Below, piece by piece: positions 1 through 64,000 of a DNA stretch of 64,000 bases (positions within the stretch are counted from its first letter, which is position 1; each line of letters opens with the position of its first letter). The notes under the pieces are model-generated. The model searched no databases. It worked only from the letters and a program-made list of their open reading frames with translations, and was not told the origin of the DNA. The stretch is taken from contig NC_073400.1 of NCBI RefSeq assembly GCF_028641065.1, positions 32,798,001-32,862,000 of the forward strand, in the 5' to 3' direction. The stretch is from Leucoraja erinacea. Taxonomy: Eukaryota. The position numbers were made by a program, and so were the translations under genes.

Positions 1-1405
1 CCTGCCTTCTCCCCATACCCCCTGATCCCTTTAGCCACAAGGGCCACATCTAACTCCCTCTTAAATATAGCCAATGAACTGTGTGGCCTCAACTACCCTC
101 TGTGGCAGAGAATTCCACAGATTCACCACTCTCTGTGTGAAAAATGTTTTTCTCGTCTTGTTCAGGACCGCTCTCTGGTTGTGGTAGGATGGTTCAGATG
201 CCTGAAAACAGCTGGGAAGGAACTGCAGATGCTGGTTTACACCGAAGATAGACACAAAAAGCTGGAGTAACTCAGCGGGACAGGCAGCATCTCTGGAGAG
301 AAGGAATGGGTGAAGTTTCGGGTCGAGACCCATCTTCAGACGTCTGAGTTACCACAGCTTTGGCAGAGGAGATCAGGCATCATTTGGCATCATGGTCTGC
401 ACGGACACTGTGGGCCGAAGGGCCTGTTCCTGTACTGTACTGTACTCTAATGTAACTTGCTGTTCCACAGTCTCCCTGTACTTCCACCATACCTGCACCA
501 GGTGGAGCATGGATACACCAGTGCCACAGGTTGGTGTCTAGATGTAGGGACTGCTACAGGATTCACCACTGTTCTCCCGGAACCTGATGTCCCCACACCT
601 CCTTTAATCCGGATTAAACCACGAGAGCCCGCTCGGAATCCCCCTCGGATGTCATAAGGTCATAAGTGATAGGAGCAGAATTAGGCCATTCGGCCCATCG
701 AGGGACGGTTAGATTTAGCTGTGTTCAAGAAGGAACTGCAGATGCTGGAAAATCGAAGGTACACAAACATGCTGGAGAAACTCAGCGGGTGCAGCAGCAT
801 CTATGGAGCGAAGGAAATAGGCGACGTTTCAGGCCGAAACCCTTCTTCAGACTGATGTTAGATTAGGTTAGATTTACCTCTTGGGCTAACGGAATCAAGG
901 GATATGAGAGAAGGCAGGAATGGGGTACTGATTGCGGATGATCAGCCATGATCACATTGAATGGCGGTGCTGGCTCGAAGGGCTGAATGGCCTACTCCTG
1001 CACCTATTGTCTATGTTTCTATCGAGTCTACTCCGCCATTCAATCATGGCTGATCTATCTCTCCCTCCTAACCCCATTCTCCTGCCTTCTTCCCATAACC
1101 TCTGACACCCGTACTAATCAAGAATCTGTCTATATCTGCCTTAAAAATATCCACTAACTTGGCCTCCACAGCCGTCTGTGGCAAAGAATTCCACAGATTC
1201 ACCACCCTCTGACTAAAGAAATTTCTCCTCATCTCCTTCCTTTAATTCTGAGGCTGTGCCCTCTAGTCCTAGACTCTCCCATTAGTGGAAACATCCTCTC
1301 CACATCCACTCTATCCTGGGCTTTCAGTATTCTGTACATTTCAATGAGGTCCCCTCTCATCCTTCTAAACTCCAGCGAGTACAGGCCCAGTGCCGACAAA
1401 CGCTC

Positions 1406-1735
1406 ATGGTAGGTTTGCCCGCTCATTCCTGGCACGCTGACCGGTTGCACCGTGACCTGGTTCGGCAACTTGAGCGTCCAGGAGTGGAAAAAAATGTTGT
1501 GACCACTGCCCAGTCCATCATCGGCTCTGACCTCCCCACCATCGAGGGATCTATCGCAGTCGCTGCCTCAAAAAGGCTGGCAGCATCATCAAGGACCCAC
1601 ACCATCCAGGCCACACACACTCATCTCTCCGCTACCATCAGGAGCCTGAAATCTGCAACATCCAGGTTCAGGAACAGCTCCTTCCCCACAGCCATCAGGC
1701 TATTAAACTCACCATCAAACAAACTCTGAACTATA
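1406..1735 (+). mobile_element. Rex1/Babar- or L2-like LINE RT C-terminal remnant
   Basis: TAQSIIG..LP and TSRFRNSSFPTAIRLLN. A related remnant lies on the minus strand at about 12278-12385. Confidence 0.6.
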
Positions 1736-2424
1736 AGGTCACCCCCCATCAGTCTGAAGAAGGGTTTCGGCCCAAAACGTCGCCTATTTCCTTCGCTCCA
1801 TAGATGCTGCTGCACCCGCTGAGTTTCTCCAGCATTTTTGTCTACCTTCGATTTTCCAGCATCTGCAGTTCCTTCTTAAAAGACTCTGAACTATANNNNN
1901 NNNNNNNNNNNNNNNNNNNNNNNNNNNNNNNNNNNNNNNNNNNNNNNNNNNNNNNNNNNNNNNNNNNNNNNNNNNNNNNNNNNNNNNNNNNNNNNNNNNN
2001 NNNNNNNNNNNNNNNNNNNNNNNNNNNNNNNNNNNNNNNNNNNNNNNNNNNNNNNNNNNNNNNNNNNNNNNNNNNNNNNNNNNCACACTGATCTGTTCTG
2101 TATTTATGCCAACAATATTCTGTTGTGTTGCAGCAAGCAAGAATGTCATTGTCCTATCTGGGACACATGACAATAAACTCTCTTGACTTGACCTGACTTA
2201 TTCTTGTAAATCTCCTCTGGACCCTCTCCAGAGCCGGCACATCCTTCCTCAGATATGGGGCCCACAATTGCTCACAATATTCCCAATGCAGCCTGACCAG
2301 CACCTTGTAGAGCTCCAACATTACACCCCTGTTTTTGTACACAAGACCCCGTGAAATAAACGCTAGCATTGAGTTTGCTTTCATCATGGAGCTGGGTCCA
2401 GGATGTTGCCAGCTTGGTACCTAC

Positions 2425-2539
2425 CATCACCGTTCTCATCCACTAACTGGAATATTCGGTCTACGACCTCCTCGGGGGAGAGGTGAGGGGCCCCATCGTC
2501 CGGTCCTCGGCGACATGCTGTCTTCAACCTGTAAATAGA
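2425..2539 (-). CDS. GUCA1B: GCAP2/GUCA1B-like coding exon 3 (start of EF4); last exon not found in the window
   Basis: ccag|SIYRLKTACRRGPDDGAPHLSPEEVVDRIFQLVDENGD-G|gtaggt. 115 nt, phase 0-1. Confidence 0.88.
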
Positions 2540-3127
2540 CTGGACAAGGGACTGGCTCACAATCCAGGCGTCAGGAACAGAAACAACAACAACATAACCC
2601 TTGCCATAAGGTCATGAGGGAGTGGGGCAGAATTAGGCCATTCGGCCCATCAAGCCTACTCCGCCATTCAATCACGGCTGATCTCTCTCTCCCTCCTAAC
2701 CCCATTCTCCTGCCTTCTCCCCATAACCCCTGACACCCGCACTGATCTAGAATCTATCTATCGCTGCCTTAAATATATCCACTGACTTGTGGCCTCTACA
2801 GCCGTCTGTGGCAAAGAATTCCCACAGATTCACCACCCTCTGGCTAAAGAAATTCCTCCTCATCTCCTTCATATAAAAACGTCCTTTAATTCTGAGGCTG
2901 TGCCCTCTGGTCCTAGACTCTCTCATTAGTAGAAACATCCTCTCCACATCCACTCTATCCAAGTCTTTCACCATTCTGCACGTTTCAATGTGGTACCCGC
3001 TCATCCTTTAATTCTGAGGCTGAGACCTCTACATCTAGACCAGGGGTTCCCAACCTTTTTGTCCCGTTTACCCCCGGCAACTTTAATAGCACATGACAAT
3101 GTTACTTCACTTATTTATAAACAACTA

Positions 3128-3866
3128 ATAGACAATATGTGCAGGAGTAGAGGCCATTCGGCCCTTCGAGCCAGCACCGCCATTCAATGTGATCATGGCT
3201 GATCATCCCCAATCAGTACCCCGTTCCTGCCTTCTCCCCATATCCCCTGACTCCGCTATCTTTAAGAGCCCTATCTAGCTCTCTCTTGAAAGCATCCAGA
3301 GAACCTGCCTCCACCGCCCTCTGAGGCAGAGAATTCCACAGACTCACCACTCTCTGTGTGAAAAAGTGTTTCCTCGTCTCCGTTTTAAATGGCTTGCCCC
3401 TTATTCTTAAACTGTGACCCCTGGTTCTGGCTCCCCCAACATCGGGAACATGTTTCCTGCCTCTAGCGTGTCCAATCCCTTAATAATCATATGTTTCAAT
3501 AAGATATCCTCTCATCCTTCTAAATTCCAGAGTATATAAGCCTATTCTCTCAGCATATGACAGTCCCTCCATCCCGGGAATTAACCTTGTAAACCTACAC
3601 TGCACTCAATCAATAGCAAGAATGTCCTTCCTCAAATTAGGGGACCAAAACTGCACACAATACTCCAGGTGTGGTCTCACTAGGGCTCCGTACAACTGCA
3701 GAAGGACCTCTTTGCTCTGATACTCAATGCCTCTTGTTATGAAGGCCAACATGCCATTCGCTTTCTTCACTGCCTGCTGTACCTGCATGCTTACTTTCAT
3801 AGACTGATGTACAAGAACCCCCAGATCCCGTTGTACTTCCCCTTTTCCCAACTTGACACCATTTAG
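3128..3866 (-). mobile_element. CR1-type LINE 3' fragment
   Basis: QRDLGVLV...KKANGML...LVRPHLEYCVQFWSP RT C-terminus and the shared 3' UTR. Confidence 0.85.
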
Positions 3867-4445
3867 ATGATGATGAACAGAGACCGGTTTACCAGACCCA
3901 AAGACAGTCGGCCAATGAGAACAAATATGTACACATCCACAATCAACAAATGTACCCCCTGGGTGGGTGAAATTTACCCCAGGTTGGGAACCCTTGCTGT
4001 AGACACTCCCACTGGTGGGAACATTAGTGAAGAACAGCAAGAAAACCTGGACACGCTAGAGGCAGGAAACATGTTCCCGATGTTGGGGGAGTCCAGAACC
4101 AGGGGCCACACAGTTTAAGAATAAGGGGTCGGCCATTTAGAACGGAGATGAGGAAACACTTTTTCTCACAGAGAGTGGTGAGTCTGTGGTATTCACTGCC
4201 TCAGAGGGCGGTGGAGGCCGGTTCTCTGGATGCTTTCGAGAGAGAGCTAGATAGGGCTCTTAAAGATAGCGGAGTCAGGGGATATGGGGAGAAGGCAGGA
4301 ACGGGGTACTGATTGGGGATGATCAGCCATGATCATATTGAATGGCGGTGCTGGCTCGAAGGGTCGAATGGTCGCTACTCCTGCACCTGTCTATTGTCTA
4401 TAACCATTGTCCAGAAGAGAGGCGCTGGACCGTGTGGTCACTAAC

Positions 4446-4595
4446 CTCCACTATGGCCAGTAGCTCGGCCTTGTCGATGCATCCATTGCCGTCCTTGTCG
4501 TAAACTTTGAATGTCCACTTCAGCTTGTGCTCCAGGTTGCCCCTCAGAACCAGGTTGAGGGCTGCCACATATTCCAGGAAATCTATGGTGTTGTC
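4446..4595 (-). CDS. GUCA1B: GCAP2/GUCA1B-like coding exon 2 (EF2-EF3)
   Basis: Hand translation: tttcag|[50 protein letters not shown]|gttag. 150 nt, phase 0-0, continues exon 1 in frame. Confidence 0.9.
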
Positions 4596-4831
4596 CTGAA
4601 ACAGATGGGGATGATATATAACATCGGCATTTCACATCGTAGCCTCCATCACCCAGACCAGAGTCCCCACCATCAATAGCAAGCCAGACACAGAGTGCTG
4701 GAGTAACTCAGCGGGTGCAGCAGCAGCATCTATGGAGCTAAGGAAATAGGCAACGTTTCGGGCCGAAACCCTTCCGGGTTTCGGCCCGAAACTTTGCCTA
4801 TTTCCTTCGCTCCATAGATGCTGCTGCACCA

Positions 4832-5113
4832 TAACTCAGCGGGTCAGGCAGCATCTGTGGAGAACATGGATAGGTGACGTTTCACAGAGTGCTGGAGTAA
4901 CTCAGCGGGTCAGGCAGCATCTGTGGAGAACATGGATAGGTGACGTTTCACAGAGTGCTGGAGTAACTCAGCGGGTCAGGCAGCATCTGTGGAGAACATG
5001 GATAGGTGACGTTTCACAGAGTGCTGGAGTAACTCAGCGGGTCAGGCAGCATCTGTGGAGAACATGGATAGGTGACATTTCACAGAGTGCTGGAGTAACT
5101 CAGTGGGTCAGGC
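4832..5113. repeat. 66-bp tandem repeat derived from the Penelope-type 3' repeat
   Basis: Unit cacagagtgctggagtaactcagcgggtcaggcagcatctgtggagaacatggataggtgacgttt starts at 4883, 4949 and 5015. Similar arrays at about 18925-19265, 31977-32226, 43595-44125 and 60424-60912. Confidence 0.9.
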
Positions 5114-5124
5114 AATTGATATTC

Positions 5125-5426
5125 TAGTTTTAGTTTAGAGATACAGCGCGGAAACAGGCCCTTCGGCCCACCGAGTCCGTGCTGCCCAACTATCCCCGCA
5201 CACTAACACTATCCTACACACACACTGGGGACAATTTACATTTACGCCAAGCCAATTAACCTACAAACCTGTATGTCTTTGGAGTGTGGGAGGAAACCGG
5301 AGCACCCGGAGAAAACCCACGCAGGTCACGGGGAGAACATGCAAACTCCGTACAGACAGCACCCGTAGTCGGGATGGAACCCGGGTCTCTGGCGCTGTGA
5401 GGCAGCAGCTCTACCCGCTGCACCGC
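5125..5426 (-). mobile_element. V-SINE (HE1-like), near full length, in GCAP2 intron 1
   Basis: Reverse complement of the same tRNA-like head, central domain and CTAAA tail. Confidence 0.75.
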
Positions 5427-5571
5427 TGAATAGGTGACGTTTCTCGATCCGAATCGTCACCTATCCATGTTCTCCACAGATGCTGCCTGACCCGCTGAGT
5501 TACTCCAGCACTCTGTGTACATGGCCCACCCCCACCACTATGTCCCACCTCGCCCCCGAGCGCTCACTCAC

Positions 5572-5781
5572 CCCGTTCTTGTCGAAGGCGCGGAACAAGT
5601 TCTCGATGTATTCTGCAGCCTCCTCGTTGTCCAACACCCCGCAGAAGCGCCTGAACTCGTGGAAGAAGAGAGTTCCGCTGGGGCACTCGGTGACAAACTT
5701 CTTGTACCAGTCCTGTAGCTCAGCCACCCCGATCTCTCCCTGCTCCCCGCTTACAGCGTCTACACTCCCTGCCTGACCCAT
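5572..5781 (-). CDS. GUCA1B: Guanylyl cyclase-activating protein 2-like (GCAP2/GUCA1B-like), coding exon 1
   Basis: Encodes MGQAGS...[31 protein letters not shown]...FRAFDKNG: N-myristoylation motif (G2, S6) and the CPSG non-functional EF1 of neuronal calcium sensors. 210 nt, ends at a phase-0 GTGAGT donor. Ortholog versus GCAP2-like paralog is not resolved. Confidence 0.88.
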
Positions 5782-6498
5782 GGCCCCGGCTTGCCCAGGG
5801 ACTGGACTGGACTGGACTGGACTGGACTCTCCTCTCCTCTCCTCTCCCTCTCCTCTCCTCTCCTCTCCCCTCCTCTCCTCTCCTCCCCCCTCCTCTCTCC
5901 CGGCTACCCGCTCTCCCTCTCCTCCTCCCCTCCTGCCTCTATCCTACAACCCCCCTGACCCCTGCGCCCAGATCTTCATGAGGAGTCTGTCCTCTCTCTC
6001 CCCCAGTGTGGGCGGGGGTCAGGTTGGTGTTGTAGGAAGCCCTCCCTCCCTCCCCTCTTGTCCTGCTGTGGCTTGTCCTCCAGCTGTGGCTTGTCCTCCA
6101 GCACACGGCGCTGGTTCTGGGACTGGAGCGCCCGGCGATTATCAATGCGAGATGTAACGTCGTCTCAAACAGGCCAATACCTGCTTAACCTTAACGCGGC
6201 TAAGTTTAGCAGGAGCTTTGCCACGACCTTCCCTGGGCACCTGCTGACCTTCAGGTGGAGGGCGGGAGGCTCCTGTCAGTGGTAGAGCCCATGCCTCACA
6301 GCTCCAGAGACCCGGGTTCAATCCTGACCTTGGTTGCTGCCTGTGTGGAGTTTGCACGTTCTCCCTGTAATAATAATAATAATATATTTTATAGTCATTG
6401 CACATAGGAGCAACGAGATTTGGTTGGCAGCTTCCATCCGACGTCATAACGGGAAGGGGATGGGGGGATGGGTGTACAGGCAGGTGGGGCACATGGTA

Positions 6499-6535
<37 letters not shown>

Positions 6536-7407
6536 GGGGGGGGGGGGGGGGTTGGGGGGGGGGGGGGGAGTTAGTTTTATATAAAATTGAAGAATTCACT
6601 GATCATACCGCTGGGGTGTAAGTTGCCCCCAAGTGTAATATGAGGTGCTGTGCCTCCAGTTTGCGCTGGGCCTCACTCTGACAATGGAGGAGGCCCAGGA
6701 CAGAGAGGTCAGTGTGGGAATGGGAGACATTGACATTCTGATCTATTAATAAGCACATTGATACTTCCCAGAATCGACGTCTAAAAGGTTCCGGTGCCGG
6801 TCACAGTCAGGGGTTGAACACACGACCACCATGGCGGAGTAGACTTAGAAACATAGAAATTAGGTGCAGGAGGAGGCCATTCGGCCCTTCAAGCCAGCAC
6901 CGCCATTCATTGTGAACATGGCTGATCATCCCCAATCAATAACCCGTGCCTGCCTTCTCCCCATATCCCTTGACTCCACTAGCCCCTAGAGCTCTATCTA
7001 ACTCTCTCTTAAATCCATCCAGTGACTTGGCCTCCACTGCCCTCTGTGACAGGGAATTCCACAAATTCACAACTCTCTGGGTGAAAAAGTTTTTTTCTCA
7101 CCTCAGTCTTAGACGACCTTCAATTCAATTAAATTCCATTTTAATGTCATCGCACAGATACAAGTATGGGTACAACGAAATGCAGTTTAGCGTTAGACCT
7201 CCCCTTTATTCTAAGAGTTGATGGGCCGAAAGGCCTAATTCTGCCCCTGGAATCCATGAACCAGTGAACAATAGCGGGGAATAGCCGTGAAGTGCTGCAC
7301 CCAGTGGCGGAAAGGGTCTAAATATATTGGTTGCCAGGGGACAAAGCGGGCCAACTTGCCATCGGGCAAAGCTGACACCCTGGCCAGTCCGCCACTGGCT
7401 GTACCAT

Positions 7408-8207
7408 AGAAACATAGACAATAGGTGCAGGAGTAGGCCATTCGGCCCTTCGAGCCAGCACCGCCATTCAATATGATCATGGCTGATCATCCAACTCAGC
7501 ATCCTGTACCTGCCTTCTCTCCATACCCCCTGATCCCTTTAGCCACAAGGGCCACATCTAACTCCCTCTTAAATATAGCCAATGAACTGTGGCCTCAACT
7601 GGCTTCAAATAGGGCCGAAACCCAAAGGAAATAGGCAACGTTTCGGGTCGAAACCCGAAGGGTTTCGGGACGAAACGTTGCCTATTTCCTTCGCTCCATA
7701 GATGCTGCTGCACCCTCTGAGTTTTTGGCTGATCATCCAACTCAGTATCCCGTACCTGCCTTCTCTCCATACCCTCTGATCCCCTTAGCCACAAGGGCCA
7801 CATCTAACTCCCTCTTAAATATAGCCAATGAACTGTGGCCTCGACTACCCTCTGTGGCAGAGAGTTCCAGAGATTCACCACTCTCTGTGTGAAAAAAGTT
7901 CTTCTCATCTCAGTTTTAAAGGATTTCCCCCTTATCCTTAAGCTGTGACCCCTTGTCCTGGACTTCCCCAACATCGGGAACAATCTTCATGCATCTAGCC
8001 TGTCCAACCCCTTAAGAATTTTGTAAGTTTCTATAAGATCCCCTCTCAGTCTCCTAAATTCTAGAGAGTATAAACCAAGTCTATCCAGTCTTTCTTCATA
8101 AGACAGTCCTGACATCCCAGGAATCAGTCTGGTGAACCTTCTCTGCATTCCCTCTATGGCAAGAATGTCCTTCCTCAGATTTGGAATGTCCTTCCTCAGA
8201 TTTGGAA
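7408..8207 (-). mobile_element. CR1-type LINE 3' fragment(s) interrupted by a Penelope-derived palindrome
   Basis: QRRFTRLIPGM..LSYEERL..LGLYSLE.RRLRGDLIE.YKI motif; the 3' UTR is duplicated around the insert. Confidence 0.8.
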
Positions 8208-10134
8208 CCATGTCCATATACATTCCCCAGTGTGTTCTTGAAGGCTGCACGTTGGAACATTAGTCTTCTGATTTGTTTAAGAAGGAACTGCAGGTGCTGG
8301 AAAATCGAAGGTACACAAAAGTGCTGGAGGAACTTAGCGGGTGCAGCAGCATCTATGGAATGAAGGAAATAGGCAACGTTTCGGCCTGAAACCCTTCTGG
8401 AAATAGGCAACGTTTCGGGCCGAAACCCGGAAGGGTTTCGGCCCGAAACGTTGCCTATTTCCTTCGCTCCATAGATGCTGCTGCACCCACTGAGTTTCTC
8501 CAGCACTTTTGTCTACATTAAGTCTTCTGATCTTCACCAATAATTAGTCATAATCAGTTATAAGGAGATTAGGGGTTTGGATCAGAGGGCTATCAGTGTC
8601 AGAAGGGATTTAGTTTAAGTGTGTCGGAAATAAACTGCAGATGCTGGTTTAAACCGAAGATAGACACAAATAACTGGAGTAACTCAGCGGGACAGGCAGC
8701 ATCTCTGGAGAGAAGGAATGGGTGACGTTTCGGGTCGAGACCCTTCTTCAGACATTTAATCAAGGCGAAGCATAGAAGGATCCCAACCCAAGATATTACC
8801 CATCCTTTTTACTCCAGAGATGCTGCCTGACCCGCTGAGTTACTCCAGCATTTTGTGTCTATCTTCAGTGTGAAACAGTATCTGTAGTTCCTTCCTACAC
8901 CAACTAGAACTTTCTAGTTACTGGGGATTTTCCCTTGATCTTCAAGCATTTGTTGTGTAAACATTGAAACATAGAAAATAGTCCCCTATCAATAACCCGT
9001 GCCTGCCTTCTCCCCATATCCCTTGACTCCACTAGCCCCTAGAGCTCTATCTATCTCTCTCTCTTAAATCCATCCAGTGACTTGGCCTCCACTGCCCTCT
9101 GTGGCAGGGAATTCCACAAATTCACAACTCTCTGGGTGAAAAAGTTTTTTCTCACCTCCGTCTTAAATGACCTCCCCTTTATTCTAAGACTGTGTGTGGC
9201 CCCTGGTTCTGGACTCGCCCAACATTGGGAACATTTTTCCTGCATCTAGCTTGTCCAGTCCTTTTATAATGTATATGTTTCTATAAGACCCCCCCCCTCA
9301 TCCTTCTATGTAAACATGGAAGGATTCTTGGTTTCACTGAGTAAGGGAGTTGCAACCAACCACAACTCCCCGAGACAGAAACTCTCCTTAGAGGATGGGG
9401 AACAGGCCCTTCGGCCCAACTTGGCCATGCTGACCAAGATACCCATCTAACCTAATCCCAGTCTAAAGAAGGGTCTCCTGCCGAAACATCACCCATTCCT
9501 TCTCTCCAGAGATGCTGCCTGTCCCGCTGAGTCACTCCAACTTCTAGTTGGTGAAAACAGCTGGGAAGAATAAGGGACTGAGACGAGGAAACACTTTTTC
9601 ACCCAGAGTTGTGAGTGTGGGATTCTCTGCCTCAGAGGGCGGTGGAGGCCAATTCACTGGATGCTTTCAAGAGAGAGCTAGATAGGGCTCTTAAAGATAG
9701 TGGAGTCGGGGGATATGGGGAGAAGGCAGGAACGGGGTACTGATTGGGGATGATCAGCCATGGTCACATTGAATGGCGGTGCTGGCTCGAAGGGCCGAAT
9801 GGCCTATACTCCTGCACCTATGTTTCTATGTCCCGCTAGTTACTCCAGCATTTTGTGTCTATCTTTGGTTTAAGACAGCATCTGCAGTTCCTTCAACTAA
9901 TCCCAAGGGAAGTGGGAAGGGGGGGGGGGGGGGAGAGGGGGTTGGGGGAGGGAGAGAGAGAGAGAGAGGGGGAGAGAGAGAGAGAGGGGGGGGGGAGGAG
10001 GAGAGAGTGAGAGTGGGGGTGGGGGGGGGGGGAGGGGGGGGTGGAGAGAGAGGAAAGAGGGGTGGGGGTGGAGGGGGGAGGGTTAGGGGGGGGCGGGGCT
10101 GAGGGCGCTGAGAGGGAGGGAGGGGGGGGAGGAC

Positions 10135-10320
10135 CGATACCTGACTCAGCGCCGCCGCTCCCCGGCGAAACCGACAGGTAAACGCACCTGGCCCCGTGAC
10201 CGTGCGTCAGATACACCTGGACAACGCACAAGCGGCCCGGGACAGGGAAGTGGAGAGAGAGGGAGAGGGAGACACAGGAAGCAGAGAGAAGAAGGACAGG
10301 TAGAGAGAGCGAAGGTGAGT
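10135..10320 (+). promoter_or_regulatory. IRF6: Putative IRF6 promoter and non-coding first exon
   Basis: Non-repetitive CpG-rich patch about 4 kb upstream of the first coding exon. Contains TGACTCA (10142-10148), CGAAACCG (10166-10173), CACCTG (10185, 10214) and an AAG|GTGAGT donor at 10315. No transcript evidence. Confidence 0.45.
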
Positions 10321-10681
10321 GTGTGAGAGTGAGGGGCCGGGACACGAGGGGCTCCAGGTGAGAGTCGGCTTTGGTCGGCAGCGTCTGTGGAGCGAAAAAC
10401 GGGGAGTGAGTGAAGAGGCCGGGTCTGGGTCTGTCCCTGCCCCTGTCTCTGCCTCTGTGTCTGTCGGACAGAACACCTTCTCCAAGGCCCAATGGGTGCA
10501 GTTTCTCTCACCCTCACCCCTCTCTTCCCACCGACTCGCCTCTCCCCCCCCCTTTCTCTGTTCCCCCAGTTCTTGTCCCCGTGTGTGTGTGGGGAGGGGG
10601 GGGCGGGTGAATGTGTATCCTGGCTGATGCTAATCTTGTTTACATTACAATTACAGATTCCCCTGCTGCTGTGGGTGGGGG

Positions 10682-11333
10682 NNNNNNNNNNNNNNNNNNN
10701 NNNNNNNNNNNNNNNNNNNNNNNNNNNNNNNNNNNNNNNNNNNNNNNNNNNNNNNNNNNNNNNNNNNNNNNNNNNNNNNNNNNNNNNNNNNNNNNNNNNN
10801 NNNNNNNNNNNNNNNNNNNNNNNNNNNNNNNNNNNNNNNNNNNNNNNNNNNNNNNNNNNNNNNNNNNNNNNNNNNNNNNNNNNNNNNNNNNNNNNNNNNN
10901 NNNNNNNNNNNNNNNNNNNNNNNNNNNNNNNNNNNNNNNNNNNNNNNNNNNNNNNNNNNNNNNNNNNNNNNNNNNNNNNNNNNNNNNNNNNNNNNNNNNN
11001 NNNNNNNNNNNNNNNNNNNNNNNNNNNNNNNNNNNNNNNNNNNNNNNNNNNNNNNNNNNNNNNNNNNNNNNNNNNNNNNNNNNNNNNNNNNNNNNNNNNN
11101 NNNNNNNNNNNNNNNNNNNNNNNNNNNNNNNNNNNNNNNNNNNNNNNNNNNNNNNNNNNNNNNNNNNNNNNNNNNNNNNNNNNNNNNNNNNNNNNNNNNN
11201 NNNNNNNNNNNNNNNNNNNNNNNNNNNNNNNNNNNNNNNNNNNNNNNNNNNNNNNNNNNNNNNNNNNNNNNNNNNNNNNNNNNNNNNNNNNNNNNNNNNN
11301 NNNNNNNNNNNNNNNNNNNNNNNNNNNNNNNNN
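10682..11333. other. Assembly gap (others at 1896-2083, 17417-17705, 17813-17955, 22572-22753)
   Basis: Runs of N. Confidence 1.
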
Positions 11334-13711
11334 ACGGGTTGGTTTCTGTGTATTCAGGCACTCTCTGTGTGAGGAGTCGGTGGTGATGTAAGTTTGTGGG
11401 AGTTAGTCTCTGGGTGGAGCCAGGACGTGTAGACTTGGTGTGTACAGCGCCTGCCACTCACTGCTCACTGCTCACTGCTCTCTGTCTCTCTGTCTCTCTG
11501 TGTGTGTCCTGGCTGAAGCACATGCTTGATGCCAGTGGGTCGGGCAGCGTCTGTGGAGAGAAGGGACCTGAGACGTCCCCGCCTGTCCAGTCCCTCCCCA
11601 GCTGCTGCCTGCCCCGCTGAGTTCCTCCAGCACTTTGTGCTTTGCTCAAGTTTCCGCACCTGCAGTTGGTTGTGTCTCTGCTATCTGCCTGGCGGTGCAG
11701 AGATGACACTTACTGCCAGAGGCATTCGCTCCAGATTCCCTTCAGGAAATTCCCTCCGGCCCTGACCTCCCATCTACCTCATCGCAGACCTTTGAACTAT
11801 CCATCAGATCATGTGACAGGAGCAGAATTAGGCCATTCGGCCCATCAAGTCTACTCCTCCATTCAATCATGGCTGATCTATCTCTCCCTCCTAACCCCAT
11901 TCTCCTGCCTTCTCCCCGTAACCTCTGACACCCCGTACTAATCAAGAATCTATCTATCTCTGCCTTAAAAATATCCACTGACTTGTGGCCTCCACAGCCG
12001 CCTGTGGCAATGAATTCCACAGATTCACCACCCTCTGGCTAAAGACACATTTTTAATCTGTGTTTCAGTTTAGTTTGTTGTCCCGTGTACCGAGGTACAG
12101 TGAAAAGCTTTTGATGCGCGCTAAACCAGTCAGCGGAAAGACAATACATGATTACAATCGAGCCGTCCACAGTGTACAGATACAGGATAAAGGGAATAAC
12201 GTTTAGTGCAAGGTAAAGTCCGATCAAGGATAGTCTGAGGGTCTCCAATGAGCTAGATAGTAGTTCAGGACCGCTCTCTAGTTGGTGAGAGGACGGTTCA
12301 GTTGCCTGATAACAGCCAGGAAGAAACTGTCCCTGAATCTGGAGGTGTGTGCGATCGTTTTCACACTTCTGTACCTCTTGCCCGATGGGAGAAACATAGA
12401 AAATAGGTGCAGGAAGAGGCCATTCGGCCCTTCGAGCCAGCACCGCCATTCATTGTGATCATGGCTGATCGTCCCCAATCAATAACCCGTGCCTGCCTTC
12501 TCCCCATATCCCTTGACTCCACTAGCCCCTAGAGCTCTATCTAACTCTCTCTTAAATCCATCCAGTGATTTGGCCTCCACTGCCCTCTGTGGCAGGGAAT
12601 TCCACAAATTCACAACTCTCTGGGTGAAAACGTTTTTTTCTCACCTCAGTCCTAAATGGCCTCCCCTTTATTCTAAGACTGTGTGGCCTCTGGTTCTGGA
12701 CTCGCCCAACATTGGGAACATTTTTCCTGCATCTAGCTTGTCCAGTCCTTTTATAATTGTATATGTTTCTATAAAATGCCCCCTCATCCTTCTAAACTCC
12801 AGTGAATACAAGCCTAGTCTTTTCGGTGGGAGAGGGGAGAAGAGGGAGTGACCGGGGTGAGACTGGTCCTTGATGATGCTGCTGGCCTTGTCGAGGCAGC
12901 GTGAGGTGTAGATGGATCTTAAGTGTAAATACATTTACCTTGCACTAAATGCTGGCCCCTTGATCCTGTATCTGTACACTGTGGACGGCTCGATTGTAAT
13001 CATTGATAGTCTAGTCTTTGACTGGATCGCTTGCAAACAAAAGCTTTTCACTGTACCTCATTACACGTGACAAGATTAAACAATTCTAAACTTATAGAGG
13101 TGTACAAAATCATGAGAGGAATAGATCGGGTAGATGCACAGAGTCTCTTGCCCAGAGTAGGGGAATCGAGGACCAGAGGACATAGGTTCAATGTGAAGGG
13201 GAAAAGATTTAATAGGAATCTGAGGGGTAACTTTTTCACACAGTGTATGGAACGAGCTGCCAGAGGAGGTAGTTGAGGCGGGGACTATCCCATTGTTTAA
13301 GAAACAGTTGGACAGGTACATGGATAGGACAGGTTTGGAGGGATATGGACCAAGTACAGGCAGATGGGACTAGTGTAGCTGGGGCATGTTGGCCGGTGTG
13401 GGCAAGTTGGGCCGAAGGGCCTGTTTCCACACTGTATCACTCTATGATTCTATCCCAACTGTTAGCAGTTAGACGAGTGTAGGAAGATAGACAAGACACA
13501 AAATGCTGGAGTAACTCAGCGGGACAGGCAGCATCTCTGGAGAGAAGGCAGGAGAATGGGGTTGAGACCCTACATGGATAGAACAGGTTTGGGGGGATAT
13601 GGGCCAAATGCTGGTAGTTTGACTCGTGTAGATGGGACATGTCGGCCGGTGTGGGCCAGTTGTTTCCGTGCTGTGTCCCTATGTGACCCTCGGTGTTCCT
13701 CTGTGACCCCG

Positions 13712-14041
13712 TAAAGGGCCTGTCTCACTGAACGAGTTCACCCAGAGACAATTAAATTGACTCTTGACTCTTGACTCTTGAGCTCTCCCGAGTTAAAAAA
13801 ATATATATCAAACTCGTGGTAAGGACTTAGAATGTACGTCGGAGCTCAGGACGTCTCTTAGCGGCTCGTAACGCTAACGGCAGGTACTCGGGAAACACGT
13901 GAAGTTTTTTCGACATGTTGAGAAATGTCCACGAGAGCCCCGAGTACCCACAAGCGTTCATTACCGTAATTCCCCGAGTTCGAATCAGGGGAAACTCGGG
14001 CGAACTCTTGAATTAGCTCGTACAGTGGGGCAGGCCCTTTA
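13712..14041. mobile_element. MITE with related terminal inverted repeats
   Basis: taaagggcctgtctcactgaacgag ... ctcgtacagtggggcaggcccttta. An inverted internal fragment recurs at about 25520-25670. Target duplication is ambiguous. Confidence 0.65.
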
Positions 14042-14470
14042 CTCTCTGTGTGTGTCTCTCCCCGTGTCTCCGTGTGTCCAAGTTGGGGAAGCCCAGAACA
14101 AGGGGTCACACAGTTTAAGGATAAAGGGGGAAATCTTTTAGGACCGAGATGAGAAAAACATTTTTCACACAGAGAGTGGTGAATCTGTGGAATTCTATGC
14201 AACAGAAGGTCAGTTCATTGGCTATATTTAAGAGAGAGTTAGATGTGGCCCTTGTGGCTAAAGGGATCAGGGGGTATGGAGAGAAAGCAGGGATGGGATA
14301 CTGAGTTGGATGATCATATTGAATGGCGGTGCAGGCTCGAAGGGCGAATGGCCTCTACTCCTGCACCTATTTTTCTATGTCTCTATGTGTGTGTCTCTCC
14401 CCGTGACTCTGTGTCTCCGTATCTCCCCGCAGGTTGGCGTTGTGCGTGTGTGTGTGTGTGCGTGGGGGAG

Positions 14471-14647
14471 ATGATGCCGGTACACCCACGCAGGGTACGC
14501 CTGAAGCCGTGGCTCATGGCCCAGGTTGACGGTGGGCTATTCCCGGGCCTGGTTTGGCTCCATCGAGAAAACAAACGCTTTCAGATTCCGTGGAAACACG
14601 CCACCCGCCACAGCCCACCACAGGACGAGGAGAACACCATCTTCAAG
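14471..14647 (+). CDS. IRF6: Interferon regulatory factor 6, first coding exon (DNA-binding domain)
   Basis: [59 protein letters not shown]|gt closely matches the IRF6 N-terminus. Acceptor AG at 14431-14432. Confidence 0.95.
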
Positions 14648-16288
14648 GTGAAGTTCCACGGGACCAGCTCACGCTGATGGGGCCCGCCCGCGACCTGCTG
14701 CTCACCCACCGTTCCAATAGTTGCAGGAGTAGAGGCCATTTGGCCCTTTGAGCCAGCACCGCCATTCAATGTGATCATGGCTGATCATCCCCAATCAGTA
14801 CCCCGTTCCTGCCTTCTCCCCATATCCCCCGATGATCAGCCATGATCATATTGAATGCCGGTGCAGGCTCGAAGGGCTGAACTCCTGCACCTATTTTCTA
14901 TGTTTCTCTCTGTGAGGAAAAGTGTTTCCTCATCTCCGTTCTAAATGGCTTACTCCGTTCCTGCCTTCTCCCCATATCCCCTGACTCCACTATCTTTAAG
15001 AGCCCTATCTAGCTCTCTCTTGAAAGTATCCAAAGAACCGGCCTCCACCGCCCTCTGAGGCAGAGAATTCCACAGACTCACCACTCTCTGTGAGAAAAAG
15101 TGTTTCCTCGTCTCCGTTCTAAATGGCCGACCCCCCTTATTCTTAAACTGTGGTCCCTGGTTCTGAGTTACTCCAGCTTTTTTTGGGTCCATCTTCAGTT
15201 TAAACCAGCATCTGCAGTTCCTTCCCACACACAGCATAGAAAATAGATGCAGGAGGCGGCCATTCGGCCCTTTGAGACAGCATCAATATCAGTACCCCGT
15301 TCCTGCTTTCTCCCCATATCCCTTAGTTTCCATTAGCCCCAAGACCTAAATCTAACTCTCTCTTGAAAACATCCAGTGAATTGGCCTCCACTGCCTTCTG
15401 TGGCAGAGAATTCCACAGATTCACAACTCTCTGGGTGAAAAAGTACTGTCACTGCTGTTTATTGGCTAGCATCCAGCCCATGTCGGAGTGAAACTCAGCG
15501 GGTGCCTTGCAGCATCTGTGAGAACATGGATAGGTGAAAAACGTTTGGAATCGAGACTGTCTCCCTACTTCTATTGGAAGGTTGTTTAGCCCACCCAAAC
15601 TCTCACCTATCTATGTTCTCCACAGTCATGCTGCCTCGACCCACTGAGTTATGGTTCGCAGAGCAGCATCTATGGAGCTAAGGCGAATAGGCACTCGTTT
15701 CGGGCCGAAACCCTTCTTGGAAATAGGCAACGGTTTCCGGGCCGAACTACCCTGAAAGGTTTTCGGCCCGAAACGTTGCCTATTTCCTTAGCTCCTAGAT
15801 GCTGCTCGCAACCCGCTGGTAGCTTTACTCCCCCGCACTCTGGAAACGTCCACCTATCCCCGTTTTCCCCCGTTTCCGCCTCCCTGCAAATATCTTTTTG
15901 CCTGACGCCCCTGATGGCTTTGTTCCAGGCTTACACTGGTGCATCCTGTTTCTTCTTATCCCTTTGGTCTCCTGAACCTCGAACTGCCTAGTTGACTGCC
16001 ACCACTACTGTGGTGTTTCTCTTGCCATCCATGACTCCGACTGCCCCCTCCCCTCGTCCTTACTCCAAGCACCTCTGTGGTCTATCTTGGTTCTTGCCAC
16101 TGTGTTTGGTGGACTGGTCTGAAGGGGCTGTCTTGGCTGAGCTGGTTCTGGGGGCTGGTCTGGACGTGGGTGGGCGGGGGGGAAGGTTGGGTATTTGGGG
16201 GGCAGGGGGGGGGGGGGGTGGGGGTGGGGGAGAGGGGGGTGACTCTGGGTCGCCTTGTGGTTAACGTTTTCGTTGTGGGACCCTGCAG

Positions 16289-16513
16289 ACCTGGCTGTTG
16301 GATCACAGGGAAGTTACCAGGCAGGGCATTGTACGTAGCCGCGTATGACCCGGCCAAGTGGAAGGCCCTCACTCCCTCTTGGCCATATGAACACAAGAAG
16401 CCGCGAGGTTAACCTGGTCTACGATTTCACCAAGGAGGTGCCCATGACTGCCCACTGAAGATCTACCAGGTGTGTGATCCCCCCAGCCCCAGCTGGGCGT
16501 ACCCTACCACTCC
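16289..16513 (+). CDS. IRF6: IRF6 second coding exon, scrambled by many indels (probable assembly errors); 3' end approximate
   Basis: After ctgcag, fragments in shifting frames read DPAKWKA, NLVYD-TKEVPM and LKIYQVCD, collinear with the IRF6 DNA-binding domain. Flanking repeats are equally indel-rich. Confidence 0.75.
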
Positions 16514-16599
16514 GTAGCCACTCGCTCACCTCTTCTAATCACACAAGTTCCATTGCTCCTTTCTCCCCTCTCATTCCCTTTTCTCCTCCGTCTCCCTTG

Positions 16600-18130
16600 T
16601 GTACTCTACACCGGCGCACCCGCCTCACTTTTCCTCAATCCCCCCTGTGTTCCCCTAGTCCTCCTCGCCCCTCTCCCGCTCCTCCCCTTCCTCCTTGCCT
16701 CTTTGTGTGCCCTCGTTCTTTCCTTGGTTTTTCCCCCACCCCCTTTTTGCTTTCTTTTCTATTCCTCTCCTTGTTCATCTCTGCCTCTCCCCTCACAGTC
16801 CCCCCTTTGCGCTCCTTTGCCCCCCTCTTTCGCTTCCCTTCTTCCCCCCCCCACTCACCCTTTCCCTTCCCCCCTCCCCGACCCCTTCCGTCCTCTTGCC
16901 CTTCTCCTCCGTATTTTCATTCTTTTTCCCTCGCCCTCCCTCACGGTGCTCCCCCTTCCTTCCTCCCCTCCCCCTTTCCCCCCCTCTCCCCTTCCCCTCA
17001 TCCCCCTTCTCCCTTTCCCCCCTCTTCTTCCTTCCCCCTCTCTTCTCCCCCTCCCCCTCCTCTTCCCTCCCCCCCATCTTGATCTTTTCCCCTTCTTTTT
17101 CCTCCCCCCCTTCCCCCTTCTTCCTCCTCTCCTTTTTTTTTCGCCCCCCTTTTCCCCCTTTCTTCCCCCCTTTCTTTCGTTCCCCTCCTCTCCCTCCTTG
17201 CTCTTTTCTCCCCTCCTCCCTCTCTCCCCCTCCCCCTCCCCTCTCCCTCTTCCTCTTTCCTCCCTCCTCTCCCCTCTCCTCTCCCCCCCCTCCTCTCCTC
17301 CTCCCTCCCCTTCTCCTCCCCCTCTTCCTTCCCCCTCTCTCTGCCCCTCCTCTTTCCTCCCCTCCCTCCCCCTCCCCTTTCTCCGCACGTCCCCCCTCTC
17401 TCCCCCTTTCTCCTCTNNNNNNNNNNNNNNNNNNNNNNNNNNNNNNNNNNNNNNNNNNNNNNNNNNNNNNNNNNNNNNNNNNNNNNNNNNNNNNNNNNNN
17501 NNNNNNNNNNNNNNNNNNNNNNNNNNNNNNNNNNNNNNNNNNNNNNNNNNNNNNNNNNNNNNNNNNNNNNNNNNNNNNNNNNNNNNNNNNNNNNNNNNNN
17601 NNNNNNNNNNNNNNNNNNNNNNNNNNNNNNNNNNNNNNNNNNNNNNNNNNNNNNNNNNNNNNNNNNNNNNNNNNNNNNNNNNNNNNNNNNNNNNNNNNNN
17701 NNNNNCCTCTTCTCTCTCCCTCCCCCCCCCTCTCTCCCTCTCCCTCTCTCCCTCATAGAATTAGCTGTACAAACAAAATCTAGTGTGGGCTTAGAGAGTG
17801 GGCTCCCTCTCTNNNNNNNNNNNNNNNNNNNNNNNNNNNNNNNNNNNNNNNNNNNNNNNNNNNNNNNNNNNNNNNNNNNNNNNNNNNNNNNNNNNNNNNN
17901 NNNNNNNNNNNNNNNNNNNNNNNNNNNNNNNNNNNNNNNNNNNNNNNNNNNNNNNCCTCTCCTATCCTCTCTCTCCGCTCTCTCTCCCTCCCCCTCTCCC
18001 CCCTCTCCTCCCCCCCTCCTCACTCCCCCTCCCCTCTCGCCCCTCCCTCTCCTGCTTGTCCCTTCCGCTTCCTCACCCCTCTCCCCCTCCCCTCCCCACC
18101 ACTACCGTGCCCCCCCTCCCCTTGTTTCCC
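16600..18130. repeat. CT-rich low-complexity tract with two N-gaps (17417-17705, 17813-17955)
   Basis: Almost pure pyrimidine on the plus strand. Confidence 0.9.
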
Positions 18131-18217
18131 CCTACACTTGACCTTTTGAGGTTAGAATCTCCCTCTCCCCCTGCCCCCCCCTCACACGTCACTGACCTGT
18201 TGCCGTGGTCCCCACAG

Positions 18218-18254
18218 GGTCGGTTCCCTGGAGGACAATGACTCGTGGGACGAG
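18218..18254 (+). CDS. IRF6: IRF6 linker mini-exon a (tentative)
   Basis: cccacag|GSVPW(E)DNDSWDE|gtgaca with one base restored; resembles IRF6 GSAPWDEKDND. Donor is weak. Confidence 0.45.
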
Positions 18255-18470
18255 GTGACACTTGGATCACCTCGCCGCCCCCATTGGAGGTGAGCGCCGG
18301 GAACCGTTTCGCAGAGCTTCCGCCCAGCCCGTATGGCCCAATATCCTGCCCCATTTTCTGCAACCTAGGTTAGCACCGTCAAGATGGGGCCGAAGGGGGT
18401 TCCCTGTATATGTGTTGTGTGTGTCTGTGTGTGTGTCCCTGTCGCTGGATCTGCCCTTTCTTTTACACAG

Positions 18471-18507
18471 CATGCAAGAGAGTTTCCCCTTTTTCTCAAC
18501 TTAAATG
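18471..18507 (+). CDS. IRF6: IRF6 linker mini-exon b (tentative)
   Basis: ttttacacag|MQESFPF..LNLN-G|gtaagt resembles IRF6 IQDTFPFLNING; needs a homopolymer indel correction. Confidence 0.55.
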
Positions 18508-19267
18508 GTAAGTTTTCTGCGTTATTGCCGTGACTCTAATCCTGTGGCCGTGCCCTCTGACCCTTGAAAACTAATATGCAGCGGTCTCAGCTCCAAACAT
18601 TGTCATTCCCCCCCTCCCCAGATTGCTTGTCCCGCCTGAGATCTCTCACCTGCAGATAGTGTTGTGTTTGCTGTTTGACTGAGGTTAGAATGGAACTGTC
18701 CGCGGGTTCAGGCAGCATCTGTGGAGAACATGGATAGGTGACGTTTTCACAGAGTGCTGGAGTAACTCAGCGGGTGCAGCAGCATCTATGGAGCTAAGGA
18801 AATAGTTAACGTTTCGGGCCGAAACCCTTCTGGGAATAGGCAACGTCTCGGGCCGCAACCCGTAAGGGTTTCGGCCCGTAACATTGTATAATTTTTTAGC
18901 TCCATAGAGGCTGCTGCAGGCATAACTCAGCGGGTCAGGCAGCATCTGTGGAGAACATGGATAGGTGACGTTTCACAGAGTGCTGGAGTAACTCAAGCGG
19001 GGTCAGGCAGCATCTGTGTAGAACATGGATAGGTGACGTTTCACAGAGTGCTGGATTTAAACCTCAGCGGGTCAGAGCAGCATCTGTGGAGAACATGGGA
19101 TAGGTGAACGTTTCACAGAGTGCTGGAGTAACTCAGTCAGGGTCTGAGGCAGCATCTGTGGAGAACATGGATAGGTGACGTGTCACAGAGTGCTGGAGTA
19201 ACTCAGCTGGGTCAGGCCGCATCTGTGGAGAACATGGATAGGTGACGTTTCACAGAGTGCTGGATAA

Positions 19268-19680
19268 ACAGAGATAGAATGTAGTCGGAGACAGTCAGGC
19301 TGGTGGGAGAACAAGGATGGGGGAGGGATGGAGAGAGGGGGAAAGCAAGGGCTACTTGAAGTTAGAGAAGTCAATGTTCATACCGCTGGGGTGTAAGCTG
19401 CCCAAGTGTAATATGAGGCGCTGTTCCTCCAATTTGCGCTGGGCCTCACTCTGACAATGGAGGAGGCCCAGGACAGAGAGGTCAGTGTGGGAATGGGAGG
19501 GGGAGTTGAAGTGCTGAGCCACGGGGAGATCAGGTTGGTTAAGGCGGACTGAGCGGAGGTGTTCAGCGAAACGATCGCCGAGTCTCGCCGATATACAGGA
19601 GTCCACACCTGGAACAGCGATACAGTAGAATTGAGGTTGGAGGAGGTGCAGGTGAACCCTCTGCCTCACCTGGAAAGTCA
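19268..19680 (-). mobile_element. Penelope-like element remnant (GIY-YIG endonuclease C-terminus)
   Basis: RLGDRFAEH...PVAQHFN...H...RKLEEQ.LI..LG.L.P.GMN. Shorter copies at about 6590-6727, 41470-41660, 57520-57710 and 58300-58480. Confidence 0.8.
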
Positions 19681-20588
19681 GTCAGTCGGGGTCCCTTGGA
19701 TGGAGTCGGTGGAGGGGGGGGGTGTGGGGTGGGGTGGTTGTTGTGGGGGAGGTGGGTGGGGTGGGGGGGGACAGTGGGGGGGGGAGCAGTTAGCTTTTGG
19801 CTTCAGCTTCTCGCAAGTTGTATCAACGATTTATCCACGGAAAACAACTGTGGCTTACACTGGCCAATGGCAGGCAGCGAGAGTGGGCAGTTCTAGGACT
19901 AGAGGCCGTAGCCTCAGAATTAAAGGGCGTTCCTTTAGGAAGGAGATGAGGAGGAATTTCTTTAGTCAGAGGGTGGTGAATCTGTGGAATTCTTTGCCAC
20001 AGACGGCTGTGGAGGCCACAAGTCAGTGGATATTTTTAAGGCAGAGATAGATAGATTCTTGATTAGTGCGGGTGTCAGAGGTTACGGGGAGAAGGCAGGA
20101 GAATGGGGTTAGGAGGGAGAGATAGATCAGCCATGATTGAATGGTGGAGTAGACTCGATGGGCCGAATGGCCTAATTCTGCTGCTATATCACTTATGAAG
20201 AGGGTGCGACGTGTCTGTGGGGAGCGATGGGCAGACATGACGATGAAACTCTTGTAACGTCAGCTCGCCCCGTTATGGGAAGGGTAGACACAAAATGCTG
20301 GAGTAACTCAGCGGGACAGGCAGCATCTCTGGGGAGAAGGAATGGGTGACGTTTCGGGTCGAGACCCTTCTACAGACATCAGGAACGTCAGCCATTCCTT
20401 CTCTCCAGTGATGCTGCCTGTCCCGCTGAGTTTACTTCCTGGTGTGTCTACAGATGGGGGAATGGGAGGTAAACTAGGCGGTGTTGTGATGTGTCGGGGT
20501 CGGCTGCCAGAGCCACGGTGGGTGCAGGGGTCAGTGAAGGTTCATGTTGAGCGGTGTTGGTGACTTGTTGTCACGTTCCTGTGTCCAG

Positions 20589-20732
20589 ACTCCCCGATGC
20601 CCCCAGCGAGTGAGTCCAGCTGTTCCCCCAGTGAGTGGATCAAGGCCGACCCTGACCTCATCCTCCACCAGGACCCACCCCTGCTCACTGAGATGTTCAG
20701 CACCCCAGAGACATGATCAGCTCGCTGCCCCA
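20589..20732 (+). CDS. IRF6: IRF6 linker exon
   Basis: ccag|SPMPPASESSCSPSEWIKADPD...MFSTPET(W)ISSLP|gtaagt. 144 nt, phase 1-1. A -1/+1 indel pair near the end creates an apparent TGA. Confidence 0.8.
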
Positions 20733-20749
20733 GTAAGTACCCCCGCAAT

Positions 20750-23330
20750 GGACCCCCCCCCCCCCCCTCACTGCCCCCAGGACACCCCCCCCCCCCCACA
20801 TACCCCCCCCCCCTCCACACTGCCCCCCCCCCCTCCCCACACTACCCCGCCCCACCCCCCCCCCACCCACTACCCCCCCACCCCCCCCCTCACTACCCCC
20901 CCCCCGGCACTGCCCCAGGCCACCCCCCTCCACACTACCCCCCCCTCCACACTACCCCCCCCTCACTGCACCAGCCCAACCAGCCCCCCCCCTCCCCCTC
21001 CACTACCTCCCCCTCCACACTACCCCCCCCCCCTCACTGCCCCAGCCCACCCCCCCCCCCTCACTGCCCCAGCCCACCCCCCCTCACTCCCCCCAGCCCA
21101 CCCCCCCTCCACACCCCCCCCCCCCCTCCACACTACCCCCCCCCTCACTGCCCCCCACCCAGCCCACCCCCCTCCCACACCCCCCCCCTCCACACTACCC
21201 CCCCCTCACTGCCCCCCACCCAGCCCCCCCCCCTCCACACTACCCCCCCCCCCACACTCCCCCCCCCCCCCCCTCCGCCCCAGCCCACCCCCCCCTCCAC
21301 ACTGCCCCCCCCCACCTCCCCTCCACACTACCCCCCCCTCACTGCCCCAGCCCACCCCCCCCTCTACACTACCACCCCCCCCCCTCTACACTACCCCCCC
21401 CCCTCCACCACACTACCCCCCCCCCTCACTGCCCCAGCCCACCCCCCCCCACTCCTACTACCACCCCCCCTCACTGCCCCCCCACCCCAGCCCACCCCCT
21501 CTCACACTACCACCCCCCCTCACTGCCCCAGCCACCCCCCCTCCACACTACCCCCCCCTCACTGCCCCAGGCCACCCCCTCCTCCACACTACCCCCCCCC
21601 CCTCACTGCCCATTGCCCCCCCCCCTCCACACTACCTACCCCCCCCTCCCTCATTGCCCCAGCCCACCCCCCCCCTCCACACTACCCACCCCCCCCCTCC
21701 TTGCCCCAGCCCAACCCCCCTCCACACTACTACCCCCCCCCCTCACTGCCCCAGGTCCACCCCCCCTCCACACTACCCCCCCCCCGCCCACCCCCCTCAC
21801 TGCCCCACCCACCCCCCCCCCACACACACTACCCCCCTCACTGCCCCAGCCCACCCCCCCTCCACACTACCCCCCCCTCCTGCCTCACCTGCCCCAGCCC
21901 ACCCCCCCTCCACACTACCCCCCCCTCACTGCCCCCCCACCCAGCCCACCCCCCTCCACACTACCCCCCCCCTCACTGCCCCAGCCCACCCCCCCCCCTC
22001 CACACTACCCCCCCCTCACTGCCCCCCACCCAGCCCCCCCCCTCCACCTACCCCCCCCCACTGCCAGCCCACCACCCCCACACTACCCCCCTCACCTGCC
22101 CCAGCCCACCCCCCCCCTCCACACTACCCCCCCCTCACTTGCCCCAGCCCACCCCCCCTCCACACTACCGTAAGTGTACCCCCCCCTCACACTGCCCCCC
22201 AGCCCAACCCCCCTCCACACTACCCCCCCCCCTCACTGCCCCCCCAGCCCACCCCCCCCCCCTCACCCCCCCCCCCCCCCTCCTGCCCCCCCCCAACCCC
22301 CCCCCCACTGCCCTCACCCCCCCACTGCCCCCCCCCCCCCCCTCCCACACCCCCCCCCTCTACCTGCCCCCCCCCCATTGTCCCAGCCCCATCTCCCCCC
22401 CCCTCACACTACCCCCCCCCCTGCCACTGCCCCCCCCTCACTGCCCCCCATCCCACCCCCCCCCCCACCCCTACCCCCCCCCCCTCACTGCCCCCAGCCC
22501 ACACCCCCCCCTCCACCCCCTGCCCCCCCCCCCCCCACACTACCCCCCCCCCCCCTGCCCCAGCCCCCCCCNNNNNNNNNNNNNNNNNNNNNNNNNNNNN
22601 NNNNNNNNNNNNNNNNNNNNNNNNNNNNNNNNNNNNNNNNNNNNNNNNNNNNNNNNNNNNNNNNNNNNNNNNNNNNNNNNNNNNNNNNNNNNNNNNNNNN
22701 NNNNNNNNNNNNNNNNNNNNNNNNNNNNNNNNNNNNNNNNNNNNNNNNNNNNNCCCCCCCCCCCTCACCCCCATCCCCACCCCCCCTCCACACTACACAC
22801 TACCCCCCCCTCATTGCCCCAGGCCAACCCCCCCCCTCCACACTAGACCCCCCTCACTGCCCCCAGCCCAACCCCCCTCCACACTACACTGCCCCCCCCC
22901 CTCACTGCCACCATCCCACCCCCCCTCCACATCCCCCCCCCCCCTCATTGCCCCAGGCCAACCCCCCCCTCCACACTAGCCCCCCCCCTCACTGCCCCAG
23001 CCCACCCCCCCTCCACACTACCCCCCCCCCTCACTGCCCCAGCCCACCCCCCCTCCACACTACCCCCCCCTCACTGCCCCAGCCCACCCCCCCCCCCCTC
23101 CACACTACCCCCCCCCCCTCATTGCCCCCAGCCCACCCCCCCTCTACACTACCCCCCCCTCACTACCCCAGGCCACCCCCCCCTCCACACTACCCCCCCC
23201 CCTCACTGCCCCAGTCCAACCCCCTCCACATTACCCCGCACCCAGCCCCATCCCCATCCTGCATCTACCCCCCCACCCCGCACACAGCCACCCCCCATCC
23301 TCCCCACCCTCCCCCCCCTCCCACCCCACC
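20750..23330. repeat. C-rich minisatellite in an IRF6 intron (gap 22572-22753)
   Basis: Recurrent unit Cn-tccacacta-Cn-tcactgccccagccca. Confidence 0.9.
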
Positions 23331-24068
23331 GTCTGTACGGAGTTTGTACGTTCTACCCAGGACCTCGTGGGTTTTCTCCAGGTGCTCTGGTTTCCTCCCA
23401 CATAGAAACATAGACAATAGGTGCAAGAGTAGGCCATTCGGCCCTTCGAGCCAGCACCGCCGTTGAATACGATCATGGCTGATCATCCACAATCAGTACC
23501 CCGTTCCTGCCTTCTCCCCATATCCCTTAATTCCGTTAGCCCTAAGAGCTAAATCTAACTCTCTCTTGAAAACATCCAGTGAATTGGCCTCCACTGCCTT
23601 CTGTGACAGAGAATTCCGCAGATTCACAACTCTCTGGGTGAAGAAGTTTTTCCTCAACTCAGTCCTAAATGGACTATCCCTTATTCTTAAACTGTGTGTG
23701 GCCCCTGGTTCTGGACCCCCCCAACATCGGGAACATGTTTCCTGCCTCTAGTGAGTCCGTGCCGACCAGCGATCCCCGCACACTAACACTATCCTACACA
23801 CACTGGGGACAATTTACAATTTTACCGAAGCCAATTAATTAACCTACAAACTTGCACGTCTTTGGAGTGTGGGAGGAAACCGGAGCACCCGGAGAAAACC
23901 CACGCAGGTCACGGGGAGAACGTGCAAACTCCGTACAGACAGCGCTGGTAGTCGGGATGGAACCCGGGTCTCTGGCGCTGTGGGGCAGCAGCTCTACCTG
24001 CTGCCTACACACTTGAGCCCGGGGTGGAAGCTGTGATCTGATTGTCCTCTCGTTGTTGTTGCCGCCAG

Positions 24069-24461
24069 TGACGGACCTGGAGATCCAGTTCCAATACCGA
24101 GGCAAGGAGCTGGGACCCCCCCTCACCGTCAGTAACCCTCAGGGCTGCCGCCTGTTTTACGGTGACCTGGGGCCCATGCTCAACCAGGAGGAGCTGTTCG
24201 GCCCCGTCTCGCTGGAGCAGATCCGCTTCCCAGCCACGGACCACATCGTCAACGAGAAGCAGCGCCTCTTCACCAACCGCCTGCTGGACGTGATGGACCG
24301 CGGCCTGATTCTGGAGGTCAGCGGGCACGCCATCTACGCCATCCGTCTGTGCCAGTGTAAGGTGTACTGGTCAGGTCCCTGCGCTGGGGGCAGCGCCATC
24401 CCGCACGTTATCGAGCGACAGAAGAAGGTCAAGCTCTTCTGCCTGGAGACATTCCTGAGCG
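24069..24461 (+). CDS. IRF6: IRF6 IAD/SMIR exon
   Basis: [13 protein letters not shown]...[13 protein letters not shown]...[12 protein letters not shown]...[17 protein letters not shown]...[10 protein letters not shown]. 393 nt, AG/GT bounded, phase 1-1. Confidence 0.96.
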
Positions 24462-25681
24462 GTCAGTTTAATCTATCATCATCTTCTTGTGAACAGCGCG
24501 CACAGTCTAAAGATGCGGCACAACTTGGTATACAACGCTAGGTTGATTGCATCCGTCGAAACCACGTGGAGGTTGCAATCTCCCACCCCAGTCTAGTCCA
24601 TGAGGGATAGGAACAGAATTAAACATAGAAGCATTCAGTAGTCAATAGACAATAGGTGCAGGAGTAGAGGCCATTCAGCCCTTCGAGCCAGCACCGCCAT
24701 CCAATGTGATCATGGCTGATCATCCACAATCAGTACCCCGTTCCTGCCTTCTCCCCATATCCCTTGATTCATATAAGATTGTTAAGGGCTTGGACACGCT
24801 GGAGGCTGGAAACATGTTGGGGGAGTCCACAACCAGGGGCCACAGTTGAAGAATAAGGGGTCGGCCATTTAGAACGGAGACGAGGAAACACTTTTTCTCA
24901 CAGAGAGTTGTGAGTCTGTGGAATTCTCTGCCTCAGAGGGCGGTGGAGGCCGGTTCTCTGGGTGCTTTCAAGAGAGAGCTAGATAGGGCTCTTAAAGATA
25001 GCGGAGTCAGGGGATATAGGGAGAAGGCAGGAACGGGGTACTGATTGGGGATGATCAGCCATGATCACATTGAATGGCGGTGCTGGCTCGAAGGGCCAAA
25101 TGGCCTCTACTCCTGCACCAATTGTCTATTGATTCCGTTAGCCCTTAGAGCTAGTTGTAGTCTCTGTTGGAGTCAATGTCTGCCGGGCCCTGACACAGCT
25201 CCATGTGGTGGGTGGGTAGAGCGGGCACCCAGAGATGACACGGTTGGCTGTGTGTTGTTCTGCTCCACATTCACAGGCTGGGCTCTGGTGGAGGGAGTCC
25301 CCATCTCCACACGCGGGCACTGAAACGCCCAACTCCAGGACCAAGTCTGTTGAGCTTCACCCACCCATGCTCATCTGGGGAGGTCACACCCGGGACAGCG
25401 TTTATCTGGTGATTAGATGTAGCTGTGTAATGGAGATGAGGTTGCCTTCCACTCCTGTGGCCACCTGTCTCTCCCTCTCCCTGAGTTTGCTCTGATTGGA
25501 ACCCGGGGATTTACAGTAATGGCCACTCGACAGTACTCGGGACTCTCATGGACATTTTTCATCATGTTGAAGAATCTTCACGAGTCCTCCCGTGCTTACC
25601 TGCCGTTAGCGCTAAGAGACGTCCCCGAGCTCCGACGAGCTCTTGGAATGAACTCGAACCGTGGGGCAGGGGTTTGACACT

Positions 25682-26170
25682 ATATAACCATATAACAATT
25701 ACAGCACGGAAACAGGCCATCTCGACCCTTCTAGTCCGTGCCGAACACGTATTCTCCCCTAGTCCCATCTACCTGCGCTCAGACCATAACCCTCCATTCC
25801 CTTCCCGTCCATATAACTATCCAATTTATTTTTAAATGATAAAAACGAACCTGCCTCCACCACCTTCACTGGAAGCTCATTCCACACAGCTACCACTCTC
25901 TGAGTAAAGAAGTTCCCCCTCATGTTACCCCTAAACTTCAGTCCCTTAATTCTCAAGTCATGTCCCCTTGTTTGAATCTTCCCTACTCTCAGTGGGAAAA
26001 GCTTTTCCACGTCAACTCTGTCTATCCCTCTCATCATTTTAAAAACCTATCAAGTCCCCCCTTAACCTTCTGCGCTCCAAAGAATAAAGCCCTAACTCGT
26101 TCAACCTTTCTCTGTAACTTAGTTGCTGAAACCCAGGCAACATTCTAGTAAATCTCCTCTGTACTCTCTC
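25682..26170 (-). mobile_element. Second CR1-like family 3' fragment (also about 31563-31862)
   Basis: LSYRERLNELGLYSLERRRLRGDL and FFTQRVV..WNELP, with a different 3' tail (ATATGGTT). Confidence 0.75.
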
Positions 26171-26288
26171 TGTTTTGTTGACACGTTGAGTATCTCCAGT
26201 ATCTGTGATTCGGTTACAAGCCACTCTGTGATTAAAAAGCCGCTCTGTATAAAACCCCCGGTGTGTGATTGCGATTGTCCGATTGCAG

Positions 26289-26407
26289 ATCTCATCGACC
26301 TCCAGAAGGGCCAGAGCAACAAGGTGCCCTCGTTTGAGATCTACCTGTGCTTCGGTGAGGAGTGGCCGGATGGCAGACCCAAGGACAGGAAGTTGATAAT
26401 GGTGCAG
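26289..26407 (+). CDS. IRF6: IRF6 penultimate exon
   Basis: gcag|[40 protein letters not shown]|gtaaca. 119 nt, phase 1-0. Confidence 0.95.
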
Positions 26408-26463
26408 GTAACAAAGAAACAGCTGCTGACCCAATTGATTTTGCAACTAATTCATGTGGTCAA

Positions 26464-27017
26464 GGTCACGGTGGCGCAGCGGGTAGAGCTGCTGCCTCAC
26501 AGCGCCAGAGACCCGGGTTCCATCCCGACTACGGGTGCTGTCTGTATGGAGTTTGCATGTTCTCCCCGTGGCCTGCGTGGGTTTTCTCCGAGATCTTCGG
26601 TTTCCTCCCACACTCCAAAGACGTACAGGTTTAGAAACATAGAAACGTAGAAATTAGGTGCAGGAGTAGGCCAGTCGGCCCTTCGAGCCTGCACCGCCAT
26701 TCAATATGATCATGGCTGATCATCCAACTCAGTATCCCGTACCTGCCTTCTCTCCATACCCCCTGATCCCTTAAGCCACAAGGGCCACATCTAACTCCCT
26801 CTTAAATATAGCCAATGAACTGTGGCCTCAACTACCCTCTGTGGCAGAGAGTTCCAGAGATTCACCACCAATTTGTAGGTTAATTGTCTTGGTGTAAATA
26901 TAAATTGTCCCCAGTGTGTGTGTAGGACAGTGTTAGTGTGCGGGGATCGCTGGTCGGCATGGTCCCGGTGGGCCGAAGGGCCTGTTTCCGCGCTGTATCT
27001 CTAAACTAAACTAAACT
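26464..27017 (+). mobile_element. tRNA-derived V-SINE (HE1-like) interrupted by a CR1 tail
   Basis: A-box GTGGCGCAGC.GG, B-box-like GGGTTC.ATCCC, central TGGAGTTTGCA.GTTCTCCCCGTG domain and CTAAA tail. Other copies at about 23750-24005 (-) and 30220-30520 (+). Confidence 0.75.
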
Positions 27018-28744
27018 GCAGGCATGGTGTTGAAGGCCGAGCTAGGTCGAACACTGGGATGTTCAATAACGCTATGCGACTTCACACGTTATAGTAGAAT
27101 CAGGCCATTCGGCCCATCCACTCCGCCATTCAATCATGGCTGATCTCTGCTTCCTAATCCCATTTTCCTGACACCCGTTCTAATCAAGAATCTGTCTATC
27201 TCTGCCTTAAAAATATCCACTGACTTGGCCTCCACAGCCGTCTGTGGCAATGAATTCCACAGATTCACCACCCACCTCCTTTCTAAAAGAACGTCCTTTA
27301 ATCCTGAGGCTGTGACCTCTATTCCTAGACTCTCCCACCAGTGGAAACATCCTCTCCACATCCACTCTATCCAGGCCTTTCACTATTGGGTAAGTTTCAC
27401 TGAGGCAACATGTATAAGGGTGTAAATCCCCAATGCTAGGTTTAGTTGAGTTAATTGTCCCGTGTAGCGAGGTGCAGTGAAAAGCTTTTGTTGCGCGCTA
27501 ACCAGTCAGCGGAAAGACAACACGTGATTACAATCGAGCCGTCCACAGTGTACAGATACAGGATAATGGATGTTATACCTTGTAAACAGTCTCAGTTGGT
27601 GTATTCCATCATTCCACTTACAAAGATAGACACAAAATGCTGGAGTAAGTAACCCAGCAGAACAGGCAGCATCTCCAGATAGAGGAAATGGGTGACATTT
27701 CGGGTCGAGACTCTTCTTCAGACAGTTTGATGAAGACCTATTCCTTCTACGCAGGGATGCTGCCCGTCCCGCTGAGTTACTCCAGCACTTTGTATCTATC
27801 TGCAGGGCTTTCCTACACATTCCACTTACAAAGCTGATTTAACCATTGACCAAACCATTATAAATGCTCGGTGCTACGATCAACGAAAGTGTCTGGTGTA
27901 TCCTGGTCGTAAAACTGTAACACAGAACTGAAATATCCCACTGGCAGCGCCAGAGACCCGGGTTCCACCCCGACCTCGGGTGCTGTCTGTGTGGAGTTTG
28001 CATGTTCTCCCTGTGAACTAGTGCTCCAGCTTCCACCAACATCCGAAAGGTGTGCGCATTTGTAGAGAGAGTTGTGAATCTGTGGAATTCTCTGCCACAG
28101 AGGGCAGTGGAGGCCAATTCACTGGATGTTTTCAAGAGAGAGCTCTTGGGGCTAACGGAATCATGGGATATGGGGAGAAAGCAGGAACGGGGTACCGATT
28201 GTGGATGATCAGCCATGATCGTATTGAATGGCGGTGCTGGCTTGAAGGGCCGAATGGCCTACTCCTGCTCCTATTGTCTATGTTTAATCGGCCCTCTGTA
28301 AATTGTCCTTGTGTGAAGAGAGTGGATGAGAAAGTGGGAAAACATAGGACTAGTTCCTTTGTCCCTCATCATGTATCTGTACACTGTGAACGGCTCGATT
28401 GTAATCATGTGTTGTCTTTCCGCTGACTGGTTAGCACGCAACAAAAGCTTTTCAATGTATTTGTCGGAAAAGAACTGCAGATGCTGGTTTAACTCGAAGT
28501 GAGACACAAAATGCCGGAGTAACTCAGCGGGACAGGCAGCGTATCAGACTGCAGAAGGGTCTCGACCCGAAAAATGCCGCCCATTCCTTCTCTCCAGGGA
28601 TGCTGCCCGTCCCGCTGAGTTCATTGCACCTTGGTACACGTGACAATAAACTGAACTGTAACTAGATGGTCAGCATTGACCCGGTGGGCCGAAGGGCCTG
28701 TTTCCGTACTGGTCTTCCCAGTCTGACTTGTGCATCTTCTGCAG

Positions 28745-28972
28745 GTTGTACCGATAGTCGCACGGATGATCTACGAGATGTTTACCGGGGAGATTACTCG
28801 CTCGTTTGACAGCGGCAGCATCCGGCTGCAGATCTCCACGCCGGACATCAAGGACAACATCGTGACCCACCTGAAACAGCTGTACCACCTGCTGCAGACC
28901 CCTCAGGGGCACGAACCCTGGCCCGTGCAGCCCCCAGTCATGCATATGGCAGCCCCACTGCCAGTGCAGTAA
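28745..28972 (+). CDS. IRF6: IRF6 last coding exon
   Basis: gcag|[47 protein letters not shown]...PLPVQ*, the IRF6 serine-rich C-terminal region. Confidence 0.95.
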
Positions 28973-28994
28973 GCTGCACTGCTCCTCCACACAG

Positions 28995-29165
28995 CAGCAT
29001 TGCATCTGTTTTTGCAGCATTGCACGTTTTTGCTGCATCGCACGTTTTTGATGCATCGAACGTTTTTGCAGCATTGCATGTTTTGCAGCGATGCACCTGC
29101 CTTGCAGTGATGCACTTGCCTTGCAGCGATGCACCTGCTTTGCAGCAATGCAGCTGCCTTGCAAC
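28995..29165 (+). repeat. 18-19-bp TGCA-rich minisatellite just after the IRF6 stop codon
   Basis: About nine units such as ttttgcagcattgcacgt and cttgcagcgatgcacctgc. Confidence 0.8.
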
Positions 29166-30884
29166 AAGTCGCAAGTTCCAGCAAGTGAACTTTCTGCATT
29201 TCATCCACCGTGGTTGACAGGTTTGCCGTACCAGTGCCGTATCCCAGACTGTGCCAAAATGATTCCAACATTCCATTCGGCCCAGCTCCCAGAGAACGCT
29301 TAGTTCCACGTTTTGTGTACCTGTTCTCTATGCACCTCCAACCTTGGTGGGCAAGTCCATGCGTGACTGCCCAGCCCTGCAACAAACTAATTCCCATTCC
29401 GACAGTCCAAGCTAACGAGATTGGACTTTGTTCTTATCAAAAAAAAACCCCAGCCCAACTAGAGAGCAGGAGAGAGCATTTAACGTTGAGAACTATTAAC
29501 ATTCGTGTTTAACTAACGTGAACGCACTCATTGAGTGTCGTTTATTGACGTGCTCCAGAATAGAATCCTGTTAATGGAATCCTTTTTTTTTCTTTTTTTT
29601 TTCTTCTTTTACCAGTTCCAGCCTGTTGTGCCTCGAATATTTTCTATCTTAGTTTTTTTACCATAATACCAAAATAATGAAAGAATGAGAAGGTAAAACG
29701 ATCAAGAAGGAACTGCAGATGCTGGCAAATCGAAGGTAGACAAAAGTGCTGGAGTAACTCAGCGGGTGCAGCAGCATCTATGGAGCGAAGGAAGGAAATA
29801 GGCAACGTTTCGGGCCGAAACCCGTAAGGGTTTCGTCCCGAAACGTTGCCTATTTCCAGAAGGGTTTTCGTCTCGAAACGTTGCCTATTTCCAGAAGGAT
29901 TTCGTCCCGAAACGTTGCCTATATCCAGAAGGGTTTCGTCCCGAAACGTTGCCTATTTCCAGAAGGATTTCGTCCCGAAACGTTGCCTATTTCCTTCGCT
30001 CCATAGACGCTGCCGCTCCCGCTGAGTTTCTCCAGCATTTCTGTCTACCTTCCAGAAGATACAACGATCTTGGTTGTACAATTCGGATGCTGCTGTCGTT
30101 TTTGTTTTTTTAATTATGTAACTGAAAGTTGACCCCTTTTAAGTTTGGATGATTTACAAGATTTTGGTGGAGGGACTTTAATTGTTATTAACTACATTGT
30201 GAGTCGCTCGGTATAAAGCAGTGTTGCAGCGGGTAGGACCACTGCCCCGCAGCGCCAGACACCCGGGTTCAATCCCGGCCTCGGATGCTGTCTGTGTGGA
30301 GTTTGCACGTTCTCCCCATGACCGTGTGGGTTTCCTCCAGGAGCTCCGGTTTCCTCCCACATCCCAAAGACGTGCGGGTTTGTAGGTTCATCGGCCCCTC
30401 TGTAAATTGCCCGATAGTGTGTAGGGAGTGGATGCGAAAATGCTATTAGCAATTCTATCAACGGCCAGCATGGACTCGGTGGGCCGAAGGGCCTGTTTCC
30501 ATGCTGTATCTTTCAATCAATCTATAGACACGAGTTTTACACCTGTGGTACTGACCACGGTTCTTCTATACACAAGGATTTATTTTGTGCTTGGAGTGTA
30601 TGTTTGCATCGAAGATAGGCACAAAATGCTGGAGTAACTCAGCGGGACAGGCAGCATCTCTGAAGAGAAGGAATGGGTTGAGACCCTTCTTCAGTCTGAA
30701 ACGTCACCCATTCCTTCTCTCCAGAGATGCTGCTTGTCCCGCTGAGTTACTCCAGCATTTTGTGTCGATCTCTGGTTAAAACCAGCATCTGCAGTTCACT
30801 TCCTACATGTGTATGTTCGCATGTTGTATAATCTAGTGTGTGGCCAGAAGACTAGAAACAGTTGCCTCCACTCTTGTATCATTA

Positions 30885-31102
30885 GGGCCTGTCCCACTTA
30901 CGCGACCTTTTCCTGCACCAGTCACAGTCGCAGCAGGTCGCTGAATATCCAGCGGCGACCAGAACAAGGTGCGACTCTTTGGGGCGACTACTCACCACCG
31001 TACAGGCGTCACCCCTCGACGTGGCGAATTTCCAGAGACCTGCTGCGACTATGTCGGGTGCCGGCAAGTCGCCGAAAAAACTTGCGTAAGTGGGACAGAC
31101 CC
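30885..31102. mobile_element. MITE with about 19-bp terminal inverted repeats and TTA target duplication (PIF/Harbinger-like)
   Basis: tta|GGGCCTGTCCCACTTACGC ... GCGTAAGTGGGACAGACCC|tta. Confidence 0.75.
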
Positions 31103-32340
31103 TTAGTGTGTTACAGCCGCTGTTTACCGAATTCCAGGTCATGTTTAACTATCGACTACAAACACTAAGATAGCGTCTGGATGAGCCCGTTATGTTCTGA
31201 GAAGATTTTACAGTTAGGAATGTTTCAGGATTACATTGTAACCTGCAGAGACAACACTCGAAGCAAGAATACTAAACAATTATCTTTTAAGTTGCAGATT
31301 TTATTTTAGCAAATTATATAACTATATAAAACTACTGTGTGTAACACTGGGATTTAACTTTAATAAGCACGTTTTAAAAAAGTGATTTTTATGGATTCCA
31401 GTACTTGCTGTCTATCTGAAAGTACTGTCGTATTAAATTGTAACTTTAAAAAATCTTTTTATTGTACTGTGATTATTTACTGTAAGGTTTCAGTGGGTTC
31501 AGAATGCTCAGTGTGTGGACTGTCTTGTTTTCCCACAGCTAACAGCGGCCAGTATCATCATTCCATATAACCATATTACAATTACAGCACGGAAACAGGC
31601 CATCTTGGCCCTTCTAGTCCGTGCCGAACACTTATTCTCCCCTAGTCCCATCTACCTGCGCTCAGACCATAACCCTCCATTCCTTTCCCGTCCATATAAC
31701 TATCCAATTTAATTTTTAAATGATAAAATCGAACCTGCCTCCGCCACCTTCACTGGAAGCTCATTCCACACAGCTACCACTCTCTGAGTAAAGAAGTTCC
31801 CCCTCATGTTACCCCTAAACTTCAGTCCCTTAATTCTCAAGTCATGTCCCCTTGTTTGAATCTACGTTCCTTGTTTGCATATCTTTCATTAATTTGTTCT
31901 TTATCTCTCTACATCACTGTCTGTATCTCTCGTCTCCCTTTCCCCCGACTCTCAGTCTGAAGAGAGGTCTCCACCCGAAACGTCACCCATTCCTTTTCTC
32001 CACAGATGCTGCCTGACCCGCTGAGTTACTCCAGCACTCTGTGAAACGTCACCTATCCATGTTCTCCACAGATGCTGCCTGACCCACTGAGTTACTCTAG
32101 CACTCTGTGAAACGTCACCTATCCATGTTCTCCACAGATGCTGCCTGACCCACTGAGTTACTCCAGCACTCTGTGAAACGTCACCTATCCATGTTCTCCA
32201 CAGATGCTGCCTGACCCGCTGAGTTATGGTGCAGCAGCATCTATGGAGCTAAGGAAATAGGCAACGTTTCGGGCCAAAACCCTTCTGGATGGATTTAAGA
32301 GAGAGTTAGCGTTCACACAGAGGGTGGTGGGTGTATGGTA

Positions 32341-33415
32341 CATAGAAACATAGAAAATAGGTGCAGGAGGAGGCCATTCGGCCCTTCAAGCCAGCACCGC
32401 CATTCATTGTGATCATGGCTGATTGTCCCCTATAAATAACCTGTGCCTGCCTTCTCCCCATATCCCTTGAATCCACTAGCCCCTAGAGCTCTATCTAACT
32501 CTCTTAAATCCATCCGTGATTTGGCCTCCACTGCCCTCTGTGGCAGGGAATTCCACAAATTCACAACTCTCTGGGTGGAAAAGATTTTTCTCACCTCAGT
32601 CTTAAATGGCCTCCCCTTTATTCTAAGACTGTGGCCCCTGGTTCTGGACTCGCCCAACAATGGGAACATTTTTCCTGTATCTAGCTTGTCCAGTCCTTTT
32701 ATAATTTTATATGTTTCTATAAAGTTCCCCATCATCCTTCTAAACTCCAGTGAATACAAGCCTAGTTTTTCAATCTTTCCTCATATGACAGTCCCGCCAT
32801 CCCAGGGATCAATCTGGTGAACCTACGCTGCACTGCCTCAATCTCAAGGATGTACGTCTTCAAATTAGGAGACCAAAACTGTACGCAATACTCCAGATGT
32901 GGTCTCACCAGAGCCCTATACAACTGCAGAAGAACCACCTTACTCCTATACTGAAATCCTCTTGTCATGAAGGCCAACATTCCATTAGCTTTCTTCACTG
33001 CCTGCTGTACCTGCACGCCAACTTTCAGTGACCGGTGTACAAGGACGCCGAGGTCTCGCTGCACCACCCCCTAACCTAACCCCATTGAGATAATAATCTG
33101 CCCCCTTGTTTTTGCCACCAAAGTGGATAACCTCACATTTATCTACATTATACTGCACCTGCCACGCATCTGCCCACTCACTCAACCTGTCCAGGTCACC
33201 CTGCAACCTCTTAACATCCTCTTCACAGTTCACACTGCCACCCAGCTTTGTGTCATCCGTAAACTTGCTAGTGTTGCTCCTAATTCCCTCTTCCAAATCA
33301 TTAATATATACGGTAAATAGTTGCGGCCCCAACACCGAGCCTTGCGGCACTCCACTCGCCACTGCCTGCCATTCTGAAAAGGACCCGTTCACTCCTACTC
33401 TTTGCTTCCTGTCCA
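32341..33415 (-). mobile_element. 5'-truncated CR1-type LINE (longest of many fragments)
   Basis: SGVPQGSVLGPQLF, KFTDDTKL, LQGDLD, LVRPHLEYCVQFWSP and QRVVNLWNSLP across frameshifted ORFs; TTTCTATG 3' tail. Confidence 0.9.
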
Positions 33416-34138
33416 GCTGCCAGAGGAGGCCTTCTCTAATTTCAGGTAGTCCTTGCTTTCTCCCTTCTTCCCCTCCCCCTTCCCGGCTCTCCCACACAGC
33501 CTACTGTTGCCGCCACTTCCTTTCTTGTTACTGCCCCGCCAACATCAGTCTGAAGAAGGGTCTCGACCCAAAACGTCACATACTCCTTTTCTCCATAGAT
33601 GCTGCCTCACCCGCTGAGTTTCTCCAGCATTTTTTGTCTACTGCCAGAGGAGGTAGTTGAGGCTAGGACTATCCCAACGTTTAACAAACAGTTAGACAGG
33701 TACATCGATAGGACAGGTTTGGAGGGATTTGCACCACACGCTGGCAGGTGGGACTAGTGTAGCTGGGACATTGTTGGCCAGTGTGGGCAAGTTGGGCTGA
33801 AGGGCCTGTTTCCGTGCTGTATCTATGACTGGTGTAGCTGGGACATTATTGGCCAGTATGGGCAAGTTGCGCCGAAGGGCCTGTTTCCACACTGCATCAC
33901 TCTATGACTCTGTTTAAGATTTTGACCTACACCCAGAAGTGTACAATGTTGAAATTGCTTTTACTGGAAGTGGTGTTTTGGCATTTGGGTAGCAGCCTGA
34001 TCGAGCTATTGATTAACTAGATATTTGCGGTAAATAAAACCAGTGGCCTCACTGACAAAATATTGATCAGCATCCGTTTCAAAACCATTCCTCGCGAATC
34101 CTCCGTCGTCTTTCACAGCCCGAGGAAAAGATTGAGGA

Positions 34139-34211
34139 ATGAACATGAATGCAAGGGTGAAAAGCAGAGAAGTCATCGTCCTGCTTTACCTGTGCGGACA
34201 GGTGAACTGCT
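34139..34211 (+). CDS. Unassigned Gla-domain protein copy A, exon 1 (putative signal peptide)
   Basis: MNMNARVKSREVIVLLYLCGQVNC-T|gtaagt. 73 nt; the phase-1 donor matches the phase-1 acceptor of the Gla exon. Hydrophobic core is short. Confidence 0.65.
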
Positions 34212-34754
34212 GTAAGTAACTGTAAACACCATTTAAGGTAGACAAAAATGCTGGAGAAACTCAATTGGATGAGGCAGCATCTGTGGAGCGAAGGAATAGG
34301 TGGCGTTTCGGCCCTCCAGCCTTTGACCTCATTGAAACATATAGAACAGTCTTCTTGTTCAAGAAGGAACTGCAGATGCTGGAAAATCGAAGGTACACAA
34401 AATTGCTGGAGAAACTCAGCGGGTGCAGCAGCATCTATGGAGCGAAGGAAATAGGCAACGTTTCGGGCCGAAACCCTTCCGGGTTTCGGCCCGAAACGTT
34501 ACCTATTTCCAGAAGGGTTTCGTCCCGAAACGTTGCCTATTTCCTTCGCTCCATAGATGCTGCTGCACCCGCTGAGTTTCTCCAGCAATTTTGTGTACCT
34601 TAGAACAGTCTTCTTGGGTATGGCGTGCACAGCCTAAAGTTGTCGGACAACTTGTTCTATTTGATCTTATTTGATTGTGCACACTGAGTTGATTGCATTC
34701 GCCGAAACAGGGCGGACCAGGTGAAGATTGCAATCTCCCACCCCATATAGTATA

Positions 34755-35179
34755 GAAACATAGAAATTAGGTGCAGGAGTAGGCCATTCAGCCCTTCGAG
34801 CCTGCACCGCCATTCAATATGATCATGGCTGATCATCCAACTCAGTATCCCGTACCTGCCTTCTCTCCATACCCCTTGATCCCCTTAGCCACATCTAACT
34901 CCCTCTTAAATATAGCCAATGAACTGGCCTCAACTGCCCTCTGTGGCAGAGAGTTCCAGAGATTCACCACTCTCTGTGTGAAAAAAGTTCTTCTCATCTC
35001 GGTTTTAAAGGATTTTCCCCTTATCCTTAAGCTGTGACCCCTTGTCCTGGACTTCCCCAACATCGGGAGCAATCTTCCTGCATCTAGCCTGTCCAACCCC
35101 TTAAGAATTTTGTAAGTTTCTATAAGATCCCCTCTCAATCTCCTAAATTCTAGAGAGTATAAACCAAGTCTATCCAGTC
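34755..35179 (-). mobile_element. CR1 3' fragment present only in duplicate copy A (intron 1)
   Basis: Copy B reads atatagtata-atgaaagg uninterrupted (about 56381-56398). TATA flanks both sides in copy A. Confidence 0.88.
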
Positions 35180-35551
35180 TATAATGAAAGGCCTGGATAG
35201 AGTGGATATGGAGAGGATGTTTCCACTATTGGGAGAGTCTAGGACTAGAGGTCACAGCCTCAGAATTGAAGGACGTTCCTTTAGGAAGGAGATAAGGTGG
35301 AATTTCTTTAGGGTGGTGAATCTGTGGAATTCTTTGCCACAGACGGCTGTGGAGGCCACAAGTCAGTGGATATTTTTAAGGCAGAAATAGATAGATTCTC
35401 GATTAGTGCGGGTGTCAGGGGTTAGGGGGAGAAGGCAGGAGAATGGGGTTGGGAGGGAGAGATAGATCAGCCGTGATTGAATGGCGGAGTAGACTCGATG
35501 GGCCGAATGGCCTAATTCTGCTCCTATCCCTTCTGACCTTTCCTCCCTCAG

Positions 35552-35712
35552 TGTTCGTGCAGAAGCCGGTGGCCAACAGCTTCCTGTCGCGGGTACGCAG
35601 AGCTAACGCTGGTCTGGAGGAGTTGCTAGGCAGCAACCTGGAGAGGGAATGCTTCGAGGAGATCTGCTCCAAGGAAGAGGCCCTGGAGCATTTCGAAGAT
35701 GATCAAAAAACG
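35552..35712 (+). CDS. Gla protein copy A, exon 2 (propeptide and Gla domain)
   Basis: cag|[53 protein letters not shown]|gtgagg. F-16, A-10, L-6, R-4, R-1 carboxylase/furin pattern and LERECxEExC motif. 161 nt, phase 1-0. Confidence 0.93.
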
Positions 35713-36641
35713 GTGAGGCACAGAGCCATAGAGCGTGGAAACAGGCCCTTCGGCCCATCTCTCTCATGTACACGGCTCTCAGAAATGTTGCTATGGTCAC
35801 AAGGAATAGGTGTAGAATTAGGCCATTCGGCCCATCAAGTCTACTCTGCTATTCAATCATGGCTGATCTATCTCTCCTAATCCAATTCTCCTGCCTGCTC
35901 CCCATAAACTCTGACACCCGCACTAATCAAGAACCTATCGAGTCGTAGAGTCATAGAGTGATACAGTGTGGAAACAGGCCCTTCGGCCCACCTTGCCCAT
36001 GCCGTCCAACATGTCCCAGCTACACTAGGCAGACTGAGTGGTGCAGTGTGGAAACAGGTCCTTCGGCCCAACTTGCCCACACTGGTCAACATGTCCCAGC
36101 TACACTAGTCCCACCTGCCCATGTTTGGTCCATATCCCTACAAACCTGTCCTATCCATGTACCTGTCTAACTGTTCTTAAATGTTGGGATAGTCCCTGCC
36201 TCAACTACCTCCTCTGGCAGCTCGTTCAACACACCCACCACCCTCTGTGTGGGAAAATAGATTCCTATTAAATCTTTTCCCTTTCACCTTGGACCTATGT
36301 CCTCTGGTGCTCTGGTTTTCTCCCACATTCCAAAGGGTTGTAGGTTAATTGGCTTCTGTAAATTGTCTCCTTAGTGTGTGTAGGACAGTAGGTAGTTAGT
36401 GTAGGTGGTGTCATGATGTATGGGTGATCCTTTGGCCATAAGGAATAGTAGAATGAGGCCATTCGGCCCATCAAATCCACCACCATTCAATCATGGCTGA
36501 TCTATCTCTTCTCCTAACCCCATTCTCTTGTCTTCTCCCCATAATCTCTGCCACTTGAACTAAACAAGAATAGAGAGATTAAACGAGTACTTACCAGTAC
36601 GAAGTTTGATCTGTATTTTATGAGGAGTTACGATGAGGGAT

Positions 36642-36677
36642 TACGTGAAGAACCCACCCAGTGCGCAGGCGCGGCAT
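36642..36677. repeat. DIRS inverted terminal repeat (partner at 41313-41348)
   Basis: tacgtgaagaacccacccagtgcgcaggcgcggcat is the exact reverse complement of 41313-41348. Confidence 0.93.
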
Positions 36678-36793
36678 ACTTCCAAGCAGCGGTGTGGAAT
36701 CACAGGTAGACACAATATATGAAGTAAAGATAGTAAAGATTAAAGAGACATCAGCTCGAGTTTGATCCATATACTGAGGGTGGGAGCGGAGGG

Positions 36794-36906
36794 CACGTAA
36801 TCCCTCATCGTAACTCCTCATAAAATACAGATCAAACTTCGTACTGGTAAGTACTCGTTTAATCTCTCTATTTTACTTCGGAGTCACGTGAGTGACTACG
36901 TGAAGA
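36794..36906. repeat. DIRS internal complementary region (ICR)
   Basis: First part is the reverse complement of the left terminus (about 36569-36647). Second part is the reverse complement of the right terminus (about 41339-41375). The two are joined through ATT. Confidence 0.93.
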
Positions 36907-37066
36907 CTTCAAAGATCTGTGATTTCAAACCGTGTAACAGCTATATCACTCGCTGCCGAAGTTATCGAGGGAGGAAGTGGTATCTAAAGACCAACGAATC
37001 TGTTTGTTTTTTGAAAACAAAAATGTTTATTAAACAATAACAAAAATAGCTCCCTTGGGCTTAAAA

Positions 37067-37991
37067 TTATAAGTTTGCAGTTTCTAAAATTTTCTCTGCA
37101 AACAAGTCTTTCTGCATCAGCGGTTTATGATAAAATATCCGGAACGTTGATTCCCTTGACCATCCTGCTGTGCTTAGGATGTGGTCGATGGGAACATCCA
37201 TCCGTTCCGCAGCTGATGTAGATGCTGCCCTGATAGAATGGGATTTAAAAACATCAGTGTTAATCCCTGCAGCTTTCAGGACCTGTTTTTAACCACCTGG
37301 ATATAGTTTGGCTGGTTACCCGTCCAAAAGGCTTCTTGTGGCTGACCCATAAGGCTTTTTCACTCCCTCTAAGTGTATGGGTTGTGTCTACATAGTTGTA
37401 TAAATGGGTCACTACACAGAGCCTAGGTTCTGGAGGGTAGGCCCGGAAGATTAATGGCGAGTTGGACATACCTGGCCTGGTTTGTTTAACTAACCCCGGC
37501 ATAGTAAATGTGATGCAGTCTGGGGTAGTTACCATGTTGTCCAGTCGTAGTTGATGTAGTGACTGGACCCTTTGTGCAGAGACGAGCGCCATTAGCATGA
37601 TGGTCTTGAGCGTGGATTGCTCTAGACTGAGGGATCCCACCGGTGGCCATCCTCTGAGGTGTGATAGCACGACACTTATATCCCATACATGGGTATACCT
37701 GGGTGTAGGGGGTTTGATATTGTAAATCCCCTTGAGGAGTTTTATGACTAGCGGGTGGGACCCGATGCTATGGTGTCCTGTTGGCATAAGATAAGCAGAC
37801 AGGGCACTTCGTGCTGCATTGACGGCACTGTAGCTCATCTTCTGGTCATGGTGTAAATGGGCCAGGAACTCCAACACGTCCGTGATTGTGGCTTTCTTAT
37901 ACGACGTCCCTGCATCCAAGCAGCACTGCTCCCATTTCTTGATGTATGTCAGGTACTGCTTCTTGGTTGAGTCTCGCAGGGATGCCGACAT
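37067..37991 (-). CDS. DIRS ORF3 tyrosine recombinase, with one +1 frameshift in an A-run at about 37286-37290
   Basis: R.ST..QY and SAQRV in the listed ORF. After removing one A it continues WLKQVLKAAGI...HSIRAASTS...AGWS..STF..FY..., giving the R, HxxR, W and Y catalytic set and ending at TAA 37067-37069. Confidence 0.92.
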
Positions 37992-38045
37992 GGTGGTGAT
38001 AGTTCTTTCTGATAAACCCAGTTCCTGGTAAGGCCTGGTTAAAAC

Positions 38046-39980
38046 CTACAAACCAGGAGTTTTAATTTTTTTATGGCATGGATGACTTATGCCGGATACT
38101 GGGTGAGTCAATAGCTGTGGATGACTGTTAAAGACCATAGGTGACTCTACCACCATGTCGTGAAAGACTGGGAACCATGGTTGGGTAGGCCAGTCGGGTA
38201 CGACCAAAATACCTGAAGCAGAGTCTGACTGTATTTTCTGGAGTACCCGGCTGATGAGGCAGAAGGGAGGGAAAGCATAGAAGAAGAAATTTCCCCAATC
38301 CAGCGTGAAGGCATCTACCGCTGCTGCCTCTGGGTCTGGTTCCCAAGCCACATACATGGGTAACTGGTGATTCAATCTAGACGCGAACAAATCTATATCT
38401 GGCGTTCCATATTGCTTAGTAATTTTTGCAAATATTTTTGGATGTAACATCCATTCGATGTTATCATTGAATTTTCGTGACCTGGTGTCTGCCACTGTGT
38501 TTAGCTTACCTGGTAGATAGGCAGCTGATAGCCAAATATGTCTCTCGACACACCATTGCCAGATTATATTAGCCAATTTGTCGCATGATACTGATTTTAT
38601 GCCACCCATGTGCTTGATGTAGGCCACCACCGTTGTGTTGTCAATCATTAACCTAACATGCACGTGCTGCATATTGGATGAATATGCTTTTAGCCCATAA
38701 AAGGCGGCCAGCATTTCCAAATAATTTATGCCTAGTGAGTGTAGTAGCGATGTCTCGAGATTAGTCCATCTGCCACCTGTGCTGGATATAGAGTTAGTAG
38801 CTCCCCAGCCTAAAGCACTGGCATCAGTCGTGATGACTATGTTAGGATTAGTGATGGCAATGGGACTGTAACTGTGCCAAATATTTTCTGACCACCACTG
38901 AAGTTCTGATATGGCCTCAGTGGGTAAATACATTGTTCGGTCATAATGCCCCCTATTTTGGTGTAATGAATGTGTCCTTGCTCTTTGTAAATTTTGGTAA
39001 TGCAAGGGTCCATATTGTGCAGCTGGAAATGCTGCTACAATACTCCCAATGACTCTGGCAACATGCCGGATCCTTGGTTGTGTATTTGCGATTAAATTGT
39101 TGCATGCTTGCGCTAATGCAACCTTTTTATCCCTTGGCAGAGTAACAGTCATGTGGGTAGAATCGATGGTGAAGCCTAGATAGTCCATATTAGTTGACGG
39201 CTTCAATTTCGATTTATCTGGATGTAGAACAAATCCCAACGTTTCAAGGAGTTGTTTAGTAGCTGAAACTGCTGTGACAGCTAGTTCCTTGGTTCTCCCC
39301 ATTATGAGAATATCGTCCAGATAAGCCATGACTAGGTATTTTTGTTCTCTCAATATTTTCATGGCTACTTTAAGAATTTTGGTAAATAATCTGGGGGCTG
39401 TTGTTAACCCATTGGGCAGTGCTCTATATTGCCATAGTTGCCCCATCCAGATAAATTTCAGGTATCTGAAATGATCCTTGTGAATGGGTACTAAATAGTA
39501 AGCATCTTTAATGTCTATGCTTGCCATGAAGTATCCCTTGGAGATCAGTTGTCTGGCAGTGACAAATGTCTCCATTTTGAAATGTTGATACTCAACAGAT
39601 TTATTTAGTGATGTTAGATCAATGATGATGCGACATCCACCATCTTTCTTGGTTTTAATGAATATATTTGATACAAATTCCAATGGCTCATGTCTGGTCC
39701 TTTCAATGACTCCTTTAGACATGAGCCTATCTAGTTCAGCCTGTCCTTTCTCCTTCTCTAGTTGAGTGGGAAGGAATACCCTTTGGGGTATATGCTGAAC
39801 CGGCGGTATTATGCCTGTTTTAAATTCAATTTTATATCCACTAATACTGTTGAGTATGTATTGGTTGTTAGTGATAGTACACCAAACATGTTTAAATAAT
39901 CGTAAACGCCCTCCTGTTAGTAAAACACCCTTGGTTATTGTATGTTGACAGGAACCAGACCCACCTACCTCCATGTTCAT
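38046..39980 (-). CDS. DIRS ORF2: reverse transcriptase, RNase H and methyltransferase-like domain
   Basis: GGRL, SIDIKDAY, LPNGL..APR.FTK, YLDD (RT); TDAS..GWG, INYLE, DN, N..AD (RNase H); DLFAS, FPPF, PDWPTQPWF (MT-like). 644 aa. Confidence 0.96.
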   Translation of the reverse strand: MNMEVGGSGSCQHTITKGVLLTGGRLRLFKHVWCTITNNQYILNSISGYKIEFKTGIIPPVQHIPQRVFLPTQLEKEKGQAELDRLMSKGVIERTRHEPLEFVSNIFIKTKKDGGCRIIIDLTSLNKSVEYQHFKMETFVTARQLISKGYFMASIDIKDAYYLVPIHKDHFRYLKFIWMGQLWQYRALPNGLTTAPRLFTKILKVAMKILREQKYLVMAYLDDILIMGRTKELAVTAVSATKQLLETLGFVLHPDKSKLKPSTNMDYLGFTIDSTHMTVTLPRDKKVALAQACNNLIANTQPRIRHVARVIGSIVAAFPAAQYGPLHYQNLQRARTHSLHQNRGHYDRTMYLPTEAISELQWWSENIWHSYSPIAITNPNIVITTDASALGWGATNSISSTGGRWTNLETSLLHSLGINYLEMLAAFYGLKAYSSNMQHVHVRLMIDNTTVVAYIKHMGGIKSVSCDKLANIIWQWCVERHIWLSAAYLPGKLNTVADTRSRKFNDNIEWMLHPKIFAKITKQYGTPDIDLFASRLNHQLPMYVAWEPDPEAAAVDAFTLDWGNFFFYAFPPFCLISRVLQKIQSDSASGILVVPDWPTQPWFPVFHDMVVESPMVFNSHPQLLTHPVSGISHPCHKKIKTPGL

Positions 39981-41206
39981 TTTTGGGAGCGTCTTCGTTG
40001 GTGGGTTTGGCTCGCGGGCGTTTTTGTTGGTGCTGTCACGGGGCGGCGTATCTTCCCACGGCTCCGCTCTGGGCCCCTCTCTAAAAAAGAGCTATGGGGG
40101 TAGTGAGGAGCGGTAGCCAGGCTTTCACCAGTCCGGTATCTGCTGGTGGATGCCGAGGGGTGCTGCCAACTGGGTGTCTTCGCCCTGCTCGGCGCTGGTC
40201 CTGCCCTCATGAGGCCTACTGGTTTGGCCGCCGCTTCAAGTTCTTTGAGCCTTTTTCCCAGGTCAGCCCCAAATAGCAGCGCCTCCTTCTCTTGCGCAGG
40301 AGCTTTGCAAAGCCCTGCATATTTGGGGTTGAGGGCAGGCCTGATGTTTTCCCGCCTTAAGTTGTTCATCTCAAAGTGGGTGTTACACATCAGAGCTAGG
40401 ACATCCTGTTGAGGTGTAGTGAGGTCCGTGTGCTCTGCGGACCGAGCAAAGGCGGTGATGGCAGCGGTATGGAGCTTCAGGATGCGCTGCATTTTCAGCT
40501 CTTGGCTCCTAATATGTTGGCCTAGCTGGCTCCATATCTGGCCATTGACGGTCTTAACGCGCAGCGCCTCACAGTTCTCGGGTGCCGTGTATGTCTCGAG
40601 AGCCTCCTGGATTACTTTTTCCTGGAGAGGCTTGTTGGATAGCCGGTTTATGCTGGCCGCCATTTTTGGGGTCAGCATTCTCCCGGCCTTCGGGGGCGCC
40701 GCATACCGGTTGACCACACCCAGCAGCTCTTCTTCCTCCTGCTCCCCTGGCATACTTGTGCAGTCGTCCGCCTGCCCCTGCGATAAGCCAGCCCAGTCCT
40801 GGCCTCCCTTGCTGACCTCAAATAAGGAGGGAGCAGAGGGGTAAGGTGACGGTTTGGAGGAGGCCTCAGCCCGTCCTCCCTGGAGATGCCTTGCCTGCAT
40901 CTCCTGCTCGAACATTTGTTCGAGGAGCTGCCTCATGCAGCTTAAGCGGCTGTCTCCCCGTTTAGCCGGTGGAGAATGTTCCCGTTCCTCCGACGAGTCA
41001 GAGACCACCGGCCGGTCCGTTTTACGGGTGGATTTCCTCCCTGTGCGAGGTGTTGAAGTCGGCAGCACAGGGAGCGGCTCGGGGTCGGGTGTACGGGAGC
41101 GCTGAAAATGCTCCTCTGCCGCCGGTGGCTGCCGCCCAGATGTTGACCCTTCCTCGGGGGGAGTTTGGCAGGCAGTCCGTTTGCTTTGTCGCTTGCGGGT
41201 AGCCAT
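39977..41206 (-). CDS. DIRS ORF1 (gag-like)
   Basis: Uninterrupted ORF from the first ATG (MATRKRQ...) with P.NCE.L, LRRE.I and LFG.DL segments. Its stop overlaps the pol ATG. Confidence 0.85.
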   Translation of the reverse strand: MATRKRQSKRTACQTPPEEGSTSGRQPPAAEEHFQRSRTPDPEPLPVLPTSTPRTGRKSTRKTDRPVVSDSSEEREHSPPAKRGDSRLSCMRQLLEQMFEQEMQARHLQGGRAEASSKPSPYPSAPSLFEVSKGGQDWAGLSQGQADDCTSMPGEQEEEELLGVVNRYAAPPKAGRMLTPKMAASINRLSNKPLQEKVIQEALETYTAPENCEALRVKTVNGQIWSQLGQHIRSQELKMQRILKLHTAAITAFARSAEHTDLTTPQQDVLALMCNTHFEMNNLRRENIRPALNPKYAGLCKAPAQEKEALLFGADLGKRLKELEAAAKPVGLMRAGPAPSRAKTPSWQHPSASTSRYRTGESLATAPHYPHSSFLERGPERSRGKIRRPVTAPTKTPASQTHQRRRSQK

Positions 41207-42353
41207 GCTAGCGACTCTGTAATACAAAAGACTCACTTACCTGAGGTCTTGTCTTTAACCTGCAGCTGGAGAGCCTGGCTCCAGCTGCCGCCGCTGTTGC
41301 ACTGCTGGCGTAATGCCGCGCCTGCGCACTGGGTGGGTTCTTCACGTAGTCACTCACGTGACTCCGAAGTAAAATCTATCTATAGTAGACACAAAATGCT
41401 GGAGTAACTCAGTAGGACTGGCAGCATCTCTGGAAAGAAGGCATGGGTGACATTTAGGGTCGAGACCCTTCTTCAGTCAGCGGAGTGGGTGGGACAGAGA
41501 TAGAATGTAGTCGGAGACAGTCAGACTGGTGGGAGAACTGGGAAGGGGGAGGGAATGGAGAGAGAGGGAAAGCAAGGGCTACTTGAAGTTAGAGAAGTCA
41601 ATGTTCATACCTCTGGGGTGTAAGCTGCCCAAGTGAAATATGAGGTGCTGTTCCTCCAATCTATCTATCTCTGGTTGGCACGGACTCGGTGGGGCCGAAG
41701 GCCTTGTTTCTATGCTGCGTTTAGGAAGAACTGCAGATGATGGAAAAATCGAAGGTAGACAAAAATGCTGGAGAAACTCAGCGGGTGAGGCAGCATCTAT
41801 GGAGGGAAGGTCTCGTCCCAAAACATAGAAAATAGGTGCAGGAGTAGGCCATTCGGCCCTTCGAGCCTGCATCACCATTCAATATGATCATGGCTGAACA
41901 TCCAACTCAGTATCCTGTACCTGCCTTCTCTCCATACCCCCTGACCCCTTTAGCCACAAGGGGCCACATCTAACTCCCTCTTAAATGTAGCCAATGAACT
42001 GGCCTCAACTACTTTCTGTGGCAGAGAATTTCAGAGATTCACTACTCTCTGTGTGAAAATGTTTTTCTCATCTCGGTCCTATTCCTTCACTCCATAGATG
42101 CTGCCTCACCCGCTGAGTTTCTCCAGCATTTTTGTCCACCTTCTGTTTCCATGCTGTATCATTCAACTCAACTAAACTGGCTCTGGGGCAGTCGGTAGGA
42201 GGCTGCCAACCAAGGAATTCACATGAGGGATTAAACACTCCGACGCACAGTTTCATATTACCCGAGCTTCCAGCAACATGCAGGTCTCCTGAATAACCCA
42301 GCGAGACTGCTTCTTCATGTATCATAAATGAAAAGGTTTTTTTTTTTTTGCAG

Positions 42354-42378
42354 GAGAACTTCTGGAAATGGTATAAAG
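42354..42378 (+). CDS. Gla protein copy A, exon 3 (25-nt aromatic stack exon)
   Basis: poly-T-gcag|ENFWKWYK-G|gtatgt. This is the 25-nt phase 0-1 FWxxY exon typical of coagulation-type Gla genes. Confidence 0.9.
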
Positions 42379-43300
42379 GTATGTGTGTTTATTGGTCGCA
42401 TTCAACACACAGGTTAGTTATTAATGATCCTCACAGTCTGAAGTGGACTCGTGCATTCATTAAGATAACAGGCTGTGAAACACGGGGCATCATATTAATG
42501 TGCTCGTTACTGATTGTCATCGTTTTGAGGCATCTGTCGGGAGCGGATGGGAAGGTGGGATAACATAGAATGGGCGATCGCCGGTCGGCGTGACATCGAT
42601 GGGCCGAAGGGCCTGTTTCTGTGCTGTATCTCTAAACTAAACCAAACTTAATTAAATCACAGAACGATACTATATCGATTCGGTGGGCCGAAGGGCCTGT
42701 TTCCATGCTGTACCCTTTCAATCAATCAGTCTTGCTATTGAGGGAGTGCAGCGTAGGTTCACCAGGTTAATTCCCGGGATGGCGGAGCTGACATATGATG
42801 AAAGAATGGATTGACTGGGCTTGTTTTCACTGGAATTTAGAAGGATGAGAGGCGATCTTTTAGAAACATACACAATTCTTAAAGTATTGGACAGGCTAGA
42901 TGCAGGAAAAATGTTCCCGATGTTGGGGGAGTCCAGAACCAGGGGTCACTGTTTAAGAATAAGGGGTCGGCCATTTAGGACTGAGACGAGGAAAAATGTT
43001 TTCACCCAGAGAGTTGTGAATCTGTGGAATTCTCTGCCCCAGAAGGCAGTGGAGGCCAATTCACTGGATGTTTTCAAGAGAGAGTTAGATTTAGCTCTTA
43101 GGGCTAACGGAATCAAGGGATATGGGGCGTAAGCAGGAACGGGGTACTGATTCTGGATGATCAGCCATAATCATATTGGATGGTGGTGCTGGCTCGAAGG
43201 GCTGAATGGCCTACTCCTGCACCTATTGTCTATGTTTCTAACCCTCCAACCCCTGCCTGTTCCAGTATCTGTCCCAATGCCACCTCTACTGTTCCTGCAG

Positions 43301-43429
43301 GTTCCCCACTGGTGGAAAATGTTCCAGATGAGCATGGTGCCCATGCCAAGCCAGCGCTAAACTCCACACTGTCGACAAACACCACAGAGGAAGGGGGCGG
43401 ACCGACCGTGTCCCCTCCGCCTGAGCGGG
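43301..43429 (+). CDS. Gla protein copy A, exon 4 (S/T/P-rich linker)
   Basis: cctgcag|SPLVENVPDEHGAHAKPALNSTLSTNTTEEGGGPTVSPPPER-G|gtgagt. 129 nt, phase 1-1, two N-glycosylation sequons, unique sequence among repeats. Confidence 0.75.
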
Positions 43430-44529
43430 GTGAGTCTCCCACACTGATTCACACAAACACACACAGAGTGCTGGAGTAACTCAGTAGGTCAGGCAGCATC
43501 TGTGGAGAACGTGGACAGGTGACTTATCAGGTTAGCATCCTCTTCAGAATGGGCCGTTTGAGTCTGAAGAAGGGTCCTGACCCTGAAATATCACTGTGAA
43601 ACGTCACCTATCCATGCTCTCCACAGATGCTGCCTGACCCGCTGAGTTACTCCAGCACTCTGTGAAACGTCACCTATCCAAGCTCTCCACAGATGCTGCC
43701 TGACCCGCTGAGTTACTCCAGCACTCTGTGAAACATCACCCATCCATGTTCTCCACAGATGCTGCCTGACCCGCTGAGTTATGGTGCAGCAGCATCTATG
43801 GAGCTAAGGAAAGAGGCAACGTTTCGGCACGAAACCCTTCTGGAAATAGGCAACGTTTCGGCCCGAAACGTTGCCTATTTCCTTAGCTCCATAGATGCTG
43901 CCTGACCCGCTGAGTTACTCCAGCACTCTGTGTAACGTCACCCATCCATGTTCCCCACAGATGCTGCCTGACCCGCTGAGTTACTCCAGCACTCTGTGAA
44001 ACGTCACCCATCCATGTTCTCCACAGATGCTGCCTGACCCGCTGAGTTACTCCAGCACTCTGTGAAACGTCACCTATCCATGTTCTCCACAGATGCTGCC
44101 TGACCCGCTGAGTTACTCCAGCACTAGTCATTGTTTGGTTTGATGTTTAGTATTATCTGATCGGATTGGATCGAATGCAAAACAAATATTCTCGCTGAAC
44201 CTTGGTCCACAATCACAATCATACTTTATTAGCCAAGTATGTTTTGCAACATACGAGGAATTTCATTTGCCGTACAGTCATACCAATAAAACGCAACAGA
44301 ACGCACAAAACACATCCACCACAGTGACTCCTCCACATTCCTCACTATGATGGTAGGTGAAAAAAAAACAACCTAACCAACAACAGTAAACGTGATTATG
44401 AATAAACTTAAACCTAGTTTGGAAAAAATGCAACAATTGTGTTAGTACAATAATGGTTTAACATTGCAAATTTGGTCTTTAATTGTTGCCTGTAAAGATT
44501 CTGACTTGCATCTTTCATCCCGCCACCAG

Positions 44530-44687
44530 CTTTCTCCTGCAGTAAACGTGATGTGAAGTTCATCCTCACGTTGGGAAAGCAAGTCCTTGAAATGCAAGAG
44601 CAAGACATTGAGTATCGCCGGAAACGAATTGAACATAAATCGAGACTGGTCAACACAATACAGAAATTCTTACACGATTCAGCCTGA
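44530..44687 (+). CDS. Gla protein copy A, exon 5 (C-terminal helical region and stop)
   Basis: Branch-like ctgac, pyrimidine tract, ccag|(A)FSCSKRDVKFILTLGKQVLEMQEQDIEYRRKRIEHKSRLVNTIQKFLHDSA*. Phase 1. The five exons sum to 546 nt (181 aa plus stop). Confidence 0.7.
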
Positions 44688-44694
44688 TCGCATT

Positions 44695-45226
44695 AGAAAC
44701 ATAGAAATTAGGTGCAGGAGTAGGCCATTCGGCCCTTCGAGCCTGCACCGCCATTCAATATGATCATGGCTGATCATCCAACTCAGTATCCCGTACCTGC
44801 CTTTTTCTCCATACCCTCTGATCCCCTTAGCCACAAGGGCCACATCTAACTCCCTCTTAAATATAGCCAATGAACTGGCCTCAACTACCCTCTGTGGCAG
44901 AGAGTTCCAGAGATTCACCACTCTCTGTGTGAAAAAAGTTCTCCTCATCTCGGTTTTTAAAGGATTTCCCCCTTATCCTTAAGCTGTGACCCCTTGTCCT
45001 GGACTTCCCCAACATCGAAACAATCTTCCTGCATCTAGCCTGTCCAACCCCTTATGAATTTTGTAAGTTTCTATAAGATCCCCCCTCAATCTCCTAAATC
45101 TCTAGAGAGTATAAACCAAGTCTATCCAGTCTTTCTTCATAAGACAGTCCTGACATCCCAGGAATCAGTCTGGTGAACCTTCTCTGCACTCCCTCTATGG
45201 CAATAATGTCCTTCCTCAGATTTTGT
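44695..45226 (-). mobile_element. CR1 3' fragment inserted 7 nt after the Gla copy A stop codon
   Basis: Copy B reads tgatcgcattgatcaaactg without it; ATT is repeated at both junctions. Confidence 0.88.
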
Positions 45227-46869
45227 ATTGATCAAACTGATTCCATATTTACACCACTATGTAATTAGAATGCAAACTACATCAACATATTCAGTTTGGA
45301 GTAAACTGAAACATTAAAATGTCACCTTTGCTATTAAAAGCTCAGCACTGTGTAACATTCCAGTCAATCAGTCACATTGGAATAATACTTGTCACACTTG
45401 GTGTACAGGACATAGTTTGTGTCACAGAAATTAAACGGCAATCATATATCATGAAATACAGACTTGTTTATTTTGTGATGTGAGGTGGTGGTTTGGGCAT
45501 TTCCCACTGTCCATCTCTCAGTGGCTTTGAGTGGTGGTGGTGGTCAAAGGTGTTTGGTGATGGTGATCCTTCAACCCCAGCTGTCCATCAACAGCTTGCG
45601 ATGCTCAAAGTCTGAAATAAAAATAGTTCTCCTTGCCAGGAGGTAGTGATCCATGTCAAATCAGATAGCCTGGCCATTACTGTCATCGCTGACCAACCAA
45701 CCACAGTATGGTCCTGACCTCCTATCCACCTCATCGGAGACCCTTGGAATATCTTCAATCAGACGTAAAAAGCCGGAGTAACTCAGCGGGCCAGGCAGTA
45801 TCTCTGGAGAGAAGGAATGGGTGATGTTTCGGGTCGAGACCCTTCTTCAGACCCAGTCTGAAGAAGTGTCTCAACGCAAATCATTCTGTCTGAAGAAGGG
45901 TCTCATCCCGAAACATCACCCATTCCTTCTCTCCAGAGATGTTGCCTGTATTTTTGTGTCGATCTTCAACTTAAACCAGCATCTGCAGTTCCTTCTTACA
46001 CACTTCAATCATACTTTACCTTGCACTAAACGTTATTCACTTTATCCTGTCTCTGAACACTGTGGACGGCTCGATTGGAATCACGAACAGTCTTTCTGCT
46101 GACTGGATAGCACGCAACAGGAAAGTCCTGGGATGTCAGGACTTTCATATGAAGAAAGACTGGATAGACTCGGCTTGTACTCGCTAGAATTTAGAAGATT
46201 GAGGGGGGATCGTATAGAAATTTACAACATTCTAAGGGGTTGGACAGGCTAGATGCAGGAAGATGCAGCATTTCGTTGTCTCTGTACTGTACACTGACAA
46301 TGACAATTAAAATTGAATCTGAATCTGAATCTGAATCTGAAGATTGTTCCTGATGTTGGGGAAGTCCAGAACAAGGGGTCACAGTTTAAGGATAAGGGGG
46401 AAATCTTTTAGGACTGAGATGAGAAAAACATTTTTCACACAGAGAGTAGTGAATCTCTGGAATTCTCTGCCACAGAATGTAGTCGAGGCCACAGATCATT
46501 GGCTATATTTAAGAGGGAGTTAGATGTGGCCCTTGTGGCTAAAGGGATCAGGGGGTATGGAGAGAAGGCAGGTACGGGATACTGAGTTGGATGATCAGCC
46601 ATGATCATATTGAATGGTGGTGCAGGCTCGAAGGGCCGAATGGCCTCTACTCCTGTACCTGTTGTGTATTGTCTGTCTGTCTGAGACACTGTGTCTGAAG
46701 AAGGGTCTCGACCTGAACCGCCCCTATCCCTTCTCTCCACAGACGCTGCCTGTCCCACTGAGTTACTCCAGCACTTTGTGCCTGTACCAGTTTAACCCAG
46801 CACCTGCAGTTCCTTCCTACACCTGGCGCAGAGATGATTTGTGCGGCCATTGGCCGGCCTGAGCCTCAG

Positions 46870-46946
46870 GGGGAGAGGCGCATGCGCCGGGCCCGTCCCT
46901 GCCCACAATGCCCCGCGCCCAGCGGCGGCTACAGGACACGGTGAGT
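46870..46946 (+). promoter_or_regulatory. C1orf74: Putative C1orf74 CpG promoter and non-coding first exon
   Basis: NRF1-type palindrome GCGCATGCGC (46878-46887), ZNF143-like CCCACAATGCCCCGCG (46902-46917), and an ACG|GTGAGT donor at 46941. The next coding exon downstream is C1orf74. Confidence 0.6.
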
Positions 46947-46969
46947 CGTAGCCCCGCCCCCCCCGGGTA

Positions 46970-49900
46970 ATGGACCCCCCGTCACCATGGACGCCCCCCC
47001 CCCCCCCCCCCCCCTCATGGAGACCCCCCCGTCACCATGGAGACGGCCCCCTCCCCCCCCCCCCCCTCACCATGGAGACGGCCCCCCCCCCCTCACCCCC
47101 CCCGTCCCATGGAGACGCCCCCCCCTCACCCCCCCCTCACGCCCCTTGCCCCCCCCCCCGTCACCATGGAGACGGCCCCCCCCCCCCTCACCCCCCCCGT
47201 CACCATGGAGACGGCCCCCTCCCCCCCCACCCCCCCGTCACCATGGAGACGGCCCCGCCCCCCTCCCCCTCACCCCCCCGTCACCATGGAGACGCCCCTC
47301 ACCCCCCCGTTCACCATGGCTACGCCCCCTCCCCCCCGTCACCATGGAGCGGCCCCCCCTCCCCCTACCCCCCCCCCCCACTAAGATGATGGAGACAAAC
47401 CCCCTCCCGTCCCCATGGAGACGGCCCCTCCCCTTCCTCACCTCCCCCCCTCACCCACCCCCCCCCATGGGACGGACACCTCCCCCCCCCCTCAACCATG
47501 GTGTCACCCCCCCACACCCACCATTGAGAACGTCACATGGAGACCCTCCCCCCCCTCACCCCCTCCCCCCCCCCTCCGTTCACACCACCATACTCTCATC
47601 CCGCCCCTCCCCCCCCCCGGCCCCCCGTCAGAGGAGACGCCCCCTCCCCCCCTCACCACCAACCCCCCGTCACACCCTAGACACCATGTAAAACGACGCT
47701 CACCCTCCCCCCCACCCCCCTCACCATACACACACACAGACACCCCCCTCCCCCCACCTCACCCCCCCGTCACCCATCAGACGGCCCCCCCTCCCCTCAC
47801 AACCCACGTCCACCATGGATACTTCCACCACCTCTCGCTCCCCTCACGCACCCCCCCTCACCCTCCCCCCCCCCCTCCCCCTCTCACCCCATGGAGACCC
47901 CCTCCCACTCACCCGCACCGGGGCCGCGTCACCATGAGACTGCCCCCTCGCCCCCCCTCACCCCCTCACCCCCCCCGTCACCATGGAGACGGCCCCCCTC
48001 CCCCCCTCCTCACCCCCCCACGTCACCATGCGATGACTCCCCCCCCCTCCCCCCTCACACCCCCCCGTCACCATGTAGACGCCGCTCTGCCCCTCTCCCT
48101 CCCCCCCCTCCCCCCCCGTCACCATGGAGACTTTCCCCCCCCCCCCCAACCCCCTTCACCCCCCCCCCTCCCCCCCCCCTCACCCCCCCTTCACCTGGGA
48201 TACGCCCCCTCCCCCCCTCACCCCCCCGTCACCATGGAGCCCCCCCCCCACCGCTCACACCCCCCACCCCCCTCACCATGGTAGACGCGCCCCCCCCCCG
48301 GCCCTCCCCCCCCCGTCACCCAGGGGACCCCCTCGCCACCCCTCACCCACCCCCCCGCACCGCCCCCCCTCCCCCACCGACCCCCGTCACCATGGAGCCT
48401 CGCCCCCTCCCCCCCCCTCACCCCCCCGTCACCATGGATACCCCCCCCCCCCGGTAACGCCCCCCTTCCCCCATTAGGACGTCTCCCTCCCCCTCCCCCT
48501 CACCCACCCCACCATAGAGACTGCCCCCCCTCCCCCTCACCCCCCCTTCCCCATGGTAGACTTCTATCCCCCCCCCCCCTCACCCCGAGACGGGCCCTCC
48601 CCATGTCCCTCCCCCCCCTATTGTCCCCCCCCTCACCCCCCCCCGTCACCAGCAGGTACGCCTGTCCCCCCCCCCTCACCCGCCACCCCCCCCGTCCACC
48701 TTTCTGGAGACGGCCCCCTCCCCCTCCCCCCCCCCCACCCATGTAGCCTCTCCCCCCCCCTCCCCCACCCCCGCCGCCCCGGGATGTAGACTCCCCTCCC
48801 CCTCCCTCCCCCCCCCCTCACCATGGAGACCTCCCCCCCTCCCCCCCCCCCCCCCTTCACCATGAGGACCCCCTGTACTCCCCCCCTCACCAGGTGGAGA
48901 CGGCCCCCTCGCCCCCCCCCCCGGTAGCGCGCCGCCTCCCACCGATTTATACGCCCCCCTCCCCCTCCCCACCCCCTCTCCCCTTGAGGCGGCTCCCCCC
49001 CCTCCCCTCCCACTCCCTCCCCCCACCCGTCCCATGGGAGCCCCCCCCACCCCTCGGCCCGCCCCGTCACCCATTGAGACGGCTGCCCCCTCCCCCTCAC
49101 CCCCCCCCCCCTGGCTCCTCCCCTCCCCCCTCACCCCCCTTCCCTCCTGAGACTGCTCCCCTCCCCCCTCACCCCCCCCCTTCACCATTTAGACTGCCCC
49201 CTCCAGCGCCCCCCCACCCCCCCGTTCCCACCATGGAGTCGTGATTCCCCCTCCTCCCCCCCCGTCACCTCGATGGAGGGACGGCCCCCTCCCCCTCCAC
49301 CCCCCCCGTCACTCATGGAGAACGTCCTCCCCCCCCCACCCCCCTTGCACCTGGCGCCGGCCCCGGCCCCCCCCACCCCCCCCGTCACCATGTAGACTGA
49401 CCCCCCCCTCACCCCCACCGTCCATGGAGACCCCCCTTCCCCCTCACCCCCCCCTACACCATGGAGACTGCCCCTCCACCCCCTCCCCCCCCCCCTTCAG
49501 CCATGTAGACGCCCACCACCCCCTCACCCCCCGCCTTCACCATGGAGAACTGCCCCCCCCCCGGGTAATTGGACCCTGCACCATGGAGACGGCCCCCCCC
49601 CCACTCACCCCCCCCAGCCCCCCCTGTCACCATGGAGCCGCCCCCCCTCCCCCCACCCCCCCGTCACCATGGAGACGCCCCCCTTCCCCCTCATCCCCCC
49701 CCGTCGCCATGGAGACGCTCCCACGCCCCCCCCCTCCCCCTGCCCCCCCCCGTTCTCCATGGAGACGCCCCCCCCCTCCCCCTCACCCCCCTCACCATGG
49801 AGACTCCCCCCACCCCCTCACCCCCCCCGTCACCAGGAGACGCCCCCCTCCCCCTCACCACCCCCGTCACCATGGAGACGGCCCCCTCCCCCTCACCCCC

Positions 49901-51240
49901 CCTCCCACCCCCATCCTTTCCCCTCCCCCCACCCCACGTAGCCCCCCCCCCCGCCCTCACCTCCCCCGCCCCCCCGCCCCCTCTAGCCTCGCCCCCTCAC
50001 TCCCCCCCTCTCCCTGCCCCCCCCCCTCATCCCTCCCCCCTCCCCCTGCCCCCCCCTCACTCCCCCCCTCTCCTGCCCCCCCCCTCACTCCCACCCTCTT
50101 CCCTTCCCCCCCTCCCCCCCCTCCTGCCCACCCTCAGAAAAATCCCCCCCTCTCCCCTGCCCCCCCCTCCCCCCCCCTCACTTCCCCCATACACTCCCTG
50201 GCCCCCCCGTCCCTGCCCCCCCCCACCTCCCCCCTCTCCCTGTAGACCGCCCCCCCCCCCTCACTCCCACCCTCTCCCCTCCTCCCTGCCCCCCCCCTCC
50301 TCCCACCCCTCCCTGCCCCCTCCCCTCACTCCCACCCTCTCCCTTCCCCCCCCTCACTCCCCCCCCTCCCCCCCGCCCCCCTCCCATGTTGCCCTCCCTC
50401 CCCGCCCCCCCTCACTCCCCCCCTCTCCCATGGAGCGCCCCCCCTCACCCCCCCTCTCCCTGCCCACCCCCTCACTCCCCACCCTCTCCCTCCCCCCCCC
50501 CTTCACCCGGCCTCCCTGCCCCCCCTCCCCTCGCGGCACCCTCACTCTCCCCCCTCTCCCTGCCCCCCCCTCACTCCCACCCCTCTCCCTGCCCCCCCCT
50601 CAACTCCTCACCCTCTCCCTGGCCCCTGCCCCCCTCACCCCCACCCTCTCCCTGCCCCCCCCGCCACTCCCCACCCTCTCCCTGCCCCCCTCCCCCTCAC
50701 CCCCACCCTCTGCCCTGCCCCCCCTCACTCCCACCCTCTCCCCTTGCCCCCCCTCACTCCCACCCTTCATCCTGCCCCCCCCCACTCCCACCCTCTCCCT
50801 GCCCCCCCTCACTCCCACCCGCTCCCTCCCCCACCCGTCCGCATCCCACCCTCTCCCTGCCCCCCCTCACGCCCACCCTCTCCCTGCCCCCTACCCCCCT
50901 CACCCCACCCTCTCCCTGGCCCCCCCCGTCACTCCCACCCTCGTCCCTGCCCCCCCCCTCGACTCCCACCCTCTCTCCTGCCCCCTCCCCTCACTCCCAA
51001 CCCTCTCCTCCCGGCCCCCCCCTCACTCCCACCCTCCCCTTCCCCCCCCCTCACGCCCCCCCTCACTCCCCACCCTCCCCTGCCCCCCCTCACTCCCACC
51101 CTCTCCCTGTGCCCCCCCCTCACTCCCACCCTCTCCCTCCCTGCCCCCCCCCCTCACTCCCACCCTCTCCCTGTCCCCCCCCTCACTCCCACCCTCTCCC
51201 TGCCCCCCCTCCCCCACCCTCTCCCTGTCCCCCCTCCCAG
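46970..51240. repeat. Two adjacent C-rich minisatellites in the putative C1orf74 intron; the first recurs at 63240-64000
   Basis: Unit Cn-gtcaccatggagacgg-Cn to about 49900, then tcactcccaccctctccctg-Cn. Confidence 0.9.
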
Positions 51241-52651
51241 GGGGGAGGCCCCTGTAACGTCACCTATTCATCGCTCCAGAGATGCTGCCTGTCCGGCTGT
51301 GTTGTTCTAGCATTTTGTGTCTGTTGCCGGGGAGAGGAGAGGGTGGTGGAGGTGCTTGTTCGTCAGTTCTAGAGTCAAAAGTCTTTAATTGTCATATGTA
51401 CACATAACGGAGCAATTAGCCTCTTACTTGCAGCAGCACAACAGGCCTGCAAATACAATACACACATAGAGTATATAACAGTAAAAGGAATTCAATTAAT
51501 AGAAGATGGGCACACAATGCTGGAGTAACTCAGTGGGTCAGGCAGCGTCTCTGGAGGTGTTCAGGGTTATAGGCTGATTCTGTATAATTGTATTCACTGG
51601 AGTTTAGAAGGATGAGGGGCAATCTTATAGAAACATATAAAATTATAAAAGGACTGGATAAGCTAGATGCAGGAAAAATGTTCCCAATGTTGGGCGAGTC
51701 CAGAACCAGGGGCCACACACAGTCTTAGAATAAAGGGGAGACCATTTAAGACTGAGGTGAGAAAATACTTTTACACCCAGAGAGTTGTGAATTTGCGGAA
51801 TTCCCTGCCACAGAGAGCAGTGGAGGCCAAGTCACTGGATGGATTTAAGAGAGTTAGATAGGGGCTAGTGGATTCAAGGGATATGGGGAGAAGGCAGGCA
51901 CAGTTTATTGATTGGGGACAATCAGCCATGATCACAATGAATGGCGGTGCTGACTCGAAGGGCCGAATGGCCTCCTCCTGCACTTATTTCCTATGTTTCT
52001 ATATCCCTGGTGTGTGGAGGATTGTGTTAATGTGTGGGGATCGCTGGTCGGTGCGGACTCGGTGAGCTGGATGGCCCGTTTCCGAGCTGTGTCTCCATAC
52101 TAATCTAAAACTAAATAAGGAATAGGTGACATTTTGTGTTGGAAACCAGCATCTTACAGTTCCTTCATACACTCTCGTATAACTAGTGCAAGAATGCTAA
52201 TAAAACAACAGTTTGCTTTTCCGAAAAAGTTATGAATACAGAGGAACTGCATAAAATTCTGACTTCATTAGTTCTACCATTGATGTTTAAGAAAGAACTG
52301 CAGATGCTGGAAAATCGAAGGTAGACAAAAATGCTGGCGAAACTCAGCGGGTTAGGCAGCATTTCTAGAGCAAGGGATTGGAGACGTTTCTGGTCGAGTC
52401 CCTTCTTCAGTCTGAAGAAGGGTCTCGACCCAACGTCGCCTATTCCTTCGCTCCATAGATGCTGCCTCACCCGCTGAGTTAGTTCTACCATTGAGACCAT
52501 TTTCATTTAGTTAGCCACTGTGATCGTCACATTAGATATTTTGGAGAAAACATAATCAAATATCTCCTTAAATTTTCCTGTCAATTGACCAGATGATTTT
52601 TCCTTGGCTGTTTATATCTATATTTTGTATTTTAGAGTGATTGTCACCAGA

Positions 52652-53464
52652 ATGGAGGCGGTCAGGAAGGAGCTACTGGTCTTTATGACGCAGAAGTATT
52701 TAAGGATGAACCGAAAGAAAGGTTTTTCTAAGTCTCGCTGCTTGCAGCTTGCTGCTGAAATCCTAGCTGTCGACTCCGGGCTGAAGCCTTCCTTCTTGTT
52801 TGATTATTGTGCATCAAATGCAGAACAGATCCAGAACTATGTCCAGGAGCTGTGGAAAACTGGGCTTCTCTCCGAACATCTACACGTCCTCAGCATACAA
52901 GACAACATCTTAATAACAAACTTGAACAGAACCATCAGACACTTGGAACGAACACTGCAGGGAGATGGTGTCCCAGTCATTGATGTTTCATTGCACAGGA
53001 AGACCCCACAACTGGCAGAGTCCTGGGTGACACAGCAGGTCGAGGCCCAAGTGGACATTATTTGGAAGCACCTGAAATCACAGGTAATTCATGCAGAGAT
53101 GAGCACACCAGGTGTTGTTACCACCAGTGAGATTTTCTCACCCGAGTGGAATCTGTGTACAGTGTTTGGGTTTCTCCTTGGCTTCCCTGCTTCATACTGG
53201 TTTGATTTTAACCAGAGTTTTGAGAACTGTCTGGGCATGACTCAACTTCGGGCTTTCTCTGTCTCTGCTATTTGTCCCAGAATCACTGAGAACCTTAAGC
53301 ATCAGATGTACTCATTCAGTGTCCCCGAAAACCTTTATTTGGATTTACAGAGCATGCTGGAGATTTGGTGGAGGAATCTACAATCAGATTTTAACAAGCA
53401 GTCCTCTTTCTCTGATCTCTGCATCGCCACAGAGGTAGTCTGCCTGCCGGGGATTACCCTGTAA
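52652..53464 (+). CDS. C1orf74: UPF0739 protein C1orf74 homolog, single coding exon, 270 aa
   Basis: LAAEILAV..GLKPSFLFDY, WNLCTVFG.LLG.P..Y, NCL, YSFSVP and F.DL motifs. Acceptor tttag at 52635 and AATAAA at 53514. Lies downstream of IRF6 on the same strand, as in human. Confidence 0.93.
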   Translation: MEAVRKELLVFMTQKYLRMNRKKGFSKSRCLQLAAEILAVDSGLKPSFLFDYCASNAEQIQNYVQELWKTGLLSEHLHVLSIQDNILITNLNRTIRHLERTLQGDGVPVIDVSLHRKTPQLAESWVTQQVEAQVDIIWKHLKSQVIHAEMSTPGVVTTSEIFSPEWNLCTVFGFLLGFPASYWFDFNQSFENCLGMTQLRAFSVSAICPRITENLKHQMYSFSVPENLYLDLQSMLEIWWRNLQSDFNKQSSFSDLCIATEVVCLPGITL

Positions 53465-55771
53465 ATATTCTGTACAACAACACGTCTTTAATTAAAAACA
53501 TAAATTCCCCCTTAATAAAGATAGACTCGGCTTGTACTCGCTAGAATTTAGTTTGATGGGGGATCTTATAGAAACGTACAAAATTCTTAAGGGGTTGGAC
53601 AGGCTAGATGCAGGAAGATTGTTCCCGATGTTGGGGAAGTCCAGAACAAGGGGTCACAGTTTAAGGATAAGGGGGAAATCTTTCAGGACCGAGATGAGGA
53701 AAAACATTTTTCACACAGAGAGTGGTGAATCTCTGGAATTCTCTGCCGCAGAAGGAAGTTGAGGCCAGTTCATTGGCTGTATTTAAGAGGGAGTTAGATG
53801 TGGCCCTTGTGGCTAAAGGGATCAGGGGGTATGGAGAGAAGGCAGGTACAGGATACGGAGTTGGATGATCAGCCATGATCATATTGAATGGCGGTGCAGG
53901 CTCGAAGGGCGAATGGCCTACTCCTGCACCTATTGTCTATGTTTCTAACTGCATGCAGAGTACAATGAAGAAAAATAACACCTAAAGAAATATTAAGGTT
54001 GCTGTTGAAACGTGGTCATAGAATCATAGAGTGATACACCACGGAAACAGGCCCTTCAGCCCAACTTGCCCACACCGGCCAACATGCCCCAGCTACACCA
54101 GTCCCACCTGCCTGCGCTTGGTCCCTATCCCTCCAAACCTGTCCTATCCATGTACCTGTCTACTTGTTTCTTAAACGTTGGGATAGTCCCGACATCAACT
54201 ATCTGCTGTGGCAGCTGGTTCCATACACCCACCACCCTTGGTGTGAAAGTTACCCCTCAGTAACCTATTCCAGGATGTCACTACACCCACTGCCCTAGCA
54301 AGCAATACATTTGTGGTTGCTTGTGTGAAAACTGCCTTCCAAGAAACCAAAGATACATAGCACAGGAACAGGCCCTTCAGCCCACAATGTTTGTGCCGTA
54401 CATGATGCCAAGTTAATCCAATCGCCTCTGCCTCCACTTCCATGTGCCTGTCTAAAAGCCTCTTAAAGGACGAGCCTTCCCAGTTTTCTTTCTTCATCTC
54501 CTCTCTTGCAGCCGAGTGATTTATCTTCATCCAAATCACACCTGACATTTTGGGCAGTTTGGAAAACATCCACTGACCAACAGCAAGTGAAAGCGAATGA
54601 AACTGAGATGGGCTTGTCAGCCCAGAACCACTCCTACACCACACCTTCACAAGAGTCCATCTGAAGAAGGGTCTTGACCGAAACATCCTCCATTCCTCCT
54701 CTCCTTCCCGCCTGTCCCGTTGAGTTACTCCAGCATTTTGTGTCTATCATCGCAAAATAAATATTTATGAAAGATTATAAAGACATAGCAAATAGTTGCA
54801 GGGGTAGGCTGTTCGGCCCTTCGAGCCAGCACAGCCATTCAATGTAATCATGGCTGATCATCCACAATCAGTACCCCGTTCCTGCCTTCACCCCATATGC
54901 CTTGATTCCGTTAGCCCTAAGAGCTGAATCTAACTCTCTCTTGAAAACATCCAGTGAATCGACCTCCACCGCCTTCTGCGGCAGAGAATTCCACAGATTT
55001 ACAACTCTCTGGGTGATTATATAGACACCAGCCAGTATCTCATAAAATATTCATTTTATTTGCATCTTACAAATAAACGTACATGAAATTTCAGTTGCCG
55101 TTTTTAAAGTCAGTAAATGTTCAATGTGAATACTGTCACTGCTTTGTCTACTTTAACAGTGAACATAATCTACAGCCGTGATAATATTATTGTGAATTTA
55201 ATCATATGCCGTATTTACTGCGAGCGCATCACTACTTTACTACTTCAATGTGGAGAACATGGATAGGTGACGTTTCACAGAGTGCTGGAGTAACTCAGCA
55301 GGTCAGGCAGCATCAGTGGAGAACATGGATAGGTGACGTTTATCAGAGTGCTGGAGTAACTCAGCAGGTGCAGCAGCATCTATGGAGCTAAGGAAATAGG
55401 TAACGTTTCGGGCCGAAACCCAACAGGTTTGGAGGGATTTGGACCACACGCTGGCAGGTGGGACTAGTGTAGCTGGGGTATTGTTGGCCAGTGTGGGCAA
55501 GTTGGGCCGAAGGGCCTGTTTCCACACTGTATCACTCTGACTCTGTTTAAGATTTTGACCTACACCCAGAAGTGTACAATGTTGAAATTGCTTTTACTGG
55601 AAGTGGTGTTTTGGCATTTGGGTAGCAGCCTGATCGAGCTATTGATTAACTAGATATTTGCGGTAAATAAAACCAGTGGCCTCACTGACAAAATATTGAT
55701 CAGCATCCGTTTCAAAACTATTCCTCGCGAATCCTCCGTCGTCTTTCACAGCCCGAGGAAAAGATTGAGGA

Positions 55772-55844
55772 ATGAACATGAATGCACGGGTGAAAAGCAG
55801 AGACGTCATCGTCCTGCTTTACCTGTGCGGACAGGTGAACTGCT
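55772..55844 (+). CDS. Gla protein copy B, exon 1
   Basis: MNMNARVKSRDVIVLLYLCGQVNC-T|gtaagt; two substitutions versus copy A. Confidence 0.62.
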
Positions 55845-56765
55845 GTAAGTAACTGTAAACACCATTTAAGGTAGACAAAAATGCTGGAGAAACTCAGTGG
55901 ATGAGGCAGCATCTTGGAGCGAAGGAATAGGTGGCGTTTCGGCCCTCCAGCCTTTGACCTCATTGAAACATATAGAACAGTCTTCTTGTTCCAAAAGGAA
56001 CTGCAGATGCTGGAAAATCGAAGGTACACAAAATTGCTGGAGAAACTCAGCGGGTGCAGCAGCATCTATGGAGCGAAGGAAATAGGCAACGTTTTCGGGC
56101 CGAAACCCTTCTGGGTTTCAGCCCGAAAACATTACCTATTTCCAGAAGGGTTTCGTCCCGAAACGTTGCCTATTTCCTTCGCTCCATAGATGCTGCTGCA
56201 CCCGCTGAGTTTCTCCAGCAATTTTGTGTACCTTAGAACAGTCTTCTTCTTGTGTATGGCGTGCACAGCCTAAAGTTGTCGGACAACTTGTTCTATTTGA
56301 TCTTATTTGATTGTGCACACTGAGTTGATTGCATTCGCCGAAACAGGGCTGACCAGGTGAAGGTTGCAATCTGCCACCCCATATAGTATAATGAAAGGCC
56401 TGGATAGAGTGGATATGGAGAGGATGTTTCCACTATTGGGAGAGTCTAGGACCAGAGGTCACAGCCTCAGAATTGAAGGACGTTCCTTTAGGAAGGAGAT
56501 AAGGTGGAATTTCTTTAGGGTGGTGAATCTGTGGAATTCTTTGCCACAGACGGCTGTGGAGGCCACAAGTCAATGGGTATATATGAAGGCAGAGATAGAT
56601 AGATTCTTGATTAGTACGGGTGTCAGGGGTTAGGGGGAGAAGGCAGGAGAATGGGGTTGGGAGGGAGAGATAGATCAGCCGTGATTGAATGGCGGAGTAG
56701 ACTCGATGGGCCGAATGGCCGAATTCTGCTCCTATCCTAAGGCCTTCTGACCTTTTCTCCCTCAG

Positions 56766-56928
56766 TGTTTGTGCAGAAGCCCGGTGGCCAACAGCTTCCT
56801 GTCGCGGGTACGCAGAGCTAACGCTGGTCTGGAGGAGTTGCTAGGCAGCAACCTGGAGAGGGAATGCTTCGAGGAGATCTGCTCCAAGGAAGAGGCCCTG
56901 GAGCATTTCGAAGATGATCAAAAAAACG
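56766..56928 (+). CDS. Gla protein copy B, exon 2, with two +1 homopolymer insertions (assembly error or pseudogene)
   Basis: Identical to copy A except TTC>TTT, an extra C (aagcccggt) and an extra A (A7 run). Nearby intron also has scattered extra bases. Confidence 0.8.
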
Positions 56929-59154
56929 GTGAGGCATCAGCAGCAGAGGCATATGAGCGTGGAAACACAGGCCCTTCGCCCATCTCTCTCATGTACACGG
57001 CTCTCAAGAAATGTTGCTATGGTCACAAGGAATATAGTGTGTAGAATTAGGCCATTCGGCCCATCAAGTCTACGCTGCTATTCATCATGGCTTGATCTAT
57101 CTCTCCCTCCTAATCCAATTCTCCTGCCTGCGCCCCCTAATCTCTGACACCCGCACTATTCAAGAACCTATCGAGTCGTAGAGTCATAGAGTCATACAGT
57201 GTGGAAACAGGCCCTTCGGCCCAACTTGCCCACACTGGTCAACATGTCCCAGCTACACTAGTCATTGAGTGATACAGTGTGGAAACAGGCCCCTCAGCCC
57301 CACCTGCCCACACCTGCCCACATGTCCCAGCTACACTAGTCCCCACCTGCCCATGTTTGGTCCATATCCCTACAAACCTGTCCTATCCATGTTAAACAAA
57401 AAAGCTGGAGAAACTCAGCGGGTGCAGCAGCATCTATGGAGCGAAGGAAATAGGCAACGTTTCGGGCCGAAACCCTTCTGGAAATAGGCAACGTTTCGGG
57501 CCGAAACCCTTCTTCAGACTGGGCGGGGGTGGGCGGGGACAAGAAAGGGAAAAGGAGGAGGAGCCCGAAGGCTGGGGGATGGGAGGAGACAGCAGGGGGG
57601 CTGAGGAAGGGGAGGAGACAGCAACGACTAACAAAATTGGGAGAATTCGATGTTCATGCCCCCGGGATGCAGACTCCCCAAACGGAATACGAGGTGCTGT
57701 TCCTCCAATTTATCCACTGTATGACTCTATGACTCTACGACTCGATAGGTTCTGTCCATGTCCTATCCATGTACCTGTCTAACTGTTTCTTAAATGTTGG
57801 GATAGTCCCAGCCTCAACTACCTCCTCTGGCAGCTCGTTCCATACACCCACCACCCTTTGTGTGAAAATGTCACCCCTCAGATTCCTATTAAATCTTTTC
57901 CCTTTCACCTTGGACCTATGTCCTCTGGTGCTCTGGTTTTCTCCCATATTCCAAAGGGTTGTAGGTTAATTGGCTTCTGTAAATTGTTTCCTTAGTGTGT
58001 GTAGGACAGTAGGTAGTTAGTGTAGGTGGTGTCATGATGTATGGGTGATCCTTTGGCCATAAGGAATAGTAGAATGAGGCCATTCGGCCCATCAAATCCA
58101 CCACCATTCAATCATGGCTGATCTATCTCTCCCTCCTAACCCCATTCTCTTGTCTTCTCCCCATAATCTCTGCCACTTGAACTAAACAAGAATCTATCTA
58201 TAGTAGACACAAAATGCTGGAGTAACTCAGTAGGACTGGCAGCATCTCTGGAAAGAAGGCATGGGTGACATTTTGGGTCGAGACCCTTCTTCAGTCAGGA
58301 GAGTGGGTGGGACAGAGATAGAATGTAGTCGGAGACAGTCAGACTGGTGGGAGAACTGGGAAGGGGGAGGGAATGGAGAGAGAGGCAAAGCAAGGGCTAC
58401 TTGAAGTTAGAGAAGTCAATGTTCATACCTCTGGGGTGTAAGCTGCCCAAGTGAAATATGAGGTGGTGTTCCTCCAATCTATCTATCTCTGGTTGGCATG
58501 GACTCGGTGGGGCCAAAGGCCTTGTTTCTATGCTGCGTTTAAGAAGAACTGCAGATGATGGAAAAATCGAAGGTAGACAAAAAAAAACTCAGAGGGTGAG
58601 GCAGCATCTAGAAACATAGAAACATAGAAATTAGGTGCAGGAGTAGGCCATTCGGACCTTCGAGCCTGCATCACCATTCAATATGATCATGGCTGAGCAT
58701 CCAACTCAGTATCCTGTACCTGCCTTCTCTCCATACCCCCTGATCCCTTTAGCCACAAGGGCCACATCTAACTCCCTCTTAAATATAGCCAACGACCTGT
58801 GGCCTCAACTACTTTCTGTGGCAGAGAATTCCAGAGATTCACCACTCTCTGTGTGAAAAATGTTTTTCTCATCTCGGTCACCTATTCCTTTGCTCCATAG
58901 ATGCTGCCTCACCCGCTGAGTTTCTCCAGCATTTTTGTCTACCTTCTGTTTCCATGCTGTATCATTCAACTCAACTAAACTGGCTCTGGGGCAGTCGGTA
59001 GGAGGCTGCCAACCAAGGAATTCACAGGAGGGATTAAACACTCCGACGCACAGTTTCATATTAGCCGAGCTTCCAGCAACATGCAGGTCTCCTGAATAAC
59101 CCAGCGAGACTGCTTCTTCATGTATCATAAATGAAAAGGTTTTTTTTTTTGCAG

Positions 59155-59179
59155 GAGTACTTCTGGAAACGGTATAAAG
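59155..59179 (+). CDS. Gla protein copy B, exon 3
   Basis: gcag|EYFWKRYK-G|gtatgt, 25 nt. Confidence 0.85.
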
Positions 59180-60130
59180 GTATGTGTGTTTATTGATCGC
59201 ATTCAACACACAGGTTAGTTATTAATGATCCTCACAGTCTGAAGTGGACTCGTGCATTCATTAAGATATTATATTATATACCATTATATGGTTATAACAG
59301 GCTGTGAAACACGGGGCATCATATTAATGTGCTCGTTACTGAATTGTCATCGTTTTGAGGCATCTGTCGGGAGCGGATGGGAAAGTGGGATAACATAGAA
59401 TGGGCGATCACTGGTCGGCGTGACATCGATGGGCCGAAGGGCCTGTTTCTGTGCTGTATCTCTAAACTAAACCAAACTTAATTAAATCACAGAACGATAC
59501 TATATCGATTCGGTGGGCCGAAGGGCCTGTTTCCATGCTGTATCCTTTCAATCAATCAGTCTTGCTATTGAGGGAGTGCAGCGTAGGTTCACCAGGTTAA
59601 TTCCCGGGATGGCGGAGCTGACATATGATGAAAGAATGGATTGACTGGGCTTGTTTTCACTGGAATTTAGAAGGATGAGAGGGGATCTTTTAGAAATATA
59701 CACAATTCTTAAAGTATTGGACAGGCTAGATGCAGGAAAAATGTTCCCGATGTTGGGGAAGTCCAGAACCAGGGGTCACTGTTTAAGAATAAGGGGTCGG
59801 CCATTTAGGACTGAGACGAGGAAAAACGTTTTCACCCAGAGAGTTGTGAATCTGTGGAATTCTCTGCCACAGAAGGCAGTGGAGGCCAATTCACTGGATG
59901 TTTTCAAGAGAGAGTTAGATTTAGCTCTTAGGGCTAACGGAATCAAGGGATATGGGGAGGAAGCAGGAACGGGGTACTGATTGTGGATGATCAGCCATAA
60001 TCATATTGGATGGCGGTGGTGGCTCGAAGGGCTGAATGGCCTCCTCCTGCACCTATTGTCTATGTTTCTATCCCTCCAACCCCTGCCTGTTCCAGTATCT
60101 GTCCCAATGCCACCTCTACTGTTCCTGCAG

Positions 60131-60259
60131 GTTCCCAACTGCCGGAAAATGTTCCAGGTGAGCATGGTCCCCATGCCAAGCCAGCGCTAAACTCCACACT
60201 GTCGACAAACACCACAGAGGCAGGGGGCGGACCGACCGTGTCCCCTCCGCTTGAGCGGG
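60131..60259 (+). CDS. Gla protein copy B, exon 4
   Basis: SQLPENVPGEHGPHAKPALNSTLSTNTTEAGGGPTVSPPLER-G|gtgagt, 129 nt. Confidence 0.72.
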
Positions 60260-61310
60260 GTGAGTCTCCCACACTGATTCACACAAACACACACAGAGTG
60301 CTGGAGTAACTCAGTAGGTCAGGCAGCATTTGTGGAGAACGTGGACAGGTGACTTATCAGGTTAGCATCCTCTTCAGAATGGGCCGTTTGAGTCTGAAGA
60401 AGGGCATTGACCCTGAAATATCACTGTGAAACGTCACCTATCCATGTTGTCCACAGATGCGGCCTGACCCGCTGAGTTACTCCAGCACTCTGTGAAATGT
60501 CACCTATCCATGTTCTCCACAGATGCTGCCTGACCCGCTGAGTTACTCCAGCACTCTGTGAAATGTCACCTATCCATGTTCTCCACAGATGCTGCCTGGC
60601 CCACTGAGTTATGGTGCAGCAGCATCTATGGAGCTAAGGAAAGAGGCAACGTTTCGGCATGAAACCCTTCTGGAAATAGGCAACGTTTCGGGCCGAAACC
60701 CAGAAGGGTTTCGGCCCGAAACGTTGCCTATTTCCTTAGCTCCATAGATGCTGCCTGACCCGCTGAGTTACTCCAGCACTCTGTGAAACGTCACCCATCC
60801 ATGTTCTCCACAGATGCTGCCTGACCCGCTGAGTTACTCCAGCACTCTGTGAAACGTCACCCATCCATGTTCTCCACAGATGCTGCCTGACCCGCTGAGT
60901 TACTCCAGCACTAGTCATTGTTTGGTTTGATGTTTAGTATTATCTGATCGGATTGGATCGAATGCAAAACAAATATTCTCGCTTGGTCCACAATCACAAT
61001 AATACTTTATTAGCCAAGTATGTTTTGCAACATACGAGGAATTTCATTTGCCGTACAGTCATACCAATAAAACGCAACAGAACGCACAAAACACATCCAC
61101 CACAGTGACTCCTCCACATTCCTCACTATGATGGTAGGTGAAAAAAAGCCAACCTAACCAACAACAGTAAACGTGATTATGAATAAACTTAAACCTAGTT
61201 TGGAAAAAATGCAACAAATGTGTTAGTACAATAATGGTTTAACGTTGCAAATTTGGTCTTTAATTGTTGCCTGTAAAGATTCTGACTTCCATCTTTCATC
61301 CCGCCACCAG

Positions 61311-61468
61311 CTTTCTCCTGCAGTAAACGTGATGTGAAGTTCATCCTCACGTTGGGAAAGCAAGTCCTTGAAATGCAAGAGCAAGACATTGAGTATCGCC
61401 GGAAACGAATTGAACATAAATCGAGACTGCTCAACACAATACAGAAATTCTTACAAGGTTCAGCCTGA
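61311..61468 (+). CDS. Gla protein copy B, exon 5
   Basis: (A)FSCSKRDVKFILTLGKQVLEMQEQDIEYRRKRIEHKSRLLNTIQKFLQGSA*, 158 nt, frame and stop retained. Confidence 0.68.
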
Positions 61469-63139
61469 TCGCATTGATCAAACTGATTCCACATTTACAC
61501 CACTATGTAATTAGAATGCAAACTACATCAACATATTCAGTTTGGAGTAAACTGAAACATTAAAATGTCACCTTTGCTATTAAAAGCTCAGCACTGTGTA
61601 ACATTCCAGTCAATCAGTCACATTGGAATAATACTTGCCACACTTGGTGTACAGGACATAGTTTGTGTCACAGAAATTAAACGGCAATCATATATCATGA
61701 AATACAGACTTGTTTATTTTGTGATGTGAGGTGGTGGTTTGGGCATTTCCCACTGTCCATCTCTCAGTGGCTTTGAGTGGTGGTGGTGGTCAAAGGTGTT
61801 TGGTGATGGTGATCCTTCAACCCCAGCTGTCCATCAACAGCTTGCCGATGCTCAAAGTCTGAAATAAAAATAGTTCTCCTTGCCAGGAGGTAGTGATCCA
61901 TGTCAAATCAGATAGCCTGGGCCATTACTGTCATCGCTGGACCAACCAACCACAGTATGGTCCTGACCTCCTATCCACCTCATCGGAGACCCTTGGAATA
62001 TCTTCAATCAGAAGTAAAAAGCCGGAGTAACTCAGCGGGCCAGGCAGTATCTCTGGAGAGAAGGAATGGGTGATGTTTCGGGTCGAGACCTTTCTTCAGA
62101 CCCAGTCTGAAGAGTGTCTCAACCCAAATCATCCTGTCTGAAGACGGGTCTCATCCCGAAACATCACCCATTCCTTCTCTCCAGAGATGTTGCCTGTATT
62201 TTTGTGTCGATCTTCAACTTAAACCAGCATCTGCAGTTCCTTCTTACACACTTCAATCATACTTTACCCTTGCACTAAACGTTATTCAACTTTATCCTCC
62301 TGTCTCTTAACACGTGTGTACGGGCTCGATTGGAATCACGAACAGTCTTTCTGCTGACTGGATAGCACGCAACAGGAAAGTCCTGGGATGTCAGGACTTT
62401 CATATGAAGAAAGACTGGATAGACTCGGCTTGTACTCGCTAGAATTTAGAAGATTGAGGGGGGATCGTATAGAAATTTACAACATTCTAAGGGGTTGGAC
62501 AGGCTAGATGCAGGAAGATGCAGCATTTCGTTGTCTCTGTACTGTACAACTGACAATGACAATTAAAATTGAATCTGAATCTGAATCTGAATCTGAAGAT
62601 TGTTCCTGATGTTGGGGAAGTCCAGAACAAGGGATCACAGTTTAAGGATAAGGGGGAAATCTTTTAGGACTGAGATGAGAAAAACATTTTTCACACAGAG
62701 AGTGGTGAATCTCTGGAATTCTCTGCCACAGAGGGTAGTTGAGGCCACAGTTCGTTGGCTATATTTAAGAGGGAGTTAGATGTGGCCCTTGTGACTAAAG
62801 GGATCAGGGGATATGGAGAGAAGGCAGGTACGGGATACTGAGTTGGATGATCAGCCATGATCATATTGAATGGTGGTGCAGGCTCGAAGGGCCGAATGGC
62901 CTCTACTCCTGTACCTGTTGTGTATTGTCTGTCTGTCTGAGACACTGTGTCTGAAGAAGGGTCTCGACCTGAACCGCCCCTATCCCTTCTCTCCACAGAC
63001 CGCTGCCTGTCCCACTGAGTTATCTCCACGCACTTTGTGTCCTGTACCAGTTTAACCCAGCCAACCTGCAGTTCCTTCCTACACCTGGCGCAGAGATGAT
63101 TTGTGTGCAGGCCATTGGCCGGCCTTAGCCTCAGGGGAG

Positions 63140-63216
63140 AGGGGGCGCATGCGCCGGGCCCGTCCCCTGCCCCACAATGCCCCGCGCCCAGCGGCGGCTA
63201 CAGGGACACGGTGAGT
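63140..63216 (+). promoter_or_regulatory. Second copy of the putative C1orf74 promoter and first exon
   Basis: GCGCATGCGC at 63145-63154, CCCACAATGCCCCGCG, donor at 63211; paralogous to 46870-46946. Confidence 0.55.
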
Positions 63217-64000
63217 CGTAGCCCCCCCCCCCCCGGGTAATGGACCCCGTCACCATGGAGAACGCCCCCCCCCCCTCACACCCCCGTCACCATGGAGACG
63301 GCCCCCCCCCTCCCCCCCCTTCCGTCAACCATGGAGACGGCCCCCTCCCCCTCCCCCCCCCCGTCACCATGGAGACGTCCGCCCCCTCCCACCAGATCAC
63401 CCCCTCCGTCCAACATGGAGACGGCCCCCTCCCCCCCCACCCCACCGTCACCATGGAGAGACGGCCCCTCCCCCTCACCCACCTTCAACCTAAACCATGG
63501 AGACGGCCCCCCCCCCCTCACCCCCCCGTCAACCATGGAGACGGCCCCCATCCCCCTCACCCCCCCCGTTTCACCATGGAGGGACGGCCCATCCCCCTCA
63601 CCCCCCCCTCGGTCGCCATGGAGACGGCCCCCTCCCCCTCACCCCCCCGTCGCCATGGAGACGGCCCCCTTCCCCCTCACCCCCCCGTCACCATGGAAGA
63701 CGGCCCCTCTCCCCTCACCCCCCCACGTCACCATGAGACGGCCCCAACCCCCCCTCACCCCCCCGTTCACCATGGAGACGGCCCCCCCCCCCTCACCCCC
63801 CCGTCACCACCATGGAGACGGGCCCCCCTCCCCCTCCCCTCCCCCCCCGTCACCATGGAGACGGCCCCCTCCCTCCCTCACCTCTCCCCCCTTCACCATT
63901 GTGCGACTTCCCGCCTCCCCGCCCCCCTCACCCCCCCGTCACCAGGGAGACGTCCCCCCTCCCCCTCACCCCCCCCCCCGTCCAGCCATTTAGACGGGGC

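Follow-up and report, generated by a model that had tools for sequence, protein, structure and literature searches.

A clotting-type Gla head joined to a predicted coiled coil: a protein architecture of cartilaginous fishes new to the vitamin K-dependent class

A gene of the skate Leucoraja erinacea encodes a small protein in which a clotting-type Gla head is followed by a Ser/Thr/Pro linker and a predicted coiled coil, and this Gla-coil design is new to the vitamin K-dependent proteins. Vertebrates are generally credited with a small, fixed set of clotting-type Gla proteins; a family present from chimaeras to skates, in which the Gla head comes with neither an enzyme nor EGF, LamG or membrane-anchoring parts, adds a design to that set. 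Genome-annotation names such as "factor X-like" hide this family.

The gene occupies positions 34139..44687 on the + strand of the window, the whole 64-kb stretch of DNA analyzed, where splice-site and frame analysis gives five exons and an intact 181-residue open reading frame. Coding exon lengths are 73, 161, 25, 129 and 158 nt, all four introns are bounded by GT..AG, and the phases are 1,0,1,1, the same model that the first-pass annotation had proposed. Its product is letter for letter the database protein P0003 (RefSeq XP_055511047.1), whose automatic RefSeq name, "coagulation factor X-like," is misleading. The features of the locus are the following:

14474..26420 (end approximate), + strand: upstream neighbor, IRF5/6-type gene (from sequence)
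34055..34211, + strand: exon 1, with at least 84 nt of 5' UTR, ATG at 34139 and predicted signal peptide, residues 1-24 (RNA-type contig, hydropathy)
35552..35712, + strand: exon 2, propeptide (F-16, A-10, L-6, RxRR) plus the bulk of the Gla domain (Pfam, invariant columns, contig)
36572..41372, - strand: DIRS-type retroelement in intron 2, three ORFs (RVT_1 E=1.9e-19, integrase SAM-like E=9.7e-7)
42354..42378, + strand: exon 3, 25-nt aromatic-stack exon, FWxxY (contig letters covering the end of exon 2, exon 3 and the start of exon 4)
43301..43429, + strand: exon 4, S/T/P linker carrying both N-glycosylation sequons (contigs; pLDDT 30-43)
44530..44687, + strand: coding part of exon 5, 52-residue tail, predicted coiled coil, and stop codon (helix prediction, heptad periodicity, junction 4-5 in two contigs)
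44688..45621, + strand: probable 3' UTR (motif scan only)
52652..53464, + strand: downstream neighbor, coding exon of C1orf74 (DUF4504; Pfam E=9.7e-73)
55772..61468, + strand: second gene copy, "copy 2" (exons 55772-55844, 56766-56928, 59155-59179, 60131-60259, 61311-61468)

An in-frame TGA at 34133 lies upstream of the exon 1 ATG, and a second ATG at 34145 coincides with the starts of orthologues. Candidate poly(A) signals, from a motif scan only, are located at 45313, 45333, 45430 (ATTAAA) and 45616 (AATAAA). An alternative exon 4 with its acceptor at 43266 (donors 43394 or 43433) was rejected, as a stop codon results.

All four junctions, which the first-pass annotation had left to be confirmed in RNA, appear in spliced contigs that come from two runs, both belonging to a single study. 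A 610-nt contig of run X1 joins 34211 to 35552 and covers 34055-34211, and contigs of X1 and X14 lead from exon 2 through exon 3 to exon 4 at 43301 and on to exon 5. Splicing of exon 3 to EGF, protease or transmembrane exons had been singled out at first pass as what would speak against the proposed gene; the contigs continue into exons 4 and 5. Compared with the gene described here (copy 1), the transcribed sequence differs at 13 sites in exon 2, and its exon 4 is 54 nt shorter, in frame, leaving a linker with 18 fewer residues. The transcripts probably represent an allele different from copy 1, and it is splicing, not expression of the exact copy 1, that is established. Absence of cover in X13, X2 and X24 (exon 1) and in X3 and X12 (exon 4) was not counted as evidence. 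One 152-nt piece from X13 lies unspliced on 43268-43419.

The gene sits between an IRF5/6-type gene, which we take to be IRF6 on the basis of sequence and synteny, and C1orf74, in the position originally assigned to it; C1orf74 probably also has a non-coding first exon ending at 46940. In the assembly, a duplicated IRF6-C1orf74 block adjoining an assembly gap carries three copies of the gene, one of them frameshifted: two single-base insertions break the frame in exon 2 of copy 2. Copy 3, beyond the window, is without Glu14 and Glu19. The DIRS-type element is confined to copy 1, and copies 2 and 3 retain the empty site. The first-pass finding mentioned neither the additional copies nor this element. 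When the EGF, coil-2 and protease regions of six related proteins were compared by tblastn with 164 kb surrounding the gene, no EGF or protease exon was found; four of the six queries had no match, and the other two had one weak repeat-like match each. Neither a second Gla-coil type (same search) nor an EGF-bearing Gla-EGF neighbor was found at the skate locus.

Within the protein, the propeptide, the Gla domain with 11 Glu, the Cys17-Cys22 loop and the FWxxY stack recognized at first pass are supported by sequence analysis and Pfam, which matches exon 2 alone with E=3.5e-13 (49.9 bits, cut-off 27). The N-terminus has a basic n-region, a 9-residue hydrophobic core (2.79) and a V-x-C end, from which a signal peptide is predicted. 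Next come F-16, A-10, L-6 and a basic cleavage site, the established carboxylase-propeptide positions; these and R-4, R-2 and R-1 are invariant in all 12 aligned rows. Glutamates occupy positions 6, 7, 14, 16, 19, 20, 25, 26, 29, 32 and 38 of the mature Gla region, with FWxxY at 40-44; Glu 6, 7, 16, 20, 25, 26 and 29 and both cysteines are invariant in the same 12 rows, and Glu14 is not conserved. The linker contains the two sequons noted earlier. The best 19-residue hydropathy window (1.41) falls within the signal; beyond the Gla domain the maximum is only 0.34, and there is therefore no transmembrane segment. Contigs, 13 species, Pfam and hydropathy agree with the earlier statement that the protein has no EGF, kringle, protease or transmembrane part.

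The best match in a PDB sequence search was factor X (E 1.8e-23). AlphaFold modeled the Gla head with low confidence (pLDDT 46-64, 12-row alignment); Foldseek returned no match at E<=0.001, and 16 of its 17 rows were Gla domains. At position 4 of the membrane-inserting loop, clotting factors have Phe, and elasmobranch members of the family have Gly. Because of this Gly, the variable Glu14 and Glu19, and an FWxxY stack that is degraded in six shark sequences, some family members may bind membranes poorly. Gla heads of the family carry 9-13 Glu, the range given for clotting-type Gla domains in the accessible part of PMC9669250.

The full Gla-coil design is present in 13 named chondrichthyan species, including one chimaera. 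A profile built from the tails of 11 species matched 17 of the 167 proteins examined, all chondrichthyan, and among these 167 the design was not found in other vertebrates. The profile recovered held-out shark tails at E 1e-20 to 2e-17 and, in leave-one-out runs against a small database, E 3e-17 to 3e-6. Outside skates, tail identities are only 8-16 of 52, in contrast to the invariant columns of the head and propeptide. Rays have a second Gla-coil type, represented by P0019 and P0172, which the tail profile matches at E 5e-4, and at least nine further Gla exons lie on other contigs. On sequence grounds, this is an old gene found across the chondrichthyans rather than a local peculiarity; the split between chimaeras and elasmobranchs is dated to ~420 My ago in the accessible part of PMC6238376. 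The earlier view that the protein belongs to no recognized family holds in that Pfam detects Gla alone in all 12 scanned Gla-coil proteins without EGF, whose database names are automatic only; it does not hold in that a RefSeq model exists and the family spans the chondrichthyans. A full-text search that included accession and gene identifiers, and whose coverage leaves out most subscription papers, retrieved no description of the family. Kulman 2006 reportedly deals with Gla protein in Ciona, and an older plasma Gla protein has reportedly been described from lamprey or hagfish.

The helical tail proposed at first pass appears in AlphaFold as a single helix, 135-180 (pLDDT 92-97 over 141-180). 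Hydrophobic pairs recur every seven residues from 141/142 through 176/177, and this repeat is conserved. Together, the repeat and the single long helix lead to a predicted coiled coil. Hydrophobic periodicity is strongest at 3.5 (1.41), ahead of 3.6 (0.99) and 3.67 (0.43), so an amphipathic lipid-binding helix is less favored; a cationic antimicrobial tail is disfavored by an unconserved net charge (-1 to +5). Only two of 51 PDB sequence matches were non-Gla, both designed helical barrels (E 2e-4 and 7e-3), and an ESM Atlas query with the tail reached a top score of 0.86 with no named family. A prediction of a three-copy tail complex (score 0.03, mark 0.32) did not use the alignment and is evidence neither way.

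With moderate support, sequence comparison places the nearest kin among protease-less Gla-EGF proteins, which also occur in tunicates, rather than with factor X. In a first tree, built from 63 rows and 64 columns, the deep nodes stayed unsettled; for the second, 23 rows were dropped, one was swapped and the signal region was added, with reference rows labeled by sequence reading and not by database names. In the resulting Gla-domain tree of 40 rows, of the kind suggested at first pass, 18 chondrichthyan Gla-coil and Gla-EGF rows group together with support 86/82, the key node being unstarred, and P0022 (Gla-EGF-protease) lies near them. The best tree sets the Gla region apart from factor X-like rows, though grouping with them is not rejected (AU p=0.159). 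A distinctive last-EGF motif is common to 12 protease-less Gla-EGF records, tunicate ones included; it occurs in no plain Gla-coil protein and is present in P0155 as a fused model. An ESM Atlas query with the Gla-EGF sister gave generic Gla-EGF clusters only. In two shark gene models (P0155, P0020) the Gla-coil gene and another Gla gene are run together, and a stingray pair has consecutive accessions; a protease-less Gla-EGF gene probably adjoins the Gla-coil gene in sharks and stingrays. The likely origin would be duplication of such a gene, followed by exchange of its EGF exons for linker and coil exons. Of the proposal that the gene was shuffled from the clotting cassette, the clotting-type head stands, and the likely parent, with moderate support, is such a Gla-EGF gene and not a clotting protease.

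Regarding function, we propose, with the case about evenly balanced, a secreted oligomer that binds phosphatidylserine-exposing membranes through its several Gla heads in the presence of calcium. By analogy with established Gla biology, the signal would be cleaved after residue 24, the propeptide would direct gamma-carboxylation, furin would cut at RxRR and calcium would drive folding of the head. The tail is predicted to assemble three to five chains, and the flexible glycosylated linker would let heads reach the membrane together, so that avidity compensates for weak single-head affinity. More speculatively, oligomers on activated thrombocytes, dying cells or vesicles could act as a cover or tag, damping clotting-complex assembly or aiding clearance. 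Should the protein be an oligomeric phosphatidylserine binder, it would resemble, in small and natural form, the probes annexin V and lactadherin and would be a candidate for regulating haemostasis or clearance in sharks. A broader and distinctly more tentative reading is that chondrichthyans keep, at IRF6-C1orf74, an unrecognized vitamin K-dependent branch, in which an old chordate protease-less Gla-EGF protein, also in tunicates, and fast-evolving multivalent phosphatidylserine-binding Gla-coil derivatives preserve a pre-clotting Gla role in clearance or defense. Relatives shared with tunicates bear on the roles of Gla domains before clotting evolved.

The tail might instead pair with another protein (a receptor, carrier or complement regulator), yielding a bridging ligand with a single head, comparable to Gas6 or protein S, instead of a homo-oligomer. 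Several core positions of the coil are small or polar (G145, Q152, R159, K166), which counts against the oligomer; the polar ones suit a selective heterotypic coil, and the second ray type could be a partner. We nevertheless consider this unlikely, given that no second coil type was found near the skate locus and that the hydrophobic seam is broad, at two residues, as suits self-assembly of higher order. Somewhat less probable still is a host-defense protein of plasma or mucus, its head on anionic microbial or viral surfaces and its oligomer agglutinating or tagging them. Between copies 1 and 3, 14 of 181 residues differ; exons 2 and 5 carry 19 differences in 319 nt, compared with 1.5% in flanking introns and 2 differences in 227 nt for the remaining exons (binomial p=7e-7); transcripts show further changes, and divergence among species is fast. 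However, exons 2 and 5 were picked post hoc with the data already seen, the pN/pS comparison (0.042/0.029) falls short of significance (Fisher p=0.43), the same patchiness would result from gene conversion or relaxed constraint, and the variable tail charge leaves no conserved cationic peptide.

A role in calcified cartilage or plasma as a calcium-phosphate chaperone or mineralization regulator, comparable to MGP, osteocalcin or GRP, seems improbable: the Glu content per head, the confinement to cartilaginous fishes and the loss of membrane-binding features in some sharks would suit it, but the head belongs to the clotting-factor type, has a propeptide separate from it and uses the usual exons 2-3. 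In addition, the identifier of the catshark gene is absent from eight supplementary files of a cartilage transcriptome (PMC13188829), a weak point because the files are small and use transcript identifiers. The automatic names, the frameshifted copy and the duplicated block beside a gap would suit a factor X paralogue that is truncated or in decay, or a gene-prediction artifact, with no function of its own; this reading is largely refuted and very improbable given the spliced contigs, the design common to chimaera and elasmobranchs, the conserved heptad and the additional Gla exons elsewhere.

Among known systems, MGP, osteocalcin and GRP/UCMA are likewise small secreted vitamin K-dependent proteins, the class predicted for the skate protein, and are present in sharks; they have another Gla motif and exon layout, and the accessible part of PMC8006282, the source for their presence in sharks, describes no long coiled coil in them. 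F7, F9, F10, protein C, protein Z and prothrombin share with the skate gene the signal (predicted in the skate), carboxylase-site propeptide, Gla domain, 25-nt aromatic-stack exon and phases 1,0,1. They continue into EGF or kringle plus protease, whereas the skate protein has none of these by Pfam, the 164-kb tblastn and transcripts, carries the linker and predicted coiled coil instead, has Gly at loop position 4 and is encoded at a separate locus. The transmembrane PRRG1-4 proteins are also short and without protease, but PRRG-type rows reach a hydropathy of ~3 against 0.34 in the skate protein, which has no transmembrane segment and no PPxY motif. Gas6 and protein S, secreted, non-enzymatic Gla proteins that bind phosphatidylserine, offer the best functional analogy, although they have four EGF and two LamG domains where the skate protein, about one quarter their size, has none, and they form a separate clade in our trees. 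The Gla-EGF(n) proteins without protease that chondrichthyans and tunicates possess (P0017, P0010, P0142; automatic names) resemble the skate protein in signal and propeptide and carry EGF repeats with the characteristic last EGF where the Gla-coil proteins have linker and coil.

The first-pass annotation had proposed that five exons of the window splice into an intact open reading frame, and this structure of the Gla-coil gene (copy 1, 34139-44687) is borne out: all introns are GT..AG, in phases 1, 0, 1 and 1, and the joined frame is open over 181 aa. The product is identical to the little skate protein XP_055511047.1 (P0003 in our searches), which RefSeq names "coagulation factor X-like."

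Features of the copy 1 locus (window coordinates)
34139-34211, + strand, exon 1
35552-35712, + strand, exon 2
36572-41372, - strand, DIRS-type retroelement; three long ORFs of 419, 644 and 243 aa; RT and tyrosine-recombinase domains
42354-42378, + strand, exon 3
43301-43429, + strand, exon 4
44530-44687, + strand, coding part of exon 5

The mature chain begins behind RVRR, carries 11 Glu within its first 45 residues, and contains both Cys17-Cys22 and FWxxY; the translated sequence and the Pfam Gla match uphold the Gla domain originally described. Gla is the sole Pfam domain above noise; hydropathy revealed no transmembrane segment in the protein, and tblastn found no EGF or protease exons in the 164 kb surrounding copy 1, in agreement with the earlier claim that these parts are absent.

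Database searches recovered the same design in 13 chondrichthyan species: Leucoraja, Amblyraja, Rhinoraja, Pristis, Hemitrygon, Narcine, Heterodontus, two Scyliorhinus species, Rhincodon, Chiloscyllium, Heptranchias, and Callorhinchus. A Cetorhinus isoform has the head and linker without the tail. A profile of the tail, built on 11 proteins, matches 17 of the 167 retrieved proteins, all chondrichthyan, and a profile search passed 26 of 7387 candidates at E 1e-8, the non-chondrichthyan ones matching in the Gla part only. One family search covered the best 150 of 782 matches, and the absence of non-chondrichthyan members holds among the matches listed. Elasmobranch members form one clade (99/98 in the first tree, 100/99 in the second). 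The Gla region does not place the chimaera protein (grouping with the family, AU p=0.62), but its tail is common to the family (leave-one-out E 2.4e-7). Linker length varies between ~20 and 130 residues, and the Rhinoraja linker contains a threefold repeat. All 12 of 12 aligned rows keep the carboxylase site, the cleavage site, and seven Glu at calcium-ligand positions without change, so selection probably maintains both carboxylation and calcium binding. We hold with high confidence that the family and its design are real.

In the 11 tails compared, a hydrophobic pair returns every seven residues (141/142, 148/149, 155/156, 162/163, 169/170, and 176/177), with an often polar third position between the pairs, and the periodicity spectrum peaks at 3.5. 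The skate tail shares just 8-16 of 52 identities with those of rays and sharks, yet the heptad pattern is kept. AlphaFold models the tail as a single helix (135-180, pLDDT 92-97 across most of it) behind a disordered linker. A hydrophobic seam this broad usually marks a coil of three to five chains, and the tail is predicted to self-assemble.

Because an enzyme and a receptor-binding domain are both absent, the simplest use of the coil would be to cluster several Gla heads, which would yield a secreted protein able to bind phosphatidylserine multivalently and to shield or tag membranes. The function is less certain than the family and design, and we give this reading of design plus function an even chance. 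Against it, loop position 4 is Gly, Glu14 is lost, and the aromatic stack has decayed in several sharks. A heterotypic bridge appears unlikely, a defence protein slightly more so, and a role as mineral regulator is improbable; a non-functional relic can be practically dismissed.

Copy 1 lies between an upstream IRF5/6-type gene, which we take to be IRF6, and C1orf74 downstream; the two are presumably neighbours in human. N runs lie upstream of, inside, and near the IRF gene (1896-2083, 10682-11333, 17417-17705, 17813-17955, and 22572-22753), and its second DNA-binding exon was located in the downstream duplicate only. The skate genome holds three tail matches. In copy 2 (55772-61468), exon 2 carries two single-base insertions; copy 3 (XP_055511046.1), ~52 kb downstream, is intact. 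The block 24000-55421, with the IRF gene and C1orf74, is repeated at ~97% identity past a 100-base gap at 64300. The IRF-Gla-C1orf74 duplication spans 55462-63556 and G000:C24:32874037-32899335, and the Gla gene and the C1orf74 promoter are in addition copied once in tandem inside it. The repeated block probably reflects haplotypes left unmerged in the assembly, in which case copies 1 and 3 may be allelic. Substitutions separate copy 2 from both, and it may be a true tandem pseudogene. RefSeq models XP_055511036.1 (P0001) and P0006 join C1orf74 at ~53083 to copy 2 exons (52652-61468); if supported by reads, such read-through would favor a real tandem copy. The DIRS-type insertion is confined to copy 1 and looks recent. 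Copies 1 and 3 differ at 9/161 nt in exon 2, 10/158 in exon 5, 2/227 in the other exons, and 1.5% in introns, and their proteins at about 14 residues (7 in the Gla head, 7 in the tail, 1 in the signal). The exon 2 and exon 5 differences hint at diversification; pN/pS between these two copies is not significant.

Spliced contigs came from two of seven distinct runs, X1 and X14, both of one study and recorded as probable RNA only. All four proposed junctions are seen in them, in an allele that differs from copy 1. A 610-nt X1 contig spans 34055-34211 and joins straight to 35552. In both runs the contig sequence leads out of exon 2 by way of exon 3 and enters exon 4 at 43301; further on, the final 4 nt of exon 4 are followed directly by exon 5. 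Judged by length, the X1 contig reaches ~34 nt beyond the stop, with exon 5 read letter by letter over its opening 26 nt. Exon 2 of the transcript departs from copy 1 at 13 sites, some agreeing with copy 3, and exon 1 at two, both as in copy 2; the transcript also lacks 54 nt of the exon 4 interior, in frame and with ends not of splice type, which we read as a shorter allele. Thus the Gla-coil gene is expressed, though not provably from copy 1. At 35608-35610, the X1 transcript encodes Trp as mature residue 3, in contrast to Ala in each of the three genomic copies; this position adjoins the Gly found in place of the usual Phe4.

Protease-less Gla-EGF proteins occur in rays, sharks, the tunicate Clavelina, and further records; a distinctive last EGF is common to 12 records. 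Members P0017, P0010, P0154, P0158, P0142, P0026, and P0028 are secreted Gla-EGF(n) proteins that share this last EGF motif and bear automatic names only; P0158 resembles the Gla-coil family in signal and propeptide and may derive from a different lineage. Two shark gene models fuse the Gla-coil gene with a second Gla gene, which in the Heptranchias model encodes EGF domains, and a stingray Gla-coil/Gla-EGF pair has consecutive accessions, which suggests that the two genes are tandem neighbours. In the tree that includes the signal region, Gla-coil rows cluster with chondrichthyan Gla-EGF rows at 86/82; placing them with factor X-like rows instead costs 23 log units but is not rejected (AU p=0.159). 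Derivation of the Gla-coil gene from a protease-less Gla-EGF gene is, on balance, the explanation we favor. Another Gla-coil type occurs in rays: P0019, P0034, and P0172 (Mobula, Hypanus) lack a linker and combine a short coil with a head like that of the Gla-EGF gene, as in P0019 and P0172. In this type the coil tail may have arisen a second time.

Full-text literature searches returned no description of this design. It is unmentioned in the excerpts seen of PMC9643190, PMC9669250, PMC3141003, PMC7564532, PMC8006282, PMC4768133, and PMC13188829 (the latter including 8 supplementary files), and a term search of the PMC11979771 main text gave no match. Compared with known systems, the Gla-coil protein does not qualify as a factor X-type protease, as Gas6/protein S, or as a PRRG protein, consistent with the initial impression that it matches no recognised family, and it passes those membership tests for clotting-type Gla proteins that the sequence allowed.

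Follow-up and report, generated by a model that had tools for sequence, protein, structure and literature searches.

A DIRS1-like retrotransposon of Leucoraja erinacea with a candidate HIV-type -1 frameshift site between gag and pol and a pol gene that may be removed as an intron

In retroviruses such as HIV-1, Gag-Pol is produced by a -1 frameshift at the gag-pol heptamer U UUU UUA, and env is translated from a spliced mRNA. In foamy viruses, pol itself is translated from a spliced mRNA. DIRS1-like elements contain a gag gene, a pol gene with reverse transcriptase (RT), RNase H and methylase-like parts, and a tyrosine recombinase (YR) gene, and they are furthermore recognized by inverted terminal repeats, an internal complementary region, and ATT ends (PMC3266345, PMC9210276, PMC5633606). 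No statement on the mode in which pol and YR are translated was found in these three sources; 'splic' and 'intron' occur 0 times in PMC3266345, and 'splic' and 'frameshift' 0 times in PMC9210276. For Ngaro-like elements, a review suggested that YR is reached by frameshifting (Poulter and Butler 2015, as quoted in PMC13003380). In the literature searched, namely, PMC7192593, 10.64898/2026.05.21.726589, PMC3266345, PMC13003380, PMC5633606, PMC9210276, and PMC6681497, no description was found of a spliced DIRS1 recombinase or of a DIRS1 gag-pol slippery site, subjects that Poulter and Goodwin (2005) and Poulter and Butler (2015) may discuss.

The window, i.e., the whole stretch of 64,000 nt of L. 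erinacea DNA that was analysed, contains on its minus strand (41375-36569) a 4.8-kb tyrosine-recombinase retrotransposon that is an ordinary DIRS1 member. It shares with the elements of PMC3266345, PMC9210276, and PMC5633606 the RT and YR, the repeats, and the ATT ends given above, has a putative gag and a putative methylase-like part of pol in the corresponding places, and is intact-looking. The following features are referred to below:

36569..41375, minus strand: full-length DIRS1-like element, with ends ATT...ATT
41313..41375, minus strand: left inverted terminal repeat, 89% identical to the right repeat
36569..36677, minus strand: right inverted terminal repeat with right extension
36794..36906, minus strand: internal complementary region (37 nt against the 5' end and 79 nt against the 3' end, overlapping by 3 nt)
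41235..41243, minus strand: D1, leader splice donor CAG|GTAAGT
41208..41219, minus strand: A0, acceptor-like YAG sites just 5' of the gag ATG
39977..41206, minus strand: gag-like ORF1, 409 aa
40082..40088, minus strand: predicted -1 frameshift site, with the slippery heptamer T TTT TTA read in the gag phase (overlapping A1, see below)
39981..40081, minus strand: transframe stretch, in which the pol (-1) frame is open from the heptamer to the pol ATG and overlaps the gag C-terminus
38046..39980, minus strand: pol ORF with RT, an RNase H-like part, and a methylase-like part; 644 aa long in the window copy
39963..39971, minus strand: D2, phase-0 splice donor GAG|GTAGGT
38043..38053, minus strand: A2, phase-0 splice acceptor TTGTAG|, which opens the YR frame 18 codons before ATG 37991
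37067..38045, minus strand: YR frame, 325 codons from A2 in most copies, 3' end approximate

The DIRS1 hallmarks present are the inverted terminal repeats, the internal complementary region, a 3-nt circular junction, and NTT ends; no target-site duplication was seen in the flanks. The gag-like ORF1 has no match in a Pfam search, lies in the expected place, and is homologous across relatives. The pol ORF matches RVT_1 (E 1.9e-19); its methylase-like part has only a weak PCIF1 match that stays below the cut-off (E 0.0016), and its translation contains DLFAS and YAFPPF, which we take to be adenine methylase-like motifs. In the YR frame, Phage_int_SAM_4 was found in the window copy, and Phage_integrase scored above the cut-off in a diverged copy (L081). 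A genome search gave 29 full-length copies that are 96-100% identical, the window copy counted in, and 418 occurrences of a 16-nt leader motif; the family is young and has many copies. Its closest named homologues are skate (L. erinacea) gene models. Within this family the window copy is atypical, as its YR frame is broken by a frameshift near 37285 and ends at 243 aa versus 307 aa in 23 of the 29 close copies; its pol has 644 aa versus 646 aa in 26 of the 29.

A sequence-only reading of this element had proposed that unspliced RNA makes gag, that removal of an intron D1-A1 makes pol, and that additional removal of an intron D2-A2 makes the recombinase. The sites on which this proposal was built are present. 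D1 reads CAG|GTAAGT at 41241/41240, in a leader that starts at 41375 and is free of ATGs up to the gag start codon at 41206; the acceptor A1 reads TCTTTTTTAG| at 40081/40080, and the next ATG is 39980; D2 reads GAG|GTAGGT at 39969/39968, 12 nt into pol; and A2 reads TTTGTAG| at 38046/38045, in frame with ATG 37991 and 54 nt before it. Three things had been missed, namely, that A1 doubles as a slippery heptamer with the pol frame open back to a stop at 40094, that an additional acceptor-like YAG lies immediately 5' of the gag ATG, and that the window copy is atypical. Under a rough weight matrix, high ranks were obtained for D1 (rank 1 of 202 GT sites), D2 (rank 5 of 202), and A1 (rank 2 of 335 AG sites); A2, a weak acceptor, ranks only 19 of 335.

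D1, A1, D2, and A2 are intact in 28, 29, 29, and 28 of the 29 close copies, respectively, which says little on selection, since retention is expected at 96-100% identity. Diverged families and metagenome loci were therefore compared: 60 copies belonging to other families of this genome (60 of the 127 matches listed; YR 50-71% identical) and 24 metagenome loci. No relatives of the element were found in the viral contigs searched. The comparison of A1 and D2 comprises 36 copies (35 of the 60 diverged loci plus the window copy), the rest being truncated, deleted, or without the site, and its A1 and D2 columns are conserved partly by construction, because the search patterns demanded part of each motif. 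As the copies are related, all counts below overstate independence. D1, D2, and A2 are conserved in this comparison; A1 has the footprint of a frameshift site and is absent or lacks its AG in two families.

Conservation across diverged families supports the proposal that removal of D2-A2 would give the recombinase. Of the 60 diverged copies, 53 have an AG exactly where A2 is predicted, with seven exceptions (three shifted by small indels, one deleted, three with point changes), and A2 is in phase 0 in 16/16 lineages (defined at 85% nucleotide identity). Because the acceptor letters TGY AG also encode Cys-Arg of pol, synonymous positions were examined: the pol wobble base at -6 of A2 is T in 53/53 copies versus 20-43% elsewhere, and the Arg codon starts with AG in every lineage versus 61% elsewhere. 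YR residues 1-18 after A2 are conserved (P5 in 50, G10 in 51, L11 in 53, and T15 in 52 of 53 copies). A Met at the position of 37991 occurs in only 18 of 53 copies, and there is no Met within the first 100 YR residues in 7 of 53; in one family, this holds for five of six copies. The YR frame is closed by a stop at most nine codons upstream in 50 of 53 copies. Given conserved residues 5' of the Met, a non-conserved ATG, and upstream stops, the recombinase start must be joined to something. On the donor side, D2 is in phase in the 36 copies in which both it and A1 can be located. The same is true of a sister family and of an invertebrate family, the latter keeping D2 as GAG|GTAAGG in phase 0. 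The +3 position of D2 is a purine in 36/36 copies and its +4 position is A in five copies, which brings the donor closer to GTAAG despite a change of the pol residue; both are partly by construction, as the search pattern demanded these letters. The GT-AG ends of D2-A2 are thus conserved in place and phase, and since pol starts just before D2 and stops two codons past A2 in most copies, pol is almost exactly the predicted intron 39968-38046.

The acceptor A2 is specific to a clade: among 80 wider homologues, 20 have Gln in front of the YR start, and a long YR frame overlapping pol is seen in many of the others. Unlike the DIRS1-like elements in PMC3266345, PMC9210276, and PMC5633606, the window element has a YR frame without a long pol overlap, opening at a conserved acceptor. 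The loci L121, L124, and L127 have no phase-0 acceptor at the A2 position. In the invertebrate-like family, the YR frame begins 67 codons further upstream, at a pyrimidine-rich TAG (L121 near 5734, L127 near 1757) that is a candidate phase-0 acceptor and overlaps a pol motif.

The footprint at A1 is of another kind. The predicted acceptor at 40081/40080 consists of the heptamer T TTT TTA and the following G (context TCT TTT TTA G). This heptamer is the gag-pol -1 frameshift heptamer of HIV-1. It fits the X XXY YYZ pattern in the zero frame and is followed by an open -1 frame, and pol lies in the -1 frame relative to gag, open from 39980 back to 40094. The spacing between heptamer and D2 is in phase in 32 of 36 copies, at lengths of 109, 112, 118, 124, 133, and 136 nt. 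The -1 frame is stop-free in 31 of 36 copies, which is a weak test by itself, as the +1 frame is also stop-free in 23 of 36. The invariant block begins exactly at base 1 of the heptamer (-8 is T in 36/36, while -9 and -10 vary), and A1 never has C at -3, nor does any lineage have C at -3 or -4, versus a C in 37 of 53 copies at A2. In 18 of 36 copies, the ATG met first 3' of A1 is out of frame (11 at +3; mostly in strong context), and an in-frame ATG between A1 and D2 is missing from L073, L095, and L108. No consensus structure downstream of the heptamer was found by RNAalifold; in a 7-pair stem behind it that was picked by hand, 86% of cells are paired, but no more than 2 pairs covary.

Two families have different arrangements at this border. 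The sister family (L067, L146-L160; at least 40 copies) is without a slippery site and has gag and pol in one frame (7 of the 9 copies with D2 located, of 15 examined); it keeps D2 and A2. L121, L123, L125, and L129, one family of invertebrate-like metagenome loci, carry, in phase with gag, A AAA AAC or A AAA AAT, and have neither an AG at the A1 position nor an in-frame Met before D2. An acceptor for pol mRNA at A1 can therefore not be traced across lineages, the site being absent or without AG in both families. A1 is more likely an HIV-type -1 frameshift site than a splice acceptor, and, given the frameshift footprint and the out-of-frame ATGs, translation of pol from its own ATG after removal of D1-A1 is the weaker interpretation. 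About 31 of 36 copies keep a well-placed ATG, often ACCATGG, two codons before D2; as frameshifting does not need such an ATG, it favours a second, ATG-started route.

The leader donor D1 keeps AG|GTAAG in 16 of 18 5' ends, 101-146 nt from the 5' end, and has G at +1 in 417 of the 418 leader motifs of the genome. Since D1 is conserved while its flanks differ, it is under selection. Its partner may be A0 (giving a short leader intron), A1, or A2, or D1 may bind U1 without splicing. The distance from D1 to A0 is 24 or 33 nt in the window family, and 37-66 nt in 14 of 15 copies of other families that keep D1. Gaps of 24-33 nt likely lie below the minimum intron size, so D1-A0 splicing is unlikely in the window family. 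D1 likely binds U1, it may splice to the acceptor before gag in families with a long enough gap, and a D1-A1 splice may serve as a second route to pol. A TTTAAAA-like motif is seen about 14-20 nt before D1 in most families (L064, L073, L078, L084, L099, L113, and others).

Reads were checked in four runs (X15, X19, X22, X1) of the 24 listed, none of which is on record as RNA; within the element, a depth of about 2-20 was reached, to which related copies contributed much, on both strands, and only 5-25% of the three raw runs was read. In these low-depth runs neither of the two junctions predicted by the sequence-only reading, 41241-40080 and 39969-38045, was seen, and coverage was flat across pol and YR, with no depth step at A2. 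A minor spliced form would be missed, as at least 3 reads were needed to list a joint. In X22, first mates on the plus strand were about 3-fold more numerous over pol, again with no step at A2; such an excess would represent sense RNA in the usual stranded library. A joint from 40810 to 41246 (3 reads, X19) was rejected, as it is 5 nt away from D1, leaves the GT of D1 unused, and has GC..AG on the opposite strand.

Genomic copies derived from spliced RNA were not found among the 418 leader motifs of the window family, among 13 candidates for D2-A2 splicing (versus 1,981 intact D2 motifs), or among 6 candidates for D1 splicing in other families. The rejected candidates comprise L145 (a point change), L161-L173 (unrelated chance matches), L174, L176, and L179 (unspliced with damaged donors), L175, L177, and L178 (unrelated sequences), and L086, in which the leader is joined to the pol start with gag and D1 missing and the joint is not at the predicted sites. 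As DIRS RT acts in trans (PMC7192593), the missing spliced copies count moderately against abundant spliced RNA; they are less telling if spliced RNA is kept out of particles. No protein spanning the D2-A2 junction was found among the 114 anchored of the 169 fetched. A brittle star gene model (P0150) has a gag-like region joined to YR without pol and is a lead only; it is possibly a spliced Gag-recombinase form. Tempered by the blank from the reads, the D2-A2 splice, which is common to three of the four models considered here, is nevertheless held to be probable on sequence grounds.

The model that is rated best, at somewhat above an even chance, combines both signals, i.e., Gag-Pol would be made by -1 frameshifting and a Gag-recombinase by the same frameshift after removal of pol. 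Unspliced RNA would yield Gag from the first ORF, and ribosomes slipping by -1 at T TTT TTA (40088-40082) would extend it into a Gag-Pol fusion. Splicing would remove 39968-38046, i.e., the pol gene, and the spliced RNA would again yield Gag and, by the same slip, a Gag-transframe-recombinase fusion. Both enzymes would be carried into particles by Gag; this packaging, like the ribosome slippage and the splice, we infer from sites, phases, and conservation that are observed directly. A shorter product starting from the Met two codons before D2 may be made too.

Three other explanations have to be weighed against this model. The two-intron proposal, in which a splice from D1 to 40080 yields a pol mRNA translated from the pol ATG and another splice yields the recombinase without any frameshift, draws on the perfect donor in 16 of 18 5' ends, on the position of that donor in the window family, where the gap of 24-33 nt is too short for pairing with the acceptor before gag, on the rank of A1 (2 of 335) and the retention of its AG, on the fact that in the window family the first ATG past A1 is the pol start, and on the retention, in about 31 of 36 copies, of an ATG two codons 5' of D2. 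It is nonetheless judged unlikely: half of the copies (18 of 36) have an out-of-frame ATG first, three loci (L073, L095, L108) have no in-frame ATG between A1 and D2 at all, C is missing from -3 and -4 of A1 in every lineage, unlike at A2, the A1-D2 phase is fixed, and the site is absent or without AG in two families; neither a 41241-40080 joint nor a spliced copy among 418 was found.

If, in contrast, there is no splicing at all, pol would be made by frameshifting and the recombinase by stop-restart or another recoding event at the pol end, with the splice-like motifs as by-products of protein motifs. The lack of both junction reads and spliced copies agrees with this, as do the pol stop two codons past A2 in most copies, a Met at codon 16 in 22 of 53 copies, and the precedent of frameshifting into YR proposed for Ngaro elements (PMC13003380, quoting Poulter and Butler 2015). 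However, no slippery heptamer was found at the pol end, the synonymous positions at A2 are frozen, conserved YR residues lie 5' of any Met, and one family is without a Met in the first 100 YR residues (5 of 6 copies), which makes this explanation quite improbable. Reinitiation, by which pol would start from its own ATG after the gag stop and the D2-A2 splice would give the recombinase from the same start, is rated lowest of all, with little chance of being correct. The gag stop does overlap the pol ATG in the window (ATGA, 39980-39977), and most copies have a stop in the gag frame 2 nt 5' of the conserved ATG, but this leaves the invariant heptamer 109-136 nt upstream and the open -1 frame unexplained, and families without the ATG exist.

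Relative to the systems described at the outset, the frameshift-plus-splice model comes closest to HIV-1-type retroviruses, with the same heptamer in the same phase and a third gene reached by splicing out pol. The window element is, however, not a retrovirus, no consensus stimulatory fold was found, and its donor lies inside the pol start, so that the third protein would be fused to Gag. The spliced pol mRNA of foamy viruses is the closest analogue of a leader-to-pol splice, the less supported route here. Ngaro-like elements resemble the window element in having the YR ORF behind pol in the -1 frame (PMC13003380); unlike in the proposal for these elements, the slippery site of the window element is at the gag-pol border, none is present at the pol-YR border, and YR has a donor-acceptor pair. 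For a clade of animal DIRS1 elements, there is an even chance that pol is an optional intron and that one HIV-type frameshift hangs either RT or recombinase on Gag; under this same reading, sister families would have been rewired (in-frame Gag-Pol, other heptamers), and the conserved leader donor may add Gag-free forms.

If true, DIRS enzymes would for the first time have a concrete expression scheme, and recombinase and RT would be Gag fusions rather than the annotated ATG-to-stop proteins, which matters for expressing and assaying both. The locus gives exact and cheaply testable coordinates for a plan unlike frameshifting into the recombinase. Thousands of copies in the genome carry strong donors and could affect host splicing.

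The window copy lies antisense inside an intron of a plus-strand gene with a Gla domain (Pfam Gla; window 35545-35715 and 42354-42378), flanked on one side by the Gla exon and on the other by a small exon of 25 nt with CAG and GTATG at its borders; a near copy of this small exon is found near 59190. The right end of the element contains a further donor-like CTG|GTAAGT (36597-36589, minus strand), 25 nt from the terminus and ranking 3 of 202 GT sites, which is mirrored in the internal complementary region and is also present in the invertebrate relative L121 near 7034. Elsewhere in the window, at 43528-44181, a short interspersed repeat forms a tandem array with a 66-nt period.

Follow-up and report, generated by a model that had tools for sequence, protein, structure and literature searches.

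A Gla protein of cartilaginous fishes with a helical tail resembling those of C4b-binding-protein-like chains in skate

Human C4b-binding protein (C4BP) combines alpha and beta chains via their C-termini (PMC11251186), and its alpha chains form homo-heptamers without beta (PMC9084231). The 57-aa core of C4BPA is encoded by one last exon (PMC2118859), and the complex gets to dead cells via protein S and phosphatidylserine (PMC2212022). The skate locus described here is comparable in outline. Like human C4BP (alpha7 beta1 plus ProS), the encoded protein has a single terminal-exon helical tail, and a Gla domain is its proposed phosphatidylserine link. Unlike human C4BP and protein S, the Gla domain is carried by the putative core-forming chain itself, which lacks CCP, EGF and laminin-G modules.

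The window comprises the whole 64,000-nucleotide stretch of DNA that was analysed, contig C24 32798001-32862000, which database names assign to little skate. Five exons on its forward strand form copy 1 of the Gla gene:

34139-34211, + strand: exon 1, predicted signal peptide, phase-1 donor
35552-35712, + strand: exon 2, propeptide ending RVRR plus Gla domain, Cys17-Cys22 pair, PF00594 E 8.9e-17
42354-42378, + strand: exon 3, the 25-nt aromatic-stack exon of the Gla domain
43301-43429, + strand: exon 4, Ser/Thr/Pro-rich linker, predicted disordered
44530-44687, + strand: exon 5 (tail exon), phase-1 terminal exon of 52 codons ending in TGA, one predicted helix

Joined, these exons give a 546-nt frame identical to RefSeq XP_055511047.1 (P0003, 181 aa), which is labelled 'coagulation factor X-like'. 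A pyrimidine tract and an AG acceptor precede exon 5 at 44530, and use of the next AG downstream (exon start 44543) would bring a stop after 4 codons. Among four runs examined, one contig of X5, a likely RNA run of a related organism, splices exon-4 sequence to the 44530 acceptor. Run X1 yielded an unspliced piece over exon 5, and raw RNA runs X23 and X24, of which about 5% each was read, gave zero reads on it. With its RefSeq-identical frame and the splice-joining contig, 44530-44687 is the genuine terminal exon that the original prediction had proposed, and it holds the skate residues quoted there. Two other readings of exon 5, as an intronic chance frame and as a part used mainly in a C1orf74 fusion, were rejected.

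The layout of P0003 thus runs from signal peptide and propeptide through the Gla domain and a Ser/Thr/Pro linker to one 46-residue helix, and its predicted signal peptide marks it as a putative secreted protein. AlphaFold models the tail as a single helix over residues 135-180, with block pLDDT of 92-97 over 141-180, and the linker as disordered (pLDDT below 50 at residues 87-124). The exon-5 helix is about 6.5 heptads long, each heptad having hydrophobic residues at two neighbouring positions. Mid-helix, the skate tail has R-R-K-R (44617-44628) and Rhinoraja has R-Q-K-R, a motif missing from the other species; it may be a furin-type site, at which the skate tails might be clipped.

The Gla domain of P0003 scores 61.4 bits against PF00594 (cut-off 27; E 8.9e-17). 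Its family features comprise a Cys pair, a propeptide, a basic cleavage site and the ten canonical Glu at mature positions 6, 7, 14, 16, 19, 20, 25, 26, 29 and 32. By analogy with known Gla families, gamma-carboxylation, propeptide cleavage and Ca-dependent lipid binding would be expected. In the omega loop, Gly occupies position 4 in nine of ten family sequences, and the FW pair, listed as highly conserved in PMC9669250, is absent from three of four shark models. Judged from these residues, the Gla domain alone might bind lipid weakly.

P0003 shares with factors VII, IX and X, protein C, protein S and Gas6 the signal peptide, propeptide, Gla exon and 25-nt aromatic-stack exon. It differs from vitamin K-dependent Gla proteins in having a linker and coiled-coil tail instead of EGF, kringle, protease or laminin-G modules or a transmembrane helix, and the four EGF and two laminin-G domains of protein S and Gas6 have no counterpart in it. 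A transmembrane PRRG type was rejected. Searches for CCP/Sushi modules found none, the Gla domain being the only one recognised. By the features compared, the skate protein belongs to the Gla family and falls outside PF18453, the CCP proteins and the relatives of protein S/Gas6. A Foldseek search with the full model returned Gla domains only, none at E<=0.001.

The Gla domains that look most alike are found in small Gla-EGF proteins. Those from rays (P0007, P0015), together with the coil-tailed P0017 and P0032, have similar signal peptides and propeptides and branch apart in the Gla tree, with weak support. This related ray gene type carries either EGF modules (P0007, P0015, P0019) or a shorter coiled-coil tail (P0017, P0032). 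P0017 matches the tail profile weakly (E 0.0009, 162 proteins compared), and in Hemitrygon the RefSeq accession of P0007 is adjacent to that of P0005. EGF exons of the P0007/P0015 type were not found in the 724 kb of skate examined. The P0017/P0032 type is a possible second Gla-coil chain, or the possible donor of the Gla cassette.

The Gla-linker-helix architecture is present in Rhinoraja, Hemitrygon, Narcine, Heterodontus, two species of Scyliorhinus, Rhincodon, Cetorhinus and Callorhinchus. A phmmer search of 1.84 billion representatives, with the best 150 of 782 matches at E<=0.001 examined, and a tail-profile search of 7,994 candidates constituted a limited survey, in which no relatives outside cartilaginous fishes were found; the ten proteins retrieved by the tail profile all come from this group. 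In the Gla tree (66 columns, 38 rows), a weakly supported branch (89/72) sets the ten family Gla regions apart. All ten family members scored carry the helix complete, with 6-7 heptads. Across the seven non-skate tails, two adjacent heptad positions are 98% and 93% hydrophobic and two more are partly hydrophobic. Wide hydrophobic faces of this sort favour bundles of more than two helices. The tail would very probably oligomerise. In the Rhinoraja ortholog (P0004) the linker exon occurs three times; arm length varies, and the Gla domain and tail are kept.

The confinement of relatives to cartilaginous fishes in these limited searches, together with the lack of the aromatic FW pair in several shark models, would also suit a Gla oligomer that acts in the manner of matrix Gla protein, attaching to calcium phosphate in cartilage or plasma and very little to membranes. 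Such a mineral or matrix role appears highly improbable, given a Gla domain and exon layout of the clotting-factor type and look-alike Gla domains that are nearest in small Gla-EGF proteins.

A link between the Gla tail and the C4BP core was originally drawn from a motif, D-V-K-x-x-L-x-x-x-K-x-x-L-E with a preceding Cys, held to be shared with human C4BP. Orthologs do not conserve it: the skate residue is kept at Cys133 in 0/7, D137 in 2/7, V138 in 0/7, K139 in 2/7, L142 in 3/7, K146 in 2/7, L149 in 5/7 and E150 in 6/7. Nor did comparison with the C4BP oligomerisation domain bear the motif out, as Pfam C4bp_oligo (PF18453) matches none of nine Gla tails. The same model matched none of six CCP proteins or exons and neither of two CCP tails, and in the genome it gave two weak matches (E 4.2 and 6.4), neither at Gla or CCP tail exons; HMMER filters discard most matches above E 0.1. 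Because the C4BP-like tail exons of skate also miss PF18453, the Pfam result says little about a shark-type C4BP. In the PDB at E<=10, no C4BP core chain was matched by the tail, the nine-tail Gla profile (A2), A3, the profile built from three skate CCP tails (A4), or the alpha exon, the presence of the core chain in the PDB copy being assumed. The best PDB matches of the family tail profile are designed helical barrels. In the ESM Atlas, queries with both tails met only unnamed or unrelated clusters under 0.9.

The human core has the cysteines C498 and C510 (PMC9084231), and the skate tails have neither. The two conserved inter-chain Cys were not present in any tail type: the Gla tail's Cys133 is unconserved, and the alpha and two-CCP tails are without Cys. 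A disulfide-linked core was rejected. Compared with the human C4BP core, the skate tails are each predicted as one helix of 46-54 residues and lack a PF18453 match. A run of the form LM...LP...D in the skate alpha exon resembles one that we take to precede the long helix of the human alpha core. If real, this run would tie the skate exon to mammalian C4BP and move the register of the original prediction by 10 residues; the PDB searches gave no support for the tie.

As the original prediction had suggested might be found, the contig also carries an RCA-type CCP cluster and an IRF exon. Sushi exons, whose PDB relatives are CCP modules of CR1, CR2, factor H, DAF, MCP and C4BP, are clustered at C24:33.12-33.42 Mb, the cluster beginning 0.28 Mb from the Gla tail exon. 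A PFKFB gene stands directly before it (33.07-33.09 Mb), with the Gla gene beyond PFKFB and outside the cluster. Presumably, this PFKFB-CCP order mirrors human PFKFB2-C4BPB-C4BPA. A CD34 search gave no match on C24. Two cluster genes end in a helix exon, 0.46-0.53 Mb from the Gla tail:

C24:33346533-33373926, + strand: C4BP-alpha-like gene (L056-L059), RefSeq 'C4b-binding protein alpha chain-like'
C24:33301764-33308461, - strand: two-CCP gene (L051, L052), predicted secreted

The alpha-like gene has half a CCP1 exon and a split CCP2, followed by six full CCP exons; its last exon, in phase 1, is at 33373724. The predicted structure of its tail is a single 54-residue helix (mean pLDDT 92), and the evidence for a splice from the last CCP exon to this tail comes from the RefSeq models in three skates and from the phase of the splice sites. 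The same tail occurs in Rhinoraja and Amblyraja models with 9 and 11 Sushi matches. The two-CCP gene, for which no database model was found, opens with a predicted signal exon; CCP1 and a split CCP2 follow, and the last exon, in phase 1, is at 33301939, all phases being compatible. As in human C4BP, such tails occur in skate on one multi-CCP chain and on one short CCP chain, both from a PFKFB-linked cluster. Each of the Gla, alpha and two-CCP tails is encoded by a phase-1 last exon of 52-66 codons, and each of the three genes has a predicted signal peptide; the Gla tail, with 52 codons in a single terminal exon of a predicted secreted protein, compares with about 57 for the human core (PMC2118859).

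Some further features of these genes were observed. The alpha-like gene repeats its last CCP to a different extent in each of three skates, whose RefSeq models have 6, 9 and 11 Sushi matches; the little skate model is without its N-terminus. The two-CCP gene has the layout of a C4BP beta-like chain minus one CCP and is arranged head to head with a further CCP gene. At C24:33311310-33325046 (+) is a CCP gene built of near-identical repeated modules, with inverted, partly broken duplicates at 33394419-33418459 (-).

When A2 was run over 18,485 six-frame ORFs from 724 kb, the alpha exon was the best non-self match (E 0.072) and the two-CCP exon came fifth (E 0.78). With a profile without skates, the two-CCP exon ranked first among non-self ORFs (E 0.31) and the alpha exon second (E 0.54). 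A shark-and-chimaera-only profile placed alpha second among non-self ORFs (E 2.3) and the two-CCP tail outside the top 12, with 2 of 91 coil controls reaching the latter there. A heptad-pattern scan of 9,127 ORFs, mostly non-coding and scanned with a pattern designed after the tails had been seen, ranked the alpha, two-CCP and three Gla tails 1-5. The Gla-CCP tail scores would not be significant at genome or PDB scale; the weight of the result is that the two exons named beforehand by the hypothesis come out on top.

Controls were 91 coil segments drawn from 60 exons of skate intermediate filaments and myosins, most of them dimeric and taken from related genes. Gapless scores of the CCP tails were 36.3, 32.9 and 35.6, against a control mean of -2.1 (sd 5.7, maximum 8.1). 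No control reached the pattern score of any core family member, and in the reverse comparison 10 of 11 Gla-type tails stood above all 91. The sole higher-order natural coil tried, a single roughly joined thrombospondin-type pentamer, scored -4.6. Alignment of A2 with A4 by hhalign gave E 5.8e-5, a probability of 65.5% and 52 gapless columns, and single tails gave E 0.0017 and 0.0066. Hence, the Gla tail resembles the skate C4BP-like tails, in register, beyond generic natural coil controls. This is where the proposed Gla-C4BP link fared better: its motif evidence fell to the orthologs and to the Pfam profile, and the wider idea stands on the in-register match to the skate's own C4BP-like tails.

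The composition of this signal has to be weighed. Plain shuffles never reached the observed score (0/3000), heptad-class-keeping shuffles did so in 155/3000 and 98/3000, and shuffles keeping the hydrophobic/polar pattern in 48/3000 and 46/3000. The best offset was 0 for all three CCP tails, with offsets of 7 nearly as good (alpha: 25 vs 31), and Gla-CCP tail identity ranged from 5/49 to 12/52. Skate Gla tails were outside the 12 best ORFs of a HMMER profile of CCP tails, and single-sequence genome searches with two CCP tails gave self matches only. Designed helical barrels outscore the CCP tails against the same Gla-tail profile. As most of the tail signal is heptad pattern, and as designed barrels score higher, the tails may instead have converged on a barrel-type heptad. 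The Gla tail would then be an independent coiled coil whose likeness to the CCP tails and linkage with them are coincidental, and whose partner is unrelated to complement. Low identity, the marginal heptad-shuffle tests and the barrels as best PDB matches speak for this, and linkage alone is expected because IRF6, C1orf74 and the RCA cluster are likewise linked in humans. Against it, two independent CCP genes, predicted beforehand, come out on top among 18,485 ORFs and share both register and exon phase, and the thrombospondin-type coil, as one roughly joined control, scores only -4.6. On balance, convergence seems improbable, and the three tail types likely share an origin by shuffling of a phase-1 exon.

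A helix type in common is no proof of mixed assembly. In the favoured reading, which has perhaps an even chance, the Gla subunit co-assembles with C4BP-like chains, replacing the beta-chain/protein S link. In such an assembly, the Gla chain would be secreted, carboxylated and cleaved at its propeptide as in other Gla proteins, and its helix would insert in a ring of alike helices from the C4BP-alpha-like and two-CCP chains. The core ring would be non-covalent, because none of the three tail types has a conserved Cys. The linker would extend the Gla domain outward as an arm, and the Gla domain with Ca would bind exposed phosphatidylserine, placing the CCP arms where complement deposits. In humans this task falls to the beta chain together with protein S (PMC11251186, PMC2212022), whose joint role the skate Gla protein may fill. 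Extended to the complex as a whole, this leads to the tentative proposal, which we rate slightly below even, that cartilaginous-fish C4BP is a Cys-free, three-chain protein in which multi-CCP alpha, two-CCP and Gla chains meet in one helical core.

Alternatively, the Gla chain could form only its own ring, a multivalent Gla 'bouquet' on phosphatidylserine membranes that acts as an opsonin or clotting-factor competitor, with a tail that may still share its origin with the CCP tails. This reading, rather unlikely in our estimate, agrees with the complete 6-7-heptad helix in all ten family members, the position of the gene beyond PFKFB and outside the CCP cluster, its three recent tandem copies in skate, and the beta-free homo-heptamers of human alpha chains described in PMC9084231. 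It accounts less well for a common heptad type retained despite low identity. Net charge over the last 55 residues is mostly basic in Gla tails (-1 to +5) and stands at -2 and 0 in alpha tails, a weak hint of mixing. A complex prediction with four tail copies (score 0.07, mark 0.32, alignment unused) counts neither way.

Should the three-chain C4BP be correct, membrane targeting would be built into the oligomer, having arisen independently of the beta-chain/protein S contact of mammals or before it. Co-assembly would also mean that sharks and mammals tied complement control to dying-cell membranes twice, by different means, and would bear on the origin of the C4BP-protein S bridge between clotting proteins and complement. 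Moreover, C4BP-alpha-like and beta-like chains are indicated in cartilaginous fishes, where the Pfam core model misses them. The Gla proteins themselves make up an undescribed vitamin K-dependent family, whose members databases call 'factor X-like', 'Gas6-like' or uncharacterised. A full-text literature search, with most subscription journals and supplements outside its scope, returned no paper on a Gla-linker-helix family or on shark C4BP, and the accessible portion of PMC6683126 uses the word 'shark' 0 times.

In skate the gene exists as three recent tandem copies, with tails 100, 94 and 86% identical. These copies and their neighbours are placed as follows:

55772-61468, + strand: copy 2 of the Gla gene, tail 94% identical, Gla exon 56766-56927 frameshifted in the assembly
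C24:32890041-32890193: tail of copy 3, outside the window
52652-53083, + strand: first 144 codons of C1orf74, a neighbour outside the Gla protein
14498-14647, + strand: IRF DNA-binding-domain exon, a synteny marker

The copy-2 Gla exon (56766-56927) has two one-base insertions, both lengthening homopolymer runs; the frameshift reflects either a pseudogene or an assembly error. Between copies 1 and 3, changed codons number 7 non-synonymous and 2 synonymous in the tail and 7 and 0 in the Gla exon, and no selection is claimed because the changes are too few. Two RefSeq models are chimeras: P0001 splices C1orf74 codons 1-144 onto copy-2 exons 3-5 (52652-61468), and P0008 joins C1orf74 to the copy-2 Gla exon. 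The C1orf74 frame itself runs on for 200 codons or more. Between Gla copies sits an IRF exon that contains a stop (C24:32868756-32868905), and a second C1orf74 copy follows them at C24:32896664-32897095. With flanks 92-98% identical, the IRF/C1orf74/Gla repeats are read from their sequence as a recent segmental duplication. The IRF exon at 14498-14647 is provisionally named IRF6 from human gene order, and an EF-hand protein exon at 5503-5943 (-) of the window presumably encodes a guanylyl cyclase-activating protein.
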